From contig CAWAUR010000003.1 in NCBI GenBank assembly GCA_963785255.1, positions 443,057 through 507,056 on the forward strand: a DNA stretch of 64,000 nucleotides, read 5' to 3'. The notes under the pieces are model-generated. The model did not search any database. It was not told the origin of the DNA and saw only the letters and a list, made by a program, of their open reading frames with translations. How positions within the stretch are numbered: position 1 is the stretch's first letter; every line of letters begins with the position of its first letter. The position numbers and the translations under genes were made by a program. The DNA is from Bryobacterales bacterium (GTDB taxonomy: Bacteria; Acidobacteriota; Terriglobia; Bryobacterales; Bryobacteraceae). Shown piece by piece: positions 1 to 64,000 of this stretch.

Positions 1-1
1 A

Positions 2-373
2 GACTCGGGCGATGGATCGGGCATCGAAACCTGCGGCCCGAAACTGCATGGCTTCCTATGGGAAAATCGCGGGCCGGCGGTGGACATCTCTACTTTGTTC
101 GCGCCGCTATCATCGGGGCTGAACTTCTTTGCGGCCTGTTGCATCGCCGACGGCGGGGAAATTCTAGGCGTCGGCAGCCTGCCCGACGGCGATCTTCGTA
201 TGATGCTCATCGTGCCGTGCGACGCGAATCATGTGGATGCCCCCGCGTGCCACGCCGGCGCGGGCGAGTTGGTGGGCGCGGACGAAGCGAGTCAGGCACC
301 ACGCATCGAACCTTCGACAGTGGCAAGCTGGACCCACAATCGAGCCCAGATACACAAACCGGCACTCGAGTAG
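2..373 (+). CDS. 3' end of a secreted HAF-like repeat protein (partial; starts outside the window)
   Basis: Frame 2 is open from the window edge. The translation ..KLHGFLWENRGPAVDISTLF..GEILGVGSLPDGDLRMMLIVPCD has the same HGFLW / GEI.G signature as the next gene. Confidence 0.4.
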   Translation, partial: DSGDGSGIETCGPKLHGFLWENRGPAVDISTLFAPLSSGLNFFAACCIADGGEILGVGSLPDGDLRMMLIVPCDANHVDAPACHAGAGELVGADEASQAPRIEPSTVASWTHNRAQIHKPALE

Positions 374-419
374 CACTGCTTCTCAGGCGGGCTGACAAAG
401 GATTACGAGGAGAAAATAC

Positions 420-1517
420 ATGAAGAACATAATGCAAGCTAGGTTTCTCACATTTACGTTGCTGGCGGCGGGCGCCGCTATGCCAGTTCTGGCTCAACTC
501 AGCAAGCCAACCATCATTGAGTTCAACGCTCCGGGCGCGGGCACTGGCGCATACCAGGGGACCATAGCGGTCGGGATCAACGCGGCGGGCCTGATTACAG
601 GTTACTACTTCACCAGTGGCGGCTCCGTGGGTGCGTACGGCTTTGTTCGTACACCAGACGGCAACCTCCAGTCGTTCGCCCCTTCGGGCGCATACTACAC
701 CTATCCCCAAAGCATCAACCCGCAGGGGGAGATCGCGGGATACTCCTATGACAACGCCGTTGCCAGCGGCTTTCTGCGTACTCCGGGCGGCGATCTGATC
801 ACAATCGACCTTCCGGGAGGAGGCACAGGCTACGGCCAGGGCACGTTCGCTTGGAACATCAACCCGGCGGGAGAAATTGCCGGAACGTACACTGATGGGA
901 ACGGTGTGTCTCACGGGTTCCTGCGTGCTCCCGACGGTACCATCTCAACTTTCGATGTGCCCGGCGCCGGTACCGGCGCTAACCAGGGCACCTATATGGC
1001 AAGCTACGAAGGCCTCAGCGCGACTGGGGTCGTTGCGGGTTGGTACCTTGACGCCAACAATGTGAATCACGGCTACGTTCGTGCTGCCGATGCCACTATC
1101 ACTACGTTCGACGCGCCCGGCGCGGGCACCGGCGCGTATCAGGGCACCCTCGCTTACGGCATCAACCCTGCTGGGGAAATTCCAGGAGTCTACTACGACG
1201 AGAACAATGTGTTGCACGGCTTCCTGCGCTACCCCGGCGGCAATTTCACACCGATTGACGTCCCGGGCGCCGTGGGCACCAACGTACAGAACATCAGCTT
1301 TGTGGGCGCGATTGATGGAGACTACTACGACACGAATGGGGCGAGCCACGGCTTTGCGCGAACTCCCGGCGGCGCCATCGTCAGGTTCGATGCCCCGGGC
1401 GCGGGGGCCGACAATAACCAGGGTACCTACGTCGGAGCAAACAACGTTTGGGGTGATGTTCCGGGATACTACACTGACGCGAACAATGTGTATCACGGCT
1501 TCTTGTGGAAACCGTAA
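420..1517 (+). CDS. Secreted protein with seven ~49-aa HAF-like repeats (probable 7-bladed beta-propeller)
   Basis: N-terminal signal peptide (FLTFTLLAAGAAMPVLAQ). Seven copies of FD.PGAGTG..QGT....IN.AGEI.G.Y.D.N.V.HGFLR.P.G. AGGAG lies upstream of the ATG. Confidence 0.65.
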   Translation: MKNIMQARFLTFTLLAAGAAMPVLAQLSKPTIIEFNAPGAGTGAYQGTIAVGINAAGLITGYYFTSGGSVGAYGFVRTPDGNLQSFAPSGAYYTYPQSINPQGEIAGYSYDNAVASGFLRTPGGDLITIDLPGGGTGYGQGTFAWNINPAGEIAGTYTDGNGVSHGFLRAPDGTISTFDVPGAGTGANQGTYMASYEGLSATGVVAGWYLDANNVNHGYVRAADATITTFDAPGAGTGAYQGTLAYGINPAGEIPGVYYDENNVLHGFLRYPGGNFTPIDVPGAVGTNVQNISFVGAIDGDYYDTNGASHGFARTPGGAIVRFDAPGAGADNNQGTYVGANNVWGDVPGYYTDANNVYHGFLWKP

Positions 1518-1774
1518 GACTCGCAGCCGGAGACTGCGTCATGCAGGCTCCGGCGGACTTGTGTTTCCGCCCGCTGGTAACCTGCTAATAATGACGGGGG
1601 CAGGGCGACGCCCCGAGGAGGCGCTCGCTCAATACACTCGCGCCGTGGCTCCGGTGGAGAAACGCGGAGGACCCGAACACCCGTTGTTGGCTCCTCCGTT
1701 CGATTCGCAGGATATATTCCCGCCTGGAAAGCATCCAGGATCGACCCGATGGTTGCATTGCGGTCGAATTAGGT

Positions 1775-1812
1775 GTAGGACGGGCCTCCTGGCCAGGCCT
1801 CCTGGCCTGTCC
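1775..1812. repeat. REP element (GTAGGAC.GGCC..GGCCTGTCC family)
   Basis: GTAGGACGGGCCTCCTGGCCAGGCCTCCTGGCCTGTCC. The same palindrome family recurs at more than 12 intergenic sites in the window. Confidence 0.8.
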
Positions 1813-1846
1813 AGGGCAAGCTCGCGGAACGGCGTGCCCGCTCCAC

Positions 1847-3310
1847 TTAAAACACCGAGCCGGGCGTTTGCCGAATCTCCAGGCATCCTCTTCCGGTGGG
1901 CAGTAGCTTGCCGGGATTTAGCCGTAGGTCCGGGTCAAACAGCCGCTTGAAGGCGCCCATCGTGGCCAGAGTTTCCGGCTTGAATTGCCACGCCATCATT
2001 TCATTCTTTTCCATGCCGACGCCGTGCTCGCCGGTAATCGATCCGCCCACGCTGAGGCAGTGCGCCAGGATCTCTTCGCCTGCATGGCGGGCCTTGTCGA
2101 GATCGCCCGGCTTGCGCGCATCGAATAGGATGATGGGATGCAAATTGCCGTCGCCTGCATGGAAAATATTGCTAATAGTCAGTCCGTACTTTTGGCCGAC
2201 CTGGGCGATGACAGTAAGTGTCGGGGCGATCTGAGTGCGCGGCACCACGCCATCCTGCACGTAATACGTTGGACTGACGCGGCCGACTGCGCCGAACGCG
2301 TTCTTGCGCGCCTTCCACAGCAACTCGCGTTCTTCGGCCGTTTTGGCGACGCGGACTTCGCGCGCATGGCAGGCCTCGCATACCTCCTGGATCTGCGCAG
2401 CCTGCTCTTCCACATTCTCGCGCAGGCCTTCCAGTTCGATCAGCAGGACGGCTGCCGCATCCATGGGAATCCCGGCATGGGTGGCTTCTTCGGCCATGCG
2501 CAGCATCACTCCATCGAGCATCTCGACGGCCACGGGAACGATGGCGCGCGCGGTGATCTCGGCCACCGTCGCGCCGCAATCATCCACGCCGGTCGAATCG
2601 ACGGCAAGTGTTTCGATGTCGAGGGAGCCAGAATCGTAGATCGCCAAAATGGTTTTCACCGCCTCCGGCTTACGCATGAGACGCACCATGATCTTAGTGA
2701 TCAGCGCCAGGGTGCCTTCCGAGCCCGTCAGCAAGCCGGCGAGATCGTAGCCCGGCAGGTCGGTTTCTTTGCCGCCGGTAGTGACCACGGTTCCGTCCGC
2801 GAGAACGCATTCGAGGCCCAGGACGTGGTTGGTGGTCACGCCGTAGGCCAGCGTGTGCGGTCCGCCGGCGTTTTCGGCGACATTGCCGCCGATAGTGCAG
2901 GCGCGCTGGCTGGAGGGATCGGGCGCGTAGAAGTAGCCTTGCGATTGCACGGCCAGGGTGATATCCAGATTGACCACGCCGGGCTCCACGACCGCGCGTT
3001 CATTTTCGATGTCGATTTCCAGGATGCGGTTCATGCGCGCGAAACTCACCACCACGCCGCCTTCGCGCGGGATCGCGCCGCCGCTCAGTCCGGTGCCGGC
3101 GCCGCGGCCCACGATGGGCACGCCGGATTCAGCGGTGATCTTAACGATGGCCACCACGTCTTCGGTGGAGCGCGGAAAGACCACCATCTCGGGACGGCCC
3201 GTTTCCACGCTGGCATCGTATTCATAGAGCGCCAGGTCTTCGGGGCGGTCAAGGCATCCGCGGGCGCCGAGCAGATCAGTCAGCCGCCGCCTGGCCTCGG
3301 GGAGGAGCAT
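1847..3310 (-). CDS. glcD: FAD-linked oxidase, GlcD-like (glycolate or D-lactate oxidase subunit)
   Basis: 487-aa ORF. FAD-binding PCMH-type N-terminus (VVFPRSTEDVVAIVKITAESGVPIVGRGAGTGLSGGA) and C-terminal GEHGVG motif typical of GlcD/D-LDH. Confidence 0.85.
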   Translation of the reverse strand: MLLPEARRRLTDLLGARGCLDRPEDLALYEYDASVETGRPEMVVFPRSTEDVVAIVKITAESGVPIVGRGAGTGLSGGAIPREGGVVVSFARMNRILEIDIENERAVVEPGVVNLDITLAVQSQGYFYAPDPSSQRACTIGGNVAENAGGPHTLAYGVTTNHVLGLECVLADGTVVTTGGKETDLPGYDLAGLLTGSEGTLALITKIMVRLMRKPEAVKTILAIYDSGSLDIETLAVDSTGVDDCGATVAEITARAIVPVAVEMLDGVMLRMAEEATHAGIPMDAAAVLLIELEGLRENVEEQAAQIQEVCEACHAREVRVAKTAEERELLWKARKNAFGAVGRVSPTYYVQDGVVPRTQIAPTLTVIAQVGQKYGLTISNIFHAGDGNLHPIILFDARKPGDLDKARHAGEEILAHCLSVGGSITGEHGVGMEKNEMMAWQFKPETLATMGAFKRLFDPDLRLNPGKLLPTGRGCLEIRQTPGSVF

Positions 3311-3318
3311 GTCTTATC

Positions 3319-3520
3319 GTAGGACAGGCCTCCTGGCCTGTCCAGTAGGCGAGCGTTGCTCGCCAAAGGCGAGGGTTGCTCGCCAAAGAGCGGGCCTACG
3401 AGGCCCGCGCAGGCAGAGTGCCTGCCCCACAACGGCGGGCAGAATGTAGAAAGTCGAGAGGACGGGACTGCTGGCCTGTCCATCCGGCGTGGGGCAGGGT
3501 GCGGCAGTGCCTGCCCCACA
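3319..3520. repeat. Composite REP cluster in the divergent glcD/uxaC intergenic region
   Basis: Contains four palindromes in series: GTAGGACAGGCCTCCTGGCCTGTCC, two GGCGAGCGTTGCTCGCC-type hairpins, GCGGGCCTACGAGGCCCGC, and two GCCTGCCCCACA-type arms. Confidence 0.8.
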
Positions 3521-3554
3521 AATGGATTATGCTGGTGCGTTGGAGCGGTAGGCG

Positions 3555-4952
3555 ATGCCCTTCATCACCCGCGATTTTCTGCTCAACAATCCGGCCGCCA
3601 GACGGCTGTATCATGACTTTGCCGAGCCGGAGCCCATCCTCGATTACCATTGCCATCTCCCGCCGCAAGATATCGCCGCGAACCGCCGGTTCGCCGATCT
3701 GGCCGCTATCTGGCTGGAGGGCGATCATTATAAGTGGCGCGCCATGCGGGCTAACGGCGTGGATGAGCGTTACTGCACGGGCGATGCGCCGCCATTCGAG
3801 AAGTTCCGCGCGTGGGCGGCCACCGTTCCTCAAACGTTGCGCAATCCTTTGTATCATTGGACGCATCTCGAACTGAAGCGCTACTTCGGCGTGGACGAGT
3901 TGCTGGATGAGGAGAGCGCTCCGCGCATCTGGGAACAGGCCAATGCGCTGCTGGCTACGCCGGACTTGCGCACGCATGGCATACTGGGCCGGTTTCGCGT
4001 GACGCACTTGTGCACCACGGACGATCCCACGGACGACCTAGCGTGCCATCGCGCGATTCAGGCGTCGGCCCTTGAAACCCGCGTATTCCCGGCTTTTCGT
4101 CCGGATAAGGCGCTGATGGTTCACCGGCCCGAACTCTTCAATCCGTGGGTGGAGCAGTTAGCGGCCGCGAGTGACGTAGATATCGGCTCACTCGACGATT
4201 TCACGGACGCATTGCTGCGCAGGCACGACGAGTTTCACGAATTAGGCGCGCGTCTGTCCGATCATGGGCTCAACCAGTGCTACGCGTCATTCTGCGCGGA
4301 TCGCGAAGCCGCCCGAGTGTTCGACCGGGCGCGCGCGGGGCACGCTGCCGGCGCGGACGAACAGGCTGCCTTTGCGTCCTTTATGATGCTCTTCTTTGGG
4401 CATTTGGACGCCGAAAAAGGTTGGACCAAGCAACTCCACTTAGGCGCTTATCGCAGCGCCAATACGCGGCGCCTCGGCGAAGTAGGTCCGGATTCGGGTT
4501 TCGATTCGATCGGCGATTGGCCGCAAGTGGCCTCGTTGGGCGCATATCTGGACCGCTTAGAGATGGAGAACGCGCTGCCGAAGATGATTATCTACAATGT
4601 CAACCCGATTGATAATTATGCGCTCGCGACCATGACCGGTAACTTCCAGGACGGTAAGATCGCCGGCAAGATACAATTCGGCAGCGGCTGGTGGTTTCTG
4701 GATCAAAAGGAAGGCATGGAATGGCAGATCAATGCGTTGTCGAATACGGGTTTGCTGTCGCGGTTCATCGGCATGCTGACCGATTCACGATCGTTCATGT
4801 CTTATCCGCGGCACGAGTATTTCCGGCGGGTGTTATGTAGCTTGATTGGGGAAGATATGGAACGGGGCTTGATTCCGGATAGCAATGAGTTAGTCGGACC
4901 GATGATCCGGAATATCTGTTACGGAAACGCGAAGGAGTATCTGGCGCTGTAG
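3555..4952 (+). CDS. uxaC: Glucuronate (uronate) isomerase
   Basis: 465 aa. MPFITRDFLLNN..LYHDFA...PILDYHCHLPPQDIA and ..KIQFGSGWWFLDQKEGM.. are classic UxaC motifs. Confidence 0.92.
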   Translation: MPFITRDFLLNNPAARRLYHDFAEPEPILDYHCHLPPQDIAANRRFADLAAIWLEGDHYKWRAMRANGVDERYCTGDAPPFEKFRAWAATVPQTLRNPLYHWTHLELKRYFGVDELLDEESAPRIWEQANALLATPDLRTHGILGRFRVTHLCTTDDPTDDLACHRAIQASALETRVFPAFRPDKALMVHRPELFNPWVEQLAAASDVDIGSLDDFTDALLRRHDEFHELGARLSDHGLNQCYASFCADREAARVFDRARAGHAAGADEQAAFASFMMLFFGHLDAEKGWTKQLHLGAYRSANTRRLGEVGPDSGFDSIGDWPQVASLGAYLDRLEMENALPKMIIYNVNPIDNYALATMTGNFQDGKIAGKIQFGSGWWFLDQKEGMEWQINALSNTGLLSRFIGMLTDSRSFMSYPRHEYFRRVLCSLIGEDMERGLIPDSNELVGPMIRNICYGNAKEYLAL

Positions 4953-5017
4953 GACAGGCCTCCCGGCCTGTCCAAGACGAGCGAAACTCGCCGAAGAGCG
5001 GGCCTACGAGGCCCGCG
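4949..5017. repeat. REP cluster; supplies the uxaC TAG stop and forms the 3' exon flank of the intron
   Basis: GTAGGACAGGCCTCCCGGCCTGTCC, then GCGAAACTCGCC, then GCGGGCCTACGAGGCCCGCG. The uxaC stop codon (4950-4952) is the TAG of the GTAG head. Confidence 0.8.
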
Positions 5018-6952
5018 GTCGCGGTAGGGATGCCGGTTGCCCGGCACCCCCCGCACAGATCCGTGCGAGCGCTCCTAACGCACACGGTTCTTACCTTGGA
5101 TGTGCTGCCACGCAAAGCGAACGTCAGGATACGGATGCAGAATTTCGACGTCCGGGATGAGGCACCCGAGTTTCTCCCAAAATTTGTTCCAGGTCCAGCG
5201 GGTTCTTTGACTCCGCCGCCGAAGCTGCCACCACCACATGCGTAGCACTTCGTGCCGGAACGCTTTCAGTCGTTCCTCGTTGCGCGGCACGGCGTGATAT
5301 CGGAAATATCCGCGAACCACCGATTGCAGCCACCCCGTCGTGTCCGGAACCCGCGCATGCAAGCGTTGGCGGAGCTGTTGCCGAATCTTCTTCAGCTTGG
5401 CGGCCATCCGTTTGCCGATCGTCTTCCGCAGCACCATGAAGTACCCCGTCGCGTGATTCTTCCCACAGATGTGAGTGAAACCCAAAAAGTTGAAGGTTTC
5501 CGGCTTCCCTTCCCCACGCTTCGCCCGCCGTTCAGCGGCATAGCGCCCAAATTCGATCAGGCGCGTCTTCTCCGGATGCAATTCCAGCCCGAACTTCCGC
5601 ACGCGTTCCCGCAATTGCGCCAGAAACTTTTCGGCCTCTTCCCGGTCCTGGAATCCGAACACCACGTCGTCCGCGTACCGCACCGCGATCATGTCGCCGT
5701 GCGCCACCTTCTTCCGCCATGCCTGCACCCACAGATCGAGCACGTAATGCAGGTAGAGATTGGCTAGCAACGGCGAAATCACCGCCCCTTGTGGGGTCCC
5801 TTCCTTCGTCTCGTACCACTGTCCGTCCTCCATCACGCCCGCCTTCAACCATTTCAGGATCAAGCGGACGAGCCGTTCATCTCCTATCCGATGCCGTACG
5901 AACTTTTCCATCTGAGCGTGTTCGACTTTGTCGAAAAACGACCGGATGTCTAAGTCCAGAACGTAGTTCACCTTCTTGCTGGTGATCCCGACGTAGAGCG
6001 CGTCTAGTGCGTCGTGCTGCTTGCGCCCCGGCCGGAACCCGTACGAAATGCCCAGAAAGTCCTCTTCCCAGATCGGATTGAGAACCGCGACCACCGCTGC
6101 CTGGGCGATTTTGTCTTCCAGGGCGGCGATGCCCAATGGCCGTTTCCGCCCATCGGCTTTGTCGATCCAGACTCTCCGCGACGGTTGCGCGCGATAGGCC
6201 CCGCGATGGATGCGTCCATGGAGGTCGGCGAGCCGCTCCTCCAGTTCGTCCCCGTAGGCTTGCCACGTCACCCCGTCCACTCCCGCCGCCGCTTGCCTTT
6301 GCAGGTCGTAGTAGCTGCTGCGGAGCAGGTCGATAGTGACGTGATGCAGCAGGGCGGTGAACCGCAACTGCTTGTCCTTCTGCGCTGCTTGACGTACACG
6401 GTCCAGCCCGCTTGGCCCGCTTTCCCGGCCTTGCATCCGGTACGGGTTAGGCTCTTCCGCATTCTCCTCGGTCAGCGGCCTTCCCTCCGCGATCTCCTTC
6501 GGCCCTCCCTGGCCTGCGTTCGACCGCTTCGTCGGTACTACGCCGCTGTGCGACTCCCCGCCGCCGTGCATCTGGGTCTTATCGCTCATCGCTTTCTCCC
6601 AGCGTTCCGCCCTCTACCGGCGGCGGAAAGCCACGGGGTCTCTCGGTTCTCGCGCGTGAAGTTTCTATGCGTGCGTGGGGTCTACGACTCCGCAGGGCCG
6701 CAACGTGCTCGCGCTGTTTACGCACGCTGCCGTGTTGCCTTCCGGTTAGCCTGACACCGTCGGCGCCCATGATTTTGGCAATTTCGGAGCTCATCAACTT
6801 CAGGGATACCCAGCCCACATATGCCCCAGGCCAACGCTTCAAGTGCGTCGTTGCCGCCGCCCTCACATGGCTCGGGGTCAGGATGGTTCGCTACTCCTTT
6901 CCTGTATGACTCTTTCATTCACTACTTCACGCCGGTTTATCCCGACGCTATC
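5018..6952 (-). mobile_element. Group II intron (about 1.9 kb, endonuclease-less RT/maturase) inserted in a composite REP
   Basis: Contains an RT/maturase ORF. The 3' end has a D5-like hairpin (GAACCGUGUGCG..CGCACGGAUC), a 3-nt linker, then a 14-bp D6-like stem with GCAA loop and a bulged A 8 nt from the ..GAC end. The flanks rejoin to match the intact REP at 49521-49575. The 5' end is not canonical (GAUAG at the junction; nearest GUGAA at 6930). Confidence 0.75.
5075..6589 (-). CDS. Group II intron reverse transcriptase/maturase
   Basis: ..RFTALLHHVT..AAAGVDGVTWQAY.., ISPLLANLYLH, YADDVVFGF (RT5) and FNFLGFTH (thumb/X). No HNH/En domain. The start is uncertain; an internal Met (MQGRESG) is possible. 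Confidence 0.9.
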   Translation of the reverse strand: MSDKTQMHGGGESHSGVVPTKRSNAGQGGPKEIAEGRPLTEENAEEPNPYRMQGRESGPSGLDRVRQAAQKDKQLRFTALLHHVTIDLLRSSYYDLQRQAAAGVDGVTWQAYGDELEERLADLHGRIHRGAYRAQPSRRVWIDKADGRKRPLGIAALEDKIAQAAVVAVLNPIWEEDFLGISYGFRPGRKQHDALDALYVGITSKKVNYVLDLDIRSFFDKVEHAQMEKFVRHRIGDERLVRLILKWLKAGVMEDGQWYETKEGTPQGAVISPLLANLYLHYVLDLWVQAWRKKVAHGDMIAVRYADDVVFGFQDREEAEKFLAQLRERVRKFGLELHPEKTRLIEFGRYAAERRAKRGEGKPETFNFLGFTHICGKNHATGYFMVLRKTIGKRMAAKLKKIRQQLRQRLHARVPDTTGWLQSVVRGYFRYHAVPRNEERLKAFRHEVLRMWWWQLRRRSQRTRWTWNKFWEKLGCLIPDVEILHPYPDVRFAWQHIQGKNRVR

Positions 6953-6975
6953 CAGGCTACGAGCCTGCCCCACAA

Positions 6976-8202
6976 TCAGTCGCGTCCTACAAGCCAGTGA
7001 ATGAAGGCAAAAGCCACCAGATAGACCGATCCCGCGATCACAAACAACGGCGCATACGCGCCATGCGACCACTCCAGCCAATAGCCGACCATGGGCGCGA
7101 TCAGCATGCCGCCCGTGGCGCCGGCGAGTCCACCCAATCCCACGACCGAACCCACTGCGTTGCGCGGAAATAAGTCGGAAGCCAGCGTATATAGGTTCGC
7201 GGAGAAGCCCTGATGCGCGGCGGTGGCCACTCCGACCAAAACCACGGCCAGCCACATATTGCCGCGCGACGTCCCCACGAAGACCACCGATGTAACAGCC
7301 ACGGCGCAGATAAACATGGCGGTTTCGCGGGCGCGATTGGGCCGCCAGCCGCGCTTCAAAAGGGCCGACGGAATCCAGCCGCCGCCGATCGATCCGATGG
7401 TGGAGAACTGATACACGACGACGATGGGAAGGCCCAAGTGAGATAAGTCCAGTCCATAGACGCCGTGCAGAAATTTCGGCAGCCAGAAAAGATAGAACCA
7501 CCACGCCGGATCGGTGAGGAACTTTCCGATGATAAAAGCCCACGCCGCGCGGCTTCTGAGTAACGCGGCTAGCGGAGGAGCCGGTTCCGACACGGGCGAG
7601 GGCGCCTGCGCCTGGCGCGCTCCGCGCATGAACCAGATCCAAAGCGCCACCCACGCCACGCCGCATCCGCCAGTTGCGATAAATGCCGCGCGCCATCCGT
7701 AATTGAGCGCGATGAAAGGAACGGTTAACGGCGCAGCGATAGCGCCGATATTCGCGCCGCTGTTGAAGATGCCGGTGGCCAACGCGCGTTCGCGTTGCGG
7801 GAACCAATCGGCCACCGTGCGAATGGCCGCGGGAAAGTTCGCCGATTCGCTTAGACCGAGGGCGAATCGCGCTACTCCGAAGCCCAAGGCGGAGCGTGCC
7901 AACGCGTGTGCCATGGCGGCGGCGCTCCACATGGCGACGGCCACGGCGTAGCCCAGGCGAGTGCCGGCCCAGTCGATCAGCCGGCCGGCGATGGGCATCA
8001 TCAACGCGTAGGCCAGTTGGAATGCGAAAACAATCCAGCCGTAATCCGACTCCCGCCAGCCGAATTCCTTTTCGAGTACCGGCGACAATAACCCGAGCAC
8101 CTGGCGATCGACGTAGTTGATGGTGGTCGCGAAAAACAGGAGCCCGCACACATACCAGCGGAGGCGGGGCGCGGATTGCCGGACGGCGCCTGCGATTTCC
8201 AT
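6976..8202 (-). CDS. MFS transporter, ACS family (hexuronate transporter-like)
   Basis: RWYVCGLLFFATTINYVDRQVLGLLSPVLEKEFGW..YGWIVFAFQLAYA resembles ExuT-type MFS proteins, and uxaC is a neighbour. The ORF extends to 8253; Met-18 was chosen to avoid overlapping the upstream gene. Confidence 0.75.
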   Translation of the reverse strand: MEIAGAVRQSAPRLRWYVCGLLFFATTINYVDRQVLGLLSPVLEKEFGWRESDYGWIVFAFQLAYALMMPIAGRLIDWAGTRLGYAVAVAMWSAAAMAHALARSALGFGVARFALGLSESANFPAAIRTVADWFPQRERALATGIFNSGANIGAIAAPLTVPFIALNYGWRAAFIATGGCGVAWVALWIWFMRGARQAQAPSPVSEPAPPLAALLRSRAAWAFIIGKFLTDPAWWFYLFWLPKFLHGVYGLDLSHLGLPIVVVYQFSTIGSIGGGWIPSALLKRGWRPNRARETAMFICAVAVTSVVFVGTSRGNMWLAVVLVGVATAAHQGFSANLYTLASDLFPRNAVGSVVGLGGLAGATGGMLIAPMVGYWLEWSHGAYAPLFVIAGSVYLVAFAFIHWLVGRD

Positions 8203-8224
8203 CGCCTTCCAATATAGTTCAGCG

Positions 8225-9088
8225 CTATCCGCGGCGGTTCTGCCACCAGGCATTGAGCAGGGTTGCGGAGAGAATCAGCACACCGCCCGCAATCGAGCCG
8301 GCGGCCGGCCGTTCGCCTTCCACCAGCCAGACCCACACCGGGTTCAACGCCGGTTCCAGAAGCAGTACGGTAGTGGCTTCGAACGCGGGCACGTGCCGGA
8401 TGGCGCGGGTCACGAATAAGTAAGCCAGTCCGATCTGAAAAACTCCCAGATAGAGGAGCACCGCCGTGTTGAGCCAGCCTATGTGTGGAGGAGGCAACGC
8501 TTTTGGCAGAGTTACTAAGCAGGCTAAAAGATTGCCTAAGACGACCGTGGCGGTGGCGGCATTGCCCGCGCCCTCGCGCCGGCCGAGCCAGCGCAAGCCC
8601 GAAACTGTGAGCGCCCAACTGAAGCCTGAAGCGGCGCCCAGCAGATTACCCGCGCGCGGATCGGGCGCCGTGGCTACGGCGGGTTGCGCCGAGCCGAAAC
8701 ATAGGATCATGCCTCCGGCCACGGCGCACAGAAAGAGCAAGTCGGAGCGGCTGAGTGGCTCTTTCAACAACAGCGGACCGATCAACAATAAGTACAGCGG
8801 CGCGCTGGATTGCAAGTAAATGGCGTTCGCCGAAGTGGTCAGTTTGGTGGCCAGCGTGAAGAAAACCAGCGTGGCGGCATAGGCGGCAGCTACCGGCAGC
8901 AGAGTCCAGCGCCAATGCCGCCGCCCATCGGGGACGAAGACGGCCAGCGCGAGCGCCGCGATGCCCGAACGGAAGCTGGCGATCTGCCAGGGAGTCATCG
9001 AGATGGCTTTGATGGCTGCGCCGCCGGTGGAAAATAAGACAGCCGCGGCCATCAACAGCAGCCAGTTTGTTGCGCGCGAGCGAGGCAC
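8225..9088 (-). CDS. DMT/EamA family transporter
   Basis: 287 aa with about 10 hydrophobic helices and two EamA-like halves. Composition is typical of the family. Confidence 0.7.
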   Translation of the reverse strand: MPRSRATNWLLLMAAAVLFSTGGAAIKAISMTPWQIASFRSGIAALALAVFVPDGRRHWRWTLLPVAAAYAATLVFFTLATKLTTSANAIYLQSSAPLYLLLIGPLLLKEPLSRSDLLFLCAVAGGMILCFGSAQPAVATAPDPRAGNLLGAASGFSWALTVSGLRWLGRREGAGNAATATVVLGNLLACLVTLPKALPPPHIGWLNTAVLLYLGVFQIGLAYLFVTRAIRHVPAFEATTVLLLEPALNPVWVWLVEGERPAAGSIAGGVLILSATLLNAWWQNRRG

Positions 9089-9161
9089 GAGGATCTATTA
9101 GAGTAACAGGACTATACAAACGCGCCGCTTCCGACGTATCCTGAAAGTTTAGAGGACAGCA

Positions 9162-9635
9162 TTGCGCACCATCTCCAAGAAGACGAAGTATGCCCTGGAA
9201 GCTCTTTACTCACTAAGCCGCCACTATGGTGAAGGTCCCATCCTGGTGCACAATGTGGCGGCCGAAGAATCCATTCCGCTGAAGTTCTTACAAGCCATCT
9301 TGTTAGAGCTGCGCAATCGCGGCGTAGTGATGAGCAAGAAAGGGCGCGCGGGCGGATATGAATTGAGCCGGCCGCCGGAAGAGATCACGGTGGGCTCGGT
9401 GATCCGCATGATTGAAGGTCCGCTGGCGCCTTTACCTTGCGCGCGCGAAACCAATTACCGGCGATGCGATGAGTGTCAGGATGAACTGACGTGCGGCACG
9501 CGAATCGTGATGCGCCGCGTGCGCGACGCCACGGCGCATATTCTGGATAGCACGACGCTGGCGGATGTTATCCGTGAGGTGGATAAGGCGAAGGAGATGG
9601 AAGCGCACGGCCCGGCGGTGAGCTTCAATATTTGA
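9162..9635 (+). CDS. Rrf2 family transcriptional regulator (Cys-rich, possibly Fe-S)
   Basis: MRTISKKTKYALEALYSLS..PILVHNVAAEESIPLKFLQAILLELRNRGVVMSKKGRAGGY. Has a C-terminal Cys cluster. TTG start. Confidence 0.85.
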   Translation: MRTISKKTKYALEALYSLSRHYGEGPILVHNVAAEESIPLKFLQAILLELRNRGVVMSKKGRAGGYELSRPPEEITVGSVIRMIEGPLAPLPCARETNYRRCDECQDELTCGTRIVMRRVRDATAHILDSTTLADVIREVDKAKEMEAHGPAVSFNI

Positions 9636-9671
9636 GTAGGCCCGCGGGACAGGCCGGGAGGCCTGTCCTAC
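9636..9671. repeat. REP element between convergent genes
   Basis: GTAGGCCCGCGGGACAGGCCGGGAGGCCTGTCCTAC. Its minus-strand TAG is the tsaE stop codon. Confidence 0.8.
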
Positions 9672-10081
9672 ATCTCTATCGAACGCTGGTCGCCGTCGAG
9701 CGCGCGCAGCCGGATCTCGATGCGGTCCGGTGGCATCAGTTCCGGAAAGCGCTCGCCCCACTCTACCAGCACCATGGCCGGACTGTCGAACAGATCGTCC
9801 AGTCCCAGCGTGGCGGCGTCGCGGGCGCGATCGAGCCGGTACAGATCGACGTGATAGACGGCGGGCGGCGTGCCGTATTCGTGTATCAGCGTGAAGGTCG
9901 GGCTGGAAACTTCTTCCACCTCGGCCGCGCCCAATCCCTTCACAATACCCTTGGCCAGCGTGGTCTTCCCCGCGCCCAGATTGCCGATCAGCAGCACCGT
10001 CGCGCCGCGCGGCAGCGTCTTCGCCAGGCGCTCGCCCAGAGCGATGGTCTCCTCCTCAGAGGCGGTGCGGAAGACGGGCAC
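9668..10081 (-). CDS. tsaE: tRNA t6A37 biosynthesis ATPase TsaE
   Basis: 137 aa. P-loop LIGNLGAGKTTLAKGI and ..SPTFTLIHEY....YHVDLYRL are TsaE/YjeE signatures. Confidence 0.85.
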   Translation of the reverse strand: MPVFRTASEEETIALGERLAKTLPRGATVLLIGNLGAGKTTLAKGIVKGLGAAEVEEVSSPTFTLIHEYGTPPAVYHVDLYRLDRARDAATLGLDDLFDSPAMVLVEWGERFPELMPPDRIEIRLRALDGDQRSIEM

Positions 10082-11573
10082 ACTCCTCCAGGGCCGCCGG
10101 AAGATAGTGGAGCAGATCGGTAGCCGTCAGGCATTTTTCGCCGAGCGCGGCGGCGCCCAATTCGCCGGCGAGGCCATGCAGATAAACGGCGGCGGCGATG
10201 GCTTCGGCGGCCTGGTCCGGAAACTGGCCGAGCAACCCGGCGATCATGCCGGTGAGAATGTCGCCCGTGCCGCCGGTGCCCATGGCGGGCGTGCCTGTGG
10301 GGTTGATCCAAACGCGCCCATCGGGAAACGCGATCAACGTGCGCTCGCCTTTCAGCACCATGATGGCTTGCCGCGCGGTGGCCATATCGCGCGCGGCGGA
10401 TATGCGAGCGGCCATGATTGCGGCGATGGGCTTGCCCGCGAGCCGCGCCATCTCACCGGGATGCGGCGTGAGCACGCGCAGCTTGCCCGCTCCCGACCAA
10501 TCGCTGGACGCCAGCGCGTTCAATGCATCTGCGTCCGTGACCATGGGCTTGTCAATTTCCGCGAATGCGCGCCGCACCATGGCGACGGTTTCCGGCGCGC
10601 CGCCCAGCCCCGGCCCGATAGCGATGACATCCTTATTTTCGACGATGGCCGCCAGCCCGTCAGGGTCGAGCGTGGCTGTCATCAGTTCCGCCGCGTGGCC
10701 CGCGATCACCGGGATGGCCGATTCTTCCGACGCTACGGTAACCAATCCCGCGCCCGCGCGCAGCGCAGCCATGCCGCACATGGCGGCCGCACCTGTCTTG
10801 CCGTGCGATCCGGCGATGGCCAATACATGCCCGAAGGTTCCCTTATAGCCGCTATGCGGACGCGGCGCCAGTGTCACGCCGAACATGGCCGGTTGCACTA
10901 ACGACAGCCAAACGGAATCGTCCGCATCGTAAAGCGCAGGCGGGCTGCCGATGGGCGCCACGTGCAGTTCGCCGATGGCGTCGCAATTCGGCGGCAACAC
11001 CTGCGCGGGCTTGGGAGCGGTGAACGTCACGGTGTAATCGGCGCGCGCCTGTTCGCCCACGGGATGTTCCGAATCGCTGGGCATGCCCGACGGGATATCC
11101 ACGGCCACCACTTTCGCCAGCGGAAAACCATGATTGATCTCGCGGATCGCTTCCAGCATCGCGCCGGTGGCCGGACCGTTGATGCCGGTGCCGAGCAGCG
11201 CATCCACCACGACGGTCGCCATGCGCGCCGCGGCGGGAATTTCACGCGTTACCGTGCAGCCGCACACTTCGAGCATGCGATAGTTGTGTGCGGCGTCGCC
11301 TTTCAAGTCTTCCGGCGCGGCGAACAAAACCACATCGAGCGCGCGCGGATGAAAACGCGTGAAAAGCTGGCGCGCCACCACCATGCCATCGCCGCCGTTA
11401 TTGCCTTTGCCGCACAGTACCACGATGCGCTGCCCATCGAGCGGCGCAAATTTTTCGGCCAGCAACTCCACCACGCGATGCCCGGCGTTTTCCATCAGCA
11501 CCACGCCGGGGATGCCCATCTCGATGGTGCGCCGGTCGACCTCGCGCATTTGCGCGGCGGTAAGAACTTTCAT
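10056..11573 (-). CDS. nnr: Bifunctional NAD(P)H-hydrate repair enzyme Nnr (epimerase/dehydratase)
   Basis: MKVLTAAQMREVD...VLCGKGNNGGDG (YjeF_N) and a C-terminal carbohydrate-kinase domain (GTGDILTG). The ATG overlaps the upstream TGA (ATGA at 11570-11573). Confidence 0.85.
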   Translation of the reverse strand: MKVLTAAQMREVDRRTIEMGIPGVVLMENAGHRVVELLAEKFAPLDGQRIVVLCGKGNNGGDGMVVARQLFTRFHPRALDVVLFAAPEDLKGDAAHNYRMLEVCGCTVTREIPAAARMATVVVDALLGTGINGPATGAMLEAIREINHGFPLAKVVAVDIPSGMPSDSEHPVGEQARADYTVTFTAPKPAQVLPPNCDAIGELHVAPIGSPPALYDADDSVWLSLVQPAMFGVTLAPRPHSGYKGTFGHVLAIAGSHGKTGAAAMCGMAALRAGAGLVTVASEESAIPVIAGHAAELMTATLDPDGLAAIVENKDVIAIGPGLGGAPETVAMVRRAFAEIDKPMVTDADALNALASSDWSGAGKLRVLTPHPGEMARLAGKPIAAIMAARISAARDMATARQAIMVLKGERTLIAFPDGRVWINPTGTPAMGTGGTGDILTGMIAGLLGQFPDQAAEAIAAAVYLHGLAGELGAAALGEKCLTATDLLHYLPAALEECARLPHRL

Positions 11574-13519
11574 GGACGCCTCGCTACCAGCATGGTCATA
11601 TCGTCGGCCAGTTCGGTCGCCGGGCCGCTCCATTGCAACACGGCTTCCATGGTGCGCGCGATGATTTCGTGCGAATCGCGATCCGCATTCTTCGACAGCA
11701 GATCGGTGAGCCGCTGCTCGCCGAACATCTCGCCGTACTCGTTCTCCGGCTCGATGATGCCGTCGGTGTAAGCCACCAGCACGTCGCCGCGGCAGAGTTG
11801 AATCTTGCGTTCCTCGTAAGCCGCGAAGGGGAACGCGCCCACTACCGTTCCGGTCACCTCCAGCAATTCGGGAACGCCTTTGCGCAGCAGAATCGGCTGC
11901 AGATGTCCGGCGTTGGTGTACGTCAGCATGGAGGTCTTCTCGTCATACATGGCGAAATAAAAGGTCGCGTACTTTTCGGGCGAGGTGTTGGCGTACAGCA
12001 GCTTATTCAGACGCGACACCATCACGGCGGTGGAAGGTGCGTATGCCGATCCATCGCTCGAACAAGGCGGCATACCGCCGCTAAGCTGCATGCGCATGGT
12101 GGATTGGATGGAGGCCATCAACAGCGCCGCCGAAATGCCTTTACCGGCGACATCGCCGATAGCCAGCGCCACACTGGAATCGAAGCGCATGAAATCGTAG
12201 TAATCGCCCGAAACCACGCGCGCCGGATTGCATACGCCGGTGAGCGAAAGGTTCTTCAGATCCGGCACGTCTTTGGGAAACAGCAGGCTCTGCACTTCGC
12301 GCGCGATCTCCAGCTCCGATTGCAGGCGCTCCTTCTCCTTGGCCACTATGATGAGCCGCTCCAGATTCTCCGTCATGGTGTTGAACGATGCGCCCAGTTC
12401 GGCCAACTGATCGCCGCCGCGCACCGGAATGCGATGCGTAAAATCTCCCTCGTTGACGTGCCGCGTACCCCGGTAAAGTTCGTGCACCGCGCTGGTGATG
12501 CTGCGCGAGAGGGACACACCGATGACCAGCGAGACCAGTTCCACGATCAGAAAGAGGGTGACCGTGATAAGAAATGCGTACCAGATGGCCTGCCCATAGG
12601 CCATGTCTCCCAGCGCCAGATTGGTCCCGAAAATGGTGCCGAGCACCGCGGACATGCGTGTGTGAACCAGCAGCACTTCGTTTTTCTGACTATCCGGCGA
12701 GTCCCAGAACGCTACCGGCACCAGCGATCCCCAGTTGACTTGCAGATCGAGAATGTTGTTCTTGGGCGGGATGCGCGCGACGTGCGTGGACCCCGGCCGT
12801 ACGCTGCGCAAACCGCCGCCCGATTCGGAGAAATCCAGGTTCACCTGTCCGATGCCCGGCAGCAGATTCGATAGAAATTGCTGGCTGAGCGGCGCCATGA
12901 TGGTGACGCCGGTAGCGCCGGAAACGGCGTGCGCCCAGGCATACAGTTGCGAATCCCTCACGATCAATCCGCTGGCCTCTTTCCATCCGTCGGGCGGATT
13001 TGCGATGGAGGATGACGGGGGATACCGGTAATCGCCGCCATCGTGCAGCAGGATTTCAGCGTCGGGAAAAAAGCGCTGGATGAAGTCTTCGGTTCGCCGG
13101 ATCGTCTCCGGCCGGTGTTCCGCGGGAGCCTCCAGGATGTTGGCGGCGGAGCCTTTCAGAATGTTGGTGCGGCGATCCAATTCCGAATTGATCAGATAGT
13201 CGGCGAACTGGCCGGTAAGCCCGTAGGCGCTGACCAGGACCAGGGCCAGGATGAGCGCGATGGGCACCATGGCGATGAAGGCATACGCCACAATGAGGCG
13301 ATTGCGCAAACGCCAGATGAGCTTCCGGACACCGGCCCTGGCCAGGCGGACGGCCACGATGAAACCCACGATCCAGGCGGCGACAATGACCAGCAGGCGG
13401 AGGAAGGAGGAGGGGGCCGCAAAAGCCAGCACGGCAGCCAAAATCACCAGCAGGATGAAGATTTTTTCGAGTCGCCCGAGCTTTCGGTAGAGAGGGAGCA
13501 GGCGTGCGGCCATTCCCAT
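11570..13519 (-). CDS. Membrane sensor with HAMP domain and PP2C/SpoIIE-type serine phosphatase
   Basis: Two TM segments. HAMP (..ITSAVHELYRGTRHVNEGDFTHRIPVRGGDQLAELGASFNTM..). SpoIIE motifs (SGDYYDF, IGDVAGKGISAALLMA, DGIIEPEN, DDMTMLV). Confidence 0.85.
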   Translation of the reverse strand: MGMAARLLPLYRKLGRLEKIFILLVILAAVLAFAAPSSFLRLLVIVAAWIVGFIVAVRLARAGVRKLIWRLRNRLIVAYAFIAMVPIALILALVLVSAYGLTGQFADYLINSELDRRTNILKGSAANILEAPAEHRPETIRRTEDFIQRFFPDAEILLHDGGDYRYPPSSSIANPPDGWKEASGLIVRDSQLYAWAHAVSGATGVTIMAPLSQQFLSNLLPGIGQVNLDFSESGGGLRSVRPGSTHVARIPPKNNILDLQVNWGSLVPVAFWDSPDSQKNEVLLVHTRMSAVLGTIFGTNLALGDMAYGQAIWYAFLITVTLFLIVELVSLVIGVSLSRSITSAVHELYRGTRHVNEGDFTHRIPVRGGDQLAELGASFNTMTENLERLIIVAKEKERLQSELEIAREVQSLLFPKDVPDLKNLSLTGVCNPARVVSGDYYDFMRFDSSVALAIGDVAGKGISAALLMASIQSTMRMQLSGGMPPCSSDGSAYAPSTAVMVSRLNKLLYANTSPEKYATFYFAMYDEKTSMLTYTNAGHLQPILLRKGVPELLEVTGTVVGAFPFAAYEERKIQLCRGDVLVAYTDGIIEPENEYGEMFGEQRLTDLLSKNADRDSHEIIARTMEAVLQWSGPATELADDMTMLVARRP

Positions 13520-13535
13520 TCATCTTAGCGCGCCA

Positions 13536-13560
13536 GTAGGACAGGCCTCCGGGCCTGTCC
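13536..13560. repeat. REP element
   Basis: GTAGGACAGGCCTCCGGGCCTGTCC. Confidence 0.8.
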
Positions 13561-13706
13561 AGTTTTCGCGGTGACACCGCCCGGGGGAGTTGTCGCCCGC
13601 ACTTGGCGCTGCCAAAATTTTTCGCGAAAAGTTGAACCGCTGCGAGGTTGGAAATCACTATCGCACAAAAGGCGGTTTTTTTTCCGCGAACGAGAAAGGA
13701 TGTCGC

Positions 13707-14410
13707 ATGACTCGCCTACGCCGCTTCACGTTTGTCTTTGCTCGCTCTAGCCGGAGTCTATTTCAGCCCAGCGCCGGGGCGACCCTCGGAGCTCCTACTT
13801 TCGCGTCATCGCGGTAGTGCCGCTGGTTACCGCCGCCGACGGGACGCCCGCGTGGCCCAAGCACGTTCCAACCATTGCGCCGTCCGGCCCGGGCGCGCAG
13901 AGTTCCGGCTGGACCGAGACGGCGTTGTACAGCTTCACCGGCGCACCCGATGGCGCCACGCCGCAGTCCGCTGGTAGCGGTGAATGGCGTTCTTTATAGC
14001 ACCACGACCTACGGTGGAAACGCCCCGGTCCGCGAGGGATATGGAACAGTCTTCGCGTTGAAACAGCGCGCTCGGGGAGCCTGGAGCGAAACATGATCTA
14101 CAATTTCCAACGCGCCGCTGTGGATGACGGATATTATCCCGCGGGCGGCCTGCTGTCCGGGAACGGCGAGGCACTCTACGGTACGACCCCTATGCGCGGC
14201 TTCGTCGGATGGGGCACGGTCTTCCGATTAAATCCGGCCGCGCCCGGAATGGATTGGAGCGAAACCGTGCTGGCCAGCTTCAGCGTATTCGACGGAGCCA
14301 CACCCGCCGGATCGCTCATCGGTGGTCCGCCGGGAGCGCTCTACGGTACCGCCCAGAGTGGCGGCAGTTCGCCTTGCAGCCTTTTGCGCACAGCCAGCCG
14401 TGGGTATATC
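13707..14410 (+). pseudogene. Decayed GloVer-repeat secreted protein gene (multiple frameshifts)
   Basis: SD plus ATG at 13707. The signal peptide is split between frames. GloVer units (..WTETALYSFTGAPDGATPQS / LVAVNGVLYSTTTYGG..GTVFALK / ..GEALYGTTPMRGFVGWGTVFRLNP..) are spread over at least 4 frame switches (ORF pieces 13590, 13732, 13817, 13875, 14093). Confidence 0.65.
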
Positions 14411-15964
14411 ATGGCAGCTATGCTTCAACCCCGGCCTGCTCTGTGTCTCTGGGTTGTAACGTGGGCCGCCGCTATCCCTGCGCTTCGCGGCCAGAATCTT
14501 CAATCGCCCAACGGACGCCAGTTCAACGTCCGCATTACGGGCAAGCTCCTGGACTTTCACGATGCGCCCATCGCCGGCGCGGCCATTGGCTTGGCGCCTT
14601 GGGATAAAGGCGTCTGGCAGCCGGTGACGCAGACATCGGCCGCTGGCGATTTCGATCTCAACGTGCGCCTCGATCCCGGCGCTTACCAGGTGATCGCGGC
14701 ATTTGGGCAACTAAAAGTCGCTACCGCCCAAGTGGAACTGCGCCGTCCGTCAACCACTGCGATTGAAGTAACCCTGCGCGCATCCGAAGAGACCGCGCAG
14801 TCTGACCAGCCGCCCGATCTGGTGCCTCCTGCCGGCCTGTTACCTCAGGGAAGTTTCCCCGCCGCGCCCCCCAGGCTTTCCGGCAGACTCCCTTCCCGGC
14901 GAATTCCCAGCCCGGCCCAAGCCGAGTCTGGCTCGGGTGCGCCTTCGCCACCGCCACCGCCGCCCCCTACCCGCGGTTTGGAGATATTGACTACCCAGGA
15001 GTTCGTCAACGTCTTCTATGTCACCAACCGGACACCGGCCTCCGGTGTGCCCGGCTCCTACATCGATGGTCCTGTGGTGCAGACGAATGCCAGTTACGGC
15101 GTTTGCAAAGTAAGCATCCCGGCCGTGCACAAACCCGGCGTCATGGAACGCCCGTCCATTTTCCGCCTCGAGAGAACGGAAGATCCCAACCGTCACATTG
15201 TGATCGTCGCGCGCGATGTCTCCCGCGATCAGGAAGCCTTCGAGAACCGCCTGCATCAGGCATTCGCGGAGAGCGGATCGGAAGCCTTCCTGTTCATCCA
15301 TGGTTATAACGTGAGCTTCGACGACGCCGTGCGCCGCACCGCGCAGTTATTCCGCGACCTGCAGTTCGATGGCGTGCCTATCCTCTTTAGTTGGCCGGGC
15401 CAGAACGCCTGGTGGCGCTACATGGCCGCCGAAGACGCCGTGGATGTTTCCGCGCGCCAGCTCGAAGAGTTCCTGCGCGCGACCTTCGCCAACAAGCGAC
15501 TGAACGCCGTGAATATCGTGGCCCATAGTATGGGAAACCGCGTGCTCATGACAGCGCTCGACCGGCTCTCGCACCGCCGCGACGACTTGCAGTTCAATAA
15601 CATCGTGATGGCTGCCCCCGACATCAATATCGCCGATTTCCAGGAGCTTTCCGGCAGACTGAAGGCCTTCGCCCAACACCGCACCATTTATTCGTCGTCG
15701 CGGGACATGGCGCTGTTCGTCTCCAAGCAATTTCATTCGTATCCGCGGCTGGGCGAGGCGCCGCCGCTAAGCTTGGCGGAGGGCATCGACACGGTGGACG
15801 CTTCCAACATTCATCAGGACTTATTGGGGCATTCGTATTTCGGGGATAGCTTGACCGTTTTGCACGATCTGTTCCTGCTGTTGAAGGAAGGCGAGAGTCC
15901 CGACCAGCGAGCGTTGCAACCCGCCACGCTCAACAACGCACGCTATTGGATCGTCCCCAATTAA
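14411..15964 (+). CDS. Secreted alpha/beta hydrolase, DUF900 type, with N-terminal CarboxypepD_reg-like domain and Pro-rich linker
   Basis: ATG at 14411 begins a signal peptide (MAAMLQPRPALCLWVVTWAAAIPALRGQ). PPPPPP linker. FIHGYNVSFDDAVRR..PILFSWPG..NIVAHSMGN matches the DUF900 hydrolase pattern. The upstream part of ORF 14093 belongs to the pseudogene. Confidence 0.7.
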   Translation: MAAMLQPRPALCLWVVTWAAAIPALRGQNLQSPNGRQFNVRITGKLLDFHDAPIAGAAIGLAPWDKGVWQPVTQTSAAGDFDLNVRLDPGAYQVIAAFGQLKVATAQVELRRPSTTAIEVTLRASEETAQSDQPPDLVPPAGLLPQGSFPAAPPRLSGRLPSRRIPSPAQAESGSGAPSPPPPPPPTRGLEILTTQEFVNVFYVTNRTPASGVPGSYIDGPVVQTNASYGVCKVSIPAVHKPGVMERPSIFRLERTEDPNRHIVIVARDVSRDQEAFENRLHQAFAESGSEAFLFIHGYNVSFDDAVRRTAQLFRDLQFDGVPILFSWPGQNAWWRYMAAEDAVDVSARQLEEFLRATFANKRLNAVNIVAHSMGNRVLMTALDRLSHRRDDLQFNNIVMAAPDINIADFQELSGRLKAFAQHRTIYSSSRDMALFVSKQFHSYPRLGEAPPLSLAEGIDTVDASNIHQDLLGHSYFGDSLTVLHDLFLLLKEGESPDQRALQPATLNNARYWIVPN

Positions 15965-15965
15965 T

Positions 15966-16059
15966 GTAGGACAGGCCTCCTGGCCTGTCCAAGGCGAGCG
16001 AAGCTCGCCGCGCGCAGTTCGCCGAGGGCGAGCGGGACAGGCCAGGAGGCCTGTCCTAC
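15966..16059. repeat. Inverted REP pair flanking GGCGAGC..GCTCGCC hairpins
   Basis: GTAGGACAGGCCTCCTGGCCTGTCC ... GGGACAGGCCAGGAGGCCTGTCCTAC. The minus-strand TAG (16056-16058) is the recN stop codon. Confidence 0.8.
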
Positions 16060-17741
16060 GAACCCGCGCTCCGAATCAATCGCTCGGCGTGCTTCAATGC
16101 CTCGGGTGTCAGTTCCTGCCCCGATAGCATGCGCCCCACCTCGCGCGTGCGGCCCGGCCGGTCCAGCTCTTCGATCCCCGCGACAGTCCGGCCATTGCTC
16201 TCGTGCTTCTCCACGCAATAATGATGGTCCGCGAAGGCCGCGATCTGCGCCAGATGCGTGACGCACAACACCTGGTTTGCGGCGGCCAGCTTCTTCAATC
16301 GCCGGCCCACGCCTTCGGCCGCGCTGCCGCCAATCCCCGCATCCACTTCGTCGAACACTAGCGTGCGTAGCGGAACAGCGTCCGCAGCCCGCCGCGGCGC
16401 CGCCAGACAGGTCTTCAACGCCAACGCGATGCGCGAGATCTCGCCGCCCGAAGCCACCTTCTCCAGCGCCTTGGGTTCTTCGCCCAGGTTGGGCGACACC
16501 AGGAATTCGACGCGGTCCGCGCCCGCGCCCGACCACGCCGCCGGCGCCATCTCGATACGAAATTTCGTACGTTCCATGGCCAGCGACGCGAGTTCCGCCT
16601 CCACGCCTTTTTCGAGCTTGCGCGCGGCGCGCGTGCGCAGCGCCGTCAGTTCGCCCGCCGCTTGCGTATACTCGCCCGCCAGGCGCTCGCGCTCTTTCCG
16701 CAGTTCTTCCATACGCTCGCCGGCGTGCTCCACCTGCTCGATCTGCGCGCGCACCTCCGCCAGAAACGCCAGCACCTCGGCGATGGATGCGCCATACTTG
16801 CGCTTCAGCTTATCGAGCAGCGCCAGGCGATTCTCGATCTCCTCCAGCCGGCCGGGATTCGCCTCCAGCCCCGAAAGATAATCGCGCAGCACATAGGACG
16901 CCTCCTTGATGGCCAATTCGGCGGATTGTAGCTGCTCGCCAAGCGAGGCGAGAGAAGGATCCACGCGGCAAACATCGTCCAGCCGCTTGGCCGCCACCCG
17001 CACCTGCGCCAGCGCCGATTCGGGCGCATCGTAGAGCGCCGCGTAGGCGGCGTCGGTGTTTTCCTGCAGCCGCCCGACGTTCTGCAGCACGCGCCGTTCG
17101 GCATTGAGCGATTCATCTTCGCCGGCCGCGGGCGCCGCGCCTTCAATCTCCTTGCGCTGAAATTCCCAAAGATCCAGCAGGCGCAGCTTTTCCTGCTCGG
17201 TGCGCTCGATGGTTTCAAGCGCCACGCCCGCTGCGCGCCAATCCCGGTACACCGCCTCCACACGCGCCAGCAGCAGATCGCCGGCGCCCGCGAACGAATC
17301 CAGCATCTCGCGCTGCGCATCGGGCGAAAACAAAAGCTGCTGATCGTGTTGTCCGTGAATATCGCCCAACAGCGGCGCCAGATCCCGCAGCAGCGCGACG
17401 GCCACCGGCCGGCTGCCCAAAAACGCACGCGACTTGCCGCCCGACAGGATCTCGCGCTCGATCAGCAACTCGCTATCTTCGATCGCGAAGCCCGCCGGAT
17501 CGAGCAGCGCGCGCACGTCCGGGCGGTCGCGCACGTCGAAGATGCCCGCCACCCGCGCACGGGTTTCGCCGGAGCGCACCATTTCCGCCGATGCGCGGGC
17601 CCCCAACAGCAGTCCCAGGGCGTCCACCACGATGGACTTGCCGCTGCCCGTCTCGCCCGTCAGCAGATTCAATCCCGGATGGAAGCGCACCCGGATGCGA
17701 TCGACCACGGCGTAGTTTTCGACCAGCAACTCGACTAGCAT
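16056..17741 (-). CDS. recN: DNA repair protein RecN
   Basis: MLVELLVENYAVVDRIRVRFHPGLNLLTGETGSGKSIVVDAL.. through ..LVFDEVDAGIGG..QVLCVTHLAQIAA. 561 aa from the ATG at 17741. The listed 872-aa ORF is an upstream in-frame extension. Confidence 0.9.
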   Translation of the reverse strand: MLVELLVENYAVVDRIRVRFHPGLNLLTGETGSGKSIVVDALGLLLGARASAEMVRSGETRARVAGIFDVRDRPDVRALLDPAGFAIEDSELLIEREILSGGKSRAFLGSRPVAVALLRDLAPLLGDIHGQHDQQLLFSPDAQREMLDSFAGAGDLLLARVEAVYRDWRAAGVALETIERTEQEKLRLLDLWEFQRKEIEGAAPAAGEDESLNAERRVLQNVGRLQENTDAAYAALYDAPESALAQVRVAAKRLDDVCRVDPSLASLGEQLQSAELAIKEASYVLRDYLSGLEANPGRLEEIENRLALLDKLKRKYGASIAEVLAFLAEVRAQIEQVEHAGERMEELRKERERLAGEYTQAAGELTALRTRAARKLEKGVEAELASLAMERTKFRIEMAPAAWSGAGADRVEFLVSPNLGEEPKALEKVASGGEISRIALALKTCLAAPRRAADAVPLRTLVFDEVDAGIGGSAAEGVGRRLKKLAAANQVLCVTHLAQIAAFADHHYCVEKHESNGRTVAGIEELDRPGRTREVGRMLSGQELTPEALKHAERLIRSAGS

Positions 17742-17784
17742 GCTGTACTCGATTATAAAGGTGAGGCACCGTCGAAAACTTCCC

Positions 17785-17816
17785 GTGGGGCAGACCATCG
17801 TTTTTTGTGGTCTGCC
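17785..17816. repeat. GGCAGACCA..TGGTCTGCC palindromic repeat (second family)
   Basis: GTGGGGCAGACCATCGTTTTTTGTGGTCTGCC. Related copies at 46494-46537 and 56769-56850. Confidence 0.7.
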
Positions 17817-18074
17817 AGGTTTTTCATCATCTTCGGTGGCCCGCAGGAGCATTTTCTCGTCCAAGAATGAGCCTGGAGAACAGGTCTCAGATATACGGGT
17901 TTCCCTTCGTTGAATCTTGATTCGTGGACCATCGCCCCTGGGCCGCGCCGCGCCGGTCCGAGATGACCCGCGTCGAGCGGCAGGTTGTCCGGTGGCGCGT
18001 GAGAGAGGCACGGGGCCAGCGCGGGCGGGGATGACGCTGGGTTTGCCGGTCCTCACAGTCGGGCCGGCTGAAAC

Positions 18075-18674
18075 GGAGGATAAGTGCGCTTCGCCCTGCG
18101 GCCTAACCATGAAGGCGAACACCGCGAATTCACAGTCTGGGCTTGTTACAAAGCTCTGGATCACGAGGCTTGACCGCGGGATCTCCATTTCGTCGGAGAA
18201 GAACTTGAAATTATTTTCCGCCTTCTCGCTCCCATGGCAGGTTAGGATGATCTGGGCCGACGGCAACGTAAGTTTTCCCAATTTGTCGACCATGTCGTAC
18301 TCAATTGCCGGCAGCTCGTCCCTGCCATTCTCACTGAACCAGTCCTTGATCTCCACGCAAGCGACGGGCTCTCCCGCAGTGTCCATGAAAGCAAGATCAC
18401 AAGGCCCCGGAGCCTTGTTGCAGCCCGGCACCAGGTGCCGACGGTGGGCTCGCCATTCCATGACGGCGAGCAGCGGAAACGAAGAAATTAATCCGCGCCA
18501 GATTATAGCCTGGTAGTAGCGTTCCGCGCCGCCCAGTCGCCGTAAACCGCGGAGGCCGTGCCGCTTGGGCGGCCAGTTGTTCCGCCGTTCGCATTCCTGT
18601 ATGTGGCCGTCCTCGCGCTGCAGGGCCCGAGCCGCACAATCCACCAGTTGCTTCAGTTCCTCAGATCCGAACAT
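18075..18674 (-). CDS. Hypothetical protein with a possible PD-(D/E)XK nuclease motif (3' end undefined)
   Basis: AAAGGAG lies 7 nt upstream of the ATG at 18674. The first ~200 aa have protein-like composition. CDLAF..(15 aa)..VEIK fits D..ExK. There is no stop codon before recN, so the end coordinate is only approximate. Confidence 0.35.
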
Positions 18675-19311
18675 GAGAACGCTCCTTTCGCTAACTCCCT
18701 CGTCCCGGTAGCGAGACGCATTCGGCTTCGACGTTGATCGAACAATGACGGCTGCCGGTCAAAGGGGCATCCGTTCTTGTCACATCGAGAACAAGCGTCC
18801 CGCCCTCGCGAGGCCTTCCACACGATAAACGTGACCGAGGCAAGCACAGACCAATCGGGCATGTCGCGCCACCTCGGGATTTCCGTGCGGAAACGCGGCG
18901 ATCCACGCCGGCATCGCTCGCAGTTCCACCCAGTCGCCAACTTGGGGGCACTGCGTAGGAGGGCGGCGGAAACGGCCTACGGTCATACCAATCAAGGTAC
19001 CGACGCTCTGCCGCCGTGTGAACATCTACGGCGTATTATACAATGAAGCCGCGTACCTCTCTATTCCTTTTCCCGGTCGCGTCGCCGATGGACTTGCACA
19101 GCGCGCCGCTACCGATATTTGCGAACCGGGCCTCCACAACTTGGGCCGATGTGACAGGATAGAATTCATCACAGAAGAGCAACGGTGGCGGAGGCGAAGA
19201 TTATTTGGCACGCGCGCCCGGCGCCCCCTTGCCCGCGAATTCGCTTGGCAGCGAGAAACAGCCCCCTCCTCCCGACTCATACCGTATGCGAGAAGACGAG
19301 AAGACCTCGAT

Positions 19312-19341
19312 TTGCACATGCCCCGCAGTCTGTGTTATTCT
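19312..19341 (+). promoter_or_regulatory. Candidate sigma-70 promoter for rplA
   Basis: TTGCAC (19312-19317), 18-nt spacer, TG-n-TATTCT extended -10 (19333-19341). It lies about 75 nt upstream of the rplA ATG. Confidence 0.3.
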
Positions 19342-19417
19342 AGCGGATGTCCCCTAAAGACGCTCAATGGGAGGTCCGTGCTTCTAGGCCGGGCCGTTTG
19401 CACCAGTGAGGAGTTGA

Positions 19418-20128
19418 ATGGCAAATAAGCAAGGTAAACAATATCAGGCTGCGGCCAAACAGGTTCAGGCGCGCGAGTACCCTCTGGAAGAGGCCGTGCC
19501 GCTCCTGCAAAAGATCAAGTACGCCAAATTCGACGAGACCGTCGAAGTCCATCTGCGCCTGGGCGTGGATCCCAAGCATGCCGATCAGATGGTGCGCGGC
19601 ACTGTGGTCATGCCCAACGGTTTGGGCAAGTCCAAGAAAGTATTAGTAATTGCCAGCGGCGATAAGCAAAAAGAGGCCGAAGAGGCGGGTGCCGATTTCG
19701 TGGGCGGCGAGAACATGGTCACGAAGATCCAGTCCGAAGGCTGGACCGATTATGACGCCGTGATCGCCACACCCGATATGATGCGTTCGGTCGGCAAACT
19801 AGGCAAAATCCTCGGCCCGCGTGGCCTTATGCCCAATCCCAAGACCGGCACGGTGACGCAGGATGTCGCCAAGGCCGTCAAGGAGATCAAGGCTGGTAAG
19901 GTCGAGTTTCGCGTGGATAAGACCGGTATCATCCATGCGCCGGTGGGCAAGATCAGCTTCGCATCCGAAAAGCTGGTCGAAAACGCTTCCAGTTTAATTA
20001 GCGCGGTGGTAAAGGCCAAGCCCGCCGCGGCCAAGGGAAAATACGTCAAGAGCGCCACCATGTGCTCCACCATGGGGCCGGGCGTATCGCTGGATGTAAC
20101 GGTGTTCAGCGCCAAGGCGGCGGTGTAG
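19418..20128 (+). CDS. rplA: 50S ribosomal protein L1
   Basis: 236 aa. ..[52 protein letters not shown]... GAGGAG SD. Confidence 0.95.
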
Positions 20129-20147
20129 TTCTCTCGCGGGTGTCGAA

Positions 20148-20678
20148 ATGAAGAAGAAAGAAGATAAAAAGAAGGACCTCGAAGCCCTGCGCCAGGATCT
20201 GCAGGCGTCCAAAAACCTGTTTGTGACGGGTTACGAGAAATTGCGCGTGGCGCAGGATTTCGAGCTGCGCAAAACCATTCGCGCCGCGGGCGGCAAGTAC
20301 CGCGTCATCAAGAACAACATCGCGCAGTTAGCCTCCCAAGGCACCCCCGCTGAAGACCTGATGAAGGATTTGCGCGGCATGACCTCGCTGGCCTACACCA
20401 CCAACGATCCGGTGGCGCTGGCCAAAGCCCTCACGGCCTATGCCAAGACGAATCCGGCGTTCACGTTCAAGGCGGGCCTGGTGGAAGGCCGCGTCATCGA
20501 CGTAAAGGCCATCGTGGATCTGGCGGCTATGCCGCCGAAGGAAGAAATCTTTGCCAAGCTGCTGTTCCTGATCAATTCTCCGGCGCAGCGGCTGGTATCG
20601 GCGCTGGGCGCGGTGGGCCGGAACGTGGCAGTGGTGCTCGATCAGGCGGCCAAGGAAGGCAAGTTTAAAGAAGTGTAG
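20148..20678 (+). CDS. rplJ: 50S ribosomal protein L10
   Basis: 176 aa. ..[39 protein letters not shown]... Position between rplA and rplL. The TAG stop lies in the REP head. Confidence 0.9.
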
Positions 20679-20725
20679 GACAGGCCTCCTGGCCTGTCCC
20701 GGACAGGCCGGGAGGCCTGTCCTAC
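20675..20725. repeat. Back-to-back inverted REP pair (BIME-like) in the rplJ-rplL spacer
   Basis: GTAGGACAGGCCTCCTGGCCTGTCC-C-GGACAGGCCGGGAGGCCTGTCCTAC. Confidence 0.85.
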
Positions 20726-20756
20726 CAGTTCTCAAAAGATAGGAGTCGTAAGGAAA

Positions 20757-21140
20757 ATGGCGGACATCAACTCAATTGCGGATCAAATCCAAGGCTTGAC
20801 GCTGCTCGAAGCTTCCCAGCTCGTCAAGCTGCTCGAAGAAAAGCTGGGCGTATCGGCCGCGGCGGCGGCCCCTGTCATGGTGGCGGGCGGCGGAGCGGCT
20901 GCGGCGGCCGCGCCGGCAGCCGAGGAGAAGACCGAATTCGCGGTCGTTCTCACCGCGGTAGGCGCGAACAAAATCAACGTCATCAAAGCGGTGCGCGAAG
21001 TTACCAGCCTCGGTTTGAAGGAAGCCAAGGATCTGGTGGATGGCGCTCCCAAGCCCATCAAGGAAGGCGTCAGCAAGGACGAAGCTGAGACCATCAAGAA
21101 GAAATTCACCGACGCCGGCGCGACCGTAGAAGTGAAGTAG
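20757..21140 (+). CDS. rplL: 50S ribosomal protein L7/L12
   Basis: 127 aa. Ala-rich hinge, then ..[52 protein letters not shown]. Confidence 0.95.
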
Positions 21141-21605
21141 CGCGCGTTCATTGCCTGTAAGTTGATGGAATCATTAGGTCTGGCGCATGGTTCCAGGGTG
21201 GCTGTTGACGGGCGGGGCGGGACTCTGATAGTATTCTTGGTTGGGGTCTCTTTCTTTTAACTGAACTTGATCCCATTGGTGACTGTGAATTTTGGATCCT
21301 GGCAGTTTAATTGCAGTTGGGTCGCAACTGCAAGTCGAGGATTTGCGTGCCTTTTTGTGCCTGCAAATCCGGGACAGGATTCGTTCGCCCTCAGGGGCCT
21401 CTTCCCCCGCCTTATTCAGCAGTTCTCGCTGACGATCTCGAACCGGCTCTCGCAGCCACCGTCTCACCGGCCCCGTGCCGGTTCCCGCTTCTCGATTCCC
21501 TGGCGTCCCCCAGTCGCAATGCTCCGCGGGGTTCGCCAAAGCTTTTATAGTTCGTAAACAAGCTTTTTGCTTAGGTTGTTCGGCCCTCAGGAGTTTAAAG
21601 AAGAC
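21141..21605 (+). promoter_or_regulatory. Long rplL-rpoB leader with several hairpins (possible attenuator region)
   Basis: 465-nt A/T-richer spacer. Hairpins: TTGCAGTTG-GGTCG-CAACTGCAA (about 21309-21331), GGATTTGC..GCAAATCC, and AAGCTT..AAGCTTTTT just before the rpoB SD (AGGAG). Confidence 0.4.
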
Positions 21606-24600
21606 ATGGATATTCAAAACAGCGGCGCCGCCCCCGAGCGAGTTGATTTTTCCAAAATCAAAACTTCGATCCCCATTCCGAACCTCATCGAGGTTCAGAA
21701 AAATTCGTACGAACGGTTCCTGCAGATGGACCTGCTTCCCAATGAACGGGAAGATACCGGCCTGCAAACGGTTTTCAGTTCCGTATTCCCCATCTCGGAT
21801 TTCCGCGGCGTCAGTGAACTGGAGTTCGTCGATTACTCCATCGGAAATTGGGAGTGCAAGTGCGGCAATCTCAAAGGCCTGCATCACTTGCGGTCCACTT
21901 GCCGGAATTGCGGCGCTACCATCCGCACCGATCCGTTCCACTCGGGCGACGTGCTTTGCCATCATTGCGGCACCTTCAACAAGAACGTAGTCACGTTCTG
22001 CAACAAATGCGGCGACCCGGTCGGTCTGCAACTGAAGTACGACATGGTGGAGTGCCAGGAACGCGGTATGACCTATGCCGCGCCGCTCAAAGTCACCATC
22101 CGGCTCACGGTCTACGCCAAAGATCCCACCACCGGCGCCAAGAGCGTCCGCGATATCAAGGAACAGGAAGTTTTCTTCGGCGAAATTCCGTTGATGACCG
22201 ATAACGGCACCTTCATCATCAACGGCACCGAGCGCGTCATCGTATCGCAGTTGCATCGTTCGCCCGGCGTGTTCTTCGAACGTGTGCCGGCGCAAGGCTA
22301 TTTCCTCGGCAAGATCATTCCCTATCGCGGAAGCTGGGTCGAGTTCGAATACGACACCAAGAACTTGCTGTATGTACGTATCGACCGCAAACGCAAATTC
22401 TACGGTTCGGTGTTTCTGCGCGCCTTGGGTTTCAAGAGCGACGAACAGATCCTGCGCGCGTTCTATACCATCGACCGCGTCTCCATCAAGAACAATAAGC
22501 TCTACTGGAACGTCTATAACAAGGACGGCCAGCTTACCGAAGGCCTGACGGGGCTGAAGCTCTCGCATGCCATCACTTCCAAGAGCGGCGAAACCATCGT
22601 GGGGCAGGGGAAGAAGATCACCAAAACCCTGCTGAAGAACATCGAAGCTTCCAAGATCCAACAGGCGGAGATTGCTCCCAACGATCTGGAAGGCGCTTAC
22701 ATCGCCGCCGACGTGGTGGATATGGCAACCGGCGAAGTGCTGATCGACGCCAATAACGAGCTCACCACCACCGGCATTCAGAAGTTGATCGAAGCCGGCA
22801 TCGAGGAGTTCGAAGTATTCTTCCCCGAGCGCGACGACGTTGGCACGGTGATCTCCGCCACGCTTCGCAAAGACAGCGTCAAAGCCCAGAACGAGGCGCT
22901 CATCGAGATCTACCGCAAGCTGCGTCCCGGCGATCCGCCTACGCTCGATACCGCCACGCAACTGTTCCAGGGCATGTTCTTCGACCCGCGCAAATACGAT
23001 TTCTCGCGCGTGGGCCGCATGAAATTCAACATCAAGTTGTTCGACCGGGCCGACGCTACACCGCTCGATAAGCGCACGCTCGATCCCGAGGATTTCCGCG
23101 CCACCATCAAATACCTGTTGAAGCTGCGCAAAGGCATCGGCGCGGTGGACGATATCGATCACCTGGGCAACCGCCGCGTGCGCGCCGTGGGCGAACTGCT
23201 CGAAAACCAGTTCCGCATCGGCCTGGTGCGCATGGAGCGCGCCATCAAAGAGAAGATGTCCGTCTACCAGGAAATGTCCACGGCTATGCCGCACGACCTG
23301 GTAAACGCCAAGCCCGTGATGGCCGCTATCCGCGAATTCTTCGGATCGAGCCAGCTCTCGCAGTTCATGGATCAGACCAATCCGCTCTCGGAGATCACGC
23401 ATAAACGGCGTCTCTCCGCTCTCGGTCCGGGCGGTCTGTCGCGCGAGCGCGCCGGATTCGAAGTCCGCGACGTGCATCCTACGCACTACGGCCGTATCTG
23501 CCCCATCGAGACGCCCGAAGGTCCGAACATCGGTCTGATTTCGTCGCTCTCCTGCTTCGCCTGCATCAACGAGTACGGCTTCATCGAAAGCCCGTACCGC
23601 AAGGTGCAGAAGGGCGTGGTGGTGGATGAAGTCAAGATCCTGAATCCCGGCGACACGCCCTACAAAGTGGGCGACATCGTGCGCCGCGCCGATATCGAAA
23701 AGGCCAACGCCGCGCTCGGCGCCAAGAAACAGGCGGCTGAATTCGAGGCGCATTGCGAATATCTGTCGGCTTGGGAAGAAGACAAATACACCATCGCCCA
23801 GGCTAACGTGGAACTCGACGAGACCGGCCGCATCGTGGCCGATCTCTGCAACGCGCGCCAGGCCGGCAACTTCGTGCTGAAGCACCGCGACGAAATCGAG
23901 TACATCGATGTCAGCCCCAAACAGCTCGTTTCGGTGGCCGCCAGCCTCATCCCGTTCCTCGAGAATGACGACGCCAACCGCGCCCTGATGGGTTCCAACA
24001 TGCAACGCCAGGCCGTGCCGCTGCTGCGCGCCGACGCTCCTTACGTGGGCACCGGCATGGAGCGCGTCACCGCCCGCGATTCGGGCGCGGTAGTGCTCTG
24101 CAAGCGCCCCGGCATTGTCGATTCGGTGGATTCCGAGCGCATCATCGTGCGCGTGGAAGGCGGCGCGGCGCATGAAGGGCAGCTCTCCCGCGAAGTGGGC
24201 GCGGACATTTACCAGCTCACCAAGTTCAAGCGCTCCAACCAGAACACCTGCATCAACCAGAAGCCCATCGTGGCCATGGGACAGCGCGTTACCAAGGCCC
24301 AGGTGCTGGCCGACGGTCCTTGCACCGACATGGGCGAATTGGCCCTCGGCCGCAACGTGCTGGTGGCGTTCATGCCCTGGCGCGGCTGCAACTTTGAAGA
24401 CGCCATTCTGGTCAGCGAAAAGCTGGTGAAGGAAGATTACTACACCTCGATCCATATTGAAGAGTTCGAAATCGAGGGCCGCGACACCAAGCTGGGTCCG
24501 GAGGAAATCACCCGCGATATTCCAAACATCGCAGATTCCTTCCTCCGCAACCTGGATGAAAGCGGTGTCATCCGCATCGGCGCCACCGTAAAGCCCGGCG

Positions 24601-25931
24601 ACATCCTGGTGGGCAAAGTGACTCCCAAGGGAGAAACCCAACTCACCCCCGAAGAGAAATTGCTGCGCGCCATCTTCGGCGAGAAGGCCGGCGACGTGAA
24701 AGACGCTTCGCTCTACTGCCCGCCCGGCATCGAGGGCACCGTGGTCGATTGCAAGATCTTCTCGCGCAAGGGGCAGGAGAAGGACGAACGCTCCCGCGCC
24801 ATCGAGGAATCCCAAATCGCCCGCCTGCAGCGCAACCTGCAGGACGAAATCCGCATCCTGACCGACGAGCGCGCCAAGCGCCTGGGCAATCTTCTGGAAG
24901 GCAAGCATCTGCTGGCCGACCTGCACGACGAGAAGACCAACAAGCGCCTGCTGGCCAAAGACACGGATCTATCCCGCGACATCATCGAGAAGATGAAATC
25001 GCGCGACTTGAAGCGCATGCGCTTCAAGGACAAAGATCCGCGCATCAACGAACAAATCGACGAAATCGAAGAGATGACCTCGCGCCAGATCGCGGTGCTC
25101 GAAAAGATCACCGACGAAAAGATCGGCAAACTGCGGAAAGGCGACGAATTGCCGCCCGGCGTGATCAAGCTGGTCAAAGTCTATATCGCCATGAAGCGCA
25201 AGCTTTCGGTGGGCGACAAGATGGCCGGCCGCCACGGGAACAAGGGCGTGATCGCGCGCATACTGCCCGACGAGGATATGCCGTACCTCCCGGATGGAAC
25301 GCCGGTCGAAATCGTGCTGAATCCGCTGGGCGTGCCTTCCCGCATGAATGTGGGCCAGATTCTCGAAACCCACTTGGGCTGGGCCGCCAAGGCGCTCGAT
25401 TTACACTACGCCACGCCGGTATTCGACGGCGCCACGGAGCGCGAAATCAAGAAAGCGCTCACCGACGCGCATCTGCCGAAGGACGGTAAGACCCAGCTCT
25501 TCGACGGGCTCACCGGCCAGCCGTTCGAACAGCCGGTCACCGTCGGCTACATCTACATGCTGAAGCTCTCGCACCTGGTGGACGACAAGATTCACGCGCG
25601 CTCCATTGGGCCGTATTCGCTGATTACGCAGCAGCCGCTGGGTGGTAAGGCGCAATTCGGCGGACAGCGCTTCGGCGAAATGGAAGTGTGGGCCCTGGAA
25701 GCTTATGGGGCCGCCTACATCCTGCAGGAGTTGTTAACGGCCAAATCGGACGATGTGTACGGCCGCGCCAAGATCTACGAAGCTATCGTCAAAGGCGAAG
25801 CCGCCATCGAACCGGGTGTGCCGGAGTCGTTCAACGTGCTCATCCGCGAGTTGCAATCGTTGTGCCTGGACGTGGAGTTGATGAAGAAGGCGCCGCACGA
25901 AGCACTGGATATGGCGCCCGCAGCGGACTGA
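21606..25931 (+). CDS. rpoB: DNA-directed RNA polymerase beta subunit
   Basis: 1441 aa from MDIQNSG... Conserved blocks include [45 protein letters not shown] and [16 protein letters not shown]. Carries a Cys-rich insertion at residues ~81-143. Confidence 0.97.
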
Positions 25932-25946
25932 ATTTAGCCGGGATTA

Positions 25947-26004
25947 GGGGCTAGGGGTTAGGGACTAGGGTTTCCCCAGCCCCCAGCCCCTAGTCCCTAG
26001 CCCC
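25947..26004. repeat. G-rich/C-rich palindrome (GGGGCTAGGG family) in the rpoB-rpoC spacer
   Basis: GGGGCTAGGGGTTAGGGACTAGGG-TTTCC-CCAGCCCCCAGCCCCTAGTCCCTAGCCCC. The arms pair (GGGACTAGGG/CCCTAGTCCC, GGGGCTA/TAGCCCC). A related tract is at 61818-61858. Confidence 0.7.
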
Positions 26005-26015
26005 AGAAAGGTCAT

Positions 26016-30230
<4,215 letters not shown>

Positions 30231-30288
30231 GCATCTGGGGGGCGGGCTTCTGCCGGCGTGAGGCCCGCGCCCGCTCTCAGGATTTCGC

Positions 30289-30495
30289 ATGAACGAAATC
30301 ATTTTTGTTGTGAATGAGCCGCCCGAGGGTGGCTACGCGGCGGAAGCTCTCGGCCACGCAATTTTCACCGTGGCCGGCACGCTGGATGAGCTGAACTGGA
30401 TGGTGCGCGATGCGGTTGTCTGCCATTTCGACGAAGCGTCGCGGCCGAAGATCATCCGCCTGCATTTCGTCCGCGATGAAGTCATAGCAGTATGA
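30289..30495 (+). CDS. hicB: HicB-family antitoxin (UPF0150-like)
   Basis: 68 aa. ..EPPEGGYAAEALGHAIFTVAGTLDELNWMVRDAVVCHF.. fits the HicB-like fold pattern. The stop overlaps the hicA start. Confidence 0.7.
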   Translation: MNEIIFVVNEPPEGGYAAEALGHAIFTVAGTLDELNWMVRDAVVCHFDEASRPKIIRLHFVRDEVIAV

Positions 30496-30728
30496 GGATT
30501 CCGCGCGATCTGGCGGGATCCGAACTAGCGAAGGCCCTGCGGAAGTTGGGCTACGAAACGACCCGGCAGACGGGTAGTCACATGCGGTTGACTACAGTGG
30601 CGGCCGGCGAGCATCATGTCAGCGTGCCAATGCACAAGGTGCTCCCCGTGGGGACTTTGCGGTCGATTTTGAAGGAAATCGGGCTGCATTTCAGCGCAGA
30701 CGATGTTGCGGCTAGCTTGTTCAGCTAG
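30492..30728 (+). CDS. hicA: HicA-family mRNA interferase toxin
   Basis: 78 aa. ..ELAKALRKLGYETTRQTGSHMRLT....HHVSVPMHKVLPVGTLRSILKEIGL.. is the YcfA/HicA signature. Confidence 0.8.
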   Translation: MRIPRDLAGSELAKALRKLGYETTRQTGSHMRLTTVAAGEHHVSVPMHKVLPVGTLRSILKEIGLHFSADDVAASLFS

Positions 30729-30745
30729 CAGAATAGTGTTAGTAC

Positions 30746-30782
30746 GGGGCGGGATTTGCCCCCCGCCCTTGATTGTTTTTTT
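30746..30782 (+). terminator. Rho-independent terminator (probably the original rpoC terminator)
   Basis: GGGGCGGG-ATTTG-CCCCCGCCC followed by TTGATTGTTTTTTT. Confidence 0.55.
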
Positions 30783-30826
30783 GAATCCCGCGGCGCTCAG
30801 CGCCGCGTCTATTGGGATATAGACAT

Positions 30827-31051
30827 ATGCAAGACATCACTTACTGCCCCACGTGTGGGAGCGATGAGATTAAGAGGGTCCGCCGAAACTGGACCAGCGA
30901 ATTCCAAGGGAAAACCTATACCATTCCCGACCTGGAGTTCCACCAGTGTCCGGCCTGCTGGGAACGAGTTCTAGACCGCGAAGCCTTGCAGCGAATTAAG
31001 GCCAGCCTTCCGCCCGTCGCCGAGCCGCAGCTCATGGCGCGGGTGGCCTAG
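30827..31051 (+). CDS. YgiT-type zinc-finger protein (MqsA N-terminal-domain-like)
   Basis: MQDITYCPTCGSDEIKRV..FQGKTYTIPDLEFHQCPACWERVLD. Two CxxC pairs in the arrangement typical of the YgiT-type zinc ribbon. Confidence 0.65.
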   Translation: MQDITYCPTCGSDEIKRVRRNWTSEFQGKTYTIPDLEFHQCPACWERVLDREALQRIKASLPPVAEPQLMARVA

Positions 31052-31058
31052 CCACCGC

Positions 31059-31310
31059 ATGGGACATACGTTGACGCTCGATATCTCCGGCGATTTGTAC
31101 GAGGCGCTGAGGACCCGCGCGGAACAACGCGGTTTGGGTGTCGAACAGGTCGCTACGGATTGTTTAGCGGAGAGCCTGTCCGCGGGCATCGAAGATCCGC
31201 TGTTGGGGCTGGCGGGCGTGGTGGCATCCGAGATTAGTGATGTCGCCGAGAAGCACGACCTGTATATCGGACGGGCACTCGCCGAGAAACTGACTCACCG
31301 CAGTGGCTAG
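31059..31310 (+). CDS. vapB: VapB-like antitoxin
   Basis: 83-aa acidic protein immediately upstream of, and overlapping, a PIN toxin gene. ..LYEALRTRAEQRGLGVEQVATDCL.. resembles the DNA-binding N-terminus of an antitoxin. Confidence 0.55.
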   Translation: MGHTLTLDISGDLYEALRTRAEQRGLGVEQVATDCLAESLSAGIEDPLLGLAGVVASEISDVAEKHDLYIGRALAEKLTHRSG

Positions 31311-31722
31311 TGAGCTTTTCGCCGATACGGCGGGATGGGCCAACTATCTTGTTGGCTCGCAGCCCTTCCACACCCAGGCCAAGGAACTTTTGGTGCGGGC
31401 CAATGCGAGCGGTAAGCGCGTTGTCACAACTAACTATGTTCTGGCCGAACTCGTGGCTTTGTTGACAAGCCCGTTGCGAGTGTCGCGACCGCTTCTCATA
31501 ACCATCATCGAGACCATTCGCTCTGCCTCCTGGGTCGAAGTTGTCTATATTGACTCTCGCCTCGATCAGGAGGCCTGGACGACGCTAATGGCGCGTCCGG
31601 ATCAGACTTGGAGCTTGGTGGACTGCGCCAGCTTCGCCGTCATGCGACAGCGAGGGATTGGCGACGCCTTGACCAGCGACCATCACTTCGAGCAAGCAGG
31701 GTTCATCAAGCTGTTGAGGTAG
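31303..31722 (+). CDS. vapC: PIN-domain ribonuclease toxin VapC
   Basis: 139 aa. ..LFADTAGW.. (first acidic residue), ..TTNYVLAELVALL.., ..LVDCASFAVMRQRGIGDALTSDHHFEQAGF.. is a typical PIN layout. GTG start. Confidence 0.8.
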   Translation: MASELFADTAGWANYLVGSQPFHTQAKELLVRANASGKRVVTTNYVLAELVALLTSPLRVSRPLLITIIETIRSASWVEVVYIDSRLDQEAWTTLMARPDQTWSLVDCASFAVMRQRGIGDALTSDHHFEQAGFIKLLR

Positions 31723-31730
31723 ACAACGGA

Positions 31731-31812
31731 GCGCAAAGCTTTGCAGCGAATCAAAGCCAGCCTTCCGCCCGTAGCCGAGCCACAACTCATGGCGCGGGTG
31801 GCCTAGCCGCAT
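31731..31812 (+). pseudogene. Relic 3' end of a second ygiT-like gene (direct repeat of 30977-31060)
   Basis: Encodes ERKALQRIKASLPPVAEPQLMARVA*. A 68-nt core matches the ygiT 3' end with 5 differences, all synonymous third-position changes. Confidence 0.65.
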
Positions 31813-31822
31813 TGGCGATTTC

Positions 31823-32107
31823 ATGGTAACGCCCAACTACGTCGTGCAGCCGTCCGGCAGTCCGACGTCCTACCAGTACGGTTGTGTGGCAATAGACTTC
31901 AGTCTCGCGACAGGATTTGCGAGTGCAATCGCGACCCTGAGCGACAGCGCGACGAGCGGCAACATGAGCGAGTCGGGAGGCCCGAACGGCTGCACCTTCG
32001 AGCCGACGTCCGACACCGGCATCGTGATCGTCCGCAATCTAATCGACAACACGCTCGGGACACAGAACGAAACATACGCGCCGATTGACAGCGGCATCCT
32101 GCCGTAG
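31823..32107 (+). CDS. Hypothetical 94-aa Ser/Thr/Gly-rich acidic protein
   Basis: ORF with non-random composition. It begins 18 nt after the relic ygiT stop. No recognisable motif and no clear SD. Confidence 0.3.
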   Translation: MVTPNYVVQPSGSPTSYQYGCVAIDFSLATGFASAIATLSDSATSGNMSESGGPNGCTFEPTSDTGIVIVRNLIDNTLGTQNETYAPIDSGILP

Positions 32108-32142
32108 GCTAGCGGCGCTGAGCCTTAGCCATGGAGTGATAC

Positions 32143-33396
32143 ATGAAGACGATTCCGAATTCGCTTTTGCCTTTGGCCCTGGTCGTTACGCTGGTTGCCA
32201 TAACGCCGCTGGCTGGGGGCCAATCTACCTTCACTACGCTGTACAGCTTTACGAACGGCGTACCGCAGTCGCTGGTCAGTTCGAACGGCGCGTTCTTTGG
32301 TGCATTTGGGGGCGTGGGCGCGTCGGGGTCGGAGTGCGGCGCGATATTCCAGCTACAGCCGCCGGCGATTGAAAGCGGGGACTGGGCCGAAGAGGCAGTA
32401 TACAGTTTCAGCGGCGCCGGCCAGGGACCTTGCAATCCCGACTTTGGTCCGGCTATTGGATCTAACGGGGCGCTATACGGCCTCACGACGCAAGGCGGGG
32501 CATACGGTGAGGGGACGCTGTACATGCTGGAGCCACCGAACTCCGCTGGCGGCGTCTGGACCGCCGCCGTCCTGTACAGCTTCGGCGCTGCCGGCACGTA
32601 CGATGCGCCCGGAGGAGGCGGTCTCATTCCCGGCCCGGGCGGCTCGTACTATTTCCTGTCCTCCGCTGGCGGCGCATACGGCTACGGTGCGCTGGTACAG
32701 ATGCAGCCGCCGACAGTCCCTGGTGCAGGGTGGAGCGCCTCAATCCTCTACAGCTTCCCCGAGGGAGTCATGGCGAACAGCATTACCGTGGGTCCGGGCG
32801 GCGTGTTCTACGGTACTGCCGCGCCTTTCGAAGAGGTTAAGCGCCAATACGGCCTGGTTTTCCGGATCCTTCCGCCCGCGGACTCACCTAAAGGAGAGTG
32901 GACCCTGAGCGTGCTTTACACGTTCCTGCCAGGCGAGGGTACAACCGGCAACCCCATCGCCTTAACGGTTGCCACTGACGGCGTGCTTTATGGCGCGGCC
33001 TCCGGTCGCCTTGGAGAGGCTGGGGCCGCCAATGGCGGGGTGTTTCGGTTGACCCCTCCACCGGCGACGGGTGGGAGCTGGACCTACGCGCTCCTCGCAG
33101 ACTTCGGCGCGCAGCACCAGCACCCCGACGTACCCCTAGTCTTGCGGGACGGCAAGCTGTACGGCGCGCTGGCGCTGGCGTCGGGGACGGCGCCGCCGAG
33201 CGGCGGAGCGCTCTTCGAGATGCAACCGCCCTTGGCGCCGGGCGGCGCGTGGACGACCACGTACCTTCACGGCTTCGGCGATGGCCAAACACCGATGTAC
33301 ACGCTCATTATGCGGTCAGACGGAACACTGTACGGCGTCACCACGGACTATTACGCCAGTCCGAACACAGGCACCGTGTATAGCATCAAGCCCTGA
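32143..33396 (+). CDS. Secreted GloVer (Gloeo_Verruco) tandem-repeat protein
   Basis: GGAG SD. Signal peptide MKTIPNSLLPLALVVTLVAITPLAGGQ. Repeated ..G.LYG.T..GG..G.G.++.+.PP...GG.W....LYSF units. Confidence 0.75.
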   Translation: MKTIPNSLLPLALVVTLVAITPLAGGQSTFTTLYSFTNGVPQSLVSSNGAFFGAFGGVGASGSECGAIFQLQPPAIESGDWAEEAVYSFSGAGQGPCNPDFGPAIGSNGALYGLTTQGGAYGEGTLYMLEPPNSAGGVWTAAVLYSFGAAGTYDAPGGGGLIPGPGGSYYFLSSAGGAYGYGALVQMQPPTVPGAGWSASILYSFPEGVMANSITVGPGGVFYGTAAPFEEVKRQYGLVFRILPPADSPKGEWTLSVLYTFLPGEGTTGNPIALTVATDGVLYGAASGRLGEAGAANGGVFRLTPPPATGGSWTYALLADFGAQHQHPDVPLVLRDGKLYGALALASGTAPPSGGALFEMQPPLAPGGAWTTTYLHGFGDGQTPMYTLIMRSDGTLYGVTTDYYASPNTGTVYSIKP

Positions 33397-33562
33397 GCGC
33401 GGTCGACGCCCCCAGACGGACGAGTGCGCTGTCCGATGTGCGGCTGAGAAATAATCAAAAGGCCCCGCCGGGATTGGACCTGCGATTTTCGGGGAAAGAT
33501 ATACATCGTCCCCAACTTGGCTCTCTACGAGTGCTCGCGCCGCAAGGTTATGCGACGGATAG

Positions 33563-33584
33563 AGGCCGTAACTCGGCCTTTTGG
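33563..33584 (+). terminator. Candidate Rho-independent terminator
   Basis: AGGCCG-TAACT-CGGCCT followed by TTTTGGGG. Confidence 0.4.
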
Positions 33585-33603
33585 GGATCGACGCTAATCC
33601 CTT

Positions 33604-34752
33604 TCAATCCCCCAAAAACTTTCCGATCTGCCGCAGCCCCTTCACGTTATCGCACACCGCCTTGAACGCCGCCGTCATGGGGATCGCCAATAGCAGACCT
33701 GGCGCATCCCACATGAATCCCCAAATCATCAGCGAAAACGTTACCGCCAGCGGATTCAAATGCACCCGCGATCCCACGAACTTGGGATACAACAGGTTCA
33801 GCCCCAGCAAATGGAACCCGCTTACGATCGCCACCACCAGCAGGTATCCCGATATGGTGTTGTACGCCGTCAGCGCGACAAATAGCGGCGGCAGCGCAGC
33901 CAGCGGCAATCCCACATAAGGCACCAGGCTCAGGAACCCGCTCAGCGGCCCCACCAGCAGCGCGTACGGCAGATGAATGATCCAAAATGCCGCCGAAGTG
34001 GCCGCCGCCAGCAGCAGCCCCAGCATGGAATTCCCCACCACGAAACCGCGCACCATATCCGCGATGCCTTGCAGGCTACGCGCCGCCGCCGCGCGATCCT
34101 CACCCTGGAAAAATTGCAGAAAACTGCGGTGAATGTGATCGTGCCAGCTCAGCATGAAGTACACCAGAAACGGCACGAACGAAGCCATCAGCAGGAATTG
34201 ATAAAACGATCCCAGCCGCACCGTAACCCAATCCTTGATGGGCGACGATTCTTCGTGAATGCGCACTTCCGGAATGGCGCCCGGAACCACTGGTATGGCG
34301 GTGTCCGCTGCCCGCCGCTTCTTGTGCGCAGGCTCCGGAGGTGGCGGCTGCGGCTTGCGTGCGGGCATCACCAACTGGTAGGTTCGCTGCTCCAGTCCCT
34401 CCGCCTTCTGCGAGACGGCTTCCACCAAGTCGCCGATCCGCTGGCTGTACTTAGGCAGCTCTTCCGCAAACCCCGACAACTGCGAGTACGCCCCCATGCC
34501 GATCAAATACAGCACTGCCACCGCCGCCGCGCAGACCACGAAGCTCGCCAGCGATCGCGGCAATTTCACGCGCATCAGCAGCCCCACGAAGGGTTCCAGA
34601 ATGAAGGCCAGCATCACCGCCGTCAGCGAGGTGATGAACACCACCCGCCCGAAATACAGGATGGCGATGATCACGCCCACCGCGATCACCGGTCCGGCAA
34701 AGTTCCGTACCTCCTGCTCGGTGACCCGCAGGGGATTGGATAGAAGAGCCAC
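33604..34752 (-). CDS. AI-2E family transporter (PerM/UPF0118)
   Basis: 382 aa, multi-pass membrane protein. The central loop and C-terminal ..LLAIPMTAAFKAVCD.. are typical of the AI-2E family. Confidence 0.8.
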   Translation of the reverse strand: MALLSNPLRVTEQEVRNFAGPVIAVGVIIAILYFGRVVFITSLTAVMLAFILEPFVGLLMRVKLPRSLASFVVCAAAVAVLYLIGMGAYSQLSGFAEELPKYSQRIGDLVEAVSQKAEGLEQRTYQLVMPARKPQPPPPEPAHKKRRAADTAIPVVPGAIPEVRIHEESSPIKDWVTVRLGSFYQFLLMASFVPFLVYFMLSWHDHIHRSFLQFFQGEDRAAAARSLQGIADMVRGFVVGNSMLGLLLAAATSAAFWIIHLPYALLVGPLSGFLSLVPYVGLPLAALPPLFVALTAYNTISGYLLVVAIVSGFHLLGLNLLYPKFVGSRVHLNPLAVTFSLMIWGFMWDAPGLLLAIPMTAAFKAVCDNVKGLRQIGKFLGD

Positions 34753-34816
34753 TTCCGCGAGAGATCCTGTCTTGGGTGCTTAACAGTCTGGGTAGATCGT
34801 GCGAAAATCGACGCGC

Positions 34817-34865
34817 GTTACCGAGCCGCGACCGTCAGGGAGCGGTTTCCCCAAAACTGTTAAGC
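34817..34865. repeat. GTTACCGAGCCGCGACCGTCAGGGAGCGGTTTCCCC repeat (third family)
   Basis: Near-identical copies at 36760-36794 (inverted) and 36815-36861. Confidence 0.7.
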
Positions 34866-34926
34866 GCCCTCCTGTCTCGAATCTACCACGCCCGTGCGTA
34901 TAATGAAATTGGTTGCCCTCCGCATA

Positions 34927-35346
34927 ATGTCTCCCAAGCCCCGCATCCTGGCCCTCGACCTGGGAAAGAAACGCATCGGCTTGGCCATCAGCGATCCTCT
35001 GGGCCTCACCGCGCAAGGGCTTCCCAATATCGAGCGCACCACCAAGCGCGCCGATCTGGCCGAAATCGCCCGCCTGGCGGACGAGCGCGGCGTCTCGCTC
35101 ATCCTGCTTGGCAATCCGCTCAATATGAGCGGCGCCGAAGGTCGCCAATCCGCCTGGGTGCGCGAATTCGCGGACGCCCTCACGGCCCGCGCCGCCCTCC
35201 CCGTGCGCCTGTGGGACGAGCGCCTCACCACCGTGGAAGCCTCGCGGGTTTTGCGCTCCAGCGGCATCGGCATCCAGAAGCGCGCGCGCGCCGTCGACAA
35301 GCTCTCCGCCGTCATCCTCCTGCAGAGTTATCTGGATTCCCTGTGA
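34927..35346 (+). CDS. ruvX: Holliday junction resolvase-like / pre-16S rRNA nuclease RuvX (YqgF)
   Basis: MSPKPRILALDLGKKRIGLAISDPLG..A.GL..........+..+A.E.......+G.PLNMSG..G.Q...VREFA..L......PV.LWDERLTT.EA. Confidence 0.85.
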   Translation: MSPKPRILALDLGKKRIGLAISDPLGLTAQGLPNIERTTKRADLAEIARLADERGVSLILLGNPLNMSGAEGRQSAWVREFADALTARAALPVRLWDERLTTVEASRVLRSSGIGIQKRARAVDKLSAVILLQSYLDSL

Positions 35347-36329
35347 CCAAATTCCGCCGGCTCGTCTTCATTCTCCTGTTGGCCATGGGCGCGTTGCTCT
35401 ATCTGGGCATCCAGATGACCGCGGGCTACACCGGGTTCAATCAGGAGGTTTTCGTCGATCTGCCAAAGGGCACCGGCGCCCGCCAGATGGCCGATGTCCT
35501 GCATAACGCCGGCGTCATCCGCCACTCGTGGGCCTTCCTGCTGGCGCGCGCCTTCCGTCACGGCGCCACCCTGCAGGCCGGCGAATATCGTTTCACGCAT
35601 CGTGCCTCGGTGCTGGAGGTCTTCGACCGCATCCATCGCGGCGATATCTTCTACTACGAACTGGTCGTGCCCGAAGGCAAGAACATGTTCGATATCGCCG
35701 CCGCCGTCGAGCGTCTCGACCTGTTTTCGGCGGAGCGTTTCCTGGAGGTCGCCCGCAACCCCGCCATCATCCGCGATCTCGACCCGCACGCGCCCACCCT
35801 GGAAGGCTATCTATTCCCCAATACCTACCGGTTGAGCCGCACCGCTACGCCCGAGCAGCTTTGTCTGACGATGACCGGCAAATTCCGCGAAGTCTGGCGC
35901 CGCCTGCACACCGAGGCCGACGTCCATCGCACCATCACGCTGGCGTCGTTGGTGGAAAAGGAAGGCAAGCTGGCCGGCGAGCGGCCCATCATCGCGTCGG
36001 TGTTCGCCCGCCGCCTGGCCATCGGGATGAAACTCGATTGCGACCCAACCACCATCTACGCAGCGCTGCTCAACGGCAACTATCGCGGGACAATCTATAG
36101 ATCCGACTTAGCCAGCGGCGATCCCTACAACACGTACACGCACGCGGGCCTGCCGCCGGGCCCCATCGCCAATCCGGGTCTGGCATCCATCACGGCGGCG
36201 TTGCACCCCGCCGGCACGGATTATCTCTATTTCGTGGCCCGCGCCGATGGCTCGGGAGGCCACAACTTCTCCAGCGATTTGGTAGCGCAACAAGCCAATG
36301 TACTGAAGTATCGCCGCGCTCAGCGCTAA
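35343..36329 (+). CDS. mltG: Endolytic transglycosylase MltG (YceG)
   Basis: The GTG overlaps the ruvX TGA. N-terminal TM segment. ..LEGYLFPNTY.., ..ITLASLVEKE.., ..YNTYTHAGLPPGPIANPG.. are YceG motifs. The listed 517-aa ORF 34776 is an artefactual upstream extension. Confidence 0.85.
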   Translation: MTKFRRLVFILLLAMGALLYLGIQMTAGYTGFNQEVFVDLPKGTGARQMADVLHNAGVIRHSWAFLLARAFRHGATLQAGEYRFTHRASVLEVFDRIHRGDIFYYELVVPEGKNMFDIAAAVERLDLFSAERFLEVARNPAIIRDLDPHAPTLEGYLFPNTYRLSRTATPEQLCLTMTGKFREVWRRLHTEADVHRTITLASLVEKEGKLAGERPIIASVFARRLAIGMKLDCDPTTIYAALLNGNYRGTIYRSDLASGDPYNTYTHAGLPPGPIANPGLASITAALHPAGTDYLYFVARADGSGGHNFSSDLVAQQANVLKYRRAQR

Positions 36330-36331
36330 TT

Positions 36332-36414
36332 TGTGGGGCGGGTACCCTGCCTGCGGCGGCCTCGTAGGCCGCCAGTAGGACAGGCCTCCTGGCCAGGCCG
36401 GGAGACCGTCCTAC
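36332..36414. repeat. Composite REP cluster
   Basis: TGTGGGGCGGGTACCCTGCCTGC, GGCGGCCTCGTAGGCCGCC, GTAGGACAGGCCTCCTGGCCAGGCCGGGAGACCGTCCTAC. Its minus-strand TAG is the stop of the GNAT fragment. Confidence 0.8.
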
Positions 36415-36806
36415 AGCAGTTTTTCCACGATCACTACATCGCGCCACACGCCGTCCAGTTGGCCGTGCTTTTCGTATATTCCCACTTCGCGAAAGCCGAG
36501 TGAGGCGACTAGGCGGCGGCTGGCGTGGTTCTCGATAAAAATGCGCGAGACCAGCTTCCAGAAACCCGCGGCTGCGGCTGCGGCGATCAGCGCTTCGAGC
36601 GCCAGGCGTCCGGCGCCGTGCCGGCGAAACGCGCGGTCCACGTAGACCGACGCTTCGGCGATGCCCGCGTAACACTCACGCGGCCGGTATTGGAACGCGG
36701 CTGCGAAGGCGATCACGGCGCCTTGCTCCTCCACCACCAACACGGGATGCACACCAGAAGAAACCGCTCCCTCACGGTCGCGGCTCAGTAAACCCCGCGA
36801 AATCAT
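36411..36806 (-). pseudogene. 5'-truncated GNAT (phosphinothricin-acetyltransferase-like) gene
   Basis: Only the C-terminal ~110 aa of a PAT-like protein remain (..ASVYVDRAFRRHGAGRLALEALI..GFWKLVSRIFIENHASRRL..GF.EVG...K.G...GVWRDVV..E). The first ~16 codons are read from a repeat element. Confidence 0.6.
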
Positions 36807-36861
36807 TTACGTCCGTTACCGAGCCGCGACGTCAGGGAGCGTTTCCCCAGAACGGTTGAGC
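36760..36861. repeat. Inverted pair of the GTTACCGAGCCGCGAC..GGGAGCG repeat
   Basis: Arm 36760-36794 is the reverse complement of arm 36815-36847, and both match 34817-34865. Confidence 0.7.
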
Positions 36862-36941
36862 ACCCATCTGTCACCAGGATCACACGGCGCGTTGCGGCCG
36901 CGCTATAATCCACACTTACGAGCACTACCAACGTCAGTATC

Positions 36942-38345
36942 GTGCAGGCCGAGTTGACGGCTCTGCTGGCGGCACAGCGCACGGCGTTTGCGCACCAGCC
37001 GCCCGATGCATCACAACGAATCGCCAAGCTGCGCGCGCTTTCGAGGGCGCTGCGCACCCGGCGCGAAGCGTTCGTCCAGGCGATCTCCGAGGATTTCGGC
37101 GGACGGGCGCGCCAGGAGACGCTGCTGCTCGAAGTCTTCCCGCTGGTGGATACCATCCACCACGCGGTAGGTCATCTGCGGCAATGGATGCGGCCGCGTC
37201 CGGCAGCGGCGGGCTGGCAATTCATGCCGGGGCGCGCGCGCGTTGTCTATCAACCGCTGGGCGTGGTAGGCATCATCGGCGCGTGGAACTATCCGCTGCT
37301 GCTAAGCCTCTCGCCGCTGGTGAGCGCGCTGGCGGCGGGCAATCACGCGATGCTGAAACCCTCGGAACTCGCGCCGCGAACCGCCGATCTGCTGGCGCGT
37401 CTGATCGCGGATCTGTTCCCGCCAGACTATGTGTCGGTGGTCACGGGCGGCCCGGAAACCGCCGCGGCATTCGCGGCTCTGCCTTTCGATCATCTGCTGT
37501 TCACCGGCTCGACGCGCGTGGGCAAGCTGGTGATGCGCTCGGCCAGCGAGCATCTGACGCCGGTCACACTGGAACTCGGCGGCAAGTCGCCCGCCTTGGT
37601 GCATCCCGATTTTCCCGCGCGCACGGCCGCCCAACGCATCATGGCGGGCAAGTTATATAACGCCGGACAAACCTGTATCGCGCCGGATTACGTGCTGGTG
37701 GAAGCGGGCGCGCGCGCGGAATTCGTGCGCCTGGCAACGGACGCCGCCACGGCGATGTATCCGCGGCTGGTGGATAATCCGGATTACACGCGCATCGTAG
37801 ATCGCGATCACTACGACCGGCTGCGCGGCCTGGTCGGCGACGCCGTGCAGAAAGGCGCGGAGTTGCTGGAGGTAAATCCGGCGCGCGAATCGGCGAATGA
37901 GCAGAACCGCGTTTTTGCGCCGGCCATCTTGTGGAACGTGAACGATCGGATGGCCGTGATGCAGGAGGAGATCTTCGGTCCGGTGTTGCCGGTGGTCACT
38001 TACCGGTCGCTCGATGAAGCGATTGAGTATGTAAACGCCCGGCCGCGGCCGCTGGCGTTGTATTACTTCGACAATAACTCGAAGCGCGTGGAGTCCGTTC
38101 TGGCGCACACCACTTCGGGCGGAGTTACGGTGAACGATACGATCCTGCATATTGCGCAGAACGATTTGCCTTTCGGCGGGGTGGGACCAAGCGGCATGGG
38201 ATCGTATCACGGGTTCGATGGCTTCCTGACGTTCTCGAAGAAGAAAGGTGTTTTCCTGCAGAGCCGTTTCACCACGCTCGGGTTGCTGCGTCCGCCATAC
38301 GGGGAGTTGGCGCGGCGGGTGACCGACTTCCTCATTGGCAAATGA
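36942..38345 (+). CDS. NAD(P)-dependent aldehyde dehydrogenase (ALDH3 / coniferyl-aldehyde DH-like)
   Basis: 467 aa. ..GAWNYPLLLSL.P...ALAAGN....KPSE..., LELGGKSP, ..AGQTCIAPDY.., EEIFGPVLPV. GTG start. Confidence 0.85.
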   Translation: MQAELTALLAAQRTAFAHQPPDASQRIAKLRALSRALRTRREAFVQAISEDFGGRARQETLLLEVFPLVDTIHHAVGHLRQWMRPRPAAAGWQFMPGRARVVYQPLGVVGIIGAWNYPLLLSLSPLVSALAAGNHAMLKPSELAPRTADLLARLIADLFPPDYVSVVTGGPETAAAFAALPFDHLLFTGSTRVGKLVMRSASEHLTPVTLELGGKSPALVHPDFPARTAAQRIMAGKLYNAGQTCIAPDYVLVEAGARAEFVRLATDAATAMYPRLVDNPDYTRIVDRDHYDRLRGLVGDAVQKGAELLEVNPARESANEQNRVFAPAILWNVNDRMAVMQEEIFGPVLPVVTYRSLDEAIEYVNARPRPLALYYFDNNSKRVESVLAHTTSGGVTVNDTILHIAQNDLPFGGVGPSGMGSYHGFDGFLTFSKKKGVFLQSRFTTLGLLRPPYGELARRVTDFLIGK

Positions 38346-38400
38346 GCACGGCGAGAGTCAAAACCCCGGCCCCTAGCCCCCCAGCGGGTGGAACCCGCTC

Positions 38401-40128
38401 ATGACGCGCCGCGAGATCCTCGCCCTCATGCCAGCCGGCGCATTCGCCCAAATGGCCAGCCGCGGCGTGAAGCCAATGCCGCGCGGCAAGCCTTCCGGAC
38501 TGCCGTTTCACGCGCACTTCACCGACGTAGCGGCACAGGCGGGTCTGCGCGATCCGGTGATCTACGGCAGTCCCGACCGCAACCTGTACATCATCGAGCC
38601 GATGGGTAGCGGCATCGCCTTTTTCGACTACGATAACGACGGCTGGCTGGATATACTCGTGCTCAGCGGGTCGCGTCTGGAAGGTTCGCCCGCTGGAGCT
38701 ACTAACCGGCTATATAAGAACAATCGCGACGGCACTTTTAGCGATGTCACTTCGCAAGCCGGCCTCACGCGCACGGGGTGGGCTTACGGAGTCACTATCG
38801 GGGATTATAATAACGACGGTTTCGAAGATATCTTCATCACTTACTGGGGCCATAATGTTCTCTATCGCAATAATGGGAACGGCACATTCACGGATGTGAC
38901 TAAGGAGGCCGGGTTACTCGCGCCGTCCGTGCGTTGGGGCACCGGCTGTACCTTCGTGGATTACGATCGGGACGGCCATCTGGACCTGTACATATCCAAC
39001 TATTTAAAGTTCGATTTCAAGACCGTGCCGCCGGCCGGCAAGCTGGCGAGTTGCAACTGGAAAGGCATCCCGGTGAACTGTGGGCCGCGCGGTTTGCCGC
39101 CGGAGACGCAACTGCTGTATCACAACAACGGCGATGGCACATTCCGCGATGTGTCGGTTTCGTCGGGCATCGCCGCGCCGAAGGGAAGTTATGCGCTGAC
39201 GGCGGTGGCGGCGGATTTCGATAACGATGGATGGCCGGATATCTATGTAGCTTGCGATTCCACTCCCAGCCTGCTGTTCCGGAATAAGCATGACGGCACG
39301 TTTGACGAAGAGGGCCTGGAGCGCGGCGTGGCGCTGAACGAAGACGGACTGGAACAGGCCGGCATGGGATTGGGCATCGGCGATTACGATTGCGACGGCT
39401 ATCTGGATGTATTCAAGACACACTTCACGGAAGATACTCCCGCGCTTTACCACAACGACGGCAAGGGTAACTTCACCGATATGACTCTGCGCGCGGGACT
39501 GGGCGTGGAGACGCGCTTCATCAGTTGGGGCGCTGGCATTGTGGATCTGGATAACGACGGCTGGCCCGATCTGTTTTGGGTGACGGGCAGCGTGTATCCG
39601 GAGGTGGAGAAGCAGTATCCGCAGTTTCCGCATCGCACGCCGCGAGTGATCTTCCGCAACTTAGGCGGCGGTAAGTTCGAAGAGTTGATCGGCGAGGGCG
39701 GACCGGGGATCGAGGCGCTCGACGCCAGCCGCGGCGTAGCGTTCGGCGATTTCGATAACGATGGAGATATCGATATCCTGATCATGAACCAGAACGAACC
39801 GCCGTCGCTGCTGCGCAACGATGTAAGCGGCAATCACCATTGGTTGAAGGTGAAGTTAGTGGGGACGAAATCGAACCGCAGCGCGCTTGGGGCGACGGTG
39901 ATTGCGAGTTATAGTGGCAGGAAGCAGGCGCAGGCGGTGCTGGCGCAATCGTCTTACTTATCGGTGAGCGACCGGCGCTTGCACTTCGGCTTGGGCGCGG
40001 CGGAGTCAGCCGATCTGGAGATTCATTGGCCGAACGGCGCGCGGGAGACCATCGCGAAGGTGGCGGCGGACCAACTGGTGACGGTGCAGGAGGGCGTGGG
40101 GGTGGTGAAGCGGGAGCGATGGAAATAG
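38401..40128 (+). CDS. CRTAC1-family protein (FG-GAP/VCBS repeats plus ASPIC/UnbV domain)
   Basis: Repeated ..FDYDNDGWLDI.. / ..DFDNDGWPDIY.. / ..DLDNDGWPDLF.. units. The C-terminus ..NRSALGATVIA......Q......SYLS.SD.RLHFGLG......+EI.WPNG is the UnbV_ASPIC pattern. Confidence 0.8.
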   Translation: MTRREILALMPAGAFAQMASRGVKPMPRGKPSGLPFHAHFTDVAAQAGLRDPVIYGSPDRNLYIIEPMGSGIAFFDYDNDGWLDILVLSGSRLEGSPAGATNRLYKNNRDGTFSDVTSQAGLTRTGWAYGVTIGDYNNDGFEDIFITYWGHNVLYRNNGNGTFTDVTKEAGLLAPSVRWGTGCTFVDYDRDGHLDLYISNYLKFDFKTVPPAGKLASCNWKGIPVNCGPRGLPPETQLLYHNNGDGTFRDVSVSSGIAAPKGSYALTAVAADFDNDGWPDIYVACDSTPSLLFRNKHDGTFDEEGLERGVALNEDGLEQAGMGLGIGDYDCDGYLDVFKTHFTEDTPALYHNDGKGNFTDMTLRAGLGVETRFISWGAGIVDLDNDGWPDLFWVTGSVYPEVEKQYPQFPHRTPRVIFRNLGGGKFEELIGEGGPGIEALDASRGVAFGDFDNDGDIDILIMNQNEPPSLLRNDVSGNHHWLKVKLVGTKSNRSALGATVIASYSGRKQAQAVLAQSSYLSVSDRRLHFGLGAAESADLEIHWPNGARETIAKVAADQLVTVQEGVGVVKRERWK

Positions 40129-40333
40129 TGCCGACGGTGAACCACTGGAGTACCCTGGTTTGCGTTGGCCGCCATTCTGCTCAAAGTGTGTTGCGAAACC
40201 CGCGCTCGCGACTTACGCGTCGAAACGCTTACATAATCGACCGTAAACATGTCCAGCCGAAGAATCTGGTGTATCCTCTTGGAGATGGTAATCGCGGCCG
40301 AGGTTGAACGGCCGCGCCAGATCGGCGCCTTGG

Positions 40334-40918
40334 ATGCTTGCAGAGCTGACGGCTCTTCACCTACACCGGACCATGTCTTCTGGTCGGAACAAGCCAGCAA
40401 TCTTCGGATGTGTTGATCGCCAAGGTGGTTACGCGGGAGATTACGTCGTGAAGCTCTCCGGTGCGATGGAAACGAGGAAGCGCGGTCCCGCAAGCGAGCT
40501 AATCGTTTCATACCTCGCGCGACATTTCGGCATTTTGAGACCGGACCCGGCTGCCGTGCGGCTGCATCCGGACCTGGTGCAATGGCTCATCGCGCAGCGC
40601 AAAGATCTCGCAGATGTTGTGAGCCGCAGTACGGGCTTGAACTTGGGCACGAGACTCCTCACCGATGTGGCAATCTGGCCAGTCGGCCGCGCCCTGCCGG
40701 AGGCCATGATCACCGCTGCTGCCCGATCTTTGCCCTTGACGCGCTTATCGAAAACGACGACCGCCGCCGTGATAACCCGAACGTCCTCGCGCGCGGCGAT
40801 GAGCTCTTCGTCATTGATCACGAGGCGGCGTTCGCGTTCCTCTATTTAATAACTCCTTGGTCGCGGGCATGGAGCATTCGAAATCGCTCCTCTCTCGAAC
40901 AGCACGTATTCTATTTTC
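40334..40918 (+). pseudogene. HipA-like kinase gene, 5' part (frameshifted near 40715 and interrupted by the IS element)
   Basis: ..GDYVVKLSGAMETRKRGPASELIVSYLARHFGI.. in the frame of ORF 40304, then ..IFALDALIENDDRRRDNPNVLARGDELFVIDHEAAFAF.. in the frame of ORF 40582. Homology stops at the CTATTTTC duplication. Confidence 0.6.
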
Positions 40919-41138
40919 GCCTCGTCGGAGAAATATGTGGGTTACCGATACGCTCCAATGGGCGTCGGAAGCTCGGCGCGCGCAGCCCGCGAACCCGATG
41001 TGGGATGGCGCGGCTTCAGCTTTTCCTGTTCGTAGCCAGTTGCCTTTCGAACTAGTTTGCCCTCTCCGGTAAACGCTACGCCGTTGATCGTGAGTTTAGG
41101 TGGATCGCCGGGCAACGCAGCGGGCGCTCAGCCTCCCA

Positions 41139-41185
41139 TTGCATGCCGTCACCCATGTTGTATACTGAACCGTATGGCTCAGTAT
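41139..41185 (+). promoter_or_regulatory. Candidate promoter plus inverted-repeat operator for the arsR-family operon (near-leaderless)
   Basis: TTGCAT (41139-41144), 16-nt spacer, TATACT (41161-41166), ATG 7 nt later. ATACTGA-N10-TCAGTAT (41162-41185) spans the -10 box and the start codon. Confidence 0.45.
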
Positions 41186-41539
41186 GGCCAAGCCCACTTC
41201 GATGCCTCGTTCGGCGGGCTCTCGGACGCCACCCGACGCGGCGTTCTGGAGCAACTCGGGCGTGCGGACGCTTCGATCACAGCCCTTGCCGAGAGGTTCC
41301 ACATGACCCTTACGGGCATGAAGAAACATGTAGTCGTCTTAGAGCAAGCGGGGCTCGTCAGCACAGAGAAGATTGGGCGCGTGCGGACCTGCAAGCTCGG
41401 GCTGCGCGGACTGGAAGAAGAGGCGGCATGGATCGAGAGGTATCGCCAGCTCTGGGCCGCGCGCTTCGACGAGTTGGACATTGTTGTCGAGGAATTGAAA
41501 CGGAAGGAGAAAGCAAATGGACGTAAGAAGAGAAAGTGA
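41174..41539 (+). CDS. ArsR/SmtB family transcriptional regulator
   Basis: ..LSDATRRGVLEQLGRADASITALAERFHMTLTGMKKHVVVLEQAGLVSTEKIGRVRTCKL.. is a winged-HTH ArsR pattern. Start taken at MAQYGQ. Confidence 0.8.
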   Translation: MAQYGQAHFDASFGGLSDATRRGVLEQLGRADASITALAERFHMTLTGMKKHVVVLEQAGLVSTEKIGRVRTCKLGLRGLEEEAAWIERYRQLWAARFDELDIVVEELKRKEKANGRKKRK

Positions 41540-42026
41540 GGCCACCCCCACGAAGAACCGCACGGGGGTGGAGCGGAAGTCCGAGCGCGAACTCGTCGTC
41601 ACCCGCACCGTCAGCGCGCCTGCGCGCCTCGTGTTCGAGGCGTGGACCAAGGCAGAACTATTCAGGAGGTGGTGGGTACCAAAATCGTATGGGCTGACCC
41701 TGCTTTCCTGCGAAATGGATGTTCGCGTTGGGGGGCAGTATCGTTTGGTGTTTCGCCACGGAGATTCGACGATGGAGTTCTTCGGCACGTACCTCGAAGT
41801 GACACCGCACTCGCGCCTCGTTTGGACCAACGAGGAAGGTGACAACGGCAAGACCGTCACCACGGTGACCTTCGATGAAAACGCAGGCAAGACGCTGTTG
41901 GTGGTGCACGATCTCTATCCCTCGAAGGAAGCGCTTGACTCCGGATCGACGGGCGCGATGCCCGAGGCGCTCGACCAACTCGACGAGCTTCTCGCCAGCC
42001 TGGGATCAAGTACGGAGACAAAATGA
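41517..42026 (+). CDS. SRPBCC (AHSA1/Aha1-like) domain protein
   Basis: ..[29 protein letters not shown]......L.C.MDVRVGG.YR.VF.....ME..G.YLEV.P..RLV.T... Common partner of ArsR regulators. Confidence 0.75.
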
Positions 42027-42916
42027 CGCAGCCAATCCATCAAACAAACGCTTCCGGGCGGCGTTCAGCAGTGCGGAAGACAGCTTTCCTTTTAATGACG
42101 CTCGTTATGACTGACGTGTCGGCGCATCAGAATCCAACGACGGGCTACGCGCCAGCCAATGGAATCAACATGTACTACGAAGTCCACGGCGGCGGCGAAC
42201 CGGTGGTGTTGCTTCACGGCGCGTTCATGACCATCACCAACAACTGGGCCGGGTGGATCAGCGAACTTTCCAAAACACGGAAAGTCATTGCCGTCGAAAT
42301 GCAAGGTCACGGCCGCACGGCGGACGTCCCACGAGATATCACCTACGAAAACCTCGCCGACGACGTGGCCGCACTGCTCAATTATCTCAAGATCCCGCGA
42401 GCGGACCTTATCGGCTACAGCATGGGCGGAGCCGTGGCGATGCAGTGTGCGATCCGCCATCCGGACAAAGTGCGAAGGGCAGTCATCATGTCGTCCACGT
42501 TCCGCAGCGACGGCATGGTCGGCGGAGCGTTCGAATCTATCCCGAAACTCACGGCGGACGCTTTCAAAGGCTCGCCCATTGAGGCCGAGTACAAGAAGCT
42601 GAGTCCGACTCCGGACGACTTTCCGAACTTCGTCCAGCGAATCGTCGCCACGGCCTCGAAAGGGTACGACTTCGGAGCCGACAAGCTTAAGGCCACCACG
42701 ACGCCCATGTTTTTCATCCACGGCGACGCTGACGGCGTGCGGCTCGCGCACGTCGCGGAGATGTTTCGCCTAAAGGGTGGCGAGATCCACGGCGACATGA
42801 AGCCGCGCTCCGCATCGCGATTGGCCATCTTGCCCGACACCACCCACGTGACACTGATCGAGCGCATACCCATCATCGTCCCAATGGTGAACGACTTTCT
42901 CGACGCCAAGCCGTAG
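42023..42916 (+). CDS. Secreted alpha/beta hydrolase
   Basis: ATGA overlap with the upstream gene. ..[15 protein letters not shown].., nucleophile elbow GYSMGGAVA, and a C-terminal His region (..PDTTHVTL..). Confidence 0.75.
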
Positions 42917-43138
42917 CCGTGCTACGGCTCGCGCCGTTTACCGAACGCGAAATTCGTACCGCAGTCAACACGACCGTCCGGCTGATCGAACCTGCATCAA
43001 CGAAAGTTCCTCCTCCTGCTTCGAGCCGCTTACCTGAAAGCAGTAAAGAACGATCAGTCGCCCAGCGTTTTTCGATCCCGCGGCTCACGGGTCTGGAGCG
43101 GTTTATGGTAGAGATTCGCCGCCGCCCGCTTCCGCGCC

Positions 43139-44146
43139 ATGGAACTGATCACGATTCTAAACCGCTGCCATCGTTTCCGAGGTTTTGTCTACCAGCACGC
43201 CCACTTCAGTGCCGACAAGAAGTGTATCGAAGTGGCCGTGCGACCGCGCACGGGTTCGGCCGCAGTCTGCTCGCGCTGCCATTTGCCGGCGCCCGGTTAC
43301 GACCAACTCTCCGAACGGCGCTTTGAGTTCATTCCCCTGTGGGGGTTTCTCGTCTTCCTTCTGTACACCATGCGGCGCGTCAACTGTCGCCGCTGCGGCA
43401 TTGTGGCTGTCGAAGAAGTTCCCTGGGGCGACGGCAAACGCACACTGACCAAAGCCTACATGCTCTTCTTAGCCCGTTGGGCGCGGAGACTGTCATGGAA
43501 AGAGACGGCGGAGGCCTTTCGCACCTCCTGGGACAAGGTCTTCGACGCGGTGGAACACGTCGTCACCTTCCAGCTAGAGCACCGGGTGCTAGGCCAAATC
43601 GATGCGATTCGTTTTCACATCGTGGCGAAAATGAACAAGGCACTGGACGAAATCCGAGCGGGAGAATCGCGCCGTATAGCGAGCGAGGGCGGTGTGCCCG
43701 TGCTGAAGAAGTCGCGCTGGCTGCTGCTCAAACGCGAAGAGAATCTGAAGACGGAACAGCGCTTCCGGTTGCGCGATCTGCTCCGTTACAACCTGAAGAC
43801 CGTACGTGCTTAGCTTCTTAAGGAAGCCCTTCAGCAGCTCTGGGATTACAGTTCGCCCGCATGGGCCGGAAAGTTCCTCGATGACTGGTGTCGGCAAGTG
43901 ATGCGCGCGCGCATCGAGCCCATGAAGAACATCGCCCGGTCACTTCGCCATCACCGCGAATTGATCCTCAACTATTTCCGCGCTCAGAAGCTGCTTTCCA
44001 GCGGAGTTGTCGAGGGTCTGAACAACAAGGCTAAAGTCACCATGAGAAAATCCTACGGTTTCCGCACCTTCCGCTGCCTCGAACTTGCGCTCTATCACTC
44101 ACTTGGCAAGTTGCCCGAGCCGGAATCGACCCACGAATTCTTCTGA
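43139..44146 (+). pseudogene. ISL3-family transposase, inactivated (in-frame TAG plus internal deletion)
   Basis: N-terminal zf-ISL3 (..VCSRCH..VNCRRCG..), ..RFHIVAKMNKALDEIR.., C-terminus ..NYFRAQKLLSSGVVEGLNNKAKV..R.SYGFR... TAG at 43811-43813 is in the same frame as ORF 43898. About 336 codons in total, and the DDE core region is largely absent. Confidence 0.75.
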
Positions 44147-44152
44147 CGAACC

Positions 44153-44360
44153 CTATTTTCAACTCCGCAGGCAGCAGATCGACCTCACCCTCTTCACAGC
44201 CAAGCTTGCGGACCTTGGAGATGCTACGCTGGAAAGCATAATTCAAGATCTCCCAAACGAATGGCGCCACGAAGACCTTGGCCGCGTCTCTGCTCATCTT
44301 CGTAATCTTCGCGACCACGCTTCCGAGTTCGAAAGACAGGTTCTGGAGAGACTAGCATGA
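44153..44360 (+). pseudogene. HipA-like kinase gene, 3' part
   Basis: YFQLRRQQIDLTLFTAKLADLGDATLESIIQDLPNEWRHEDL..ERLA*. It is in phase with the 5' part across the target duplication. Confidence 0.6.
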
Positions 44361-45227
44361 TACCGTATAGCTTCAGTGTGCTTCGCTACATTCACGACGG
44401 CGTGACGGCGGAATTCGTCAATGTGGGCATAGCCGTTTATGCAGGCGATGCGTCCTATCTCAAGGCAAAATGCAGCACTGGATACGGCCGAATCACTCGG
44501 CTGTTCGATCGCATCCGATGGCGATCGCTTTAAGCAGCTCGTCCGGTACATCGAAGAGGAAGTGACGGCTCTCGGCTATAAGCTGCGTCAACACACTCTT
44601 CCTTTTGCCGAACTCGGCACCACCATAGAAGCGCTCCTCAAGGCCGTGCTTCCACCGGATGATAGCGCGATCCAGTTTTCCCCGGCTGGCTATGGCGTAA
44701 CCGCTGACCTGGACACGACCCTTTCAGAGATGTACGAGCGCTACGTGGAGCAGTATGCTGGCGAGCAAGATGTACCGAGCCGGAGCGACGACGAGGTCTG
44801 GCGAGTATTCCGGACTGCTCTGGAGCAGCACCGCGTCCTATCAAAACTCGAGCCTAAGAAAATCACCGCTCCGGACTATGACTATCAATTTCGGGCCGCC
44901 TGGCAGAATAAGATTTGGCACGTATACGAAGCGGTGTCTTTCGATCTTGTGGAGCCAACGTCCTTATTGGAAAAGGCCAATCGTTGGGTTGGGCGTTCGG
45001 CGAGCCTTATCGAGAGTCAGGAGCCTTTCCGCCTGCACATACTGATCGGCATACCTCAGGATGCCCGCCTTCAAACGACCTTCAAAAAAGCGCGGAACAT
45101 CTTGAGAAAGATGGCTGGTGATCCCGAGTTCGTCATGGAAGACGAAGCTGAGTCCTTCGCGGCCGATTTAGCGCACGAAATAGGCATCCACGATGGTGAT
45201 TCCCGGCCCCTCTTCGAACTTTGCTAA
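44357..45227 (+). pseudogene. DUF3037-like protein gene with one frameshift (about 44515-44530)
   Basis: The ATG overlaps the kinase TGA. MIPYSFSVLRYIHDGVTAEFVNVGIAVY.. is the DUF3037-type opening (recalled from memory). This frame stops at 44531-44533 and the sequence continues in the frame of ORF 44439..45227. Confidence 0.5.
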
Positions 45228-45299
45228 TGGTAGTTTCGCCGAGTGTCGTCAGTGATACGCCTCGTCCCACCCATACGCGCAGTATGCTAATTAAGACTC

Positions 45300-46487
45300 A
45301 TGAATACAAAATTGTGCATGGGCGCACCCCTCACCGCGTTGGTTTTCGGCATCCTGGCCATTCCCAGCGAAATGCCGGCGCTCGATAACGGACTGGCGCG
45401 CACCCCGCCCATGGGTTGGAACAGTTGGAATAAGTTCGCCTGCAACGTGAGCGAAGACCTCATCAAACAGGCAGCCGACGCCATGGTTTCGAGCGGCATG
45501 AAAGACGCCGGCTTCCAATACGTCGTGATAGACGATTGCTGGCAAGTATCGCGCGACGGCGAGGGCAACATCGTGGCCGACGGCAAGCGCTTCCCTTCGG
45601 GCATGAAGGCGCTGGCCGATTACGTGCACGGCAAGGGACTGAAATTCGGCTTGTATTCCGACGCCGGCACTGGCACGTGCCAGAACCGTCCCGGCGGACG
45701 CGGCTACGAATTCCAAGACGCCCGCCAGTACGCCGCGTGGGGCGTCGATTATCTGAAATACGATTGGTGCAACCATAGCACGCAGGATTCGGCGGCGTCT
45801 TATTCCATCATGCGCGATGCGCTGGCAAAATCGGGCCGGCCCATCGTGTTCAGCCTTTGTGAATGGGGGTCCACGAAGCCGTGGCTGTGGGCGAAGGACG
45901 TGGGCAACTTGTGGCGCGCCACCGGTGACATCCTCAACAAGTGGGACGGCAGCGAGAAGTGGGGGGGGATGGGAGTGGTGCAGATCCTGGATGCGGTGAA
46001 CGGCCTGGAATCGTACGCCGGGCCGGGTCACTGGAACGATCCCGACATGCTGGAAGTAGGCAACGGCGGCTTGACCACCACGGAAAATCGCGCGCATTTC
46101 AGCATGTGGTGCCTGCTGGCCGCGCCGCTGATGGCCGGCAACGACATTCGCAGCATGAAGCCTGAGATCCACCAAATTCTCACGAATAAAGAGGTAATCG
46201 CCATCGATCAGGATCCGCTTGGCCGCCAGGGCCGCCGCGTGAAAAGCGGCGATGGCCTGGAAGTTTGGGCGAAGCAGCTTGCGAACGGCGGCCGCGCGGT
46301 GGCGCTGCTGAACCGTACCGGCGCGGACGCGAACATCACCGCCATGTGGACCGACATCGGATATCCGGCGCACCTTTCGGCCAAAGTCCGCGACTTGTGG
46401 GAGCACAAAGACCTCGGCGAAAAGACCGGCAGTTTCTCCGCGCCGGTGCCCAGCCATGGCGTGGTGATGGTGACCATCGAACCGTAG
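45300..46487 (+). CDS. Alpha-galactosidase, GH27
   Basis: Signal peptide, then LDNGLARTPPMGWNSWNKFACN..E.LI...AD.M...G....GY.YV.IDDCW.., ..YLKYDWC.., ..NDPDMLEVGNGG.. are GH27 hallmarks. Confidence 0.9.
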   Translation: MNTKLCMGAPLTALVFGILAIPSEMPALDNGLARTPPMGWNSWNKFACNVSEDLIKQAADAMVSSGMKDAGFQYVVIDDCWQVSRDGEGNIVADGKRFPSGMKALADYVHGKGLKFGLYSDAGTGTCQNRPGGRGYEFQDARQYAAWGVDYLKYDWCNHSTQDSAASYSIMRDALAKSGRPIVFSLCEWGSTKPWLWAKDVGNLWRATGDILNKWDGSEKWGGMGVVQILDAVNGLESYAGPGHWNDPDMLEVGNGGLTTTENRAHFSMWCLLAAPLMAGNDIRSMKPEIHQILTNKEVIAIDQDPLGRQGRRVKSGDGLEVWAKQLANGGRAVALLNRTGADANITAMWTDIGYPAHLSAKVRDLWEHKDLGEKTGSFSAPVPSHGVVMVTIEP

Positions 46488-46493
46488 GATCAC

Positions 46494-46537
46494 GTGGCAG
46501 ACCACGGAAAACGATGGTCTGCCCAGGTCTGCCCCAC
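46494..46537. repeat. GGCAGACCA..TGGTCTGCC palindromic repeat
   Basis: GTGGCAGACCACGGAAAACGATGGTCTGCCCAGGTCTGCCCCAC. Confidence 0.7.
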
Positions 46538-46555
46538 GGCGCTGGCGAGGAACAC

Positions 46556-48982
46556 ATGACTACAATCGCCGATCTTCGTTTTGCGTGGCGCGGCTGGTGG
46601 AAGAATCCCGTTCCGCCGCTCACTGCCGTGCTCACGCTAGCGTTGGGAGTGGGTGCAAACACGGCGATCTTCAGCGTGATCCATGCGGTGATGCTGAAGC
46701 CGCTGCCGTATCCGCAACCGGACCGGCTGGTGCAAATCTGGTCGGTGGACCTGGACCCGCACTCAGATCTGGGCGCGATGACGCATCGCGATAAACAACT
46801 GCTGAACGATAAGGAACTCGACCGTCTGCGGGAGTTGAGCCGCTCGTTCCAGGATATCGGCTACTACTTCCCGTGGATGAGCAACGTCAGCGCGCCGGGC
46901 GACGCCGAGCGTGTCTATGCCACGGTAGTTTCGCCGGGTATTTTCACCACACTGCGCGTGGCGCCGGTGCGGGGCCGCGCGTTCACCGCCGACGACATGA
47001 TACCGGGCAAAGATCGCGTCGTCATTTTGAGTGACGCGTTCTGGCACAGGCGTTTTCACGCCGATCCCGCAGCGCTCGGAAAAACCATCACGGTGGACGG
47101 GTTCCCGCGCACGGTGGTCGGAATTATGGCTCCCGGCTTTCGTTTAATCGCGCCGTCGATCAACGAACAGCCGGAATTGCTCGCACCGCTTTCGATCGTG
47201 ATGAGCGGGACCTTTAAAATGAATTCGGCGTTCTCAGTCGGGCGGCTGCGGCCGGGCGGGACGTTGGCTGCGGCACGTGCCGAGACCGCCGCATTGGCGC
47301 GTCAATTGCCGCCGCATGAATCCGGCCCGCCGGGCAAGCGCGGCCCGCGCGGCATCAACCTGGTTCCCATGGATGAAGAAGTAGCCAGCGGCATCCGTCC
47401 GGCGCTGCTTATTCTGTTCGCCGCCGCGGCTTCGGTGCTGCTCATCGCCTGCGGAAATATCGCCAGCCTGATGCTGGCGTCCACGGCGGGGCGCGCAGGC
47501 GAACTGGCGCTGCGTACGGCTCTGGGCGCGCGGCGCGGACGATTGGCGCGCCAGCTTCTTACGGAATCGATGGCGCTCGCGGTGGCCGGGACGGCGCTCG
47601 GTCTGGCGCTCTCGTTTTGGGTGGTGCGGGCGATCGTGCATCTCTATCCCGATCGCATTCCGCGCCTGGAATCGCTCCGCCCGGATCCCGCGGTCTTTGC
47701 GTTCACCGCATTGCTGGCTGTCGTCACCGCGGTTTTGGTCGGTGGCCTGCCCGCGTGGCGCTACTCGCGCGCCGACGTGCAGCAGGTGTTGAAGGGCTCG
47801 TCCACCGGCGGACGGCATGGCGCGAGCCGGTTCCGCGATCTGCTGATGACCGCGCAGATCGCCGCGACGCTGGTGTTGCTGATCGGCGCGGGATTGTTGT
47901 TGCGGAGCTTCCTATTGATGCGGGCTATCGATCCCGGATTCGAGCGGCATCATCTGCTGATCGCGCATTTCATGTTGGACGAAAAGAGCTATGGCGAACC
48001 CGCCAAGCAAGCGGCGTTCGTCAATCGCCTCATCGAGCGGATGAAGATGCTTCCAGGCGTGGAGGGCGCGGGCGCCACAAATTCGATGCCGCTGGAATTC
48101 AACTTACTCCTGGGCGTCACGGTGGCGATCGAAGGCCATCCGGAACTCAGCGATCAGACCGAGCTTGACTGCCGCGCCGTGACGCCGCATTTCTTGCAGA
48201 CGCTGGGGGTCGGCTTGGTGGCCGGCCGTTTCCTGGAGCCGGCGGATTCAGCGGCGGACGGCGGCGTGATGGTGAATCAGGCGTTCGCAAAGAAATATTT
48301 TGGCGGAGCCAATCCGGTGGGGCGTCATTTATATTTCCCCCCGCCGCACCCTATCGTGGGTGAAATCGCGGACATCCGCGATCTGAAGCTGGAACGTAAA
48401 ACGCTTCCGGCCATGTACGTTCCGTTCGACCGGCAGCCTTCGCAAATCGTGGATCTGGCCGTGCGCACGACGGCCGATCCGAAACTCCTGGTGAATCGAG
48501 TGCGCGCCGAACTGCGCGCCATCGACCCTAATCAGCCGCTGGGCAAGGTGACCACCATGGAAGACGTGCTCGATAAGGCGGTGGCCAAGCCGCGCTGGTA
48601 CGCCATTCTGATCGGCGCGTTCGCGGGCCTGGCGATGCTGCTGGCCGCGGTGGGCATTTACGGCGTGGTGGCGTACGCGGTGAGCCGGCGCACGCATGAA
48701 ATCGGCATCCGCATGGCGATCGGCGCGCAACCGCGCCACGTTTTGCGTATGGTGCTGCTGCGCGGGATGCTTCCGCCATTGGCAGGCGTGGCGATCGGAC
48801 TGCCGCTGGCGGGAGCGGCGTGCAAAGTGCTGGCGAGCTTCTTATACGGAGTCAAGCCGCTGGATGCGGCGACTTACGTGGCGATGGCGTTCATTGTTCC
48901 GGCAGTAGCAATGATCGCGGCGTATCTGCCGGCGCGCCGCGCAACCAAGGTGGATCCTATCGCGGCGTTGCGCTGCGAGTAG
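46556..48982 (+). CDS. ADOP-family duplicated FtsX/MacB-type ABC permease
   Basis: MTTIADLRFAWRGWWKNPVPPLTAVLTLALGVGANTAIFSV..A.+L.PLPYP.PDRLV.+W, plus two FtsX-like permease halves. This N-terminus is typical of the acidobacterial duplicated orphan permease family. Confidence 0.85.
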   Translation: MTTIADLRFAWRGWWKNPVPPLTAVLTLALGVGANTAIFSVIHAVMLKPLPYPQPDRLVQIWSVDLDPHSDLGAMTHRDKQLLNDKELDRLRELSRSFQDIGYYFPWMSNVSAPGDAERVYATVVSPGIFTTLRVAPVRGRAFTADDMIPGKDRVVILSDAFWHRRFHADPAALGKTITVDGFPRTVVGIMAPGFRLIAPSINEQPELLAPLSIVMSGTFKMNSAFSVGRLRPGGTLAAARAETAALARQLPPHESGPPGKRGPRGINLVPMDEEVASGIRPALLILFAAAASVLLIACGNIASLMLASTAGRAGELALRTALGARRGRLARQLLTESMALAVAGTALGLALSFWVVRAIVHLYPDRIPRLESLRPDPAVFAFTALLAVVTAVLVGGLPAWRYSRADVQQVLKGSSTGGRHGASRFRDLLMTAQIAATLVLLIGAGLLLRSFLLMRAIDPGFERHHLLIAHFMLDEKSYGEPAKQAAFVNRLIERMKMLPGVEGAGATNSMPLEFNLLLGVTVAIEGHPELSDQTELDCRAVTPHFLQTLGVGLVAGRFLEPADSAADGGVMVNQAFAKKYFGGANPVGRHLYFPPPHPIVGEIADIRDLKLERKTLPAMYVPFDRQPSQIVDLAVRTTADPKLLVNRVRAELRAIDPNQPLGKVTTMEDVLDKAVAKPRWYAILIGAFAGLAMLLAAVGIYGVVAYAVSRRTHEIGIRMAIGAQPRHVLRMVLLRGMLPPLAGVAIGLPLAGAACKVLASFLYGVKPLDAATYVAMAFIVPAVAMIAAYLPARRATKVDPIAALRCE

Positions 48983-49145
48983 GACAAGCCTCCTGGCTGT
49001 CCAGGGCGAGCGTTGCTCGCGTGGGGCGAGCGTTGCTCGCGTGGGGCGAGCGTTGCTCGCGTGGGGCGAGCGTTGCTCGCGTGGGGCGAGCGCTGCTCGC
49101 CTAAGAGCGGGCCTACGAGGCCCGCGCAGGCAGGGTGCCTGCCCC
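48979..49145. repeat. REP cluster including five tandem 20-bp hairpin units
   Basis: GTAGGACAAGCCTCCTGGCTGTCC, then five copies of (G)GGGCGAGCGTTGCTCGCGT (49001-49100), then GCGGGCCTACGAGGCCCGC, then GCAGGCAGGGTGCCTGCCCCACA. Confidence 0.85.
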
Positions 49146-49148
49146 ACA

Positions 49149-49460
49149 TCATGCCTTCGTCTTCGGCGGCACGTAATCCGGCGGCAGCGCGGCGCCTTCG
49201 CCGAAGAAGTAATCGTCCATCTGCTTCAGCAGAAATTCCTGCGCCTCTTGCGTCCCCAGGTTGAGCCGGTATTCGTTCATGATCATTTTCATGTGCTCCA
49301 CCCACATCTTCCAGGCTTCCTTGGAGACGTTCTCGTAGATCTTTTGGCCCAGCGGATGCCCTTCGAACGGGACTTCGTCCAGCCCCTGCATCTCGCGCTG
49401 AAACTTGACGCAGAATACCTTGTGCGCGCCTTGGGGTATTTCGATACTGACCGGATTCAT
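49149..49460 (-). CDS. yggX: Fe(2+)-trafficking / oxidative damage protection protein YggX
   Basis: ..VFCVKFQREMQGLDEVPFEGHPLGQKIYENVSKEAWKMWVEHMKMIMNEYRLNL... is colinear with E. coli YggX (..[35 protein letters not shown]..W...Q..LINE..LN). Confidence 0.85.
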   Translation of the reverse strand: MNPVSIEIPQGAHKVFCVKFQREMQGLDEVPFEGHPLGQKIYENVSKEAWKMWVEHMKMIMNEYRLNLGTQEAQEFLLKQMDDYFFGEGAALPPDYVPPKTKA

Positions 49461-49520
49461 CGATCCGCCGCCGCATCCCATGTGCCTATGTCCTCGCCAC
49501 TCCAGGATACTACGGCGCGC

Positions 49521-49611
49521 TGTGGGGCAGGCTCGTAGCCTGCGCGGGCCTCGTAGGCCCGCTCTTTTGGCGCGTTGGCGCGCCGTGGACAGGCCGGGAG
49601 GCCTGTCCTAC
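49521..49611. repeat. Composite REP cluster (intact reference copy for the intron target)
   Basis: TGTGGGGCAGGCTCGTAGCCTGCGCGGGCCTCGTAGGCCCGCTCTTTTGGCG ... GGACAGGCCGGGAGGCCTGTCCTAC. Confidence 0.85.
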
Positions 49612-50192
49612 CCAGTCATGTTCCACTGGGAGATGACGCGCGTATCGCGCTCGTAACCCAGCACGCTCAGCGACGCCGTCGAAAGCGCGAAGAACCTGCC
49701 GGCATCCGGCGCAAGGCCCAGCCAGCAGGCCGTCAGTATCCGCAGCAGGTGCCCGTGCGCGAACAGGGCTACGTCGCCGCCCTCGCCGGCCGCACGCCGA
49801 ATCACGCGCTTCGCCCGCGCGGCCACCCGCTCGATGGTTTCACCCCCCGGCACCGGCGAGGTCCAGATGGTCCAGTCTGGGACAAGCTTCTGAATCTCGG
49901 CGCTGGTGTGGCCTTCATACGCTCCGTAATCCCATTCCTGCAGGTCCGGCTCGTCTTGCGCCACGTCGCCATAGCCCGCCAGGCGGCACGTGTCGCGGGC
50001 GCGCGCGAGCGGGCTGGTCAGCACCAGGGCAAAGCGGCGCCCCGCCAGCCTACGTCCGATATCTTCGGCGTGCCGCCGGCCGGCGTCCGTAAGCGGGAGA
50101 TCGGTGCGGCCCGTGTGTTGCCCCGAGAGGCTCCACGCGGTCTCACCGTGACGAATCAGCCAAATTTCCGGATGGGAATTGTTTTCGGGCAT
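49608..50192 (-). CDS. Histidine phosphatase family protein (phosphoglycerate mutase-like)
   Basis: ..EIWLIRHGETAWS..G.HTGRTD.PLTD.G...A..+G..L......+VLTSPL.RA..T.., ..LFAHGH.LR. RHG catalytic motif. The TAG stop lies in the REP. Confidence 0.85.
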   Translation of the reverse strand: MPENNSHPEIWLIRHGETAWSLSGQHTGRTDLPLTDAGRRHAEDIGRRLAGRRFALVLTSPLARARDTCRLAGYGDVAQDEPDLQEWDYGAYEGHTSAEIQKLVPDWTIWTSPVPGGETIERVAARAKRVIRRAAGEGGDVALFAHGHLLRILTACWLGLAPDAGRFFALSTASLSVLGYERDTRVISQWNMTG

Positions 50193-50286
50193 GCTAATGA
50201 TAAAGCATACCCGATGGAGAGAGGATAGGGAACGCGCCCGTTGCCCCGGCGTAGCTCAGTCGCTCCGCGCAGCCAGGGCGTATGGT

Positions 50287-50364
50287 TCAGATTTGCGCGT
50301 TCGCGTAGCTCGCGATCTCGCAATTAAACGAGATTTCTTCAAAGTCCGGCGTCGTCCACTTCAT
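50287..50364 (-). CDS. pqqA: PqqA-like peptide (PQQ precursor-type, 25 aa)
   Basis: MKWTTPDFEEISFNCEIASYANAQI. MKW..P plus an E-x-x-x-Y core, as in known PqqA peptides (compare MKWAAPIVSEICVGMEVTSYESAEI..). AAGGAGAA SD 7 nt upstream. Too short for the supplied ORF track. Confidence 0.65.
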   Translation of the reverse strand: MKWTTPDFEEISFNCEIASYANAQI

Positions 50365-50393
50365 GTTCAGTTCTCCTTTGCTCTCGGCGAAGG

Positions 50394-51683
50394 CTACCGT
50401 ACGGTAAAACTCGCCTGGGTCGTGTTGGCGCCGCCAGGGGTGGTGACAGTGATGGGCCCGCTGGTGGCGCCCCCGGGCACCGTCGCCCAGACATAATTCG
50501 ACCCGCTGTTGGACACCGCCGTGGCCGGCACGCCGTTGAAGGCCACTGAGGCGGATAGCAGATTCTGCCCCCAAATGCGCACGCGCGTGCCCGGCGCGCC
50601 GGACTGCGGGCTGAACTTCATCGGTAGCGGCTGCGGTTTCGGCAGGCCAACATCCAAGGCGAAGATTTCGCCCGCACCGGCGGCTCCTCCCGCCTGCGCC
50701 GTCCCGTAAATGATTCCGTCGCTGCCCTGCACCAGCGTGCAATTGCAGTAGGCGGTCGTCAGTTCGACTACCGGGCTGTATGCGCCGGACTTGCTAATGC
50801 GGAACAGCAGGCCGTGGCCGCTGCCCACCGTGCCGAGAGTTGCGCCGTAGAGGTTCCCATCGCTTCCCTCGATCAGCTCAATAGGTCCCCCATTGCGTGG
50901 GCTGGCGTAAGTGTACAGTAGCGTGTACTGTCCGGAGGGCGTCAGCTTGTAGATCGTTCCGGAGCCTTGGGGCCCACCCGTCGGAGTGGTCCCATAGAAG
51001 TTACCGTCGCTAGCTTGGAGGATGGCGACACCATAGAATCCGGCGAACGAGCCTGCGGGGAAGTTATATAGTTGCGTCATTGTTCCCGACGGGGTAACGC
51101 GATAGACATAGCCTGTAGTGGCCGGGTTCTGCTGCGAGACGCCATAGTAGTTGCCATCAGTGGCATAGACCACGTTGCTATACAGCCGCTCGCCGGAAGG
51201 AAACTGGTAGACCGGAGTCACCTGGCCGCTGGCGCTGACCCTCACGACGTATGGCGAAGCGTTCAGCAGGCCGACCCCAAGGAACGTGCCGTCCGGCAGG
51301 TTCCGATACAATGCGGGGGCAACGTTCTGGACCGGGCCGGTCACCGCGCTGCCGGGTGAAGAGGTGACCGACAGGACTTGCGGGTTAAAATTGCTCTCGA
51401 CAGCCGAGTAGTATCGCCCATCGGCTCCGCTCACCACGAGCGATATCACCTGAGCGCCGGCGGGCGGAACCGCCAGTGTGCTCATCGTGCCCTTTGAGGT
51501 CACGGAGAAAACATTTCCCGAGGTAACAGAGTAAAACACCCCGGGCGAACCCTCAATGATTCCGGCGGGCTGGTTATACTGGTTGAGCGAGGCCACCGTT
51601 CGGAGGGTCGGCGGGCCCTTGGGCTGCGCGGCCAGGATCGCAACGCCCAGCCCAATGACGATTAACGTTCGGTTCGCGGTCAT
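50394..51683 (-). CDS. Secreted GloVer-repeat protein with C-terminal IPT/TIG domain
   Basis: Signal anchor MTANRTLIVIGLGVAILAAQ. Repeats ..DGNFYGTTPTGGPQGSGTIYKLTPSG.. and ..DGNLYGATLGTVGSGHGLLFRI... The C-terminus ..FSPQSGAPGTRVRIWGQNL...V.FNGVPA......S......VP.GATSGPITVTTPGG is IPT-like. Confidence 0.75.
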   Translation of the reverse strand: MTANRTLIVIGLGVAILAAQPKGPPTLRTVASLNQYNQPAGIIEGSPGVFYSVTSGNVFSVTSKGTMSTLAVPPAGAQVISLVVSGADGRYYSAVESNFNPQVLSVTSSPGSAVTGPVQNVAPALYRNLPDGTFLGVGLLNASPYVVRVSASGQVTPVYQFPSGERLYSNVVYATDGNYYGVSQQNPATTGYVYRVTPSGTMTQLYNFPAGSFAGFYGVAILQASDGNFYGTTPTGGPQGSGTIYKLTPSGQYTLLYTYASPRNGGPIELIEGSDGNLYGATLGTVGSGHGLLFRISKSGAYSPVVELTTAYCNCTLVQGSDGIIYGTAQAGGAAGAGEIFALDVGLPKPQPLPMKFSPQSGAPGTRVRIWGQNLLSASVAFNGVPATAVSNSGSNYVWATVPGGATSGPITVTTPGGANTTQASFTVR

Positions 51684-51715
51684 AGAAGCACTCCAATTTG
51701 TTATGGGCCGCGACC

Positions 51716-53544
51716 TCAATGGCCGTGTCCACTGTAGACTATTACACCCGAGCAAGGCGCGGATGGGGAGCACGAGGAGCCAGCGCTAGCCGTGATCCCG
51801 GAAGTCGGTATGTAGACGTATCCGTTGTTGATCGTGGGTATGGAGAACGATACACCCGTACTGTTGAAGGAATTCTCGCTTATCTCGAAGAAGGTGCTCT
51901 GCGAGGTCGTGGGACAACTCGATACAACGCTGTTACTCGTGCACCAAATCGGGCCATTAGCCACGTTGGCCGCGTCGTACGCGGCCAGCACCGCCGCTGG
52001 CAAGGAGTTTCCCCCGATTGTCGTGTTGGTCCCCACAATCGCCAGGCCCCAGGCCACCGCGCCACTGCCGCTATTCGAGGTGACGACCACGGATCCACCT
52101 GGGTAGTCTACGTCGCCCGACGCGCTGGTGTCGCGAGCGGGGTTCACGAACCAGCCGCTATAACCCACTGAGTCGGGCAGAGAGGTGCAACTGCACGGAT
52201 TGGATCCCACGGTCGTGCAGGACCCGATTGGATTGGTGAAGGCTTGGTTCACGGTGATCTGAGTGTTGCTCGTGATACCGGTCACGATTCGCGACTGGCC
52301 GCTGTTAGCCGATCCTTCGTCTATGAGCGCGTCGCCGGGAACTAGCCAGGTAGTAAAGGTCGTGCCGCTCCCGCAGATTGTGGTGCCGTTGGACCCGATC
52401 GTCGCACCAGCCGGTTCGATTGCCTGGTTGTTGCTGGACTCGATGGAAGTAAGAGTCTCATTGCTGGGCCAAAGATAGAGGCGTTTGGTCGAGCTGTCCG
52501 GGTCGAAAGCCAAGCTGGTTATCCGGTCGCATGCCGTGTCGCCCTCCAAGTTTTGACACTGCGCCTGATTCCCGGCGAACGGGAAGGCATTGCCTGGGTC
52601 GCCGGTCGCGAATCCCGGATGGCCCCCCAAAGAGGTGGACACGCCCGGGAAGCACAGCGGCGTCTCGTCCGTGGTGTCCCCACAAAGATTGGCCTGTCTC
52701 AGAAGGTAGCCGTAACCCGCCTTGTCGAACGTGAGAAGCCACTGATTGCTGCTGGAGTCGGTGTAGAGCATCACGCCGCTCACGGCCATATCGAAATCGT
52801 TCTGGTTCATGCCCTGAAAAGTGTACGCTGGTGTCGCGCTGCCCTCCGGTGGTGTGACCGGGATTTGTCCGCCCCCTGCGGCGTTCCCGTTGGGTGTAAA
52901 GTACTCCGTGGGGGACGTGGCGAAGCCGGCCGAGGTCGCGGTGAAATCGAGAACGCTTTGGCCCCAGTTGTAAAGCGTCGTGTAAGTGGTGTTCTGCTGG
53001 AAGGGACCATTGCCCACGCCGAAGTACCCGTGGGTGGTGCCCGCCGGGTCTTGGTTTGCGGCGCCCGTGCCGCCGCTCGGGGTGATGTCGCCGGCGTTGA
53101 AGGCGAAGATACTGCCTTCCAGCGTCGCGACAACCAGCAGATTGCAGCCCTCCTCGGTGGGACAGTTCGGGAGTCCCACGCTTGCCGGAACCAGCGCAAG
53201 ATATAGCGGCTGCGCGACCACTGGATTCACGGAGCCGAACGGGATGTTAGCCGTATCCACCTGAAGCGGCGACCAGGTGGCTTCGGGAGAATTGGGTGGG
53301 ACGAGTGTTATCGTTCCATTTGAAATGCACCCCGAAGTCAGCAGACTTTCACCGCCTTGTAGCTTTGCCGCAGGTTGCCGTATTGGGCCGTCCAGACGCT
53401 CGGTGGGTTGCTGCTATCGGCGCATGTAACCGAGGGAACTGCTTGAGCCTCGGCGCGGCGGCATGTTACAGGAGCTAAGGTTGCCACGAGCAGAACAAAC
53501 AGAAGTCCTCGCGGCGAAATGCGACGCGAACCACGAGTGGGCAT
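51716..53544 (-). pseudogene. Secreted Gly/Ser/Thr/Cys-rich beta-propeller-like protein, apparently frameshifted near 53340-53400
   Basis: GGAGGG SD plus ATG at 53544. The signal peptide (..GLLFVLLVATLAPVTCRRAEAQA) is in one frame (ORF 53338..53544). The 514-aa body is in another frame that stays open upstream of 53260. Confidence 0.5.
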
Positions 53545-53769
53545 GAGCTATTCCCTCCGCGCCGCGCTCGCTCGGTTCGTGAGGTTTCGCCCCCTCCTGA
53601 GTTGGCGAGGTTTCGCCCCGTCCCGCTGAGCCTGACTAAGTAGACCACGTAATTCGGAGCGCGTCAAGATATTTTTTTGATAGCCTCGGGATAAGTTGGC
53701 CAAGTATGGGTTCGGACGCACAGCCCTTTGAGTTAGTCGCACGTTTGTAACTCGACCGACTCACCGCCG

Positions 53770-53983
53770 CAGCCCGGCAGGTTTCGCGAGCGCGTTCGAG
53801 CGGACTGGTCAGTACTAAGGCGAAGCGGCGTCGAGCCAGTCTACGCCCGATTTCCTGGGCGTGGCGGCGGCCGGCATCCGTGAGCGGAATATCGGTGCGT
53901 CCAGTGTGCTGCCCGGTCACAGTCCACGCTGTCTCGCCGTGACGGATCAGCCAAATTTCCGGTTGGGAATTATTATCGGGCAT
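53770..53983 (-). pseudogene. Truncated paralogue of the histidine phosphatase gene (first ~72 codons only)
   Basis: MPDNNSQPEIWLIRHGETAWTVTGQHTGRTDIPLTDAGRRHAQEIGRRLARRRFALVLTSPLERARETCR, then unrelated sequence. Colinear with 49980-50192. Confidence 0.7.
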
Positions 53984-54025
53984 GCTAATGATAAAGCATA
54001 CCCGATGGAGGGAGAATAGGGAAAC

Positions 54026-55675
54026 ATGCCTATCGATCCGCGCGCGGGCAAACCCGCGCCATCCACCATGCTGGTGAACGTTCCCCGCCTGATTACGGCT
54101 TACTACACGGGCCGGCCCGACCCGGCAATGCGCGCGCAACGCGTGGCGTTCGGCACCTCGGGACATCGCGGCTCTTCGTTCGCGCTTTCGTTCAACGAAG
54201 CGCACATCCTGGCGATTACGCAGGCCATCTGCCAACACCGCAAGCAGGAGAAGATCGCGGGGCCGTTGTTTCTGGCGATGGATACGCATGCGCTTTCCGA
54301 TCCCGCGTGGGTGAGCGCACTCGAAGTGCTGGCGGCCAACGGCGTGGATACCATGATCGATAGCGCGGGCGGCTATACGCCTACGCCGGCTCTTTCACAC
54401 GCCATCCTGACACACAACCGCGACCACGCGGAGGCGTTGGCGGATGGCATCGTGATCACGCCCTCGCACAATCCGCCGGAGGATGGCGGGTTCAAATATA
54501 ATCCGCCCAACGGCGGTCCGGCGGATACCGCCGCGACGGGCTGGATCGAAGATCGCGCCAACCAGTTGCTGGAAGGCGGGCTGCGCGAGGTGCTGCGCAT
54601 GCCGTACGACGGCGCGATCAAGGTGTCCACTACACATCGGCACGATTATGTTTCAGCCTATGTGAACGATCTGGGCAGCGTGCTGGATATGGAAGCCATC
54701 CGCGGCGCGCGGCTCAACATCTGCGCGGACCCGCTGGGCGGCGCAGGCGTGGCATATTGGGGGCGCATCAGCGAGCGCTACGGCGTGCCGCTCACCATTT
54801 TGAACGATACAGTGGACCCTACCTTCCGTTTCATGTCCGTCGATTGGGACGGCAAGATCCGCATGGACTGTTCGTCGCCTTACGCCATGGCTGGGTTGAT
54901 CGCGCTGAAGGACCGCTTCGACGTGGCGTTCGGCTGCGATACGGATCACGACCGGCACGGCGTGGTGACGCGCAGCGCGGGGCTGTTGAATCCGAATCAT
55001 TACCTGGCGGTGGCGATTTCGTATTTGTTCCAGCATCGGCCGGGATGGCCGAAGGGCGCGGCGGTGGGCAAGACTCTGGTATCGAGCAGCATGATCGACC
55101 GGGTGGCGGCGGGATTGAAGGTAAAGTTGGTGGAAGTGCCGGTGGGTTTTAAGTGGATGGTGGATGGCTTGGTGAGCGGCGCGTTCGGGTTCGGCGGCGA
55201 GGAGAGCGCGGGTGCGTCGTTCCTGCGGCGCGATGGCGCGGTTTGGACTACCGATAAGGACGGCATCATCATGGGGCTGCTGGCGGCCGAGATTCTAGCG
55301 CGCACGGGGCGCGATCCGGGCGAGATTTATCGCGAGTTGACGGAGAAGTACGGCGCGCCGGTTTATGAGCGGATCGACGCGCCGGCCACGCCTGAACAGA
55401 AGGCGGTATTGATGAAGCTGTCGCCGGAGCAATTGCACGCGGCGGAGTTCGCAGGCGAGAAGATTGTGGCCACGCTTACGACGGCGCCGGGGAATGGAGA
55501 GCCCATCGGCGGGTTGAAGGTGGTGACGGCGAACGGCTGGTTCGCGGCGCGGCCGTCGGGGACGGAGAGCGTTTATAAGTTATACGCGGAGAGCTTTTTG
55601 GGCGAGGAGCATCTGCGGAGGATTCAGAAAGAGGCGCGGGAGTTGATTGCGCAGACGTTCGGGGATGTGGCGTAA
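54026..55675 (+). CDS. pgm: Phosphoglucomutase, alpha-D-glucose phosphate-specific
   Basis: 549 aa. ..AGKPA....LVNV.RLITAYY...PD......[13 protein letters not shown].., ..[22 protein letters not shown].., ..GGEESAG.S. Confidence 0.92.
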
Positions 55676-55680
55676 TCCGT

Positions 55681-55796
55681 GTGGGGCAGGCACTCTGCCT
55701 GCGCGGGCCTCGTAGGCCCGCTCTTTCGGCGCGCGAAGTGCAGCGCTGCGCCGCAGGCGGCCTGAGAGGCCGCCGCAGGCAGGGTGCCTGCCCCAC
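55681..55796. repeat. Composite REP cluster between convergent pgm and gspK
   Basis: GTGGGGCAGGCACTCTGCCTGCGCGGGCCTCGTAGGCCCGCTCTTTCGGCG ... GCAGGCGGCCTGAGAGGCCGCCGCAGGCAGGGTGCCTGCCCCAC. Confidence 0.85.
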
Positions 55797-55797
55797 T

Positions 55798-56871
55798 CTA
55801 AAGCGCCCAGTCGTACCAGCGGAGAATGTGGTACGAGGTAATATCTTGTCCGGGCTGGAGAAACTTCACCTGCGCGCCCACGCTGCGGCGCAGATCCGAT
55901 AACTGGCCGTTGGCGAGGCGCAGGCGCGCGGTGGAGCGCAGCGTGAAAACAGTAATCCCACCGACACGCAGGCGGGAGAAGCCATCGCCCGCGATTTGCG
56001 TGAACGGCGCCAGATCGGCCTGTGTCGCAAAGGGCTGGCCGCGGCGGTGCTGGACGAGGGCGGCCACTCCTTCGGGTGGAACTCCGGCGGCAGCCAAGAC
56101 GGCCGGCGGCGCGGTGTTCACGTCGAACTGGGAGACGGTGCCGTAGACGGAAAGGCAATCGCGCAGGCCGGTGCGTGGCGCGATTTGCCGCGCGGGGCCT
56201 TCGCCCATTGCCTGCCAGTCGCCGTAATAAAGATCCGGCGTGACGCCCTTTACGGAAAGTAACTCCTCGATTTCCTGGAAGCGCGCATGCGGCGCGACAT
56301 ACGGCGGACGGAGCGACGCGTAGAACTCGTCGAACGCGCTGCCCGATGGCGGCGGAGGTGGCTCGCGCCAGTCGACGATCGCCGCGGCGATCTCCTGCGC
56401 ACGCGCTGGGCCGACGCCGAGGTTTAGGACCAGGCGGAATAGTTCATCGGGCAAGGCGCGATTGATATTGAATTTGGCGGTTTCCGGAACGACATCGACT
56501 ATGGTTTGGCCTTCAGGAAAATCCAAGATGAAGAAGGGCTGGGGTGGTTTGAAACGCGGGATATCGGGATGGGTGCGGCCCCAATCCATGTAGAGGATGG
56601 CGCGACGCAAGCCGCCGATGGCCAGATCCTGGGCGCGGAGTCCATCGACCGCTGTGGCGCTGCGTTCGGCTTCGCCGCGCACGGTATCGGCGAGCGAAAA
56701 GGCGATGGCGCCGAGAGCCGCGGAGAGCCACAGCACGGCCAGGAGCGCCGTTCCGCGAACTGACTGTTTGTGGGGCAGACCATCGTTCTTTGTGGTCTGC
56801 CGCGATGCCGCGGCAGAAGGCAGACGACGAAAAGCGATCGTCTGCCCCACGTTATTGAAAGAGGTCCGCAT
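55798..56871 (-). CDS. gspK: Type II secretion system minor pseudopilin GspK-like
   Basis: ..RGTALLAVLWLSAALGAIAFSLADTVRGEAERSA...D.LRA..LA.GG+..A.. and C-terminal helix-hairpin-helix-like ..LLSVKGVTPDLY... The N-terminal ~30 codons read through a palindromic repeat, so the start is uncertain. Confidence 0.7.
   Translation of the reverse strand: MRTSFNNVGQTIAFRRLPSAAASRQTTKNDGLPHKQSVRGTALLAVLWLSAALGAIAFSLADTVRGEAERSATAVDGLRAQDLAIGGLRRAILYMDWGRTHPDIPRFKPPQPFFILDFPEGQTIVDVVPETAKFNINRALPDELFRLVLNLGVGPARAQEIAAAIVDWREPPPPPSGSAFDEFYASLRPPYVAPHARFQEIEELLSVKGVTPDLYYGDWQAMGEGPARQIAPRTGLRDCLSVYGTVSQFDVNTAPPAVLAAAGVPPEGVAALVQHRRGQPFATQADLAPFTQIAGDGFSRLRVGGITVFTLRSTARLRLANGQLSDLRRSVGAQVKFLQPGQDITSYHILRWYDWAL
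56769..56850. repeat. Double GGCAGAC..GTCTGCC palindromic repeat inside the gspJ/gspK junction
   Basis: TGTGGGGCAGACCATCGTTCTTTGTGGTCTGCC..GGCAGACGACGAAAAGCGATCGTCTGCCCCAC. Confidence 0.75.
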
Positions 56872-57601
56872 AGGTTTTCTCCGGCCGCCGATTGATGGGG
56901 ATCGCGGCGGTGACGGTCAGGGGACGCAGGCGCGCGGGGTTATCCTCCAGCGGCGCCATGTCCACGCGCAGGCCTCCCGGCCATTGAGGCACCACCCAAT
57001 CGGGGCGCCAATGATCCACGTCCGGCGGGATGCCCGGCTCCAGATACGAGAAACGGCACCAGGCCAACTTGTCGGCCAGCACGAACGATTGCGTGGTGGC
57101 CTCAATCGGGCGGTAGAGCGGCATCGGCAAACCCGACGTGGGATCGGGCGCGATTCCCAGGCACAATTGGCCGGTGCTGATCGGACCGGTATAGGGGATC
57201 TCGTTCACTACCAGCCGCACACCGCGGCCTTCATCCCCAGGGATGACTTGCAGTTCCAGGATGCGCGGCTGCCCGCGCCAGGCTTCCTGCAGCGAGTACG
57301 TGGATACCAGCCGCATGGATTGCGGCTGTCCCTGAAAAAACACAAAGGGAGTCTGGGGTGCGTCCGGCCCGCCGGTGCACACTCCTTTTACAGGCATGAA
57401 GCCGCCGAGTTCTTGTTCGAGCACGCGCTGCGCGCCAGCCACACGGCGATTGGCGATCAGACGGTTGTTGGTCTTGTGCAGCGCGTCGAAGCCCATGCGG
57501 ATGGCTTCCAGCATGCCGAGCGACAGCAGGCTCAGCATAGTGACGGCGATCATGATTTCCATCAGGGTGATGCCGGATTGCCGGCCACGCGCGCGCATCA
57601 T
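56852..57601 (-). CDS. Pseudopilin, GspJ-like (prepilin N-terminal methylation domain)
   Basis: MMRARGRQSGITLMEIMIAVTMLSLLSLGML... The ATG overlaps the upstream TGA. Confidence 0.65.
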   Translation of the reverse strand: MMRARGRQSGITLMEIMIAVTMLSLLSLGMLEAIRMGFDALHKTNNRLIANRRVAGAQRVLEQELGGFMPVKGVCTGGPDAPQTPFVFFQGQPQSMRLVSTYSLQEAWRGQPRILELQVIPGDEGRGVRLVVNEIPYTGPISTGQLCLGIAPDPTSGLPMPLYRPIEATTQSFVLADKLAWCRFSYLEPGIPPDVDHWRPDWVVPQWPGGLRVDMAPLEDNPARLRPLTVTAAIPINRRPEKTYADLFQ

Positions 57602-58014
57602 TGCAGGTCCTCCTGACGCAGCACGTGCGCGCGATACCCGGCCAGCGCGAAGGTGCGGCGCTCGTTGTTGGCCATCCACCAGATCTCGAGCGTCAGGCGG
57701 TCGAGCGACTGCTGGCCCGGCGCGGGGTTGGGCGGCATTTCGAAACGCGTGAGCTGGGCGCTCCAGCCCCCGGGCACGCCGCCCGTGAGCGATGGGTCGA
57801 AGTCGCCGGTGACCTGCGCATTCAGGGGAAACAGCGGATCGGCCAGCAGTTCATCCATCTTGGAGCGCGCCAGCAGTGCCGCGCGGTCGCGATTGGTGAC
57901 GCGCTCGGCGTTGCGCATGGAAGCGGTGATGGCGCCCATGACGCCAATCACGGCGACGGCCATAATCAGGGTCGCCACCATCATTTCGAGCAGTGTGAAT
58001 CCGCGCGGTTTCAT
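57598..58014 (-). CDS. Pseudopilin, GspI-like
   Basis: MKPRGFTLLEMMVATLIMAVAVIGVMG.. prepilin motif. About 139 aa. ATGA overlap with the upstream gene. Confidence 0.65.
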   Translation of the reverse strand: MKPRGFTLLEMMVATLIMAVAVIGVMGAITASMRNAERVTNRDRAALLARSKMDELLADPLFPLNAQVTGDFDPSLTGGVPGGWSAQLTRFEMPPNPAPGQQSLDRLTLEIWWMANNERRTFALAGYRAHVLRQEDLQ

Positions 58015-58523
58015 GACGGCTGCTCGATCTGGGCGACGCCGGTGATTGGATCGAGGCGCACGATGCGGCGCGCGCCGTGCGGGTTGGCGATCTCGATGCC
58101 GATGCGCGGCGGCACACCGCCGGGCTGAATCACGAAGCGGCGCGGCAAATCGGTAGGTTCGGCAAGCGCCGGCCAAACAGCACGCACGGCGATACCGGGT
58201 GGAAGACTCAGCGTTTTCGTGAATGCGGAATCGGCCGCGCGCATGGCGATGGCGTTGTCCCGGACGGAGACGATCAATTCGACCGCCTGCTCGCGGCGTT
58301 CGGCATGATTGGCGGCGACGTTGATGAACGCGGCGACCGAGCGCGCTCCCGCGGCGAGACGGAGATTTTCGAGACCGGCCATGGTGTTGGGGAAGGCAAT
58401 GGCGACGATGAGCGCGATGATGGCCAGCGCGACCATCAGTTCCATCAGGGTGACGCCGCGAGTATGGCGCGGGACAGGCCAGGAGGCCTGTCCTACCTTA
58501 TTTCCAGTTGACGATATCGGCAT
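58011..58523 (-). CDS. Pseudopilin, GspH-like (start uncertain)
   Basis: ..RGVTLMELMVALAIIALIVAIAFP... The only in-frame starts (58523, 58550) lie inside the gspG 3' end, so the predicted leader would be translated through a REP element. Confidence 0.55.
   Translation of the reverse strand: MPISSTGNKVGQASWPVPRHTRGVTLMELMVALAIIALIVAIAFPNTMAGLENLRLAAGARSVAAFINVAANHAERREQAVELIVSVRDNAIAMRAADSAFTKTLSLPPGIAVRAVWPALAEPTDLPRRFVIQPGGVPPRIGIEIANPHGARRIVRLDPITGVAQIEQPS
58472..58496. repeat. REP element between gspG and the gspH-like gene
   Basis: GGACAGGCCAGGAGGCCTGTCCTAC. Confidence 0.8.
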
Positions 58524-58896
58524 TCGTGCCTTCGCCGCCGGGTTGTCCATCGGCGCCGTACGAAATGATGTCGGGCTCTTCGCCGTGTTCGCCGGGGAAC
58601 TTGTACACGTAAGGATGGTTCCAGGGATCCAGCGGTACATCCTTGCGCAGATACGGCCGCAAGGCGTCCAAGCCCTGCTCCTGTGGCGGGAAGAAGCCGT
58701 TGTCGGCGTGATACTGCACCAAGGCCGCCTCGAATCCGTTGATATCCGTGCGGGCCTTGACGATCTTCGCTTTGTCGACCTGTTGGAACAGCCTCGGCCC
58801 GACCAGCACGGCGAACAACGCGATGATGATCACCACCACCATCATCTCGATCAGAGTTACGCCCGCCTGAGTTCGCTTTCGATTGTGTGTCTTCAT
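58498..58896 (-). CDS. gspG: Type II secretion major pseudopilin GspG
   Basis: ..AGVTLIEMMVVVIIIALFAVLVGPRLF..VDKAK..KAR.DI..F..AL..Y..DNG.+P...QGL.AL......DPW..PY.Y..PGEHG..D+.SYGADG..GGEG.NADI.NW. Confidence 0.9.
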   Translation of the reverse strand: MKTHNRKRTQAGVTLIEMMVVVIIIALFAVLVGPRLFQQVDKAKIVKARTDINGFEAALVQYHADNGFFPPQEQGLDALRPYLRKDVPLDPWNHPYVYKFPGEHGEEPDIISYGADGQPGGEGTNADIVNWK

Positions 58897-60101
58897 ATGG
58901 CCACGTCGTTGATGCTGGTGATCGCCACCAGAATACTCAGAATAAACCCACCGACAATCACTCCCATTACCAGGATGACGATCGGCTCGAAGACCGCGGT
59001 GAAGCGTTTGATGGCCGCGCGCGTGTCTTCATCGTAGATGTCCGCCATGCGGGTGAACATCGAATCCAGTCTGCCGGTTTCTTCGCCGACCGTCAACAGG
59101 TGGCCCACCAGCGGCGGAAACACGCCTACCTTGGTGATGGGCGAAGCAATGCCTTCGCCGCGCTTCACACCTTGCGAAACGGCGTCCAGGCCGCGGGCAA
59201 TGTAGCGATTGTTCAGGATGGCGCTGGAAATTGAAATGGCCTGCACCAGGGGCACGGTGTTGCCGATCAACGTAGCCATGGCGCGCGCGAAGCGCGAAGT
59301 TTCGGACTTGCGCAGCGCATCGCCCAGCAGGGGCAGCTTCAAGCGCCACTGGTCCCAACGCAGACGCCCTTTGGCCGTCCCGACGTACACGCGCCACGAG
59401 ACGAACACTGCGGCCACGGCCAGCGCCGCGGCCCACCACCAGGTCTTTACGAAATCGCTGGCGGCCAGCATCATCTGCGTGGGCAGCGGCATCTGCATGT
59501 GCGAATCCTCGAACAACGCGGCGAAGCGCGGAATCACAAACGTGAGCAGGATCATCACCGAGGCCAGTCCCACCACGCATAACAGAGACGGATAGATCAT
59601 GGCCGAGATGATGTAATTGCGGAGCTCGTCGCGCGAGCGCTCGAAGTCGGAGAGGCGCTCGAACACTACGGCCAGCGATCCGGAGGCCTCGCCCGCGCGC
59701 ACCATGTTGACGAACAAATCGGTAAAATATTCGCCGTGCGTGGCGAGGCTGTCGGCCAGCGGCTTGCCGCCTTTGAGGACGCGCAGCACGTCCAGGACGA
59801 TGGTGCGGAAGGAGGCGCGTTCGGTCAGCTCGGCGGTGATGGCCAGGGCGCGATCGAGAGGCACGCCCGCATTGAGCAGCGTGGACATCTCCTGGGTGAA
59901 GAAGAGCACGTCGCGGCGGCGTCCGCCGGCGAAGGCCGGCAGCTTCAGCTCGTACGATTTCTTGGGCGCCACGCCGACATAGACGGGCGACAGGCCCTGC
60001 TTGCGCAATTCGCGGGCGACGTATTTGTCGGTCTCGCCGGCGAGTTGACCGGTGCGGAGTTTGCCATCTGCGGCCACGGCGCGGAAGAAGTAAGTAGTCA
60101 T
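58893..60101 (-). CDS. gspF: Type II secretion system inner-membrane platform protein GspF
   Basis: 402 aa. Two T2SSF repeats (..FTQEMSTLLNAGVPLDRAL.. and ..FARAMATLIGNTVPLVQAI..) and three TM segments. Confidence 0.9.
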   Translation of the reverse strand: MTTYFFRAVAADGKLRTGQLAGETDKYVARELRKQGLSPVYVGVAPKKSYELKLPAFAGGRRRDVLFFTQEMSTLLNAGVPLDRALAITAELTERASFRTIVLDVLRVLKGGKPLADSLATHGEYFTDLFVNMVRAGEASGSLAVVFERLSDFERSRDELRNYIISAMIYPSLLCVVGLASVMILLTFVIPRFAALFEDSHMQMPLPTQMMLAASDFVKTWWWAAALAVAAVFVSWRVYVGTAKGRLRWDQWRLKLPLLGDALRKSETSRFARAMATLIGNTVPLVQAISISSAILNNRYIARGLDAVSQGVKRGEGIASPITKVGVFPPLVGHLLTVGEETGRLDSMFTRMADIYDEDTRAAIKRFTAVFEPIVILVMGVIVGGFILSILVAITSINDVAI

Positions 60102-60117
60102 GGGCGCGCCTCGCGCG

Positions 60118-60160
60118 CGGGTGGTGGGTGGTGGGTGGGTGGTGGGTTAGGTGTGGTGGG
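60118..60160 (+). repeat. G-tract repeat (GGGTGGT)n with a canonical G-quadruplex motif
   Basis: GGGTGGTGGGTGGTGGGTGGGTGGTGGGTTAGGTGTGGTGGG. At least five GGG runs with 1-4 nt loops on the + strand; this is the C-rich strand on the operon mRNA. Confidence 0.6.
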
Positions 60161-60174
60161 TCGGCGAGGAGACA

Positions 60175-61863
60175 TTAGAGCTCCTGGGTCACTCGCATGA
60201 CCTCGGCGACCGTTGTCACCCCCATGCGAATTTTGCGCCAGCCATCCTCGCGCAGATTCCGCATGCCGTAGCGGCGGGCGGCCTGGGTCAGCGCGCCGGC
60301 GTCTTCATTCGCCATGATGCGGCTGCGCAACTCCTCGTTCAGCTCCATCATCTCGAAGATACCCATGCGGCCGGCGTAGCCCGATCCGCCGCAACTCTCG
60401 CAACCCGCGCCGCGCCACGTTTCCAGGCGCTCGCCTTCGGGCGAAATGGCGTTGCCGGCGGACGTCTTGCAATTGGGGCACAGCAACCGGACGAGGCGCT
60501 GCGCCAGCACGGCCACCAGCGAGGAGGTCACCAGATAATTCTCCACGCCCATATCGGTGAGGCGCGTGATGGCGCTGGGCGCATCGTTAGTATGCAGCGT
60601 GGAAAAAACCAGATGGCCGGTAAGCGCCGCGCGAATGGCGATATCGGCTGTTTCGCGGTCGCGGATTTCGCCCACCATGATCACGTCGGGGTCCTGGCGC
60701 ACGATATGCCGCAGTCCCGCGGCAAACGTCAACCCGATTTGCGGATTGACGTGGATCTGGTTGATGCCATCCATCTGGTATTCGACCGGGTCTTCGATGG
60801 TGATGATTTTTTTGTCCGGAATATTGATACGCTTGAGCGCCGAGTAAAGCGTCGTCGACTTGCCGCTGCCGGTGGGCCCGGTGACTAGAAAAATGCCGTG
60901 CGGCAGGGACGTAAAATGCTCCATGCGCGAGAGCATGAAATCGTCAAAGCCCAGCCTCCGCAGATCGTAGAAATCGCCGGCCGAGCGATCCAGCAGGCGC
61001 ATGACGACGCTTTCGCCGTACAGAGTAGGCAGCGTGGAAACACGCAAATCCACTTCGCGGCCCAGAATTTTGATCTTGATGCGGCCATCCTGCGGCAGGC
61101 GGCGTTCGGCGATGTTGAGCTTGGCCATCAGCTTCAGACGCGAAATGATGGCGCTCTTCAACTCGCGCGGCGGAGCTTCTTCATTGAAGAGCACGCCATC
61201 CACGCGAAAGCGCACGCGAAACTCTTTCTCGAAGGGCTCGATATGGATATCGCTGGCGCGCCGCTCGATGGCTTGCGCGATCATGGCGTTGACCAGCCGG
61301 ATGACAGGCGCTTCGCTGGCCATATCGCGCAGGTGTTCGAGATCTTCGTTGGCCTGTGCTATCCCCACTTCGGCGTCGAGCGATTGGCGGGCGCTCTCGC
61401 CGTAGTGCTTATCGACCGCGTCCAGGACTTCCTGTTCGGAAGCCAGCGCGGTCTCGATTCTCAGGCCGGTGAAGGCGCTTACCGCGGCGATGGTATCGAA
61501 ATCCAGCGGATCGGCCATGGCCAGCGTGAGCGTGGAATCGCGCACGGCCATGGGGACAAAGCGGCATTGGCGCATGAAGCGGGCCGAAAGCCCTTCCAGT
61601 TCGGGAGCGGCGGGCGGCGGCGCATCGAGCGTGGCCAGCGGCAAGGCCAGTTGTTCGGAAAGGGCCGCCAACACGTCGCGCAGGGCCAGGAAGCCCATAT
61701 CGACCAGGATTTTGCCGAGTTTATCGCCGCGTTCGCGTTGCAGTTCAAGGGCGCGTTCGAGGTCTTCCGGCTGGATGAGCTTGCGGGCGATGAGCATCTC
61801 GCCTAGCCGTAGAACGGCGGGGCTGGGGGCTAGGGGCTGGGGGCTGGGGGCTAGGGTGGACAA
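60175..61863 (-). CDS. gspE: Type II secretion ATPase GspE
   Basis: N-terminal T2SSE_N-type domain (..LGEMLIARKLIQPEDLERALELQ..), Walker A GPTGSGKSTT, ..VGEIRD.ETA..A..AALTGHLV.STLHTNDA.., and a CxxC..CxxC cluster. TTG at 61863; ATG at 61797 is an alternative start. Confidence 0.9.
   Translation of the reverse strand: MSTLAPSPQPLAPSPAVLRLGEMLIARKLIQPEDLERALELQRERGDKLGKILVDMGFLALRDVLAALSEQLALPLATLDAPPPAAPELEGLSARFMRQCRFVPMAVRDSTLTLAMADPLDFDTIAAVSAFTGLRIETALASEQEVLDAVDKHYGESARQSLDAEVGIAQANEDLEHLRDMASEAPVIRLVNAMIAQAIERRASDIHIEPFEKEFRVRFRVDGVLFNEEAPPRELKSAIISRLKLMAKLNIAERRLPQDGRIKIKILGREVDLRVSTLPTLYGESVVMRLLDRSAGDFYDLRRLGFDDFMLSRMEHFTSLPHGIFLVTGPTGSGKSTTLYSALKRINIPDKKIITIEDPVEYQMDGINQIHVNPQIGLTFAAGLRHIVRQDPDVIMVGEIRDRETADIAIRAALTGHLVFSTLHTNDAPSAITRLTDMGVENYLVTSSLVAVLAQRLVRLLCPNCKTSAGNAISPEGERLETWRGAGCESCGGSGYAGRMGIFEMMELNEELRSRIMANEDAGALTQAARRYGMRNLREDGWRKIRMGVTTVAEVMRVTQEL
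61818..61858. repeat. GGGGCTGGGGGCTAGGGGCT tract (same family as 25947-26004)
   Basis: GGGGCTGGGGGCTAGGGGCTGGGGGCTGGGGGCTAGGGTGG. It overlaps the annotated 5' end of gspE (translated PSPQPLAPSP). Confidence 0.7.
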
Positions 61864-62379
61864 TCAGAACTCCACCGTGCGGATGGCGGTTTCTCGGGTT
61901 GCGTTACTTAGGAGCTTCTGCCGCTCCGCCTGCATCACGATTTGGTTCGGTAGCCCGCTGTAATCCTCCCACGAATAATGAAACAGCGAAACGGCCAGCA
62001 CCACCTGTTCACTGGGCGGCAGATTTTCGAGCGAGGCTGCCGCGGCGATCATCATTTCGCGCATCTTCTGCTTTAGTGCCGGCAGGCGCTGCAACTTGCG
62101 GTCGCGAATGCGCGCGATTTCCGCCTTGCCGAACACCGGGCGAAAGGGACTCAGGTTCGGGCTGATGATGAGGTTCAGCTCACTGCTGAAGACCGCGCCG
62201 TAGCCTTCCAGATAGACGCCGCGCGTAGGACCCAGCAGATCGAAGGCTTCGGTGGCGGAAGCGAGGCGTCCATCGCAATCCCGCTCCACCCCCGCCAGCG
62301 CGTTGCGCGTGACATGCGGATGCGGCGCGGCTTCCTGGCCGGCAAAGAAGAAAGCCAGCAGGACGAGCAGCCCGTTCAT
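61864..62379 (-). CDS. Hypothetical secreted protein
   Basis: 171 aa. Signal peptide MNGLLVLLAFFFAGQEAA. ATGA overlap with the anti-sigma gene, and it abuts gspE. No recognisable family. Confidence 0.5.
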   Translation of the reverse strand: MNGLLVLLAFFFAGQEAAPHPHVTRNALAGVERDCDGRLASATEAFDLLGPTRGVYLEGYGAVFSSELNLIISPNLSPFRPVFGKAEIARIRDRKLQRLPALKQKMREMMIAAAASLENLPPSEQVVLAVSLFHYSWEDYSGLPNQIVMQAERQKLLSNATRETAIRTVEF

Positions 62380-62981
62380 CGCGCCTCCTGCGGGGCGGCT
62401 TCGTTGCTGGCCAGGATCAATCGGTTCAGGCGCTTCTTTTCAACGTCCAGATACTCCTGCACACGCACCATCATGGACTGGGTTTCGAGCGCGTGGCGCC
62501 TTTCGGAAGCCGCCAACAGCTTCTCCGTCTCCTGGGCCTGGCGGGCTTCGCTGGCAGCTACGGCCTGGGCCACCGCGTCGTGCATGCGCCTGGTGAAATC
62601 GGCCTGCAGACTGGCGAGAGTGACGCTGGCGGCGGGGACCGGCGCGACCGGTTGCACGGCGGGACGTGTGAGAGAGAACACGATCAACGCCGCGGACAGC
62701 ATGGCTGCCGAAGCGAAACCCAATCGCGCGGCCGATCCCCAAAACGCCTCCCACCCCCGGCGGAATCGGGAAGGTTGAAACACCGGGTCGGAAACGAAAC
62801 CAATCCTTTGCGGGATCTCCTCATCGGGCAGTGCCAGCAGGGCCGTTTCCGTGCCCCGCAGCCGGTCGAGTTCTTCGCGGCAATGCGCACAGGTCTTGAC
62901 ATGCACTTCCGTCAGCCGGCGCTCCTTTTCCGCGAGCTCCTTGAAATAATAATCGCGCAAATCGAATGGCGAGCAACTCAT
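62376..62981 (-). CDS. Anti-sigma factor (zf-HC2 type, single TM)
   Basis: ..LTEVHVKTCAHCREELDRL.. (H-x3-C-x2-C) and TM segment ARLGFASAAMLSAALIVFSL. Located downstream of an ECF sigma gene. Confidence 0.75.
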   Translation of the reverse strand: MSCSPFDLRDYYFKELAEKERRLTEVHVKTCAHCREELDRLRGTETALLALPDEEIPQRIGFVSDPVFQPSRFRRGWEAFWGSAARLGFASAAMLSAALIVFSLTRPAVQPVAPVPAASVTLASLQADFTRRMHDAVAQAVAASEARQAQETEKLLAASERRHALETQSMMVRVQEYLDVEKKRLNRLILASNEAAPQEAR

Positions 62982-63036
62982 GATACCCCTCGTGCTTCTA
63001 AGAAACGCGCAAAACGGGGCGCTCCGCGCCGCTTTT

Positions 63037-63732
63037 TCATAGTGGAGTTCCTCCCCTGTATGGCGGCGCCGGACCCGCGCCCCTTTGCGTTTTTACGGGA
63101 GCCAGTTCGGCTTTCAGCAGATCGAGCGCTGTATACAGCCGCGATTTCACGGTGGAAACCGGGGCGGACACGATCTCGGCGATCTCCTCGAATTTGAAGC
63201 CCTGGTAGATTTTGAGGATGACGGTTTCGCGCTGGTCGTGGTTGAGCTTACGCAACGCCGTGGAGACGGCCAGGGTCAATTCGACGGGGAAGACGGCATT
63301 GCCGCCCACGGTGGGCGCGCCTTCCATGGTATCCGGCTGGAGTTCCTCGGTTTCGCCTTCGGGCCGCCGCTTGCGGAACAGCGAATAGGCCTCGTTATGC
63401 GCGATGCGGTAGAGCCACGGGGCGAACCGCGCCGGATCATCCAGTTTGCGGAGATTCTGGTATGCCTTCAAGAAAACGTCCTGACTCAGATCCAGAGCGT
63501 CTTCGCGGTTGGCGACGATGCGCAGCAGGTAATTGTAGACGCGCCTCTCCCATCGGGAAATGAGCAGGTTATAAGCCTCAACATCTCCCCGGCGCGCCTT
63601 ACGAATCAGGTCGGCATCCTCAACCGCCCGAAAGATCAAAGCTCCGGCTCCATGTGGAAAGACGCCTCGATGGCGGAAAAAGTCTGACGTTATTAGTTTA
63701 GCGGGCGGGCAAGGGGCTCGGGATGGAAGCAC
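63037..63732 (-). CDS. ECF-type RNA polymerase sigma-70 factor
   Basis: ..LIRKARRGDVEAYNLLISRWERRVYNYLLRIV.NREDALDLSQDVFLKAY.NLRKL.DPARFAPWLYRIAHNEAYS..RKR.. (region 2) and ..ETVILKIYQGFKFEEIAEIVSAPVSTVKSRLY.AL..L (region 4). The start may lie downstream of 63732. Confidence 0.85.
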   Translation of the reverse strand: MLPSRAPCPPAKLITSDFFRHRGVFPHGAGALIFRAVEDADLIRKARRGDVEAYNLLISRWERRVYNYLLRIVANREDALDLSQDVFLKAYQNLRKLDDPARFAPWLYRIAHNEAYSLFRKRRPEGETEELQPDTMEGAPTVGGNAVFPVELTLAVSTALRKLNHDQRETVILKIYQGFKFEEIAEIVSAPVSTVKSRLYTALDLLKAELAPVKTQRGAGPAPPYRGGTPL

Positions 63733-63884
63733 CTGAAAGGTGCGTTTCAGGCAGTACCCTCGGGATCACGGTGCCTTGCTGCACCGGGGGCGACCCAGAG
63801 GCTGACTGCATACTTGGCAAGGGCGTCCGGAGTCGGATACGATAACCGGTAGTCCACGGTACCGCGTGGCGCATCTGGAAAACG

Positions 63885-64000
63885 ATGAAGCTAAACGTCA
63901 GCCGCGGCCTGCGCAGACTGTTCGTGGCGTTTACGGTTTGCTGGTATTCGCTAGCTTTGGTGGCGCTTTGGCCGGATTGGAAAGCCGCTATCGGCATTCC
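63885..64000 (+). CDS. Hypothetical membrane protein, 5' end only (runs off the window)
   Basis: MKLNVSRGLRRLFVAFTVCWYSLALVALWPDWKAAIGI... An ATG followed by a hydrophobic segment. Weak SD. Confidence 0.25.
   Translation, partial: MKLNVSRGLRRLFVAFTVCWYSLALVALWPDWKAAIGI

What the first reader, a model, noticed from the sequence alone, without database searches (positions are those of the whole stretch)
4989..6974. Group II intron inserted within a composite REP element; the empty site can be reconstructed from a paralogous REP
Read on the minus strand, 6974-6953 is TGTGGGGCAGGCTCGTAGCCTG and 5017-4989 is CGCGGGCCTCGTAGGCCCGCTCTTCGGCG. Joined, these reproduce the uninterrupted composite REP at 49521-49572 (TGTGGGGCAGGCTCGTAGCCTG|CGCGGGCCTCGTAGGCCCGCTCTT..), with all 46 bases around the junction identical. 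The intervening 1935 bp (5018-6952) contains an endonuclease-less RT/maturase ORF. It ends with a D5-like hairpin, a 3-nt linker, and a D6-like 14-bp stem with a GCAA loop and a bulged A 8 nt from a terminal ..GAC. This gives nucleotide-level boundaries without a database. It suggests the intron homes to, or tolerates, structured REP DNA, much as terminator-targeting introns do. One oddity remains: the 5' junction reads GAUAGCG rather than GUGYG. The nearest GUGAA is 23 nt inside, at 6930. So either the 5' end is atypical or about 23 nt of foreign 5'-exon sequence was carried along.
Basis: partly seen in the sequence, partly recalled or inferred. Interest (0 to 1): 0.65.

Follow-up and report, generated by a model that had tools for sequence, protein, structure and literature searches.

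The report
REP-hairpin-homing group II intron
This is a complete, recently active mobile group II intron sitting exactly between two hairpins of a repeated palindromic element; its guide loop base-pairs with one arm of that hairpin, and it starts with GAUAG instead of the near-universal GUGYG.

Summary
Window 5018-6952 (minus strand, 1935 nt) is a group II intron inserted at the A|B junction of a composite REP. Four uninterrupted copies of that REP lie in the same window. The 22 "odd" nucleotides at the 5' end belong to the intron. About 85 non-redundant copies from other genomes and soil metagenomes carry them and end at the same ..CGCGAC. A terminal loop in domain 1 (CAGGCU, window 6748-6753) is complementary to the last six 5'-exon bases (AGCCUG, the 3' arm of the REP hairpin). 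Loop and target change together across loci (0 of 10,000 permutations match). This fixes the 5' junction at G|GAUAGCG. A sister lineage starts with canonical GUGCG, in the same pairing register. The window's lineage therefore has two extra 5' nucleotides and no GUGYG. It also has AAC instead of AGC in the domain 5 catalytic triad. In soil metagenomes the intron is 25-35 times deeper than its unique flanks, with no mismatches, which implies about 30 identical copies per genome. Splicing and retrohoming themselves are inferred, not shown. The phylogenetic class could not be assigned. I rate it a new variant of a known kind, of moderate interest.

The parts
5018..6952 (-). Group II intron, 1935 nt: 5'-GAUAGCG ... 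CCCUACCGCGAC-3'
   Evidence: The boundaries rest on four lines of evidence. First, comparison with empty paralogous sites. Second, identical ends in 34 full copies and about 85 5' ends elsewhere. Third, head-to-tail junctions in L093 and L104. Fourth, high-depth unitigs that run only from 5017 and to 6957 in DNA metagenomes.
6953..6974 (-). 5' exon: REP-A (GUGGGGC head plus hairpin CAGGCU-CGU-AGCCUG). IBS1 is AGCCUG at 6953-6958.
4989..5017 (-). 3' exon: REP-B hairpin GCGGGCCUCGUAGGCCCGC (4998-5016). Position +1 is C (5017), the presumed IBS3.
   Evidence: Position +1 is C in 27 of 30 non-redundant copies, and the shared unitig extends exactly 1 nt beyond the intron.
6748..6753 (-). EBS1 (CAGGCU, intron nt 200-205), in the terminal loop of hairpin 6738-6765
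   Evidence: It covaries with target positions -1 to -6. Mean pairing is 5.38 of 6, against a permutation mean of 4.39 and maximum of 4.90; 0 of 10,000 permutations reach the observed value. An unbiased mutual-information scan ranks -3/202, -6/205 and -5/204 as its top three pairs.
6678..6913 (-). Conserved part of domain 1 (Rfam RF02005 match)
   Evidence: A consensus fold of 44 copies gives 67 pairs, 21 of them with compensatory changes.
6929..6948 (-). Local 7-bp hairpin directly after the 5' end (GCGUCGG-GAUAAA-CCGGCGU), also present in relatives that start with GUGCG
   Evidence: Only one-sided changes are seen (U.G to C-G, G.U to A-U), so the support is weak.
6396..6642 (-). Three covarying helical domains (intron nt 311-401, 405-480, 491-557). 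They are most simply D2, D3 and the base of D4, and they overlap the first ~65 codons of the ORF.
   Evidence: 68 predicted pairs, 43 with compensatory changes. They are retained in ORF-less derivatives. The domain labels are inferred.
5075..6589 (-). Intron-encoded RT/maturase, 504 aa, YADD present, no D/En domain. The start codon follows a GGGAG Shine-Dalgarno sequence inside a covarying hairpin.
   Evidence: The start codon is ATG, GTG or TTG in 47 of 52 copies and the frame stays open.
5057..5091 (-). Domain 5, with AAC in place of the AGC triad and an A.A opposition
   Evidence: (13 D5 pairs, several compensatory).
5020..5055 (-). Domain 6: 15-bp stem, GCAA loop, bulged UA with the presumed branch-point A at 5025
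   Evidence: the distal stem covaries in up to 8 sequences per pair.
6777..6781 (-). UUGCC pentamer whose GCC core covaries with the EBS1 core. It is either an internal partner of EBS1 or a loosely positioned EBS2.
   Evidence: 2.50 of 3 paired against a permutation mean of 2.14; 0 of 10,000 permutations reach the observed value. Pairing with the target at any fixed offset is weak.
49521..49572 (+). Uninterrupted paralogous composite REP (the empty-site model). Further copies lie at 3390-3431(-), 49107-49148(-) and 55680-55721(+).

Best explanation
This is an autonomous bacterial group II intron retroelement that lacks an endonuclease domain and belongs to a lineage specialised on REP-type hairpins.

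The proposed mechanism has three steps. (1) The element is transcribed by read-through from the MFS transporter gene, which ends 3 nt upstream. The reverse transcriptase/maturase encoded in the intron then helps the RNA fold. (2) The 5' junction is set by a 6-bp EBS1-IBS1 helix between a domain-1 loop (CAGGCU) and the 3' arm of the REP hairpin (AGCCUG). The 3' junction is set by +1 C, and the branch point is the bulged A in D6. (3) The excised RNA-protein particle reverse-splices into other DNA sites that read ..GCCUG^C, which are supplied in large numbers by REP elements. Because there is no endonuclease, cDNA synthesis would be primed by nascent strands at replication forks.

Shown here: the boundaries, EBS1-IBS1 covariation, association with hairpins, high copy number, and transcription of the family.

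Inferred: splicing chemistry, reverse splicing, priming, and whether the hairpin as a structure is recognised at all.

This lineage begins with GAUAGCG. That is two nucleotides longer than its relatives, which start with GUGCG. It also carries AAC instead of AGC in D5.
For: Rfam matches to D1 and to D5/D6. TIGR04416 RT/maturase without a nuclease domain. Identical ends in more than 80 loci with unrelated flanks. EBS1-IBS1 covariation with 0 of 10,000 permutations reaching the observed value, and the top three pairs of an unbiased scan. 67 of 83 sites are hairpins ending at -1. The sister lineage has the same pairing register and a canonical GUGCG start. Covariation supports D1, three middle domains, D5 and D6. 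Intron depth is 25-35 times flank depth with zero mismatches, and the shared sequence extends only 5 nt (5') and 1 nt (3') beyond the intron. Contigs of the family are present in metatranscriptomes.
Against: There is no direct evidence of splicing. The 5017-to-6953 joints in RNA contigs have only ~21 nt on the shorter side, and the same joints occur in DNA runs, so they are probably uninterrupted paralogous REPs. The 5' end is not GUGYG, the D5 triad is AAC, and RF00029 scores below its gathering threshold; each could indicate impaired catalysis. Sites without a hairpin (L052, L103, L015) show that the structure is not strictly required. What makes insertions favour one strand of a palindromic target is unexplained.
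Confidence: 0.85

Rival explanations
1. The true 5' splice site is the GUGAA at 6930, and the 22 nt upstream are exon sequence co-mobilised with the intron.
For: GUGAAG resembles GUGYG, and the inserted unit does not start with GU.
Against: EBS1 pairs with the six bases immediately upstream of G6952, not with those upstream of 6930, and this pairing covaries. Relatives with canonical GUGCG place it at the position of GAUAGCG and keep the same downstream GUGAAG/GGAGGA segment as internal sequence. Only 17 nt would separate GUGAA from the conserved AGAGUC of D1. Reverse splicing inserts exactly the excised RNA, and all copies include the 22 nt.
Confidence: 0.03
2. The link with REP hairpins is incidental. 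The intron recognises only a short sequence (about 6 nt of IBS1 plus +1 C) by base pairing, and REPs are simply the most abundant carriers of that sequence in these genomes. The stem-loop structure plays no part.
For: Copies in L052 and L103 (EBS1 CACGAC, target GUCGUG) and in L015 lie at sites without a hairpin. IBS1 lies inside the stem, so the hairpin must open for pairing to occur. No covarying contact with the loop or the 5' arm was found at a fixed offset.
Against: 67 of 83 sites have the hairpin foot exactly at -1. All sites are in one orientation relative to the GUGG(G/C)GC head, although a perfect palindrome offers the same IBS1 and +1 C on the other strand. This points to a further determinant, either the protein or the structure.
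Confidence: 0.35
3. This copy, or the whole GAUAG/AAC lineage, cannot splice and spreads by other means, or it is a decaying relic.
For: The 5' end is non-canonical, the central position of the D5 triad is A, the D5 loop is not GNRA, and RF00029 is sub-threshold. Truncated and rearranged copies exist (L003, L004, L111).
Against: About 30 identical copies per genome. The 504-aa ORF is intact and 99% identical to a metagenomic cluster. EBS1 is adapted to different REP stems in different genomes, which requires repeated RNA-guided insertion. Precise single-nucleotide ends are typical of reverse splicing.
Confidence: 0.08

Closest known systems
Bacterial class C (IIC) group II introns that insert after terminator stem-loops or into attC sites (B.h.I1; PMC1702495)
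   Same: The protein lacks an endonuclease. The intron inserts at the 3' side of a DNA or RNA stem-loop in intergenic 'safe' sites. There is no convincing EBS2-IBS2 pairing. The 3' exon is read through a single +1 base.
   Different: IIC introns use a 3-4 nt IBS1 downstream of the stem, plus a proposed non-pairing contact with the stem-loop. Here IBS1 is 6 nt long and is the 3' arm of the stem itself. The encoded protein is no closer to solved IIC RTs than to chloroplast-like or mitochondrial-like ones. The 5' end and D5 triad differ.
Proteobacterial En-less introns matching Rfam RF02005 (Pseudomonas, Burkholderia, Ralstonia and Cupriavidus plasmids; L125-L127)
   Same: 58% amino-acid identity in the encoded protein. 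They match the same D1 model (187-189 bits), have the same local hairpin after the 5' end, and have the same D6 and 3' end (..CCCUACCGCGAC).
   Different: They start with GUGCG (GAGCG in one copy), have an AGC triad, and the three examined are not preceded by REP hairpins.
So.us.I2 of Solibacter usitatus (class F in the Zimmerly database; Toro and Martinez-Abarca 2013, PMC3552965, supplementary table)
   Same: Acidobacterial host of the same order. RT-X protein without En, 1943 nt against 1935 nt here, located in non-coding sequence.
   Different: Its sequence could not be retrieved, so relatedness, 5' end and target remain untested.
Introns with shifted 5' splice sites: C.te.I1 of Clostridium tetani (8 nt upstream of GUGYG; PMC4024640) and fungal rRNA IIB1 introns (1-33 nt upstream; reviewed in PMC4424553)
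   Same: The 5' junction is set by EBS1-IBS1 and lies upstream of the position of the GUGYG motif.
   Different: In those introns the GUGYG motif is retained internally. Here it has degenerated (UAGCG), the shift is 2 nt, and the element is a high-copy mobile retroelement rather than a gene-resident intron.
REP-targeting insertion sequences (IS1397, ISPpu9/ISPpu10, ISPsy8; PMC1525189). The same paper notes 2 of 9 P. putida KT2440 group II intron copies in REPs.
   Same: Mobile elements that use REPs as abundant neutral landing sites.
   Different: Those elements are DNA transposons that recognise REPs through their transposase. Here recognition is by an RNA guide loop that co-evolves with the REP stem.
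RmInt1 (class D, En-less; PMC4075523)
   Same: En-less retrohoming using EBS1 (7 nt) and EBS3 (+1). It has many copies in a repeated target (an IS element).
   Different: RmInt1 needs a 5-nt EBS2-IBS2 pairing at -9 to -13, and its target is a unique sequence rather than a hairpin. No such pairing was detected here.

Membership tests
Group II intron (ribozyme plus retroelement) | Domain 5 hairpin of about 34 nt with a 2-nt bulge | tested here: met
   Full-length RF00029 match at 30.5 bits, below the gathering score of 40. The consensus fold of 31 copies supports D5, with compensatory changes.
Group II intron (ribozyme plus retroelement) | AGC (or CGC) catalytic triad at the base of D5 | tested here: not met
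   The window and all copies of its lineage read AAC, opposite A. The sister lineage and proteobacterial relatives read AGC.
Group II intron (ribozyme plus retroelement) | 5' end GUGYG | tested here: not met
   GAUAG in 70 non-redundant copies. Minor forms are GAUGCG, GUUAGCG and GAAGCG. The sister lineage has GUGCG.
Group II intron (ribozyme plus retroelement) | 3' end AY, and D6 with a bulged A 7-8 nt from the end | tested here: met
   The intron ends ..GAC, and the bulged A is 8 nt from the end in a covarying D6.
Group II intron (ribozyme plus retroelement) | EBS1 in domain 1 pairs with the last bases of the 5' exon | tested here: met
   6 bp, covarying.
Group II intron (ribozyme plus retroelement) | RT/maturase ORF inside the intron (domain 4) | tested here: met
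   TIGR04416 at 348 bits against a cut-off of 300. The ORF start lies unusually far upstream, inside covarying helices.
Group II intron (ribozyme plus retroelement) | Self- or protein-assisted splicing with exon ligation | not testable with these tools
   The joints seen in RNA contigs cannot be told apart from paralogous uninterrupted REPs.
Class C (IIC) introns | Insertion just downstream of a stem-loop | tested here: met
   67 of 83 sites.
Class C (IIC) introns | IBS1 of 3-4 nt lying after the stem | tested here: not met
   IBS1 is 6 nt long and lies within the 3' arm.
Class C (IIC) introns | Encoded protein falls in the class C clade | tested here: inconclusive
   Scores against solved RTs are similar across classes: 146 bits (T.el4h, chloroplast-like), 137 bits (GsI-IIC) and 125 bits (LtrA). 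No reference phylogeny was available.
Class F / So.us.I2-like | Close sequence relationship to So.us.I2 | not testable with these tools
   Only the coordinates, size and class are available from a supplementary table.
REP / BIME elements mobilised by RAYT transposases | Short GC-rich palindromes repeated in intergenic regions, often paired | tested here: met
   Five A|B composites and several other palindrome families lie in the window.
REP / BIME elements mobilised by RAYT transposases | A cognate RAYT (Y1 transposase) gene in the genome | not tested
   The window was not scanned for one, and the rest of the genome is not available.

The most novel reading that the evidence does not exclude
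A very abundant soil acidobacterial lineage of group II introns remains fully mobile although it has lost two supposedly near-invariant catalytic-core signatures together: the GUGYG 5' end (now GAUAG, two nucleotides longer) and the central G of the D5 AGC triad (now A). It has also converted from a site-specific homing element into one whose guide loop tracks the stems of the host's REP families. If so, the altered 5' end and altered triad would be a natural compensatory pair in the active site.
Probability: 0.45. Interest if true: 0.72.

Novelty: new variant of a known kind. Interest (0 to 1): 0.58.

Why it matters
Three points matter. First, the case gives a natural example, with many replicates, of an RNA guide (EBS1) co-evolving with a host repeat family. 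That explains how a retroelement without an endonuclease can reach about 30 identical copies per genome without disrupting genes. Second, it extends hairpin-associated targeting beyond class C introns, and does so by a different logic: pairing with the stem arm itself. Third, the lineage combines a non-GUGYG 5' end with a non-AGC D5 triad while showing every sign of recent mobility. This offers a direct test of how strictly these core motifs, which are shared with the spliceosomal U6 AGC triad, are required. Practically, annotation pipelines that look for GUGYG will misplace the 5' boundary of thousands of such introns in soil metagenomes.

Tried and rejected
(1) The GUGAA at 6930 as the 5' splice site was rejected (see the first rival).

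(2) CCCCAC at intron nt ~275 as an EBS2 for the GUGGGG head of the REP was rejected. It does not change in copies whose targets read GUGGCGC, and it pairs internally with GGCUGGG.

(3) A canonical EBS2-IBS2 at fixed distance was not found. The best fixed offsets give only 2.0-2.3 of 5 paired. The purine-rich segment AUGGGC, which matched loop sequences, is part of an internal helix in the Rfam consensus.

(4) The AUG at intron nt 517 as the true start of the protein was rejected. It is ACA or ACG in most copies, whereas the start at nt 364 is conserved.

(5) Evidence of splicing from metatranscriptomes was inconclusive. The joints are too short on one side and are also present in DNA.

(6) Class assignment failed by several routes. 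PDB comparison was uninformative. A DNA-level search of plasmids gave only 5 weak hits. Simon et al. 2008 was not held. No paper links Solibacter to group II introns in the searchable library. The only NCBI-sourced homologues were metagenome contigs.

(7) The literature search for REP-targeting group II introns found only the 2-of-9 count for P. putida KT2440.
Full report
**Observation.** On the minus strand the window reads ...TGA-TTGTGGGGCAGGCTCGTAGCCTG | GATAGCGTCGGG ... CCCTACCGCGAC | CGCGGGCCTCGTAGGCCCGCTCTT.... The two flanks joined are identical over 46 nt to the uninterrupted element at 49521-49566. The same A|B junction (..GCCTG|CGCGGGCC..) is intact at three more places: 3390-3431(-), 49107-49148(-) and 55680-55721(+). 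Because the base after ..CCTG is C in the empty sites and G in the filled one, the insertion boundaries have no positional ambiguity. The insert is exactly 5018-6952, 1935 nt.

**Identity.** Rfam finds group-II-D1D4-6 (RF02005) at 6913-6678(-) with 159 bits. A permissive search finds the D5/D6 model RF00029 at 5092-5018(-). It scores below threshold (30.5 against 40 bits), but the match is full length and ends exactly at the inferred 3' end. The 504-aa ORF (6589-5075, minus strand) passes the NCBIfam equivalog for group II RT/maturase (348 bits). In Pfam it has only RVT_1. It ends 45 residues after the maturase region, so it has no DNA-binding/endonuclease domain. The element lies 3 nt after the stop codon of an MFS transporter gene in the same orientation, and convergent to a glucuronate isomerase gene. 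It therefore interrupts no coding sequence and can be transcribed by read-through.

**Other copies.** A protein-guided scan of species-representative genomes gave four loci in Bryobacterales/Terriglobia genomes assembled from metagenomes. A 20-nt pattern from the 5' end gave 120 metagenome loci from soils, peat and wetlands. Two lineages appear.
- The window's lineage has about 85 non-redundant sites. It starts with GAUAGCGUC in 70 of them, with minor forms GAUGCG, GUUAGCG and GAAGCG.
- The sister lineage has 21 sites and starts with canonical GUGCGCC.

All 34 complete copies end ..CCCUACCGCGAC, after which the flanks are unrelated except for +1. That base is C in 31 of the 34 copies, or 27 of 30 when redundant copies are removed. 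Two loci (L093, L104) show the 3' end abutting the 5' end head to tail, which again delimits the same unit.

In four soil DNA metagenomes that contain this exact locus, the intron is covered 25-35 times more deeply than its unique flanks, without a single mismatch. In X8 the depths are 406-422 against 13-16; in X11 they are 300-331 against 9-10. The high-depth unitigs stop at 5017 and 6957. The copies therefore share only +1 on the 3' side and -1 to -5 on the 5' side. This indicates roughly 30 identical copies per genome and independently confirms both boundaries.

**The 5' end.** A hairpin in domain 1 (window 6738-6765) carries the loop GU-CAGGCU-AA. CAGGCU is the exact complement of the last six exon bases, AGCCUG. 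Across loci, loop and target change together:
- GCGUG targets go with CACGC loops.
- GCUUG targets go with CAAGC loops.
- GUCGUG targets go with CACGAC loops.
- GGGCUG targets go with CAGCCC loops.
- GAUCUG targets go with CAGAUC loops.

For 39 non-redundant target/loop combinations, 5.38 of 6 positions pair. Permuting loops among targets gives a mean of 4.39 and never more than 4.90 in 10,000 trials. A blind scan of every intron column against every target position ranks -3/nt 202, -6/nt 205 and -5/nt 204 first. This is EBS1-IBS1, and its register puts the junction immediately before G6952.

In the sister lineage the same loop (UCCAAC) pairs with GUUGGA directly upstream of GUGCG. Proteobacterial relatives with 58% protein identity and the same Rfam D1 model start with GUGCG followed by the same local hairpin. 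The homologue of GUGYG is therefore at positions 1-7 of the window's intron (G-AUA-GCG against G-U-GCG). The lineage has two extra nucleotides there.

**Fold.** The refutation criterion 'no D1-D6 fold can be built' is not met.
- A consensus fold of 44 5' regions gives 67 pairs, 21 with compensatory changes, and agrees with the Rfam consensus.
- Intron nt 311-401, 405-480 and 491-557 form three helical domains with 43 of 68 pairs showing compensatory changes.
- D5 and D6 together give 28 pairs, 11 of them compensatory. D6 has a GCAA loop and a bulged UA whose A is 8 nt from the end.

Ten independent ORF-less derivatives of 551-878 nt keep nt 1-490/580 plus the last ~85 nt, which is the part of the RNA that folds. 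I label the three middle domains D2, D3 and the base of D4. That labelling is inference.

Unexpectedly, the ORF's conserved start (ATG, GTG or TTG in 47 of 52 copies, preceded by GGGAG) lies in the first of these domains, and the reading frame runs through all three. The start codon and ribosome-binding site are enclosed in a hairpin, as in the protein-binding D4a of Ll.LtrB (from established knowledge). This suggests translational autoregulation but does not demonstrate it.

**Atypical core.** All copies with a non-GUGCG 5' end have GAACCG at the base of D5, that is AAC in place of the AGC triad, opposite an A. All GUGCG copies and the proteobacterial relatives have GAGCCG. The co-occurrence is perfect, but it reflects a single split between two clades and so counts as one evolutionary event.

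**Target.** In 67 of 83 non-redundant sites the last five or six exon bases form the 3' arm of a perfect hairpin whose foot is at -1, against 10% of shuffled flanks. The hairpin is preceded by GUGG(G/C)GC, and the 3' flank often begins with another hairpin. The intron thus sits between the two palindromes of a BIME-like composite.

Because IBS1 is the stem arm, EBS1 has the sequence of the opposite arm and must displace it. This differs from IIC introns, which use a 3-4 nt IBS1 after the stem plus a proposed non-pairing contact (PMC1702495). I found no canonical EBS2. A pentamer (UUGCC, window 6777-6781) covaries with the EBS1 core (0 of 10,000 permutations). It may mask EBS1 internally, or it may pair loosely with the 5' arm; this is unresolved.

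Sites lacking a hairpin but matching EBS1 (L052, L103) show that base pairing is the primary determinant. The constant orientation relative to the GUGGGGC head shows that something else also contributes, possibly the protein.

**Expression.** Contigs of the family are present in wetland, peat, permafrost and soil metatranscriptomes, with the highest depth over domain 1. Joints 5017-to-6953 occur there, but with only ~21 nt on the shorter side, and they occur equally in DNA runs. I attribute them to uninterrupted paralogous REPs, not to spliced exons. Splicing is therefore not shown.

**Comparison with known systems.** The element is a group II intron by every structural test except two sequence signatures, GUGYG and AGC. 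It works like En-less retrohoming introns such as RmInt1 (PMC4075523). In its choice of hairpin-flanked intergenic sites it resembles IIC introns, but it fails the IIC definition of IBS1.

Shifted 5' junctions are known: C.te.I1, and fungal rRNA introns (PMC4424553). REP-targeting insertion sequences are known, as is a 2-of-9 REP association for the P. putida intron (PMC1525189). I found no description of an intron lineage whose EBS1 tracks REP stems.

So.us.I2 of Solibacter usitatus is a plausible named relative: class F, 1943 nt, in non-coding DNA. This could not be tested. The family is very large, with more than 8000 proteins at E below 1e-50, the best 120 all at least 78% identical, mostly on ~2-kb contigs that break at the repeat.

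**Verdict.** The open point is resolved in favour of a genuinely atypical 5' end. It is a new variant of a known kind. Interest is moderate, and higher for specialists because of the paired GAUAG/AAC deviation in an evidently active lineage.

Noticed in passing
L027/L034/L062 (702 nt), L039 (677), L045 (670), L085 (662), L096 (655), L109 (672), L048 (878), L095 (551): These are ORF-less mini-introns. They keep intron nt 1-490/580 plus the last ~85 nt, with intact ends and an EBS1 that matches their own 5' flank. They look like non-autonomous derivatives mobilised in trans. The deletion end points are independent.
   Followed up: partly
L005, L017, L031, L033, L035, L043, L058, L061, L080, L097, L116 and others (sister lineage): The GUGCG-starting sister lineage is inserted at one conserved site (..GAGUUUUGGACCCCAGUUGGA|GUGCG). 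The site lies in a ~100-nt conserved element next to the ends of various tRNA genes, probably the end of an integrative element. This would make it a classical site-specific homing intron.
   Followed up: partly
L093:~800-860 and L104:~860-900: These are head-to-tail junctions in which an intron 3' end (..CCCUACCGCGAA/C) directly abuts an intron 5' end. In L104 the EBS1 does not match that 'target'. This suggests tandem duplication or integration of a circular form rather than ordinary homing.
   Followed up: no
L004:2600-2680: This is a degenerate copy in which intron nt ~14-65 are inverted in place, and the RT gene is fragmented.
   Followed up: no
window 6364-6589 (minus strand): The first ~65 codons of the RT ORF overlap three strongly covarying RNA helices. 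The sequence here is under dual coding and structural constraint. The start codon and Shine-Dalgarno sequence sit inside a small hairpin.
   Followed up: partly
window 6777-6781 (minus strand): The GCC core of the UUGCC pentamer covaries with the core of EBS1 (0 of 10,000 permutations reach the observed value). It may be an internal EBS1-masking pairing or a loosely positioned EBS2 for the 5' arm of the hairpin.
   Followed up: partly
window 49004-49103; also 3347-3386: A tandem array of five 20-nt units (GGGCGAGCGTTGCTCGCGTG), each a small palindrome, lies next to a composite REP.
   Followed up: no
window 1775-58497 (at least 10 copies, e.g. 3319-3348, 4949-4978, 13536-13565, 15966-15995, 20675-20726): A second REP family carries a GTAG tag (GTAGGACAGGCCTCCTGGCCTGTCC). 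One metagenome intron copy (L083) is inserted inside the 3' arm of this family, with a matching EBS1 (CAGGCC).
   Followed up: partly
window 17785-17816 and 56770-56801: A third palindrome type has the same GTGGGGCAG head (GTGGGGCAGACCATCGTTTTTTGTGGTCTGCC). The two copies are 97% identical.
   Followed up: no
window 49984-50232 and 53775-54023: A 249-nt direct repeat at 84% identity, 3.8 kb apart. It probably reflects paralogous genes.
   Followed up: no

Follow-up and report, generated by a model that had tools for sequence, protein, structure and literature searches.

An ISL3-family insertion sequence carrying an arsR operon within a HipA_2 kinase gene, and the variable cargo slot of its lineage in Acidobacteriota

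The ISL3-family element ISPpu12 of the Pseudomonas putida plasmid pWW0 is about 3.4 kb in size. It has 24-bp imperfect terminal repeats and 8-bp duplications, and passengers unrelated to transposition, including czcD, lie inside its repeats and move with the insertion sequence (IS) (PMC3735179). ISPst2, another ISL3 element (2,985 bp), has two passengers, one of them of the ArsR family, and 8-bp AT-rich duplications (PMC6305408). In a stretch of 64,000 nt from a Bryobacterales bacterium (GCA_963785255.1, CAWAUR010000003.1:443057-507056), referred to here as the window, a preliminary description had recognized an ISL3-type element with a passenger operon inside a HipA-like kinase gene and had likened it to passenger-carrying ISL3 members of the ISPpu12 type. 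Both the observation and its interpretation hold, and the two published elements support the comparison. We conclude, with a probability of about 0.93, that 40919-44152 (3,234 bp) is an ISL3-family transporter IS that was inserted as one unit into the HipA_2 gene of a PDC-M66-like pair (Table 1).

Set beside ISPpu12 by description, the window element is alike in its ISL3 transposase, 24-bp repeats, 8-bp duplications, passengers and similar size; it differs in that its own transposase is dead and that its lineage has about 50 alternative cargos in one slot, whereas ISPpu12 has one fixed passenger set. With ISPst2 it shares an ArsR-family passenger and 8-bp AT-rich duplications. However, the second passenger of ISPst2 is a permease instead of an SRPBCC and hydrolase pair, its terminal repeats (GGGTATCCGGAATTTCTGGTTGAT) are unrelated to those of the window, and no variable slot is described for it. 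The base ISL3 elements found in Acidobacteriota and on Burkholderiales plasmids (e.g. Paraburkholderia aromaticivorans pBN1) have transposases 68-93% identical, the same type of left repeat (IRL) and 8-bp duplications at AT-rich sites, but between IRL and transposase, where the window lineage has the 167-nt left backbone and the cargo, they have a divergently oriented, conserved ORF of ~140-145 aa that matches no Pfam family.

Table 1. Features of the element and of the genes on either side, in window coordinates.
Feature	Position	Strand	Basis or remark
HipA_2 kinase gene, 5' part, PADLOC PDC-M66A-like	40334..40918	+	1-nt deletion near 40725
Left target-site duplication copy, CTATTTTC	40911..40918	.	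single copy in empty site L008, as CTATTATC
IRL, GCCTCGTCGGAGAAATATGTGGGT	40919..40942	+	repeat comparison; sharp boundary in ~70 metagenome loci
Conserved left backbone, 167 nt, ending ...CCGGTAAACGCTACGCCGTT	40919..41085	+	80-99% identity in 89 metagenome loci, any cargo
Left arm of split palindrome, GGTAAACGCTACGCCGTT	41068..41085	+	also upstream of IS-free operon in L196; L001 breakpoint 41069
Cargo segment, 1,971 nt	41086..43056	+	P450 gene instead in L007, between same backbones
ArsR/SmtB-type regulator, 121 aa	41174..41539	+	HTH_20 E=2e-9; NF033788 E=2.5e-11
SRPBCC/AHSA1-family protein, 169 aa	41517..42026	+	PF08327 E=2e-23
Alpha/beta-fold hydrolase, 297 aa	42023..42916	+	Abhydrolase_1 E=2.5e-20
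Conserved right leader, its start GTCGCCCAGCGTTTTT being the right arm of the split palindrome	43057..43138	+	right arm after operon in IS-free L194
ISL3-family transposase pseudogene, 335 codons	43139..44146	+	profile and homologue comparison
Junction of 243-bp (81-aa) internal deletion, GVDE...SDMW removed	43608..43609	+	alignment to siblings; GAT(Y)G microhomology at edges
In-frame TAG, TAC (Tyr) in relatives	43811..43813	+	translation; comparison with relatives
IRR, holds transposase stop codon	44129..44152	-	repeat comparison; ends of relatives
Right target-site duplication copy, CTATTTTC	44153..44160	.	repeat search of window; L008 alignment
HipA_2 gene, 3' part	44161..44360	+	in-silico excision; profile; alignment
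DUF3037 gene, PDC-M66B-like partner	44357..45227	+	1-nt insertion near 44515

Insertion into the HipA_2 gene

The AT-rich 8-mer CTATTTTC occurs twice in the window, both strands counted, and the two copies flank the element as originally noted; their reading as an ISL3 hallmark agrees with the 8-bp repeats and preference for AT-rich targets reported for the family (PMC3469429). AT-rich flanks also border the element's relatives, with 8-bp duplications at L030, L040/L054, L081 and most of 80 genome loci. A staggered 8-bp cut in the target would have produced the duplication in the usual ISL3 manner. An empty site, which the preliminary description had proposed to look for, was found in a related genome. 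This locus, L008, has the same gene order as the window (Aldedh, FG-GAP/UnbV, HipA_2, DUF3037), its HipA_2 gene is intact, the 8-mer occurs once, and neither the arsR operon nor the repeats are present. Its two alignment blocks (L008 2515-6550 with window 36875-40918, and L008 6543-7637 with window 44153-45248) overlap by 8 nt, and the overlap is the target site. L008 is a clean empty site for the 3.2-kb element.

Immediately inside the duplication, 40919-40941 and the reverse complement of 44130-44152 are identical at 16 of 23 positions, which reproduces the earlier hand count, and at 17 of 24 when one base longer. These 24-bp ends, with the transposase stop (TGA, 44144-44146) inside the right repeat as had been observed, are in line with the imperfect repeats of ~15-39 bp of ISL3 elements, in which the transposase ends in or near the IRR. 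A degenerate 21-mer built from both ends matches these two places alone, against 0.02 expected, and the window holds no further copies of the element ends. In about 70 metagenome loci the same IRL is sharply bounded beside unrelated AT-rich flanks. The score of 17/24 alone ties for the best in the window (two such matches among ~128,000 positions), and by itself does not rise above the best chance match there, a point against the reading. A left end placed immediately before the transposase was rejected, its best match being 12/24.

Excision of the element in silico restores the HipA_2 reading frame, and in the repaired protein the HipA_2 match (PF20613) spans the junction. The repaired 261-aa ORF is colinear with seven full-length homologues (45-86% identity) and has no gap at the junction, around which H191, F193, Q196 and L197 are invariant. 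The earlier claim that deletion of the element regenerates a continuous ORF is correct for the frame across the junction, with the qualification that excision alone would not give a full-length gene because of the extra 1-nt deletion in the 5' part. The repaired protein matches PDC-M66A over its full length (E=4e-62) and the intact DUF3037 protein of L008 matches PDC-M66B (E=4e-77), as in PDC-M66, a PADLOC candidate defence system. Unlike the DUF3037 gene of L008, the window versions of both genes are broken: the IS interrupts the HipA_2 gene, which also has the 1-nt deletion, and the DUF3037 gene has a 1-nt insertion. The two comparisons on which the preliminary description had staked its interpretation, that of the repaired ORF with homologues and that of this position in relatives, were both run, and the interpretation passed both.

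Passenger operon and transposase pseudogene

Profile matches and ORF coordinates agree with the arsR / SRPBCC / alpha-beta hydrolase operon with overlapping ends described earlier. The hydrolase has a hydrophobic N-terminal segment and a GYSMGG motif, read from the translation, and is probably exported; the operon would be self-regulated. No Rfam families were found in 40300-44700, and promoter and terminator scans remained at chance level. By eye, a 10-4-10 palindrome-like sequence overlaps the arsR start codon. The same cargo and IS were recovered together beside at least nine other AT-rich flanks (L020, L038, L055, L058, L064, L077/L080, L089, L092, L178), which indicates that they move as one unit; together with the lack of the whole 3.2 kb in L008, this bears out the passenger-carrying nature of the element and its designation as a transporter IS.

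The ISL3 assignment of the transposase was upheld by Pfam DDE_Tnp_ISL3 (PF01610, E=4e-46, covering profile positions 83-238 only), by NCBIfam transpos_ISL3 (NF033550, 182 bits, above the cut-off of 180 even with the deletion) and by close relatives annotated as ISL3 family transposases, of up to 99% identity in Acidobacteriota MAGs; the zinc-ribbon and HTH matches of the frame are weak. Plasmid ISL3 transposases of Paraburkholderia, Polaromonas and Caballeronia are 68-70% identical to that of the window, and those recovered from outside this group, ISPpu12 not being among them, are less than 60% identical. The preliminary description had called the transposase dead, with an in-frame TAG and a stretch too short for a DDE core. 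The TAG was confirmed and is TAC in four relatives, and the short stretch corresponds to a defined deletion of exactly 243 nt (GVDE...SDMW...ILD) relative to full-length siblings of 416 aa. The removed part would include the first and second acidic positions of the DDE triad, both catalytic Asp. Because of the deletion and the TAC to TAG change, which cuts short the remaining frame, the window copy is unable to make active transposase and is non-autonomous. An intact catalytic core is found in siblings with the 416-aa gene, and L030, L040/L054, L081 and L100 combine this gene with cargo and a perfect 8-bp duplication. The window copy would now be fixed, movable only by such an intact sibling transposase in trans.

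The same 243-bp deletion was found in one other copy (L007/L035), which has a different cargo and lacks a matching duplication. Since its otherwise open 335-aa frame shows that deleted copies persist, and since both ends of the window element are intact and its exact IRL variant is present at another site (L077/L080), the element might already have been non-autonomous on entering the HipA_2 gene and have moved in trans, as opposed to an intact copy having decayed in place. We consider this doubtful, as the window transposase is nearer at the DNA level to intact copies (up to 98.2%; L081 98.2/97.4%) than to L007/L035 (96.9%), the deletion is bordered by short GAT(Y)G repeats and could arise repeatedly, L178 has the same cargo without the deletion, and deleted copies with the arsR cargo were recovered at no other insertion site. 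Because L007/L035 differs in cargo and is less similar than the intact copies, the deletion may be recurrent or may have been spread by recombination.

A variable cargo slot in the lineage

Ninety elements, including that of the window, agree in their leftmost 167 nt and in the transposase part and hold about 50 unrelated cargos between them, in the order IRL, 167-nt left region, cargo slot, 82-nt leader, transposase gene and IRR. This backbone is 90-99% identical among its carriers, Acidobacteriota of soil and peat. The cargos consist of one to three genes in either orientation and include P450 (as in L007), GNAT, glyoxalase, methyltransferases, a Ser/Thr kinase, PadR with an ABC permease, an ECF sigma factor with a second ORF (possibly an anti-sigma factor), and, as the commonest, the arsR operon. 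The arsR cargo of the window occupies the slot that many other cargos fill in these relatives, a pattern beyond the reach of the preliminary description. No empty slot was seen in about 100 elements (~190 local loci), and a 57-aa antisense ORF of the left backbone has no Pfam domains. A search of the literature on variable cargo in ISL3 elements of Acidobacteria found nothing; it is the slot with its ~50 cargos and split palindrome that is new here, and the insertion itself is ordinary.

Across the ~50 cargo clusters the junctions are nucleotide-precise on both sides. The cargo-free junction is a 28-bp near-palindrome, TAAACGCTACGCC GT CGCGCAGCGTTTA (11/13 palindromic), and neither the window nor 110 kb of cargo sequence has anything comparable. 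Each junction joins a conserved arm to cargo-specific sequence that weakly resembles it (cargo ends vs backbone arms, 4.0 vs 3.35 of 13, p=7e-4). Several candidate features were discarded or left as unproven. Purine-rich cargo ends (AGGGAGGATC) were rejected as ribosome-binding sites, the gene starts being 25-130 nt further in; a cassette array suggested by a 68-nt linker common to L041 and L053 was dropped when the linker was found nowhere else; a sequence resembling an inverted arm, downstream of the hydrolase stop, was regarded as unproven, arm-like matches in cargos occurring at the rate of shuffled sequence; and a 2,100-nt leader (three copies in one MAG) was not slot cargo but a nested insertion, with a 9-nt duplication, in the base IS leader. 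ARAGORN did not call the tRNA-like 3' fragment that adjoins the truncated copy L179.

With its numerous unrelated cargos of one to three genes, placed either way round at a fixed position with short inverted borders, the slot resembles integron cassettes and pdif (Xer) modules, with which its cargos also overlap in function (GNAT, glyoxalase, methyltransferase). Unlike these, the slot elements have no integrase in or beside them, their cargo ends and interiors have no attC-like hairpin or full 28-bp site, one or few genes are present per element, and the platform is itself a transposon. The marks of an integron (integrase, attI, attC hairpins) were missing: no integrase ORF was found, no internal palindromic sites (in 110 kb of cargo, no 13+2+13 palindrome of the kind that cassette arrays would have scored 10/13 or more), and no enrichment of arm-like repeats in the cargos. 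Where pdif modules would have a full 28-bp XerC/XerD site on either side, the slot has, at each junction, a conserved arm facing weakly similar cargo sequence.

Exchange of cargo

Copies of the operon with 90-95% identity were found in five chromosomal contexts (L180, L191, L194, L196, L200), and IS-free copies share 4-18 nt with the junction arms: 18 nt in L196, 7 nt in L191 (CGCCGTT) and 4 nt in L180 (GTCG), while in L194 the whole right arm follows the operon. Homology to the window begins exactly where the left arm does on its outer side (41068 in L196, 41069 in L001) and in L194 ends shortly past the right arm, at 43070. We favour enzyme-mediated recombination at the arms, through a factor encoded outside the element. 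In its fuller form, which we put forward tentatively, the Acidobacteriota ISL3 lineage would be a transposable cassette platform with the 28-bp near-palindrome as docking site, its cargos being swapped with same-armed chromosomal cassettes through a recombinase or transposase encoded elsewhere.

Cargo diversity might instead arise without a dedicated enzyme, if the palindrome or its hairpin breaks or stalls replication and microhomology or template-switch repair copies nearby DNA. The short 4-7 nt in common between the arms and donor-like loci (L180, L191) fits such repair, as do the lack of a recombinase gene in the element and of any empty slot. However, microhomology repair is expected to scatter its junctions, and these fall at the same nucleotide on both sides in most of the ~50 independent cargos, whose ends also have a common composition pattern, with C at position -7 in 41 of 58; we regard this route as unlikely. 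Improbable to a similar degree is that the passenger is a small mobile cassette bounded by ~17-bp inverted repeats (GGTAAACGCTACGCCGT ... GTCGCCTAGCGTTTACC), docking in the ISL3 leader and moved by an outside transposase or recombinase. The five chromosomal contexts, the limits of homology at the arms in L196, L001 and L194, and an inversion in L039 with its breakpoint in GGTAAAC would agree with such a cassette, but no locus was recovered in which both arms lie outside an IS, within the IS the arms have no flanking target duplication, and the variable part of the lineage begins inside the arms, not outside. The arm 17-mer is also rare in the viral collection (two matches in viral contigs, one of them a coding coincidence). 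Two separate events, with a ~1.1-kb ISL3 element (43057-44152) beside a resident arsR operon and chance repeats in 40911-40942, could draw on the chance-level 17/24 match and on the IS-free operon copies in other genomes, but are refuted by the empty site, where the entire 3.2 kb is missing and the 8-mer occurs once, by the lack of an IRL-like sequence upstream of the transposase, and by the recurrence of left end, operon and transposase together at other sites, and can be given next to no weight.

The window element is a textbook passenger-carrying ISL3 member that disabled a candidate kinase of phage defence and probably decayed afterwards, and as such is useful mainly for annotation. The wider pattern is of more interest, with one IS backbone delivering about 50 accessory gene sets from one precise slot, and the arm pair offers a concrete sequence signature that can be searched genome-wide. 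If these elements are indeed a cassette platform, their cargo swapping would be distinct from that of integrons, pdif modules and composite transposons. Enzyme-mediated exchange, if confirmed, would be a previously undescribed route for loading genes onto a transposon, and could be one reason why these abundant soil bacteria have large accessory genomes rich in paralogues.

Insertion site, ends and transposase of the element

The octamer CTATTTTC occurs at 40911-40918 and again at 44153-44160, and nowhere else on either strand of the 64-kb window, in line with the 8-bp target duplication claimed in a preliminary description made from the sequence alone. The imperfect inverted repeats just inside it, counted there as matching at 16 of 23 positions, are identical at 17 of 24 with one more position included (40919-40942 against the reverse complement of 44129-44152). 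This score by itself is not significant: 17/24 is also reached by an unrelated window sequence, the one most similar to the right end. However, a degenerate 21-mer representing both ends found only these two sites in the window (0.02 expected), and the pairing of the ends is non-random because it directly abuts the unique 8-bp repeat.

Removal of 40919-44160 in silico leaves an open frame encoding a protein with a HipA_2 (PF20613) match that spans the joint, confirming that the element sits in a HipA-like kinase gene whose frame is regenerated on deletion. With a 1-nt deletion near 40725 repaired as well, the resulting 261-aa HipA_2 aligned without gaps at the joint to seven full-length homologues (45-86% identity), and residues H191, F193, Q196 and L197 around the junction were invariant throughout. 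The closest homologue (P0001, 86% identity) is encoded on JGI contig Ga0136449_100007288 (L008), which shares the gene order of the window: aldehyde dehydrogenase, FG-GAP/UnbV, an intact HipA_2 (249 aa) and an intact DUF3037 gene (289 aa). Positions 2515-6550 of this contig align with window 36875-40918 and positions 6543-7637 with 44153-45248, and the 8-nt overlap of the two blocks is a single target copy, CTATTATC in L008. Both challenges that the preliminary description had set itself, colinearity of the repaired frame with homologues and the state of this site in relatives, are therefore answered in its favour, by the gap-free alignment and the empty site.

The repaired HipA_2 matches PADLOC PDC-M66A (E=4e-62) and the intact DUF3037 of L008 matches PDC-M66B (E=4e-77). 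In the window this pair carries three lesions: the IS insertion, the 1-nt deletion in HipA_2 and a 1-nt insertion near 44515. The HipA_2 frameshift is not a sequencing error, since it is present in all contigs identical to the window, from one NCBI assembly and three independent read-set assemblies. Because each gene is frameshifted independently of the IS, the whole pair is decaying. Elsewhere in the window, near-identical stretches of 37-84 nt recur at about 3348-3431, 49004-49148, 49521-49566 and 55680-55733. Downstream of the element, at least one of them is close to a gene for a MacB/FtsX-type permease, and paralogous permease genes are the probable source of the repetition.

The ISL3 transposase had been described as stopping inside the right repeat and as dead, with an in-frame TAG and too little sequence for a DDE core, and each point held. 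The stop codon sits within the right repeat, and the TAG at 43811 is TAC in four relatives. In siblings about 97% identical in DNA the transposase has 416 aa, against which the window copy lacks exactly 243 nt at 43608|43609, with GAT(Y)G microhomology at the edges of the deletion. The missing stretch, GVDEIQ...CSDMWEPY...ILD, would contain the first two acidic members of the DDE triad. With this deletion and the TAG, the window copy therefore cannot make active transposase.

Features of the element, its host locus and related copies (window positions unless a locus is named)
Feature	Position	Basis or remark
HipA_2 gene, disrupted (candidate defence, PDC-M66A-like)	40334-40918 + 44161-44360	PADLOC; own 1-nt frameshift near 40725
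ArsR/SmtB-type regulator	41174-41539	Pfam, NCBIfam
AHSA1/SRPBCC protein	41517-42026	Pfam, NCBIfam
Alpha/beta hydrolase	42023-42916	Pfam, NCBIfam
ISL3 transposase frame	43139-44146	Pfam, NCBIfam; DDE_Tnp_ISL3 profile matched over its last two thirds only
DUF3037 neighbour (candidate defence, PDC-M66B-like)	44357-45227	PADLOC; own 1-nt frameshift near 44515
Cargo homology, L196/L198 (95%)	41068-43060	starts exactly at outer end of left arm; ends in GTCG
Cargo homology, L191 (95%)	41079-42928	CGCCGTT common with left arm
Cargo homology, L180 (91%)	ends at 43060	ends ...GATCAGTCG
Cargo homology, L194 (93%)	through to 43070	whole right arm GTCGCCTAGCGTTTACC, then unrelated DNA
ORF of ~145 aa in base IS	L119, L113, L168 and others, leader 4529-5000; L195 2562-2981	

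A variable cargo slot between conserved backbones

An exact 21-mer from the left backbone, the conserved first 167 nt of the element, retrieved 89 metagenome loci. In L007 (JGI contig Ga0179587_10020548), these 167 nt are 95% identical to those of the window, and the leader and transposase are 96.7% identical and share the same 243-bp deletion; the space between these backbones is taken up by a cytochrome P450 gene on the opposite strand. In all loci the left backbone ends in ...CCGGTAAACGCTACGCCGTY and the right one starts with GTCGCSCAGCGTTTATCGATCC..., and the sequences between them form about 50 unrelated cargo clusters (0.64-3.3 kb), in which one to three genes are tightly packed and may lie on either strand. 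Pfam matches in these cargos include a GNAT acetyltransferase, a glyoxalase, two SAM methyltransferases, a Ser/Thr kinase with a PD40 (WD40-like) repeat match, PadR with a MacB/FtsX permease, ankyrin proteins, an NmrA-like protein, a ChaN-like protein, DUF4440, and an ECF sigma factor beside a second ORF without a Pfam match, possibly its anti-sigma.

The slot is bordered by an inverted pair of arms, GGTAAACGCTRCGSC ... GSCGYAGCGTTTAY. When its borders are joined without cargo they read TAAACGCTACGCC GT CGCGCAGCGTTTA, which is palindromic at 11 of 13 positions; neither 110 kb of cargo nor the 64-kb window contains a 13+2+13 palindrome of at least 10/13. At their ends the cargos have a weak pattern of composition in common (C at position -7 in 41 of 58), and these ends are only slightly similar to the backbone arms (4.0 vs 3.35 matches of 13, p=7e-4). 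No empty slot was seen among about 100 elements. The cargo starts of three loci (L041, L053, L096) are shared for 42-57 nt from the left junction and then diverge at ...GGTCGGGCGT; further in, other common blocks (557 nt, 222 nt) are each preceded by different sequence, a pattern that looks like module shuffling within long cargos. We found no earlier account of a lineage-wide precise slot in the literature on ISL3 cargo, and as far as our literature searches show, one precise to the nucleotide has not been described before.

Origin and proposed exchange of the arsR cargo

Chromosomal loci without a neighbouring ISL3 element also carry the three-gene arsR operon, with close homologues of the hydrolase in it. 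L001, a strain variant of the window locus, breaks at 41069, the outer end of the left arm (GTAAACGC), and L039 has an inversion with one breakpoint in GGTAAAC. From the IS-free operon copies, L001 and L039 it follows that the arms are natively associated with the arsR operon and that both arm edges are recurrent breakpoints. On one reading, this IS sub-lineage started out with the arsR unit as its cargo, the interior of which was replaced by later cargos; on another, cassettes bounded by the arms are themselves mobile. As to the mechanism of cargo exchange, which we infer, an enzyme is favoured over microhomology repair because the joints are precise; no candidate for it is encoded within the element.

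Several details of these loci were also recorded. L001 (about 8770-9046) retains the element from 41069 rightwards and the right flank of the window; the DNA left of the break is unrelated and ends in a C-terminal fragment of a tyrosine recombinase. In L039 (about 1080-1140 in the oriented copy) an inversion with respect to the left backbone covers 57 nt from the start of the right leader together with the cargo end next to them. Its breakpoints fall in GGTAAAC.GCT and in a similar motif of the leader, AGCG.GTTTAT, which suggests that this motif is prone to recombination. Another degenerate arsR-cargo copy (L179 2771-4050), truncated at window position 41028, adjoins a full-length phage-type integrase and a sequence like a tRNA 3'-half (by eye; ARAGORN gave no call), the join falling in common GTTCGTAGCCAG. 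A 10-4-10 palindrome at 41158-41185 (ATACTGAACC GTAT GGCTCAGTAT) extends over the start codon of arsR and is probably the operator for its autoregulation; in L180 and L191 the palindrome is perfect, and in the window copy one arm is mutated.

Relatives and mobility of the family

Outside the sub-lineage, most relatives (79-93% amino acid identity) belong to a base IS that is about 1.73 kb long and lacks slot cargo. An ORF of about 145 aa (MKWK...RHDLEHYCRDLNGWPRSWMGLEKDLPPGEQL...KTIQKHVDNMW...) is conserved in its 470-nt leader; it is divergent from the transposase, ends at the left terminal repeat (IRL) and gave no match in a Pfam search. The copy on Paraburkholderia aromaticivorans plasmid pBN1 has a 139-aa 'hypothetical' gene in the same divergent position. 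Other sub-lineages (L102, L110, L127, L147) have different conserved borders with variable content between them. In one Terriglobia MAG, three base-IS copies at different sites (L123, L125, L167) share a nested insertion of about 1.6 kb, with a 9-nt duplication, in their leaders of 2,100 nt, and all three are flanked by perfect 8-bp target duplications of their own; the element-carrying IS has therefore itself transposed.

In about 70 of the 89 loci this same IRL (GCCTCGTCGGAGAAATCTGTGGGT) is directly next to unrelated, AT-rich sequence, and the exact IRL variant of the window was found at a different site in L077/L080. The arsR cargo is present in eleven loci, the window's own included, which with L178 give at least nine insertion sites besides that of the window. 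The ISL3 element with a passenger operon proposed in the preliminary description is borne out. An intact 416-aa transposase, cargo and a perfect 8-bp duplication occur together in L030, L040/L054, L081 and L100. In a genome scan, members of the family turned up in MAGs of Acidobacteriota (Bryobacterales, Solibacteraceae, Terriglobia), where most copies have perfect 8-bp duplications. IS and cargo travel as a unit. The 8-bp repeats and AT-rich targets agree with those reported for ISL3 elements (PMC3469429); passenger genes are likewise carried by ISPpu12 (PMC3735179) and by ISPst2, whose passengers also include an ArsR regulator (PMC6305408). The window element is an ordinary new passenger-carrying member of the ISL3 family, now non-autonomous.

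What the first reader, a model, noticed from the sequence alone, without database searches (positions are those of the whole stretch)
50287..50364. Orphan PqqA-like peptide gene without pqqBCDE, tucked behind a GloVer/IPT surface-protein gene
A 25-codon ORF that is absent from the ORF track encodes MKWTTPDFEEISFNCEIASYANAQI. It has a strong SD (AAGGAGAA, 7 nt upstream). It shares the MKW..P start, the E-x-x-x-Y cross-link core and the ..SY.nA.I tail of known PqqA precursors (Methylorubrum-type MKWAAPIVSEICVGMEVTSYESAEI.., quoted from memory). No pqqB, C, D or E, or any radical-SAM gene, lies within 13 kb on either side. The gene sits 29 nt downstream of a secreted GloVer-repeat protein gene and next to a frameshifted secreted propeller-like gene. 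All three lie inside a segment bracketed by a duplication. It could be a spare PQQ precursor serving a pqq operon located elsewhere. It could also be a PqqA-like RiPP precursor used by a different maturation system.
Basis: partly seen in the sequence, partly recalled or inferred. Interest (0 to 1): 0.65.

Follow-up and report, generated by a model that had tools for sequence, protein, structure and literature searches.

The report
Stand-alone PQQ precursor gene (pqqA)
A 25-codon gene in a soil Bryobacteraceae (Acidobacteriota) genome is a genuine, conserved extra copy of pqqA, the peptide that is turned into the redox cofactor PQQ; the enzymes that process it appear to lie elsewhere in the same genome, as in some methylotrophs, so it is real but of a known kind.

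Summary
Window 50287-50364 (minus strand) encodes MKWTTPDFEEISFNCEIASYANAQI behind an AAGGAGAA Shine-Dalgarno site, 29 nt after a GloVer-repeat protein gene. No pqqB/C/D/E lies anywhere in the 64 kb.

It is a true PqqA. It passes both curated models narrowly. More tellingly, it belongs to a 25-residue acidobacterial family that in 59 of 75 related genomes sits directly upstream of pqqB-C-D-E.

It is not a relic. The same block (PGM | HisPhos fragment | X | GloVer | pqqA | HisPhos | Iron_traffic) is kept in a relative whose GloVer protein is only about 62% identical. There, pqqA plus its SD is better conserved than its immediate neighbours.

In eight soil metagenomes a contig with collinear pqqB, pqqC/D and pqqE pieces tracks the organism's depth (r = 0.996; absent where the organism is absent). 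So does a second, unlinked, intact pqqA. A contig of the same MAG encodes a PQQ quinohaemoprotein dehydrogenase.

Best reading: one of at least two dispersed pqqA genes feeding a pqqBCDE operon elsewhere. This is a new member of a known kind.

By-product: acidobacterial orphan pqqAs often sit beside unannotated secreted proteins of the PQQ-propeller superfamily.

The parts
50287..50364 (-). pqqA: 25-codon precursor peptide gene, MKWTTPDFEEISFNCEIASYANAQI*. The cross-link pair is E16 and Y20.
   Evidence: PF08042 21.6 bits (cut-off 21.1) and TIGR02107 21.6 (cut-off 20); acidobacterial PqqA HMM 58 bits, E = 8e-16; syntenic orthologue in L137-L140.
50371..50378 (-). Shine-Dalgarno sequence AAGGAGAA, 6 nt before the ATG. 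It lies in the 29-nt spacer after the GloVer stop codon.
   Evidence: 31 of the 36 nt upstream of the ATG are identical in the orthologous locus L137. The second copy and the L145 copy have the same kind of SD.
50394..51683 (-). Secreted GloVer-repeat protein gene (429 aa): beta-propeller plus C-terminal Ig/IPT-like domain. It lies immediately upstream of pqqA and may be co-transcribed with it.
   Evidence: TIGR03803 136.7 bits; AF2 model pLDDT 92.6 and Foldseek matches to galactose oxidase/AA5 and propeller lectins; gene limits as called in L002.
51716..53544 (-). Degenerate 'X-family' gene, a secreted PQQ-propeller-superfamily protein. The 514-aa ORF is 51716-53260. Its first ~63 codons are in another frame (53544-53356), and about 240 residues are missing relative to the 805-aa relative in L141.
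   Evidence: profile A3 against A2 99.95% and A2 against true PQQ dehydrogenases 93.5%; no Pfam or NCBIfam family.
53775..54023 (-). Copy 2 of the 249-nt direct repeat: a truncated 5' leader plus about 70 codons of a histidine-phosphatase gene, next to the divergent PGM gene.
   Evidence: also present in L137, so it is old.
49984..50232 (-). Copy 1 of the direct repeat: the leader and 5' end of the intact histidine-phosphatase gene. It starts 54 nt after the pqqA stop codon.
49149..50192 (-). Downstream genes of the conserved block: histidine phosphatase (49608-50192) and the Fe(2+)-trafficking protein (49149-49481). These are context only and are not pqq genes.
   Evidence: Pfam PF00300 and PF04362; same order in L137-L140.

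Best explanation
The ORF is a functional pqqA gene. It encodes the ribosomally made precursor of pyrroloquinoline quinone, but it stands apart from the processing genes.

Mechanism (established for the family; inferred here): the 25-residue peptide is bound through its N-terminal part (W3, P6, F8, E9-E10-I11) by the chaperone PqqD. The radical-SAM enzyme PqqE joins C-gamma of Glu16 to ring C3 of Tyr20. A peptidase frees the Glu-Tyr unit, and PqqB and PqqC finish PQQ, which then loads periplasmic quinoproteins.

In this Bryobacteraceae organism pqqB-C-D-E lie on another contig of the genome. The window gene is one of at least two unlinked pqqA copies. It has been kept at this exact position, behind a GloVer-protein gene and in front of a histidine-phosphatase gene, since before the split from a relative with about 62% GloVer identity.

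Its most likely role is to add to, or separately regulate, precursor supply. It is probably transcribed with or just behind the upstream secreted-protein cassette. I could not determine whether the operon also has its own pqqA, that is, whether the orphans are spare copies or the only copies.

Shown: the sequence, family membership, absence of pqqBCDE from the 64 kb, syntenic conservation, and co-abundance of an operon contig and a second copy. Inferred: that these contigs are one genome, that the gene is expressed, and that the peptide is converted to PQQ.
For: 1. Family. The peptide passes PF08042 and TIGR02107. The narrow margin is a property of the clade: operon-linked acidobacterial PqqAs score 14-29 bits and the commonest one fails both cut-offs. 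In the genome scan, 59 of 75 acidobacterial peptides of this type are followed within 450 nt by pqqB, then pqqC, D and E. The window keeps residues that the search pattern did not impose: C15 (40/40), S19, A23 and N14.

2. Selection. The orthologous locus L137-L140 has the same gene order and the peptide MNWTTPDFEEVALNCEINSYSNAQI. Between the two loci pqqA is 85.9% identical at nucleotide level, against GloVer 67% and HisPhos 78%; the more distant PGM and Iron_traffic genes are about 85%. 31 of the 36 upstream nt, including the SD, are identical. The ORF is identical in six runs from several studies.

3. Maturation genes in the genome. One contig per run carries pieces of pqqB, pqqC/D and pqqE in collinear order. 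Its depth against the window contig's depth is 16.9/18.3, 10.8/13, 10.3/11.9, 5.5/5.5, 26.9/27.5 and 5.4/5.0. It is absent from the two runs that lack the organism (r = 0.996). Other pqq contigs in these runs have depths of 40-184. Its PqqE stretch and its upstream neighbour are closest to a Bryobacterales operon, L047. The MAG itself is labelled Bryobacteraceae.

4. Second copy. A different contig (9861 nt) carries SD-ATG-GCC...SSYAPAEI*, at depths tracking the organism in six runs and absent from two.

5. A PQQ user. Contigs that encode P0164, a protein also encoded in the same MAG, carry the window's lineage-specific REP-like element and encode a 602-aa PQQ quinohaemoprotein dehydrogenase.

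6. Precedent. Orphan pqqA2 and pqqA3 in M. extorquens AM1 are expressed and regulated, and in Methylovorus (five copies) PqqA supply limits PQQ synthesis (PMC11317620). The PqqD/PqqE chemistry is described in PMC5715301. A Bryobacteraceae propeller protein binds PQQ (preprint 10.64898/2026.07.10.737718).
Against: - The operon and the second copy are linked to the window only by co-abundance and taxonomic fit, not by a physical join. I could not retrieve their sequences.
- There is no expression evidence: no RNA run is served, and no promoter or terminator consensus lies near the gene.
- Two residues are atypical for the clade: F13 (elsewhere L) and A18 (elsewhere N or S).
- Between the two orthologues, 6 of the 8 differing codons are non-synonymous, although all fall at variable positions.
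- The upstream X-family gene at this locus is decaying.
- A related GloVer-linked copy shows W3G in one assembly (L146), so some orphans do degenerate.
Confidence: 0.75

Rival explanations
1. Evolutionary leftover: an intact-looking but functionally idle pqqA that rode along in a duplicated or rearranged 'X-GloVer-pqqA' cassette and contributes nothing to PQQ synthesis.
For: The adjacent X-family gene is frameshifted and internally deleted. A related GloVer-linked copy carries C15R, and W3G in one assembly. The closest GloVer relative (about 88% protein identity) has the cassette without pqqA. The window peptide has two clade-atypical residues. 6 of the 8 codon differences from the orthologue are non-synonymous.
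Against: The ORF, its SD and its position are kept across a divergence at which the flanking GloVer gene has fallen to 67% nucleotide identity. The region after the stop codon no longer aligns. All core residues are intact. A 78-nt ORF under no constraint would be expected to pick up a stop codon or an indel over that distance.
Confidence: 0.13
2. A PqqA-like peptide with a job other than free PQQ: a substrate of a different maturation system, or a partner of the neighbouring secreted propeller proteins (X-family or GloVer).
For: pqqA follows a GloVer gene within 19-31 nt in three or four separate contexts, and at 406 nt in L110. X-family genes, which belong to the PQQ-propeller superfamily, lie near 4 of 8 acidobacterial orphans but only 2 of 59 operon-linked pqqAs (p = 0.0012).
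Against: No rSAM, RRE or other peptide-modifying gene is at this locus or at the syntenic one. The peptide cannot be told apart from operon-linked PqqAs. The GloVer model shows no PQQ-enzyme likeness. Six of nine GloVer genes examined have no pqqA behind them. Adjacency to quinoprotein-like genes is explained just as well by co-regulation of ordinary PQQ supply.
Confidence: 0.09
3. Chance ORF in GC-rich intergenic DNA that merely resembles PqqA.
For: It is only 25 codons long, the gene callers missed it in L001, L002, L137 and L138, and its curated HMM scores are marginal.
Against: E = 8e-16 against the clade HMM. The motif is expected 0.05 times per window. The orthologue is conserved and has a conserved SD. 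JGI's caller did call it in L139 and L140, with a PqqA Pfam hit.
Confidence: 0.01

Closest known systems
PqqA of canonical pqqABCDE(F) operons (Klebsiella pneumoniae, Methylorubrum extorquens; Pfam PF08042, NCBIfam TIGR02107)
   Same: A small peptide (25 aa) with the W-x-x-P leader, the Glu-x3-Tyr pair that PqqE cross-links and a short tail. It passes both curated models.
   Different: It is not next to pqqB-E. It belongs to an acidobacterial subtype with N-C-E-I-[NSA]-S-Y in place of G-x-E-V-T-x-Y, which the curated models score poorly.
Operon-linked acidobacterial PqqA (e.g. MEWTTPSFEEISLNCEISSYANAEL in L113; MEWTTPQHEEIDLNCEISSYANAEL in Acidoferrales)
   Same: Same length. 18 of the 23 residues from W3 onward are identical to L113. 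Same invariant C15, S19 and A23.
   Different: Those genes are followed within 4-140 nt by pqqB, C, D and E. The window gene is followed by a histidine-phosphatase gene. The window peptide has F13 and A18.
Orphan or multiple pqqA genes of methylotrophs (pqqA2 and pqqA3 of M. extorquens AM1; five pqqA genes in Methylovorus sp. MP688)
   Same: Extra pqqA copies unlinked to the operon in a genome that has pqqBCDE. In those organisms they are expressed, differently regulated and can limit PQQ output (PMC11317620). Here there are at least two unlinked copies plus an operon contig.
   Different: A different phylum, and an uncultured soil Bryobacteraceae. Regulation and expression are untested. The position behind a GloVer-protein gene has, to my knowledge, not been described.
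pqqA genes placed beside PQQ-dependent dehydrogenase genes (seen here in Actinomycetota L104/L023 and in Vineibacter L027)
   Same: A stand-alone pqqA next to a gene of the PQQ-propeller superfamily.
   Different: Those neighbours are clear PF01011 dehydrogenases (227-324 bits). Here the neighbour is a degenerate member of an unannotated, only distantly related family.

Membership tests
PqqA (PF08042 / TIGR02107) | Score above the curated cut-offs of the family models | tested here: met
   PF08042 21.6 against 21.1; TIGR02107 21.6 against 20. The margin is typical for the clade.
PqqA (PF08042 / TIGR02107) | Small peptide with a conserved Glu and Tyr separated by three residues (the atoms that become PQQ) | tested here: met
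   25 aa; E16-I-A-S-Y20; aligned with E and Y in 48 distinct acidobacterial PqqAs.
PqqA (PF08042 / TIGR02107) | N-terminal recognition part (W-x-x-P ... hydrophobic/acidic) used by PqqD | tested here: met
   W3, P6, F8, E9, E10 and I11 are present. Binding itself is not testable here. These positions were imposed by my search pattern, so their invariance among the relatives is not independent evidence.
PqqA (PF08042 / TIGR02107) | Gene adjacent to pqqB-C-D-E | tested here: not met
   No PqqB/C/D/E in the 64 kb and none in the syntenic locus. The feature is met by 59 of 75 homologues of the same subtype. Adjacency is usual for the family but does not define it: orphan copies are documented.
PqqA (PF08042 / TIGR02107) | pqqD/pqqE/pqqC present in the same genome | tested here: inconclusive
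   There is strong indirect support. A contig with collinear pqqB, C/D and E pieces co-varies with the organism in 6 runs and is absent from 2 (r = 0.996). There is no physical link, and its sequence was not retrieved.
PqqA (PF08042 / TIGR02107) | Peptide is converted to PQQ | not testable with these tools
   This needs biochemistry or genetics.
Multi-copy / orphan pqqA arrangement (as in M. extorquens AM1 and Methylovorus MP688) | More than one pqqA per genome, with at least one unlinked to the operon | tested here: met
   The window copy is unlinked. A second intact copy lies on a separate 9.9-kb contig at the organism's depth in 6 of 6 positive runs and in 0 of 2 negative runs. That both belong to one genome rests on co-abundance.
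Multi-copy / orphan pqqA arrangement (as in M. extorquens AM1 and Methylovorus MP688) | Copies expressed and differently regulated | not testable with these tools
   No RNA run holds the locus.
Other radical-SAM/RRE-dependent RiPP precursor | A dedicated rSAM enzyme and/or PqqD-like RRE protein encoded beside the precursor | tested here: not met
   Pfam and NCBIfam on all flanking genes and the gene calls of the syntenic loci show none.
GloVer-repeat proteins (TIGR03803), for the upstream neighbour | Tandem GloVer repeats above the curated cut-off | tested here: met
   136.7 bits against 44, in 4 stretches. The model is a propeller plus an Ig-like domain.
PQQ-dependent dehydrogenases (PF01011), for the X-family neighbour | Recognisable PQQ-propeller with PQQ- and metal-binding residues | tested here: inconclusive
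   Homology holds at superfamily level only: A2 against true dehydrogenases 93.5%, E = 2e-7; A3 against A2 99.95%; A3 directly against the dehydrogenases 21%. Pfam is below cut-off. Binding residues were not examined. The window copy is degenerate.

The most novel reading that the evidence does not exclude
Orphan pqqA genes in Acidobacteriota flag a new, unannotated family of secreted quinoproteins. The 600-1200-aa 'X-family' belongs to the PQQ-propeller superfamily, has no Pfam model, and is often paired with a GloVer propeller protein. On this reading it uses PQQ, and each cassette carries its own precursor gene so that cofactor supply is switched on together with the apo-enzyme. The window would then show a late stage of such a module, in which the enzyme gene is decaying but the precursor gene has been kept.
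Probability: 0.2. Interest if true: 0.7.

Novelty: new member of a known kind. Interest (0 to 1): 0.4.

Why it matters
There are three practical points.

1. **Annotation.** Acidobacterial PqqAs form a distinct 25-residue subtype that the curated models barely recognise. Gene callers skipped the gene in four of the six near-identical or orthologous loci seen here. PQQ-synthesis capacity in soil Acidobacteriota is therefore likely to be under-reported whenever pqqA is required as a marker.

2. **Biology.** Dispersed, multi-copy pqqA is so far a feature described in methylotrophic Proteobacteria, where precursor supply limits PQQ output. It also occurs in Bryobacteraceae and Terriglobales. These abundant soil bacteria are now known to have many PQQ- and lanthanide-dependent enzymes.

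3. **A lead.** The enrichment of PQQ-propeller-like secreted proteins next to orphan pqqAs gives a cheap genomic handle for finding new quinoproteins.

None of this overturns anything. The gene itself is an ordinary member of a known family in a less usual place.

Tried and rejected
- RNA evidence: no RNA run is served.
- The promoter/terminator scan and the RNA fold around pqqA gave nothing above shuffles.
- Recovering the co-abundant pqq operon's sequence:
  - A PqqE search gave candidates P0017 and P0018. Their operons do not match the substitution fingerprint of the contig.
  - The reconstructed PqqE stretch (V)QSRPLGWIWEESDA(F) is not among the 120 listed hits or in my 118 loci.
  - A 40-mer query built around that stretch found no candidates.
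  - Read laying refuses loci taken from the assemblies collection.
- Both metagenome-contig scans found nothing: the exact flanks of the second copy, and the back-translated PqqE stretch.
- Looking for the second copy behind GloVer paralogues of the same MAG (P0158, P0164): not there.
- Whether the operon contig has its own pqqA: no piece of it lies on the pqqA of L113, L047 or the window at 80% likeness, which does not decide the question.
- Idea rejected: that the bracketing 249-nt duplication marks a recent insertion of the pqqA block. The duplication and the whole block are shared with L137.
- Idea rejected: that the GloVer protein is itself a PQQ enzyme. The confident model resembles galactose-oxidase-type propellers and lectins, not sGDH-type or PQQ-ADH propellers.
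- Profile searches of the X-family against PDB sequences gave only Ig-domain hits.

Full report
**1. The observation**

The ORF lies on the minus strand, 50364 down to 50287, and reads MKWTTPDFEEISFNCEIASYANAQI*. AAGGAGAA sits at 50371-50378, six bases before the ATG. The stop codon of the upstream gene is 29 nt away.

That upstream gene (50394-51683) is a GloVer-repeat protein: TIGR03803, 136.7 bits against a cut-off of 44. A confident AlphaFold model (pLDDT 92.6, 79-sequence alignment) is a beta-propeller followed by an Ig-like domain. The closest solved architectures are galactose oxidase/AA5 enzymes and seven-bladed propeller lectins.

The next gene upstream (514-aa ORF, 51716-53260) has no Pfam or NCBIfam family. 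It is indeed frameshifted. Relative to its homologues, the first ~63 codons lie in another frame at 53544-53356, and about 240 residues are missing.

The bracketing duplication exists. The two copies are 49984-50232 and 53775-54023, 249 nt long and 84% identical. They comprise the leader and about the first 70 codons of the histidine-phosphatase gene. The second copy is a truncated fragment beside the divergent phosphoglucomutase gene.

No pqqB, C, D or E is present anywhere in the 64 kb: tblastn with acidobacterial references gives a best E of 0.1. Pfam on the flanks shows no radical-SAM or PqqD gene (right flank from the gene calls).

**2. Is it a PqqA?**

It passes both curated models, narrowly: PF08042 21.6 against 21.1, and TIGR02107 21.6 against 20. 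The stronger evidence is comparative.

They encode a tight 25-residue family, for example MEWTTPQHEEIDLNCEISSYANAEL and MEWTSPKFEEICLNCEINSYASAEL.

In 59 of 75 acidobacterial loci the peptide gene is followed within 450 nt by pqqB, and then by pqqC, pqqD and pqqE where the block is long enough. This peptide type is therefore the PqqA of acidobacterial pqq operons. An HMM built from 77 of these peptides finds exactly one hit in the window, the ORF in question (58 bits, E = 8e-16).

The marginal curated scores are a property of the clade. Operon-linked members score 14-29 bits, and the commonest one fails both cut-offs.

One caveat applies. W3, P6, E9, E10, I11, E16 and Y20 were imposed by my pattern, so their invariance is not independent evidence. 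C15 (40/40), S19 (36/40), A23 (35/40) and N14 were not imposed, and the window has all four. Its only atypical residues are F13 (elsewhere L) and A18 (elsewhere N or S).

**3. Is the orphan kept by selection?**

The source is an uncultured soil bacterium. The locus occurs in ENA assembly ERZ25039481 and in MAG GCA_052119785.1, and only in soil metagenome runs. Other proteins of that MAG are named 'Bryobacteraceae bacterium'.

A search with the GloVer protein found an orthologue of 63% identity (61% in a global alignment). Its contigs (L137-L140) carry the same block: PGM | HisPhos fragment | X remnant | GloVer | 25-codon pqqA | HisPhos | Iron_traffic. JGI's gene caller called the peptide there, with a PqqA Pfam hit.

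That peptide is MNWTTPDFEEVALNCEINSYSNAQI: six changes, all at positions that vary in the family.

Between the two loci the identities are:

| Feature | Identity |
|---|---|
| pqqA | 85.9% nt |
| 36 nt upstream of the ATG, incl. SD | 31/36 identical |
| GloVer gene | 67% nt |
| HisPhos gene | 78% nt |
| PGM and Iron_traffic genes | about 85% nt |
| DNA after the pqqA stop | no longer aligns |

The duplication of the HisPhos 5' end is also shared. The arrangement is therefore old, not a recent insertion. In six runs from several studies the ORF is identical. An idle 78-nt ORF would not be expected to survive this.

**4. Are the maturation genes in the genome?**

I could not read the rest of the genome directly, so I used a binning-style argument. 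The organism is abundant in several small soil datasets and has a distinctive depth in each.

I laid the same runs on acidobacterial pqq operons at 80% likeness. This showed, besides other pqq contigs at depths of 40-184, one contig per run that matches several pieces:

- the end of pqqB (on L113);
- pqqC (on L047);
- the pqqC/pqqD junction (on L025);
- four or five pieces of pqqE.

These pieces are in collinear order. In the 4390-nt X2 contig the pqqC end lies at about 595, pqqE starts at about 858, and pqqE pieces lie at 1352-1445 and 1612-1756.

Depths across the eight runs:

| Run | Window contig | pqq operon contig | Second pqqA contig |
|---|---|---|---|
| X1 | 18.3 | 16.9 | 17.8 |
| X2 | 13 | 10.8 | 11.2 |
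| X5 | 11.9 | 10.3 | 8.6 |
| X7 | 5.5-5.6 | 5.5 | 4.1 |
| X4 | 27.5 | 26.9 | 25.1 |
| X10 | about 5 | 5.4 | 4.1 |
| X14 | absent | absent | absent |
| X15 | absent | absent | absent |

For the operon contig against the window contig, r = 0.996.

A stretch of the operon contig's PqqE can be reconstructed from the listed substitutions: (V)QSRPLGWIWEESDA(F). It is nearest to a Bryobacterales operon, L047, and the contig also matches L047's upstream neighbour gene. This agrees with the taxonomic label of the MAG.

I rate it about 85% likely that this operon belongs to the same genome. It is not proven.

**5. A second copy and a PQQ user**

Laying the runs on pqqA alone at 80% likeness gave, in every positive run, exactly one further contig (9861 nt in X1 and X2). 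It matches codons 3-17 with 7 mismatches. Its loose ends read ...ACAAGGAGAAATC ATG GCC ... AGT TCC TAC GCG CCA GCC GAG ATA TAG. This is an intact 25-codon gene, MA...SSYAPAEI*, with its own SD.

Its depths track the organism in the six positive runs, and it is absent from the two negative runs (see the table above). The gene lies mid-contig, with about 4.6 kb or more on each side. That contig is not the operon contig, so this is a second unlinked pqqA.

Contigs that encode P0164, a GloVer paralogue found in the same MAG, also encode a 602-aa PQQ quinohaemoprotein dehydrogenase (PF01011 plus cytochrome c). They carry the window's REP-like element, which is absent from all 118 loci of other species. 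The organism thus appears to have a PQQ user as well.

**6. Mechanism**

By established knowledge of the family, PqqD binds PqqA. The radical-SAM/SPASM enzyme PqqE then forms a C-C bond between C-gamma of the conserved Glu and C3 of the conserved Tyr (PMC5715301 and the papers by Barr 2016 and Latham 2015 cited there). Proteolysis follows, and PqqB and PqqC complete PQQ (general knowledge of the pathway).

Here the pair would be Glu16 and Tyr20. That this peptide is so processed is an inference from family membership.

The likely benefit of extra copies is precursor supply or separate regulation. In Methylovorus sp. MP688 (five copies) PqqA availability limits PQQ synthesis. In M. extorquens AM1 the orphan pqqA2 and pqqA3 respond to lanthanide supply while the operon does not (PMC11317620).

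With only 29 nt and no terminator-like site between the GloVer gene and pqqA, co-transcription with the upstream cassette is plausible. It is untested.

**7. Other orphans and their neighbours**

Eight acidobacterial loci with enough downstream sequence lack pqqB-E: L021, L031, L037 (a cultured Tunturiibacter), L054, L062, L065, L089 and L096. Intermediate layouts also exist:

- pqqA-pqqB only (L022, L110);
- pqqA divergent from pqqBCDE (L077).

Several orphans lie beside large proteins that are homologous to each other. Profile comparison places these in the PQQ-propeller superfamily: alignment A2 against true PQQ dehydrogenases gives 93.5%, E = 2e-7 over 310 columns. The ~800-aa proteins that precede GloVer genes, including the window's degenerate 514-aa ORF, are homologous to them (99.95%, E = 2e-38).

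Such genes occur in the fetched block of 4 of 8 orphans but only 2 of 59 operon-linked pqqAs (Fisher p = 0.0012). The blocks are uneven and the scan was truncated.

A pqqA directly follows a GloVer gene in three of nine GloVer contexts examined:

- the window;
- its orthologue L137;
- L145/L146, in an unrelated neighbourhood. That copy reads MNWTIPDCEEISVSREINSYAPAEI, with W3G in L146.

The second copy probably has the same layout, because its upstream end ...AG TAA fits the usual GloVer C-terminus FTVQ*. The remaining six contexts have no pqqA.

This pairing may reflect duplication of a cassette or co-regulation with candidate quinoproteins. I cannot tell which, and I give the functional reading about 20%.

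**8. Comparison, novelty and verdict**

The gene is a member of the PqqA family. All sequence criteria are met. Operon adjacency is not met, but it does not define the family. The arrangement matches the multi-copy, orphan pqqA pattern known from methylotrophic Proteobacteria.

What is new:

- the lineage (Bryobacteraceae and Terriglobales);
- the recognition that the acidobacterial subtype is poorly caught by curated models and gene callers;
- the recurrent placement beside GloVer and PQQ-propeller-like secreted-protein genes.

I file it as a new member of a known kind, with interest 0.4. I put 0.75 confidence on 'functional pqqA feeding a pqqBCDE operon elsewhere in the genome'.

Noticed in passing
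window 49103-49160, 49509-49574, 55680-55733 (also 3385-3431; partial copies at 4994-5017 and 6953-6974): A 46-58-nt GC-rich palindromic REP-like element (TGTGGGGCAGGC...GCGGGCCTCGTAGGCCCGCTCTT) sits at gene ends. In the metagenome runs its depth is 4000-6000 against about 18 for the organism, which suggests a few hundred copies per genome. It is also present on other contigs assigned to the same MAG, and absent from 118 loci of other species.
   Followed up: partly
window 49004-49103: Five tandem copies of a 20-nt unit (GGGCGAGCGTTGCTCGCGTG) lie between the MacB-like permease gene and the Fe(2+)-trafficking gene.
   Followed up: no
not in the window; Logan contigs of runs X1, X2, X4, X5, X7 and X10 that match window 50314-50358: A second intact 25-codon pqqA (SD AAGGAGAA, MA...SSYAPAEI*) lies on a separate ~9.9-kb contig. 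It tracks the organism's depth in six runs and is absent from two negative runs. Its surroundings could not be fetched.
   Followed up: partly
L021:4360-7998, L021:630-3422, L031:2393-4231, L036:1900-3765, L137:2179-4578, L141:228-2645, L145:3743-5950, L142:3615-5984; window 51716-53544: A superfamily of large (600-1200 aa) secreted proteins without a Pfam family is homologous to PQQ-dehydrogenase propellers at profile level. It is enriched next to orphan pqqA genes (4/8 against 2/59). These proteins are candidate new quinoproteins.
   Followed up: partly
L145:7351-7428 and L146, same position: A pqqA-like gene lies 31 nt after a GloVer gene in a glycosyltransferase neighbourhood. It has C15R, and the L146 assembly has W3G. 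It looks like an orphan copy in decay.
   Followed up: partly
L121-L133 (Candidatus Acidiferrales pqq operons), e.g. L122:7935-15272: These operons read pqqA-B-C-D-E, then a SnoaL-like protein and two TldD/PmbA-family peptidase genes. The peptidases are plausible stand-ins for the missing PqqF/G protease. The gene callers annotate pqqA there as a 41-aa ORF with an N-terminal extension, or not at all.
   Followed up: no
L022, L110, L077: Partly dispersed pqq layouts occur in Terriglobales: pqqA-pqqB without pqqCDE nearby (L022; L110, where pqqB is split 127 + 183 aa and a GloVer gene lies upstream), and pqqA transcribed divergently from pqqBCDE (L077).
   Followed up: partly
L001 (ena:ERZ25039481:contig_27428) against the window: This assembly has indel errors. 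The GloVer ORF runs in frame into pqqA (called as one 465-aa gene), and the PGM gene is split into three. Gene calls from it should not be trusted.
   Followed up: yes
L004, L035, L038, L058, L060, L063, L069, L094, L105, L114, L115 and others: Actinomycetota have their own PqqA subtype (W-E-[TA]-P-E-F-E-E-I-x-x-A-P-E-V-T-M-Y-[VI]-A...) upstream of pqqBCDE. It is usually preceded by a ~560-aa gene. In L104, an orphan case, that gene is a clear PQQ dehydrogenase.
   Followed up: no
window 5075-6589 (-) and 43139-43813 (+): A reverse-transcriptase gene (RVT_1, possibly a group II intron or a retron) and fragments of an ISL3-family transposase. L001 has ISL3 fragments at the corresponding place.
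   Followed up: no
L153/L155 against L154/L156, upstream of the P0164 GloVer gene (locus position ~9450): The identical GloVer gene has two different upstream neighbourhoods in different assemblies: an ABC transporter plus a PQQ dehydrogenase, or a NiFe-hydrogenase cluster. This could be two genomic copies, strain variation or a chimeric contig.
   Followed up: no
L151:1073-5538 (GCA_052119785.1, JBKQHD010000043.1): A GloVer paralogue (P0158) appears to sit between two pieces of a class-I tRNA-synthetase gene (819 aa and a 101-aa fragment on the opposite strand).
   Followed up: no
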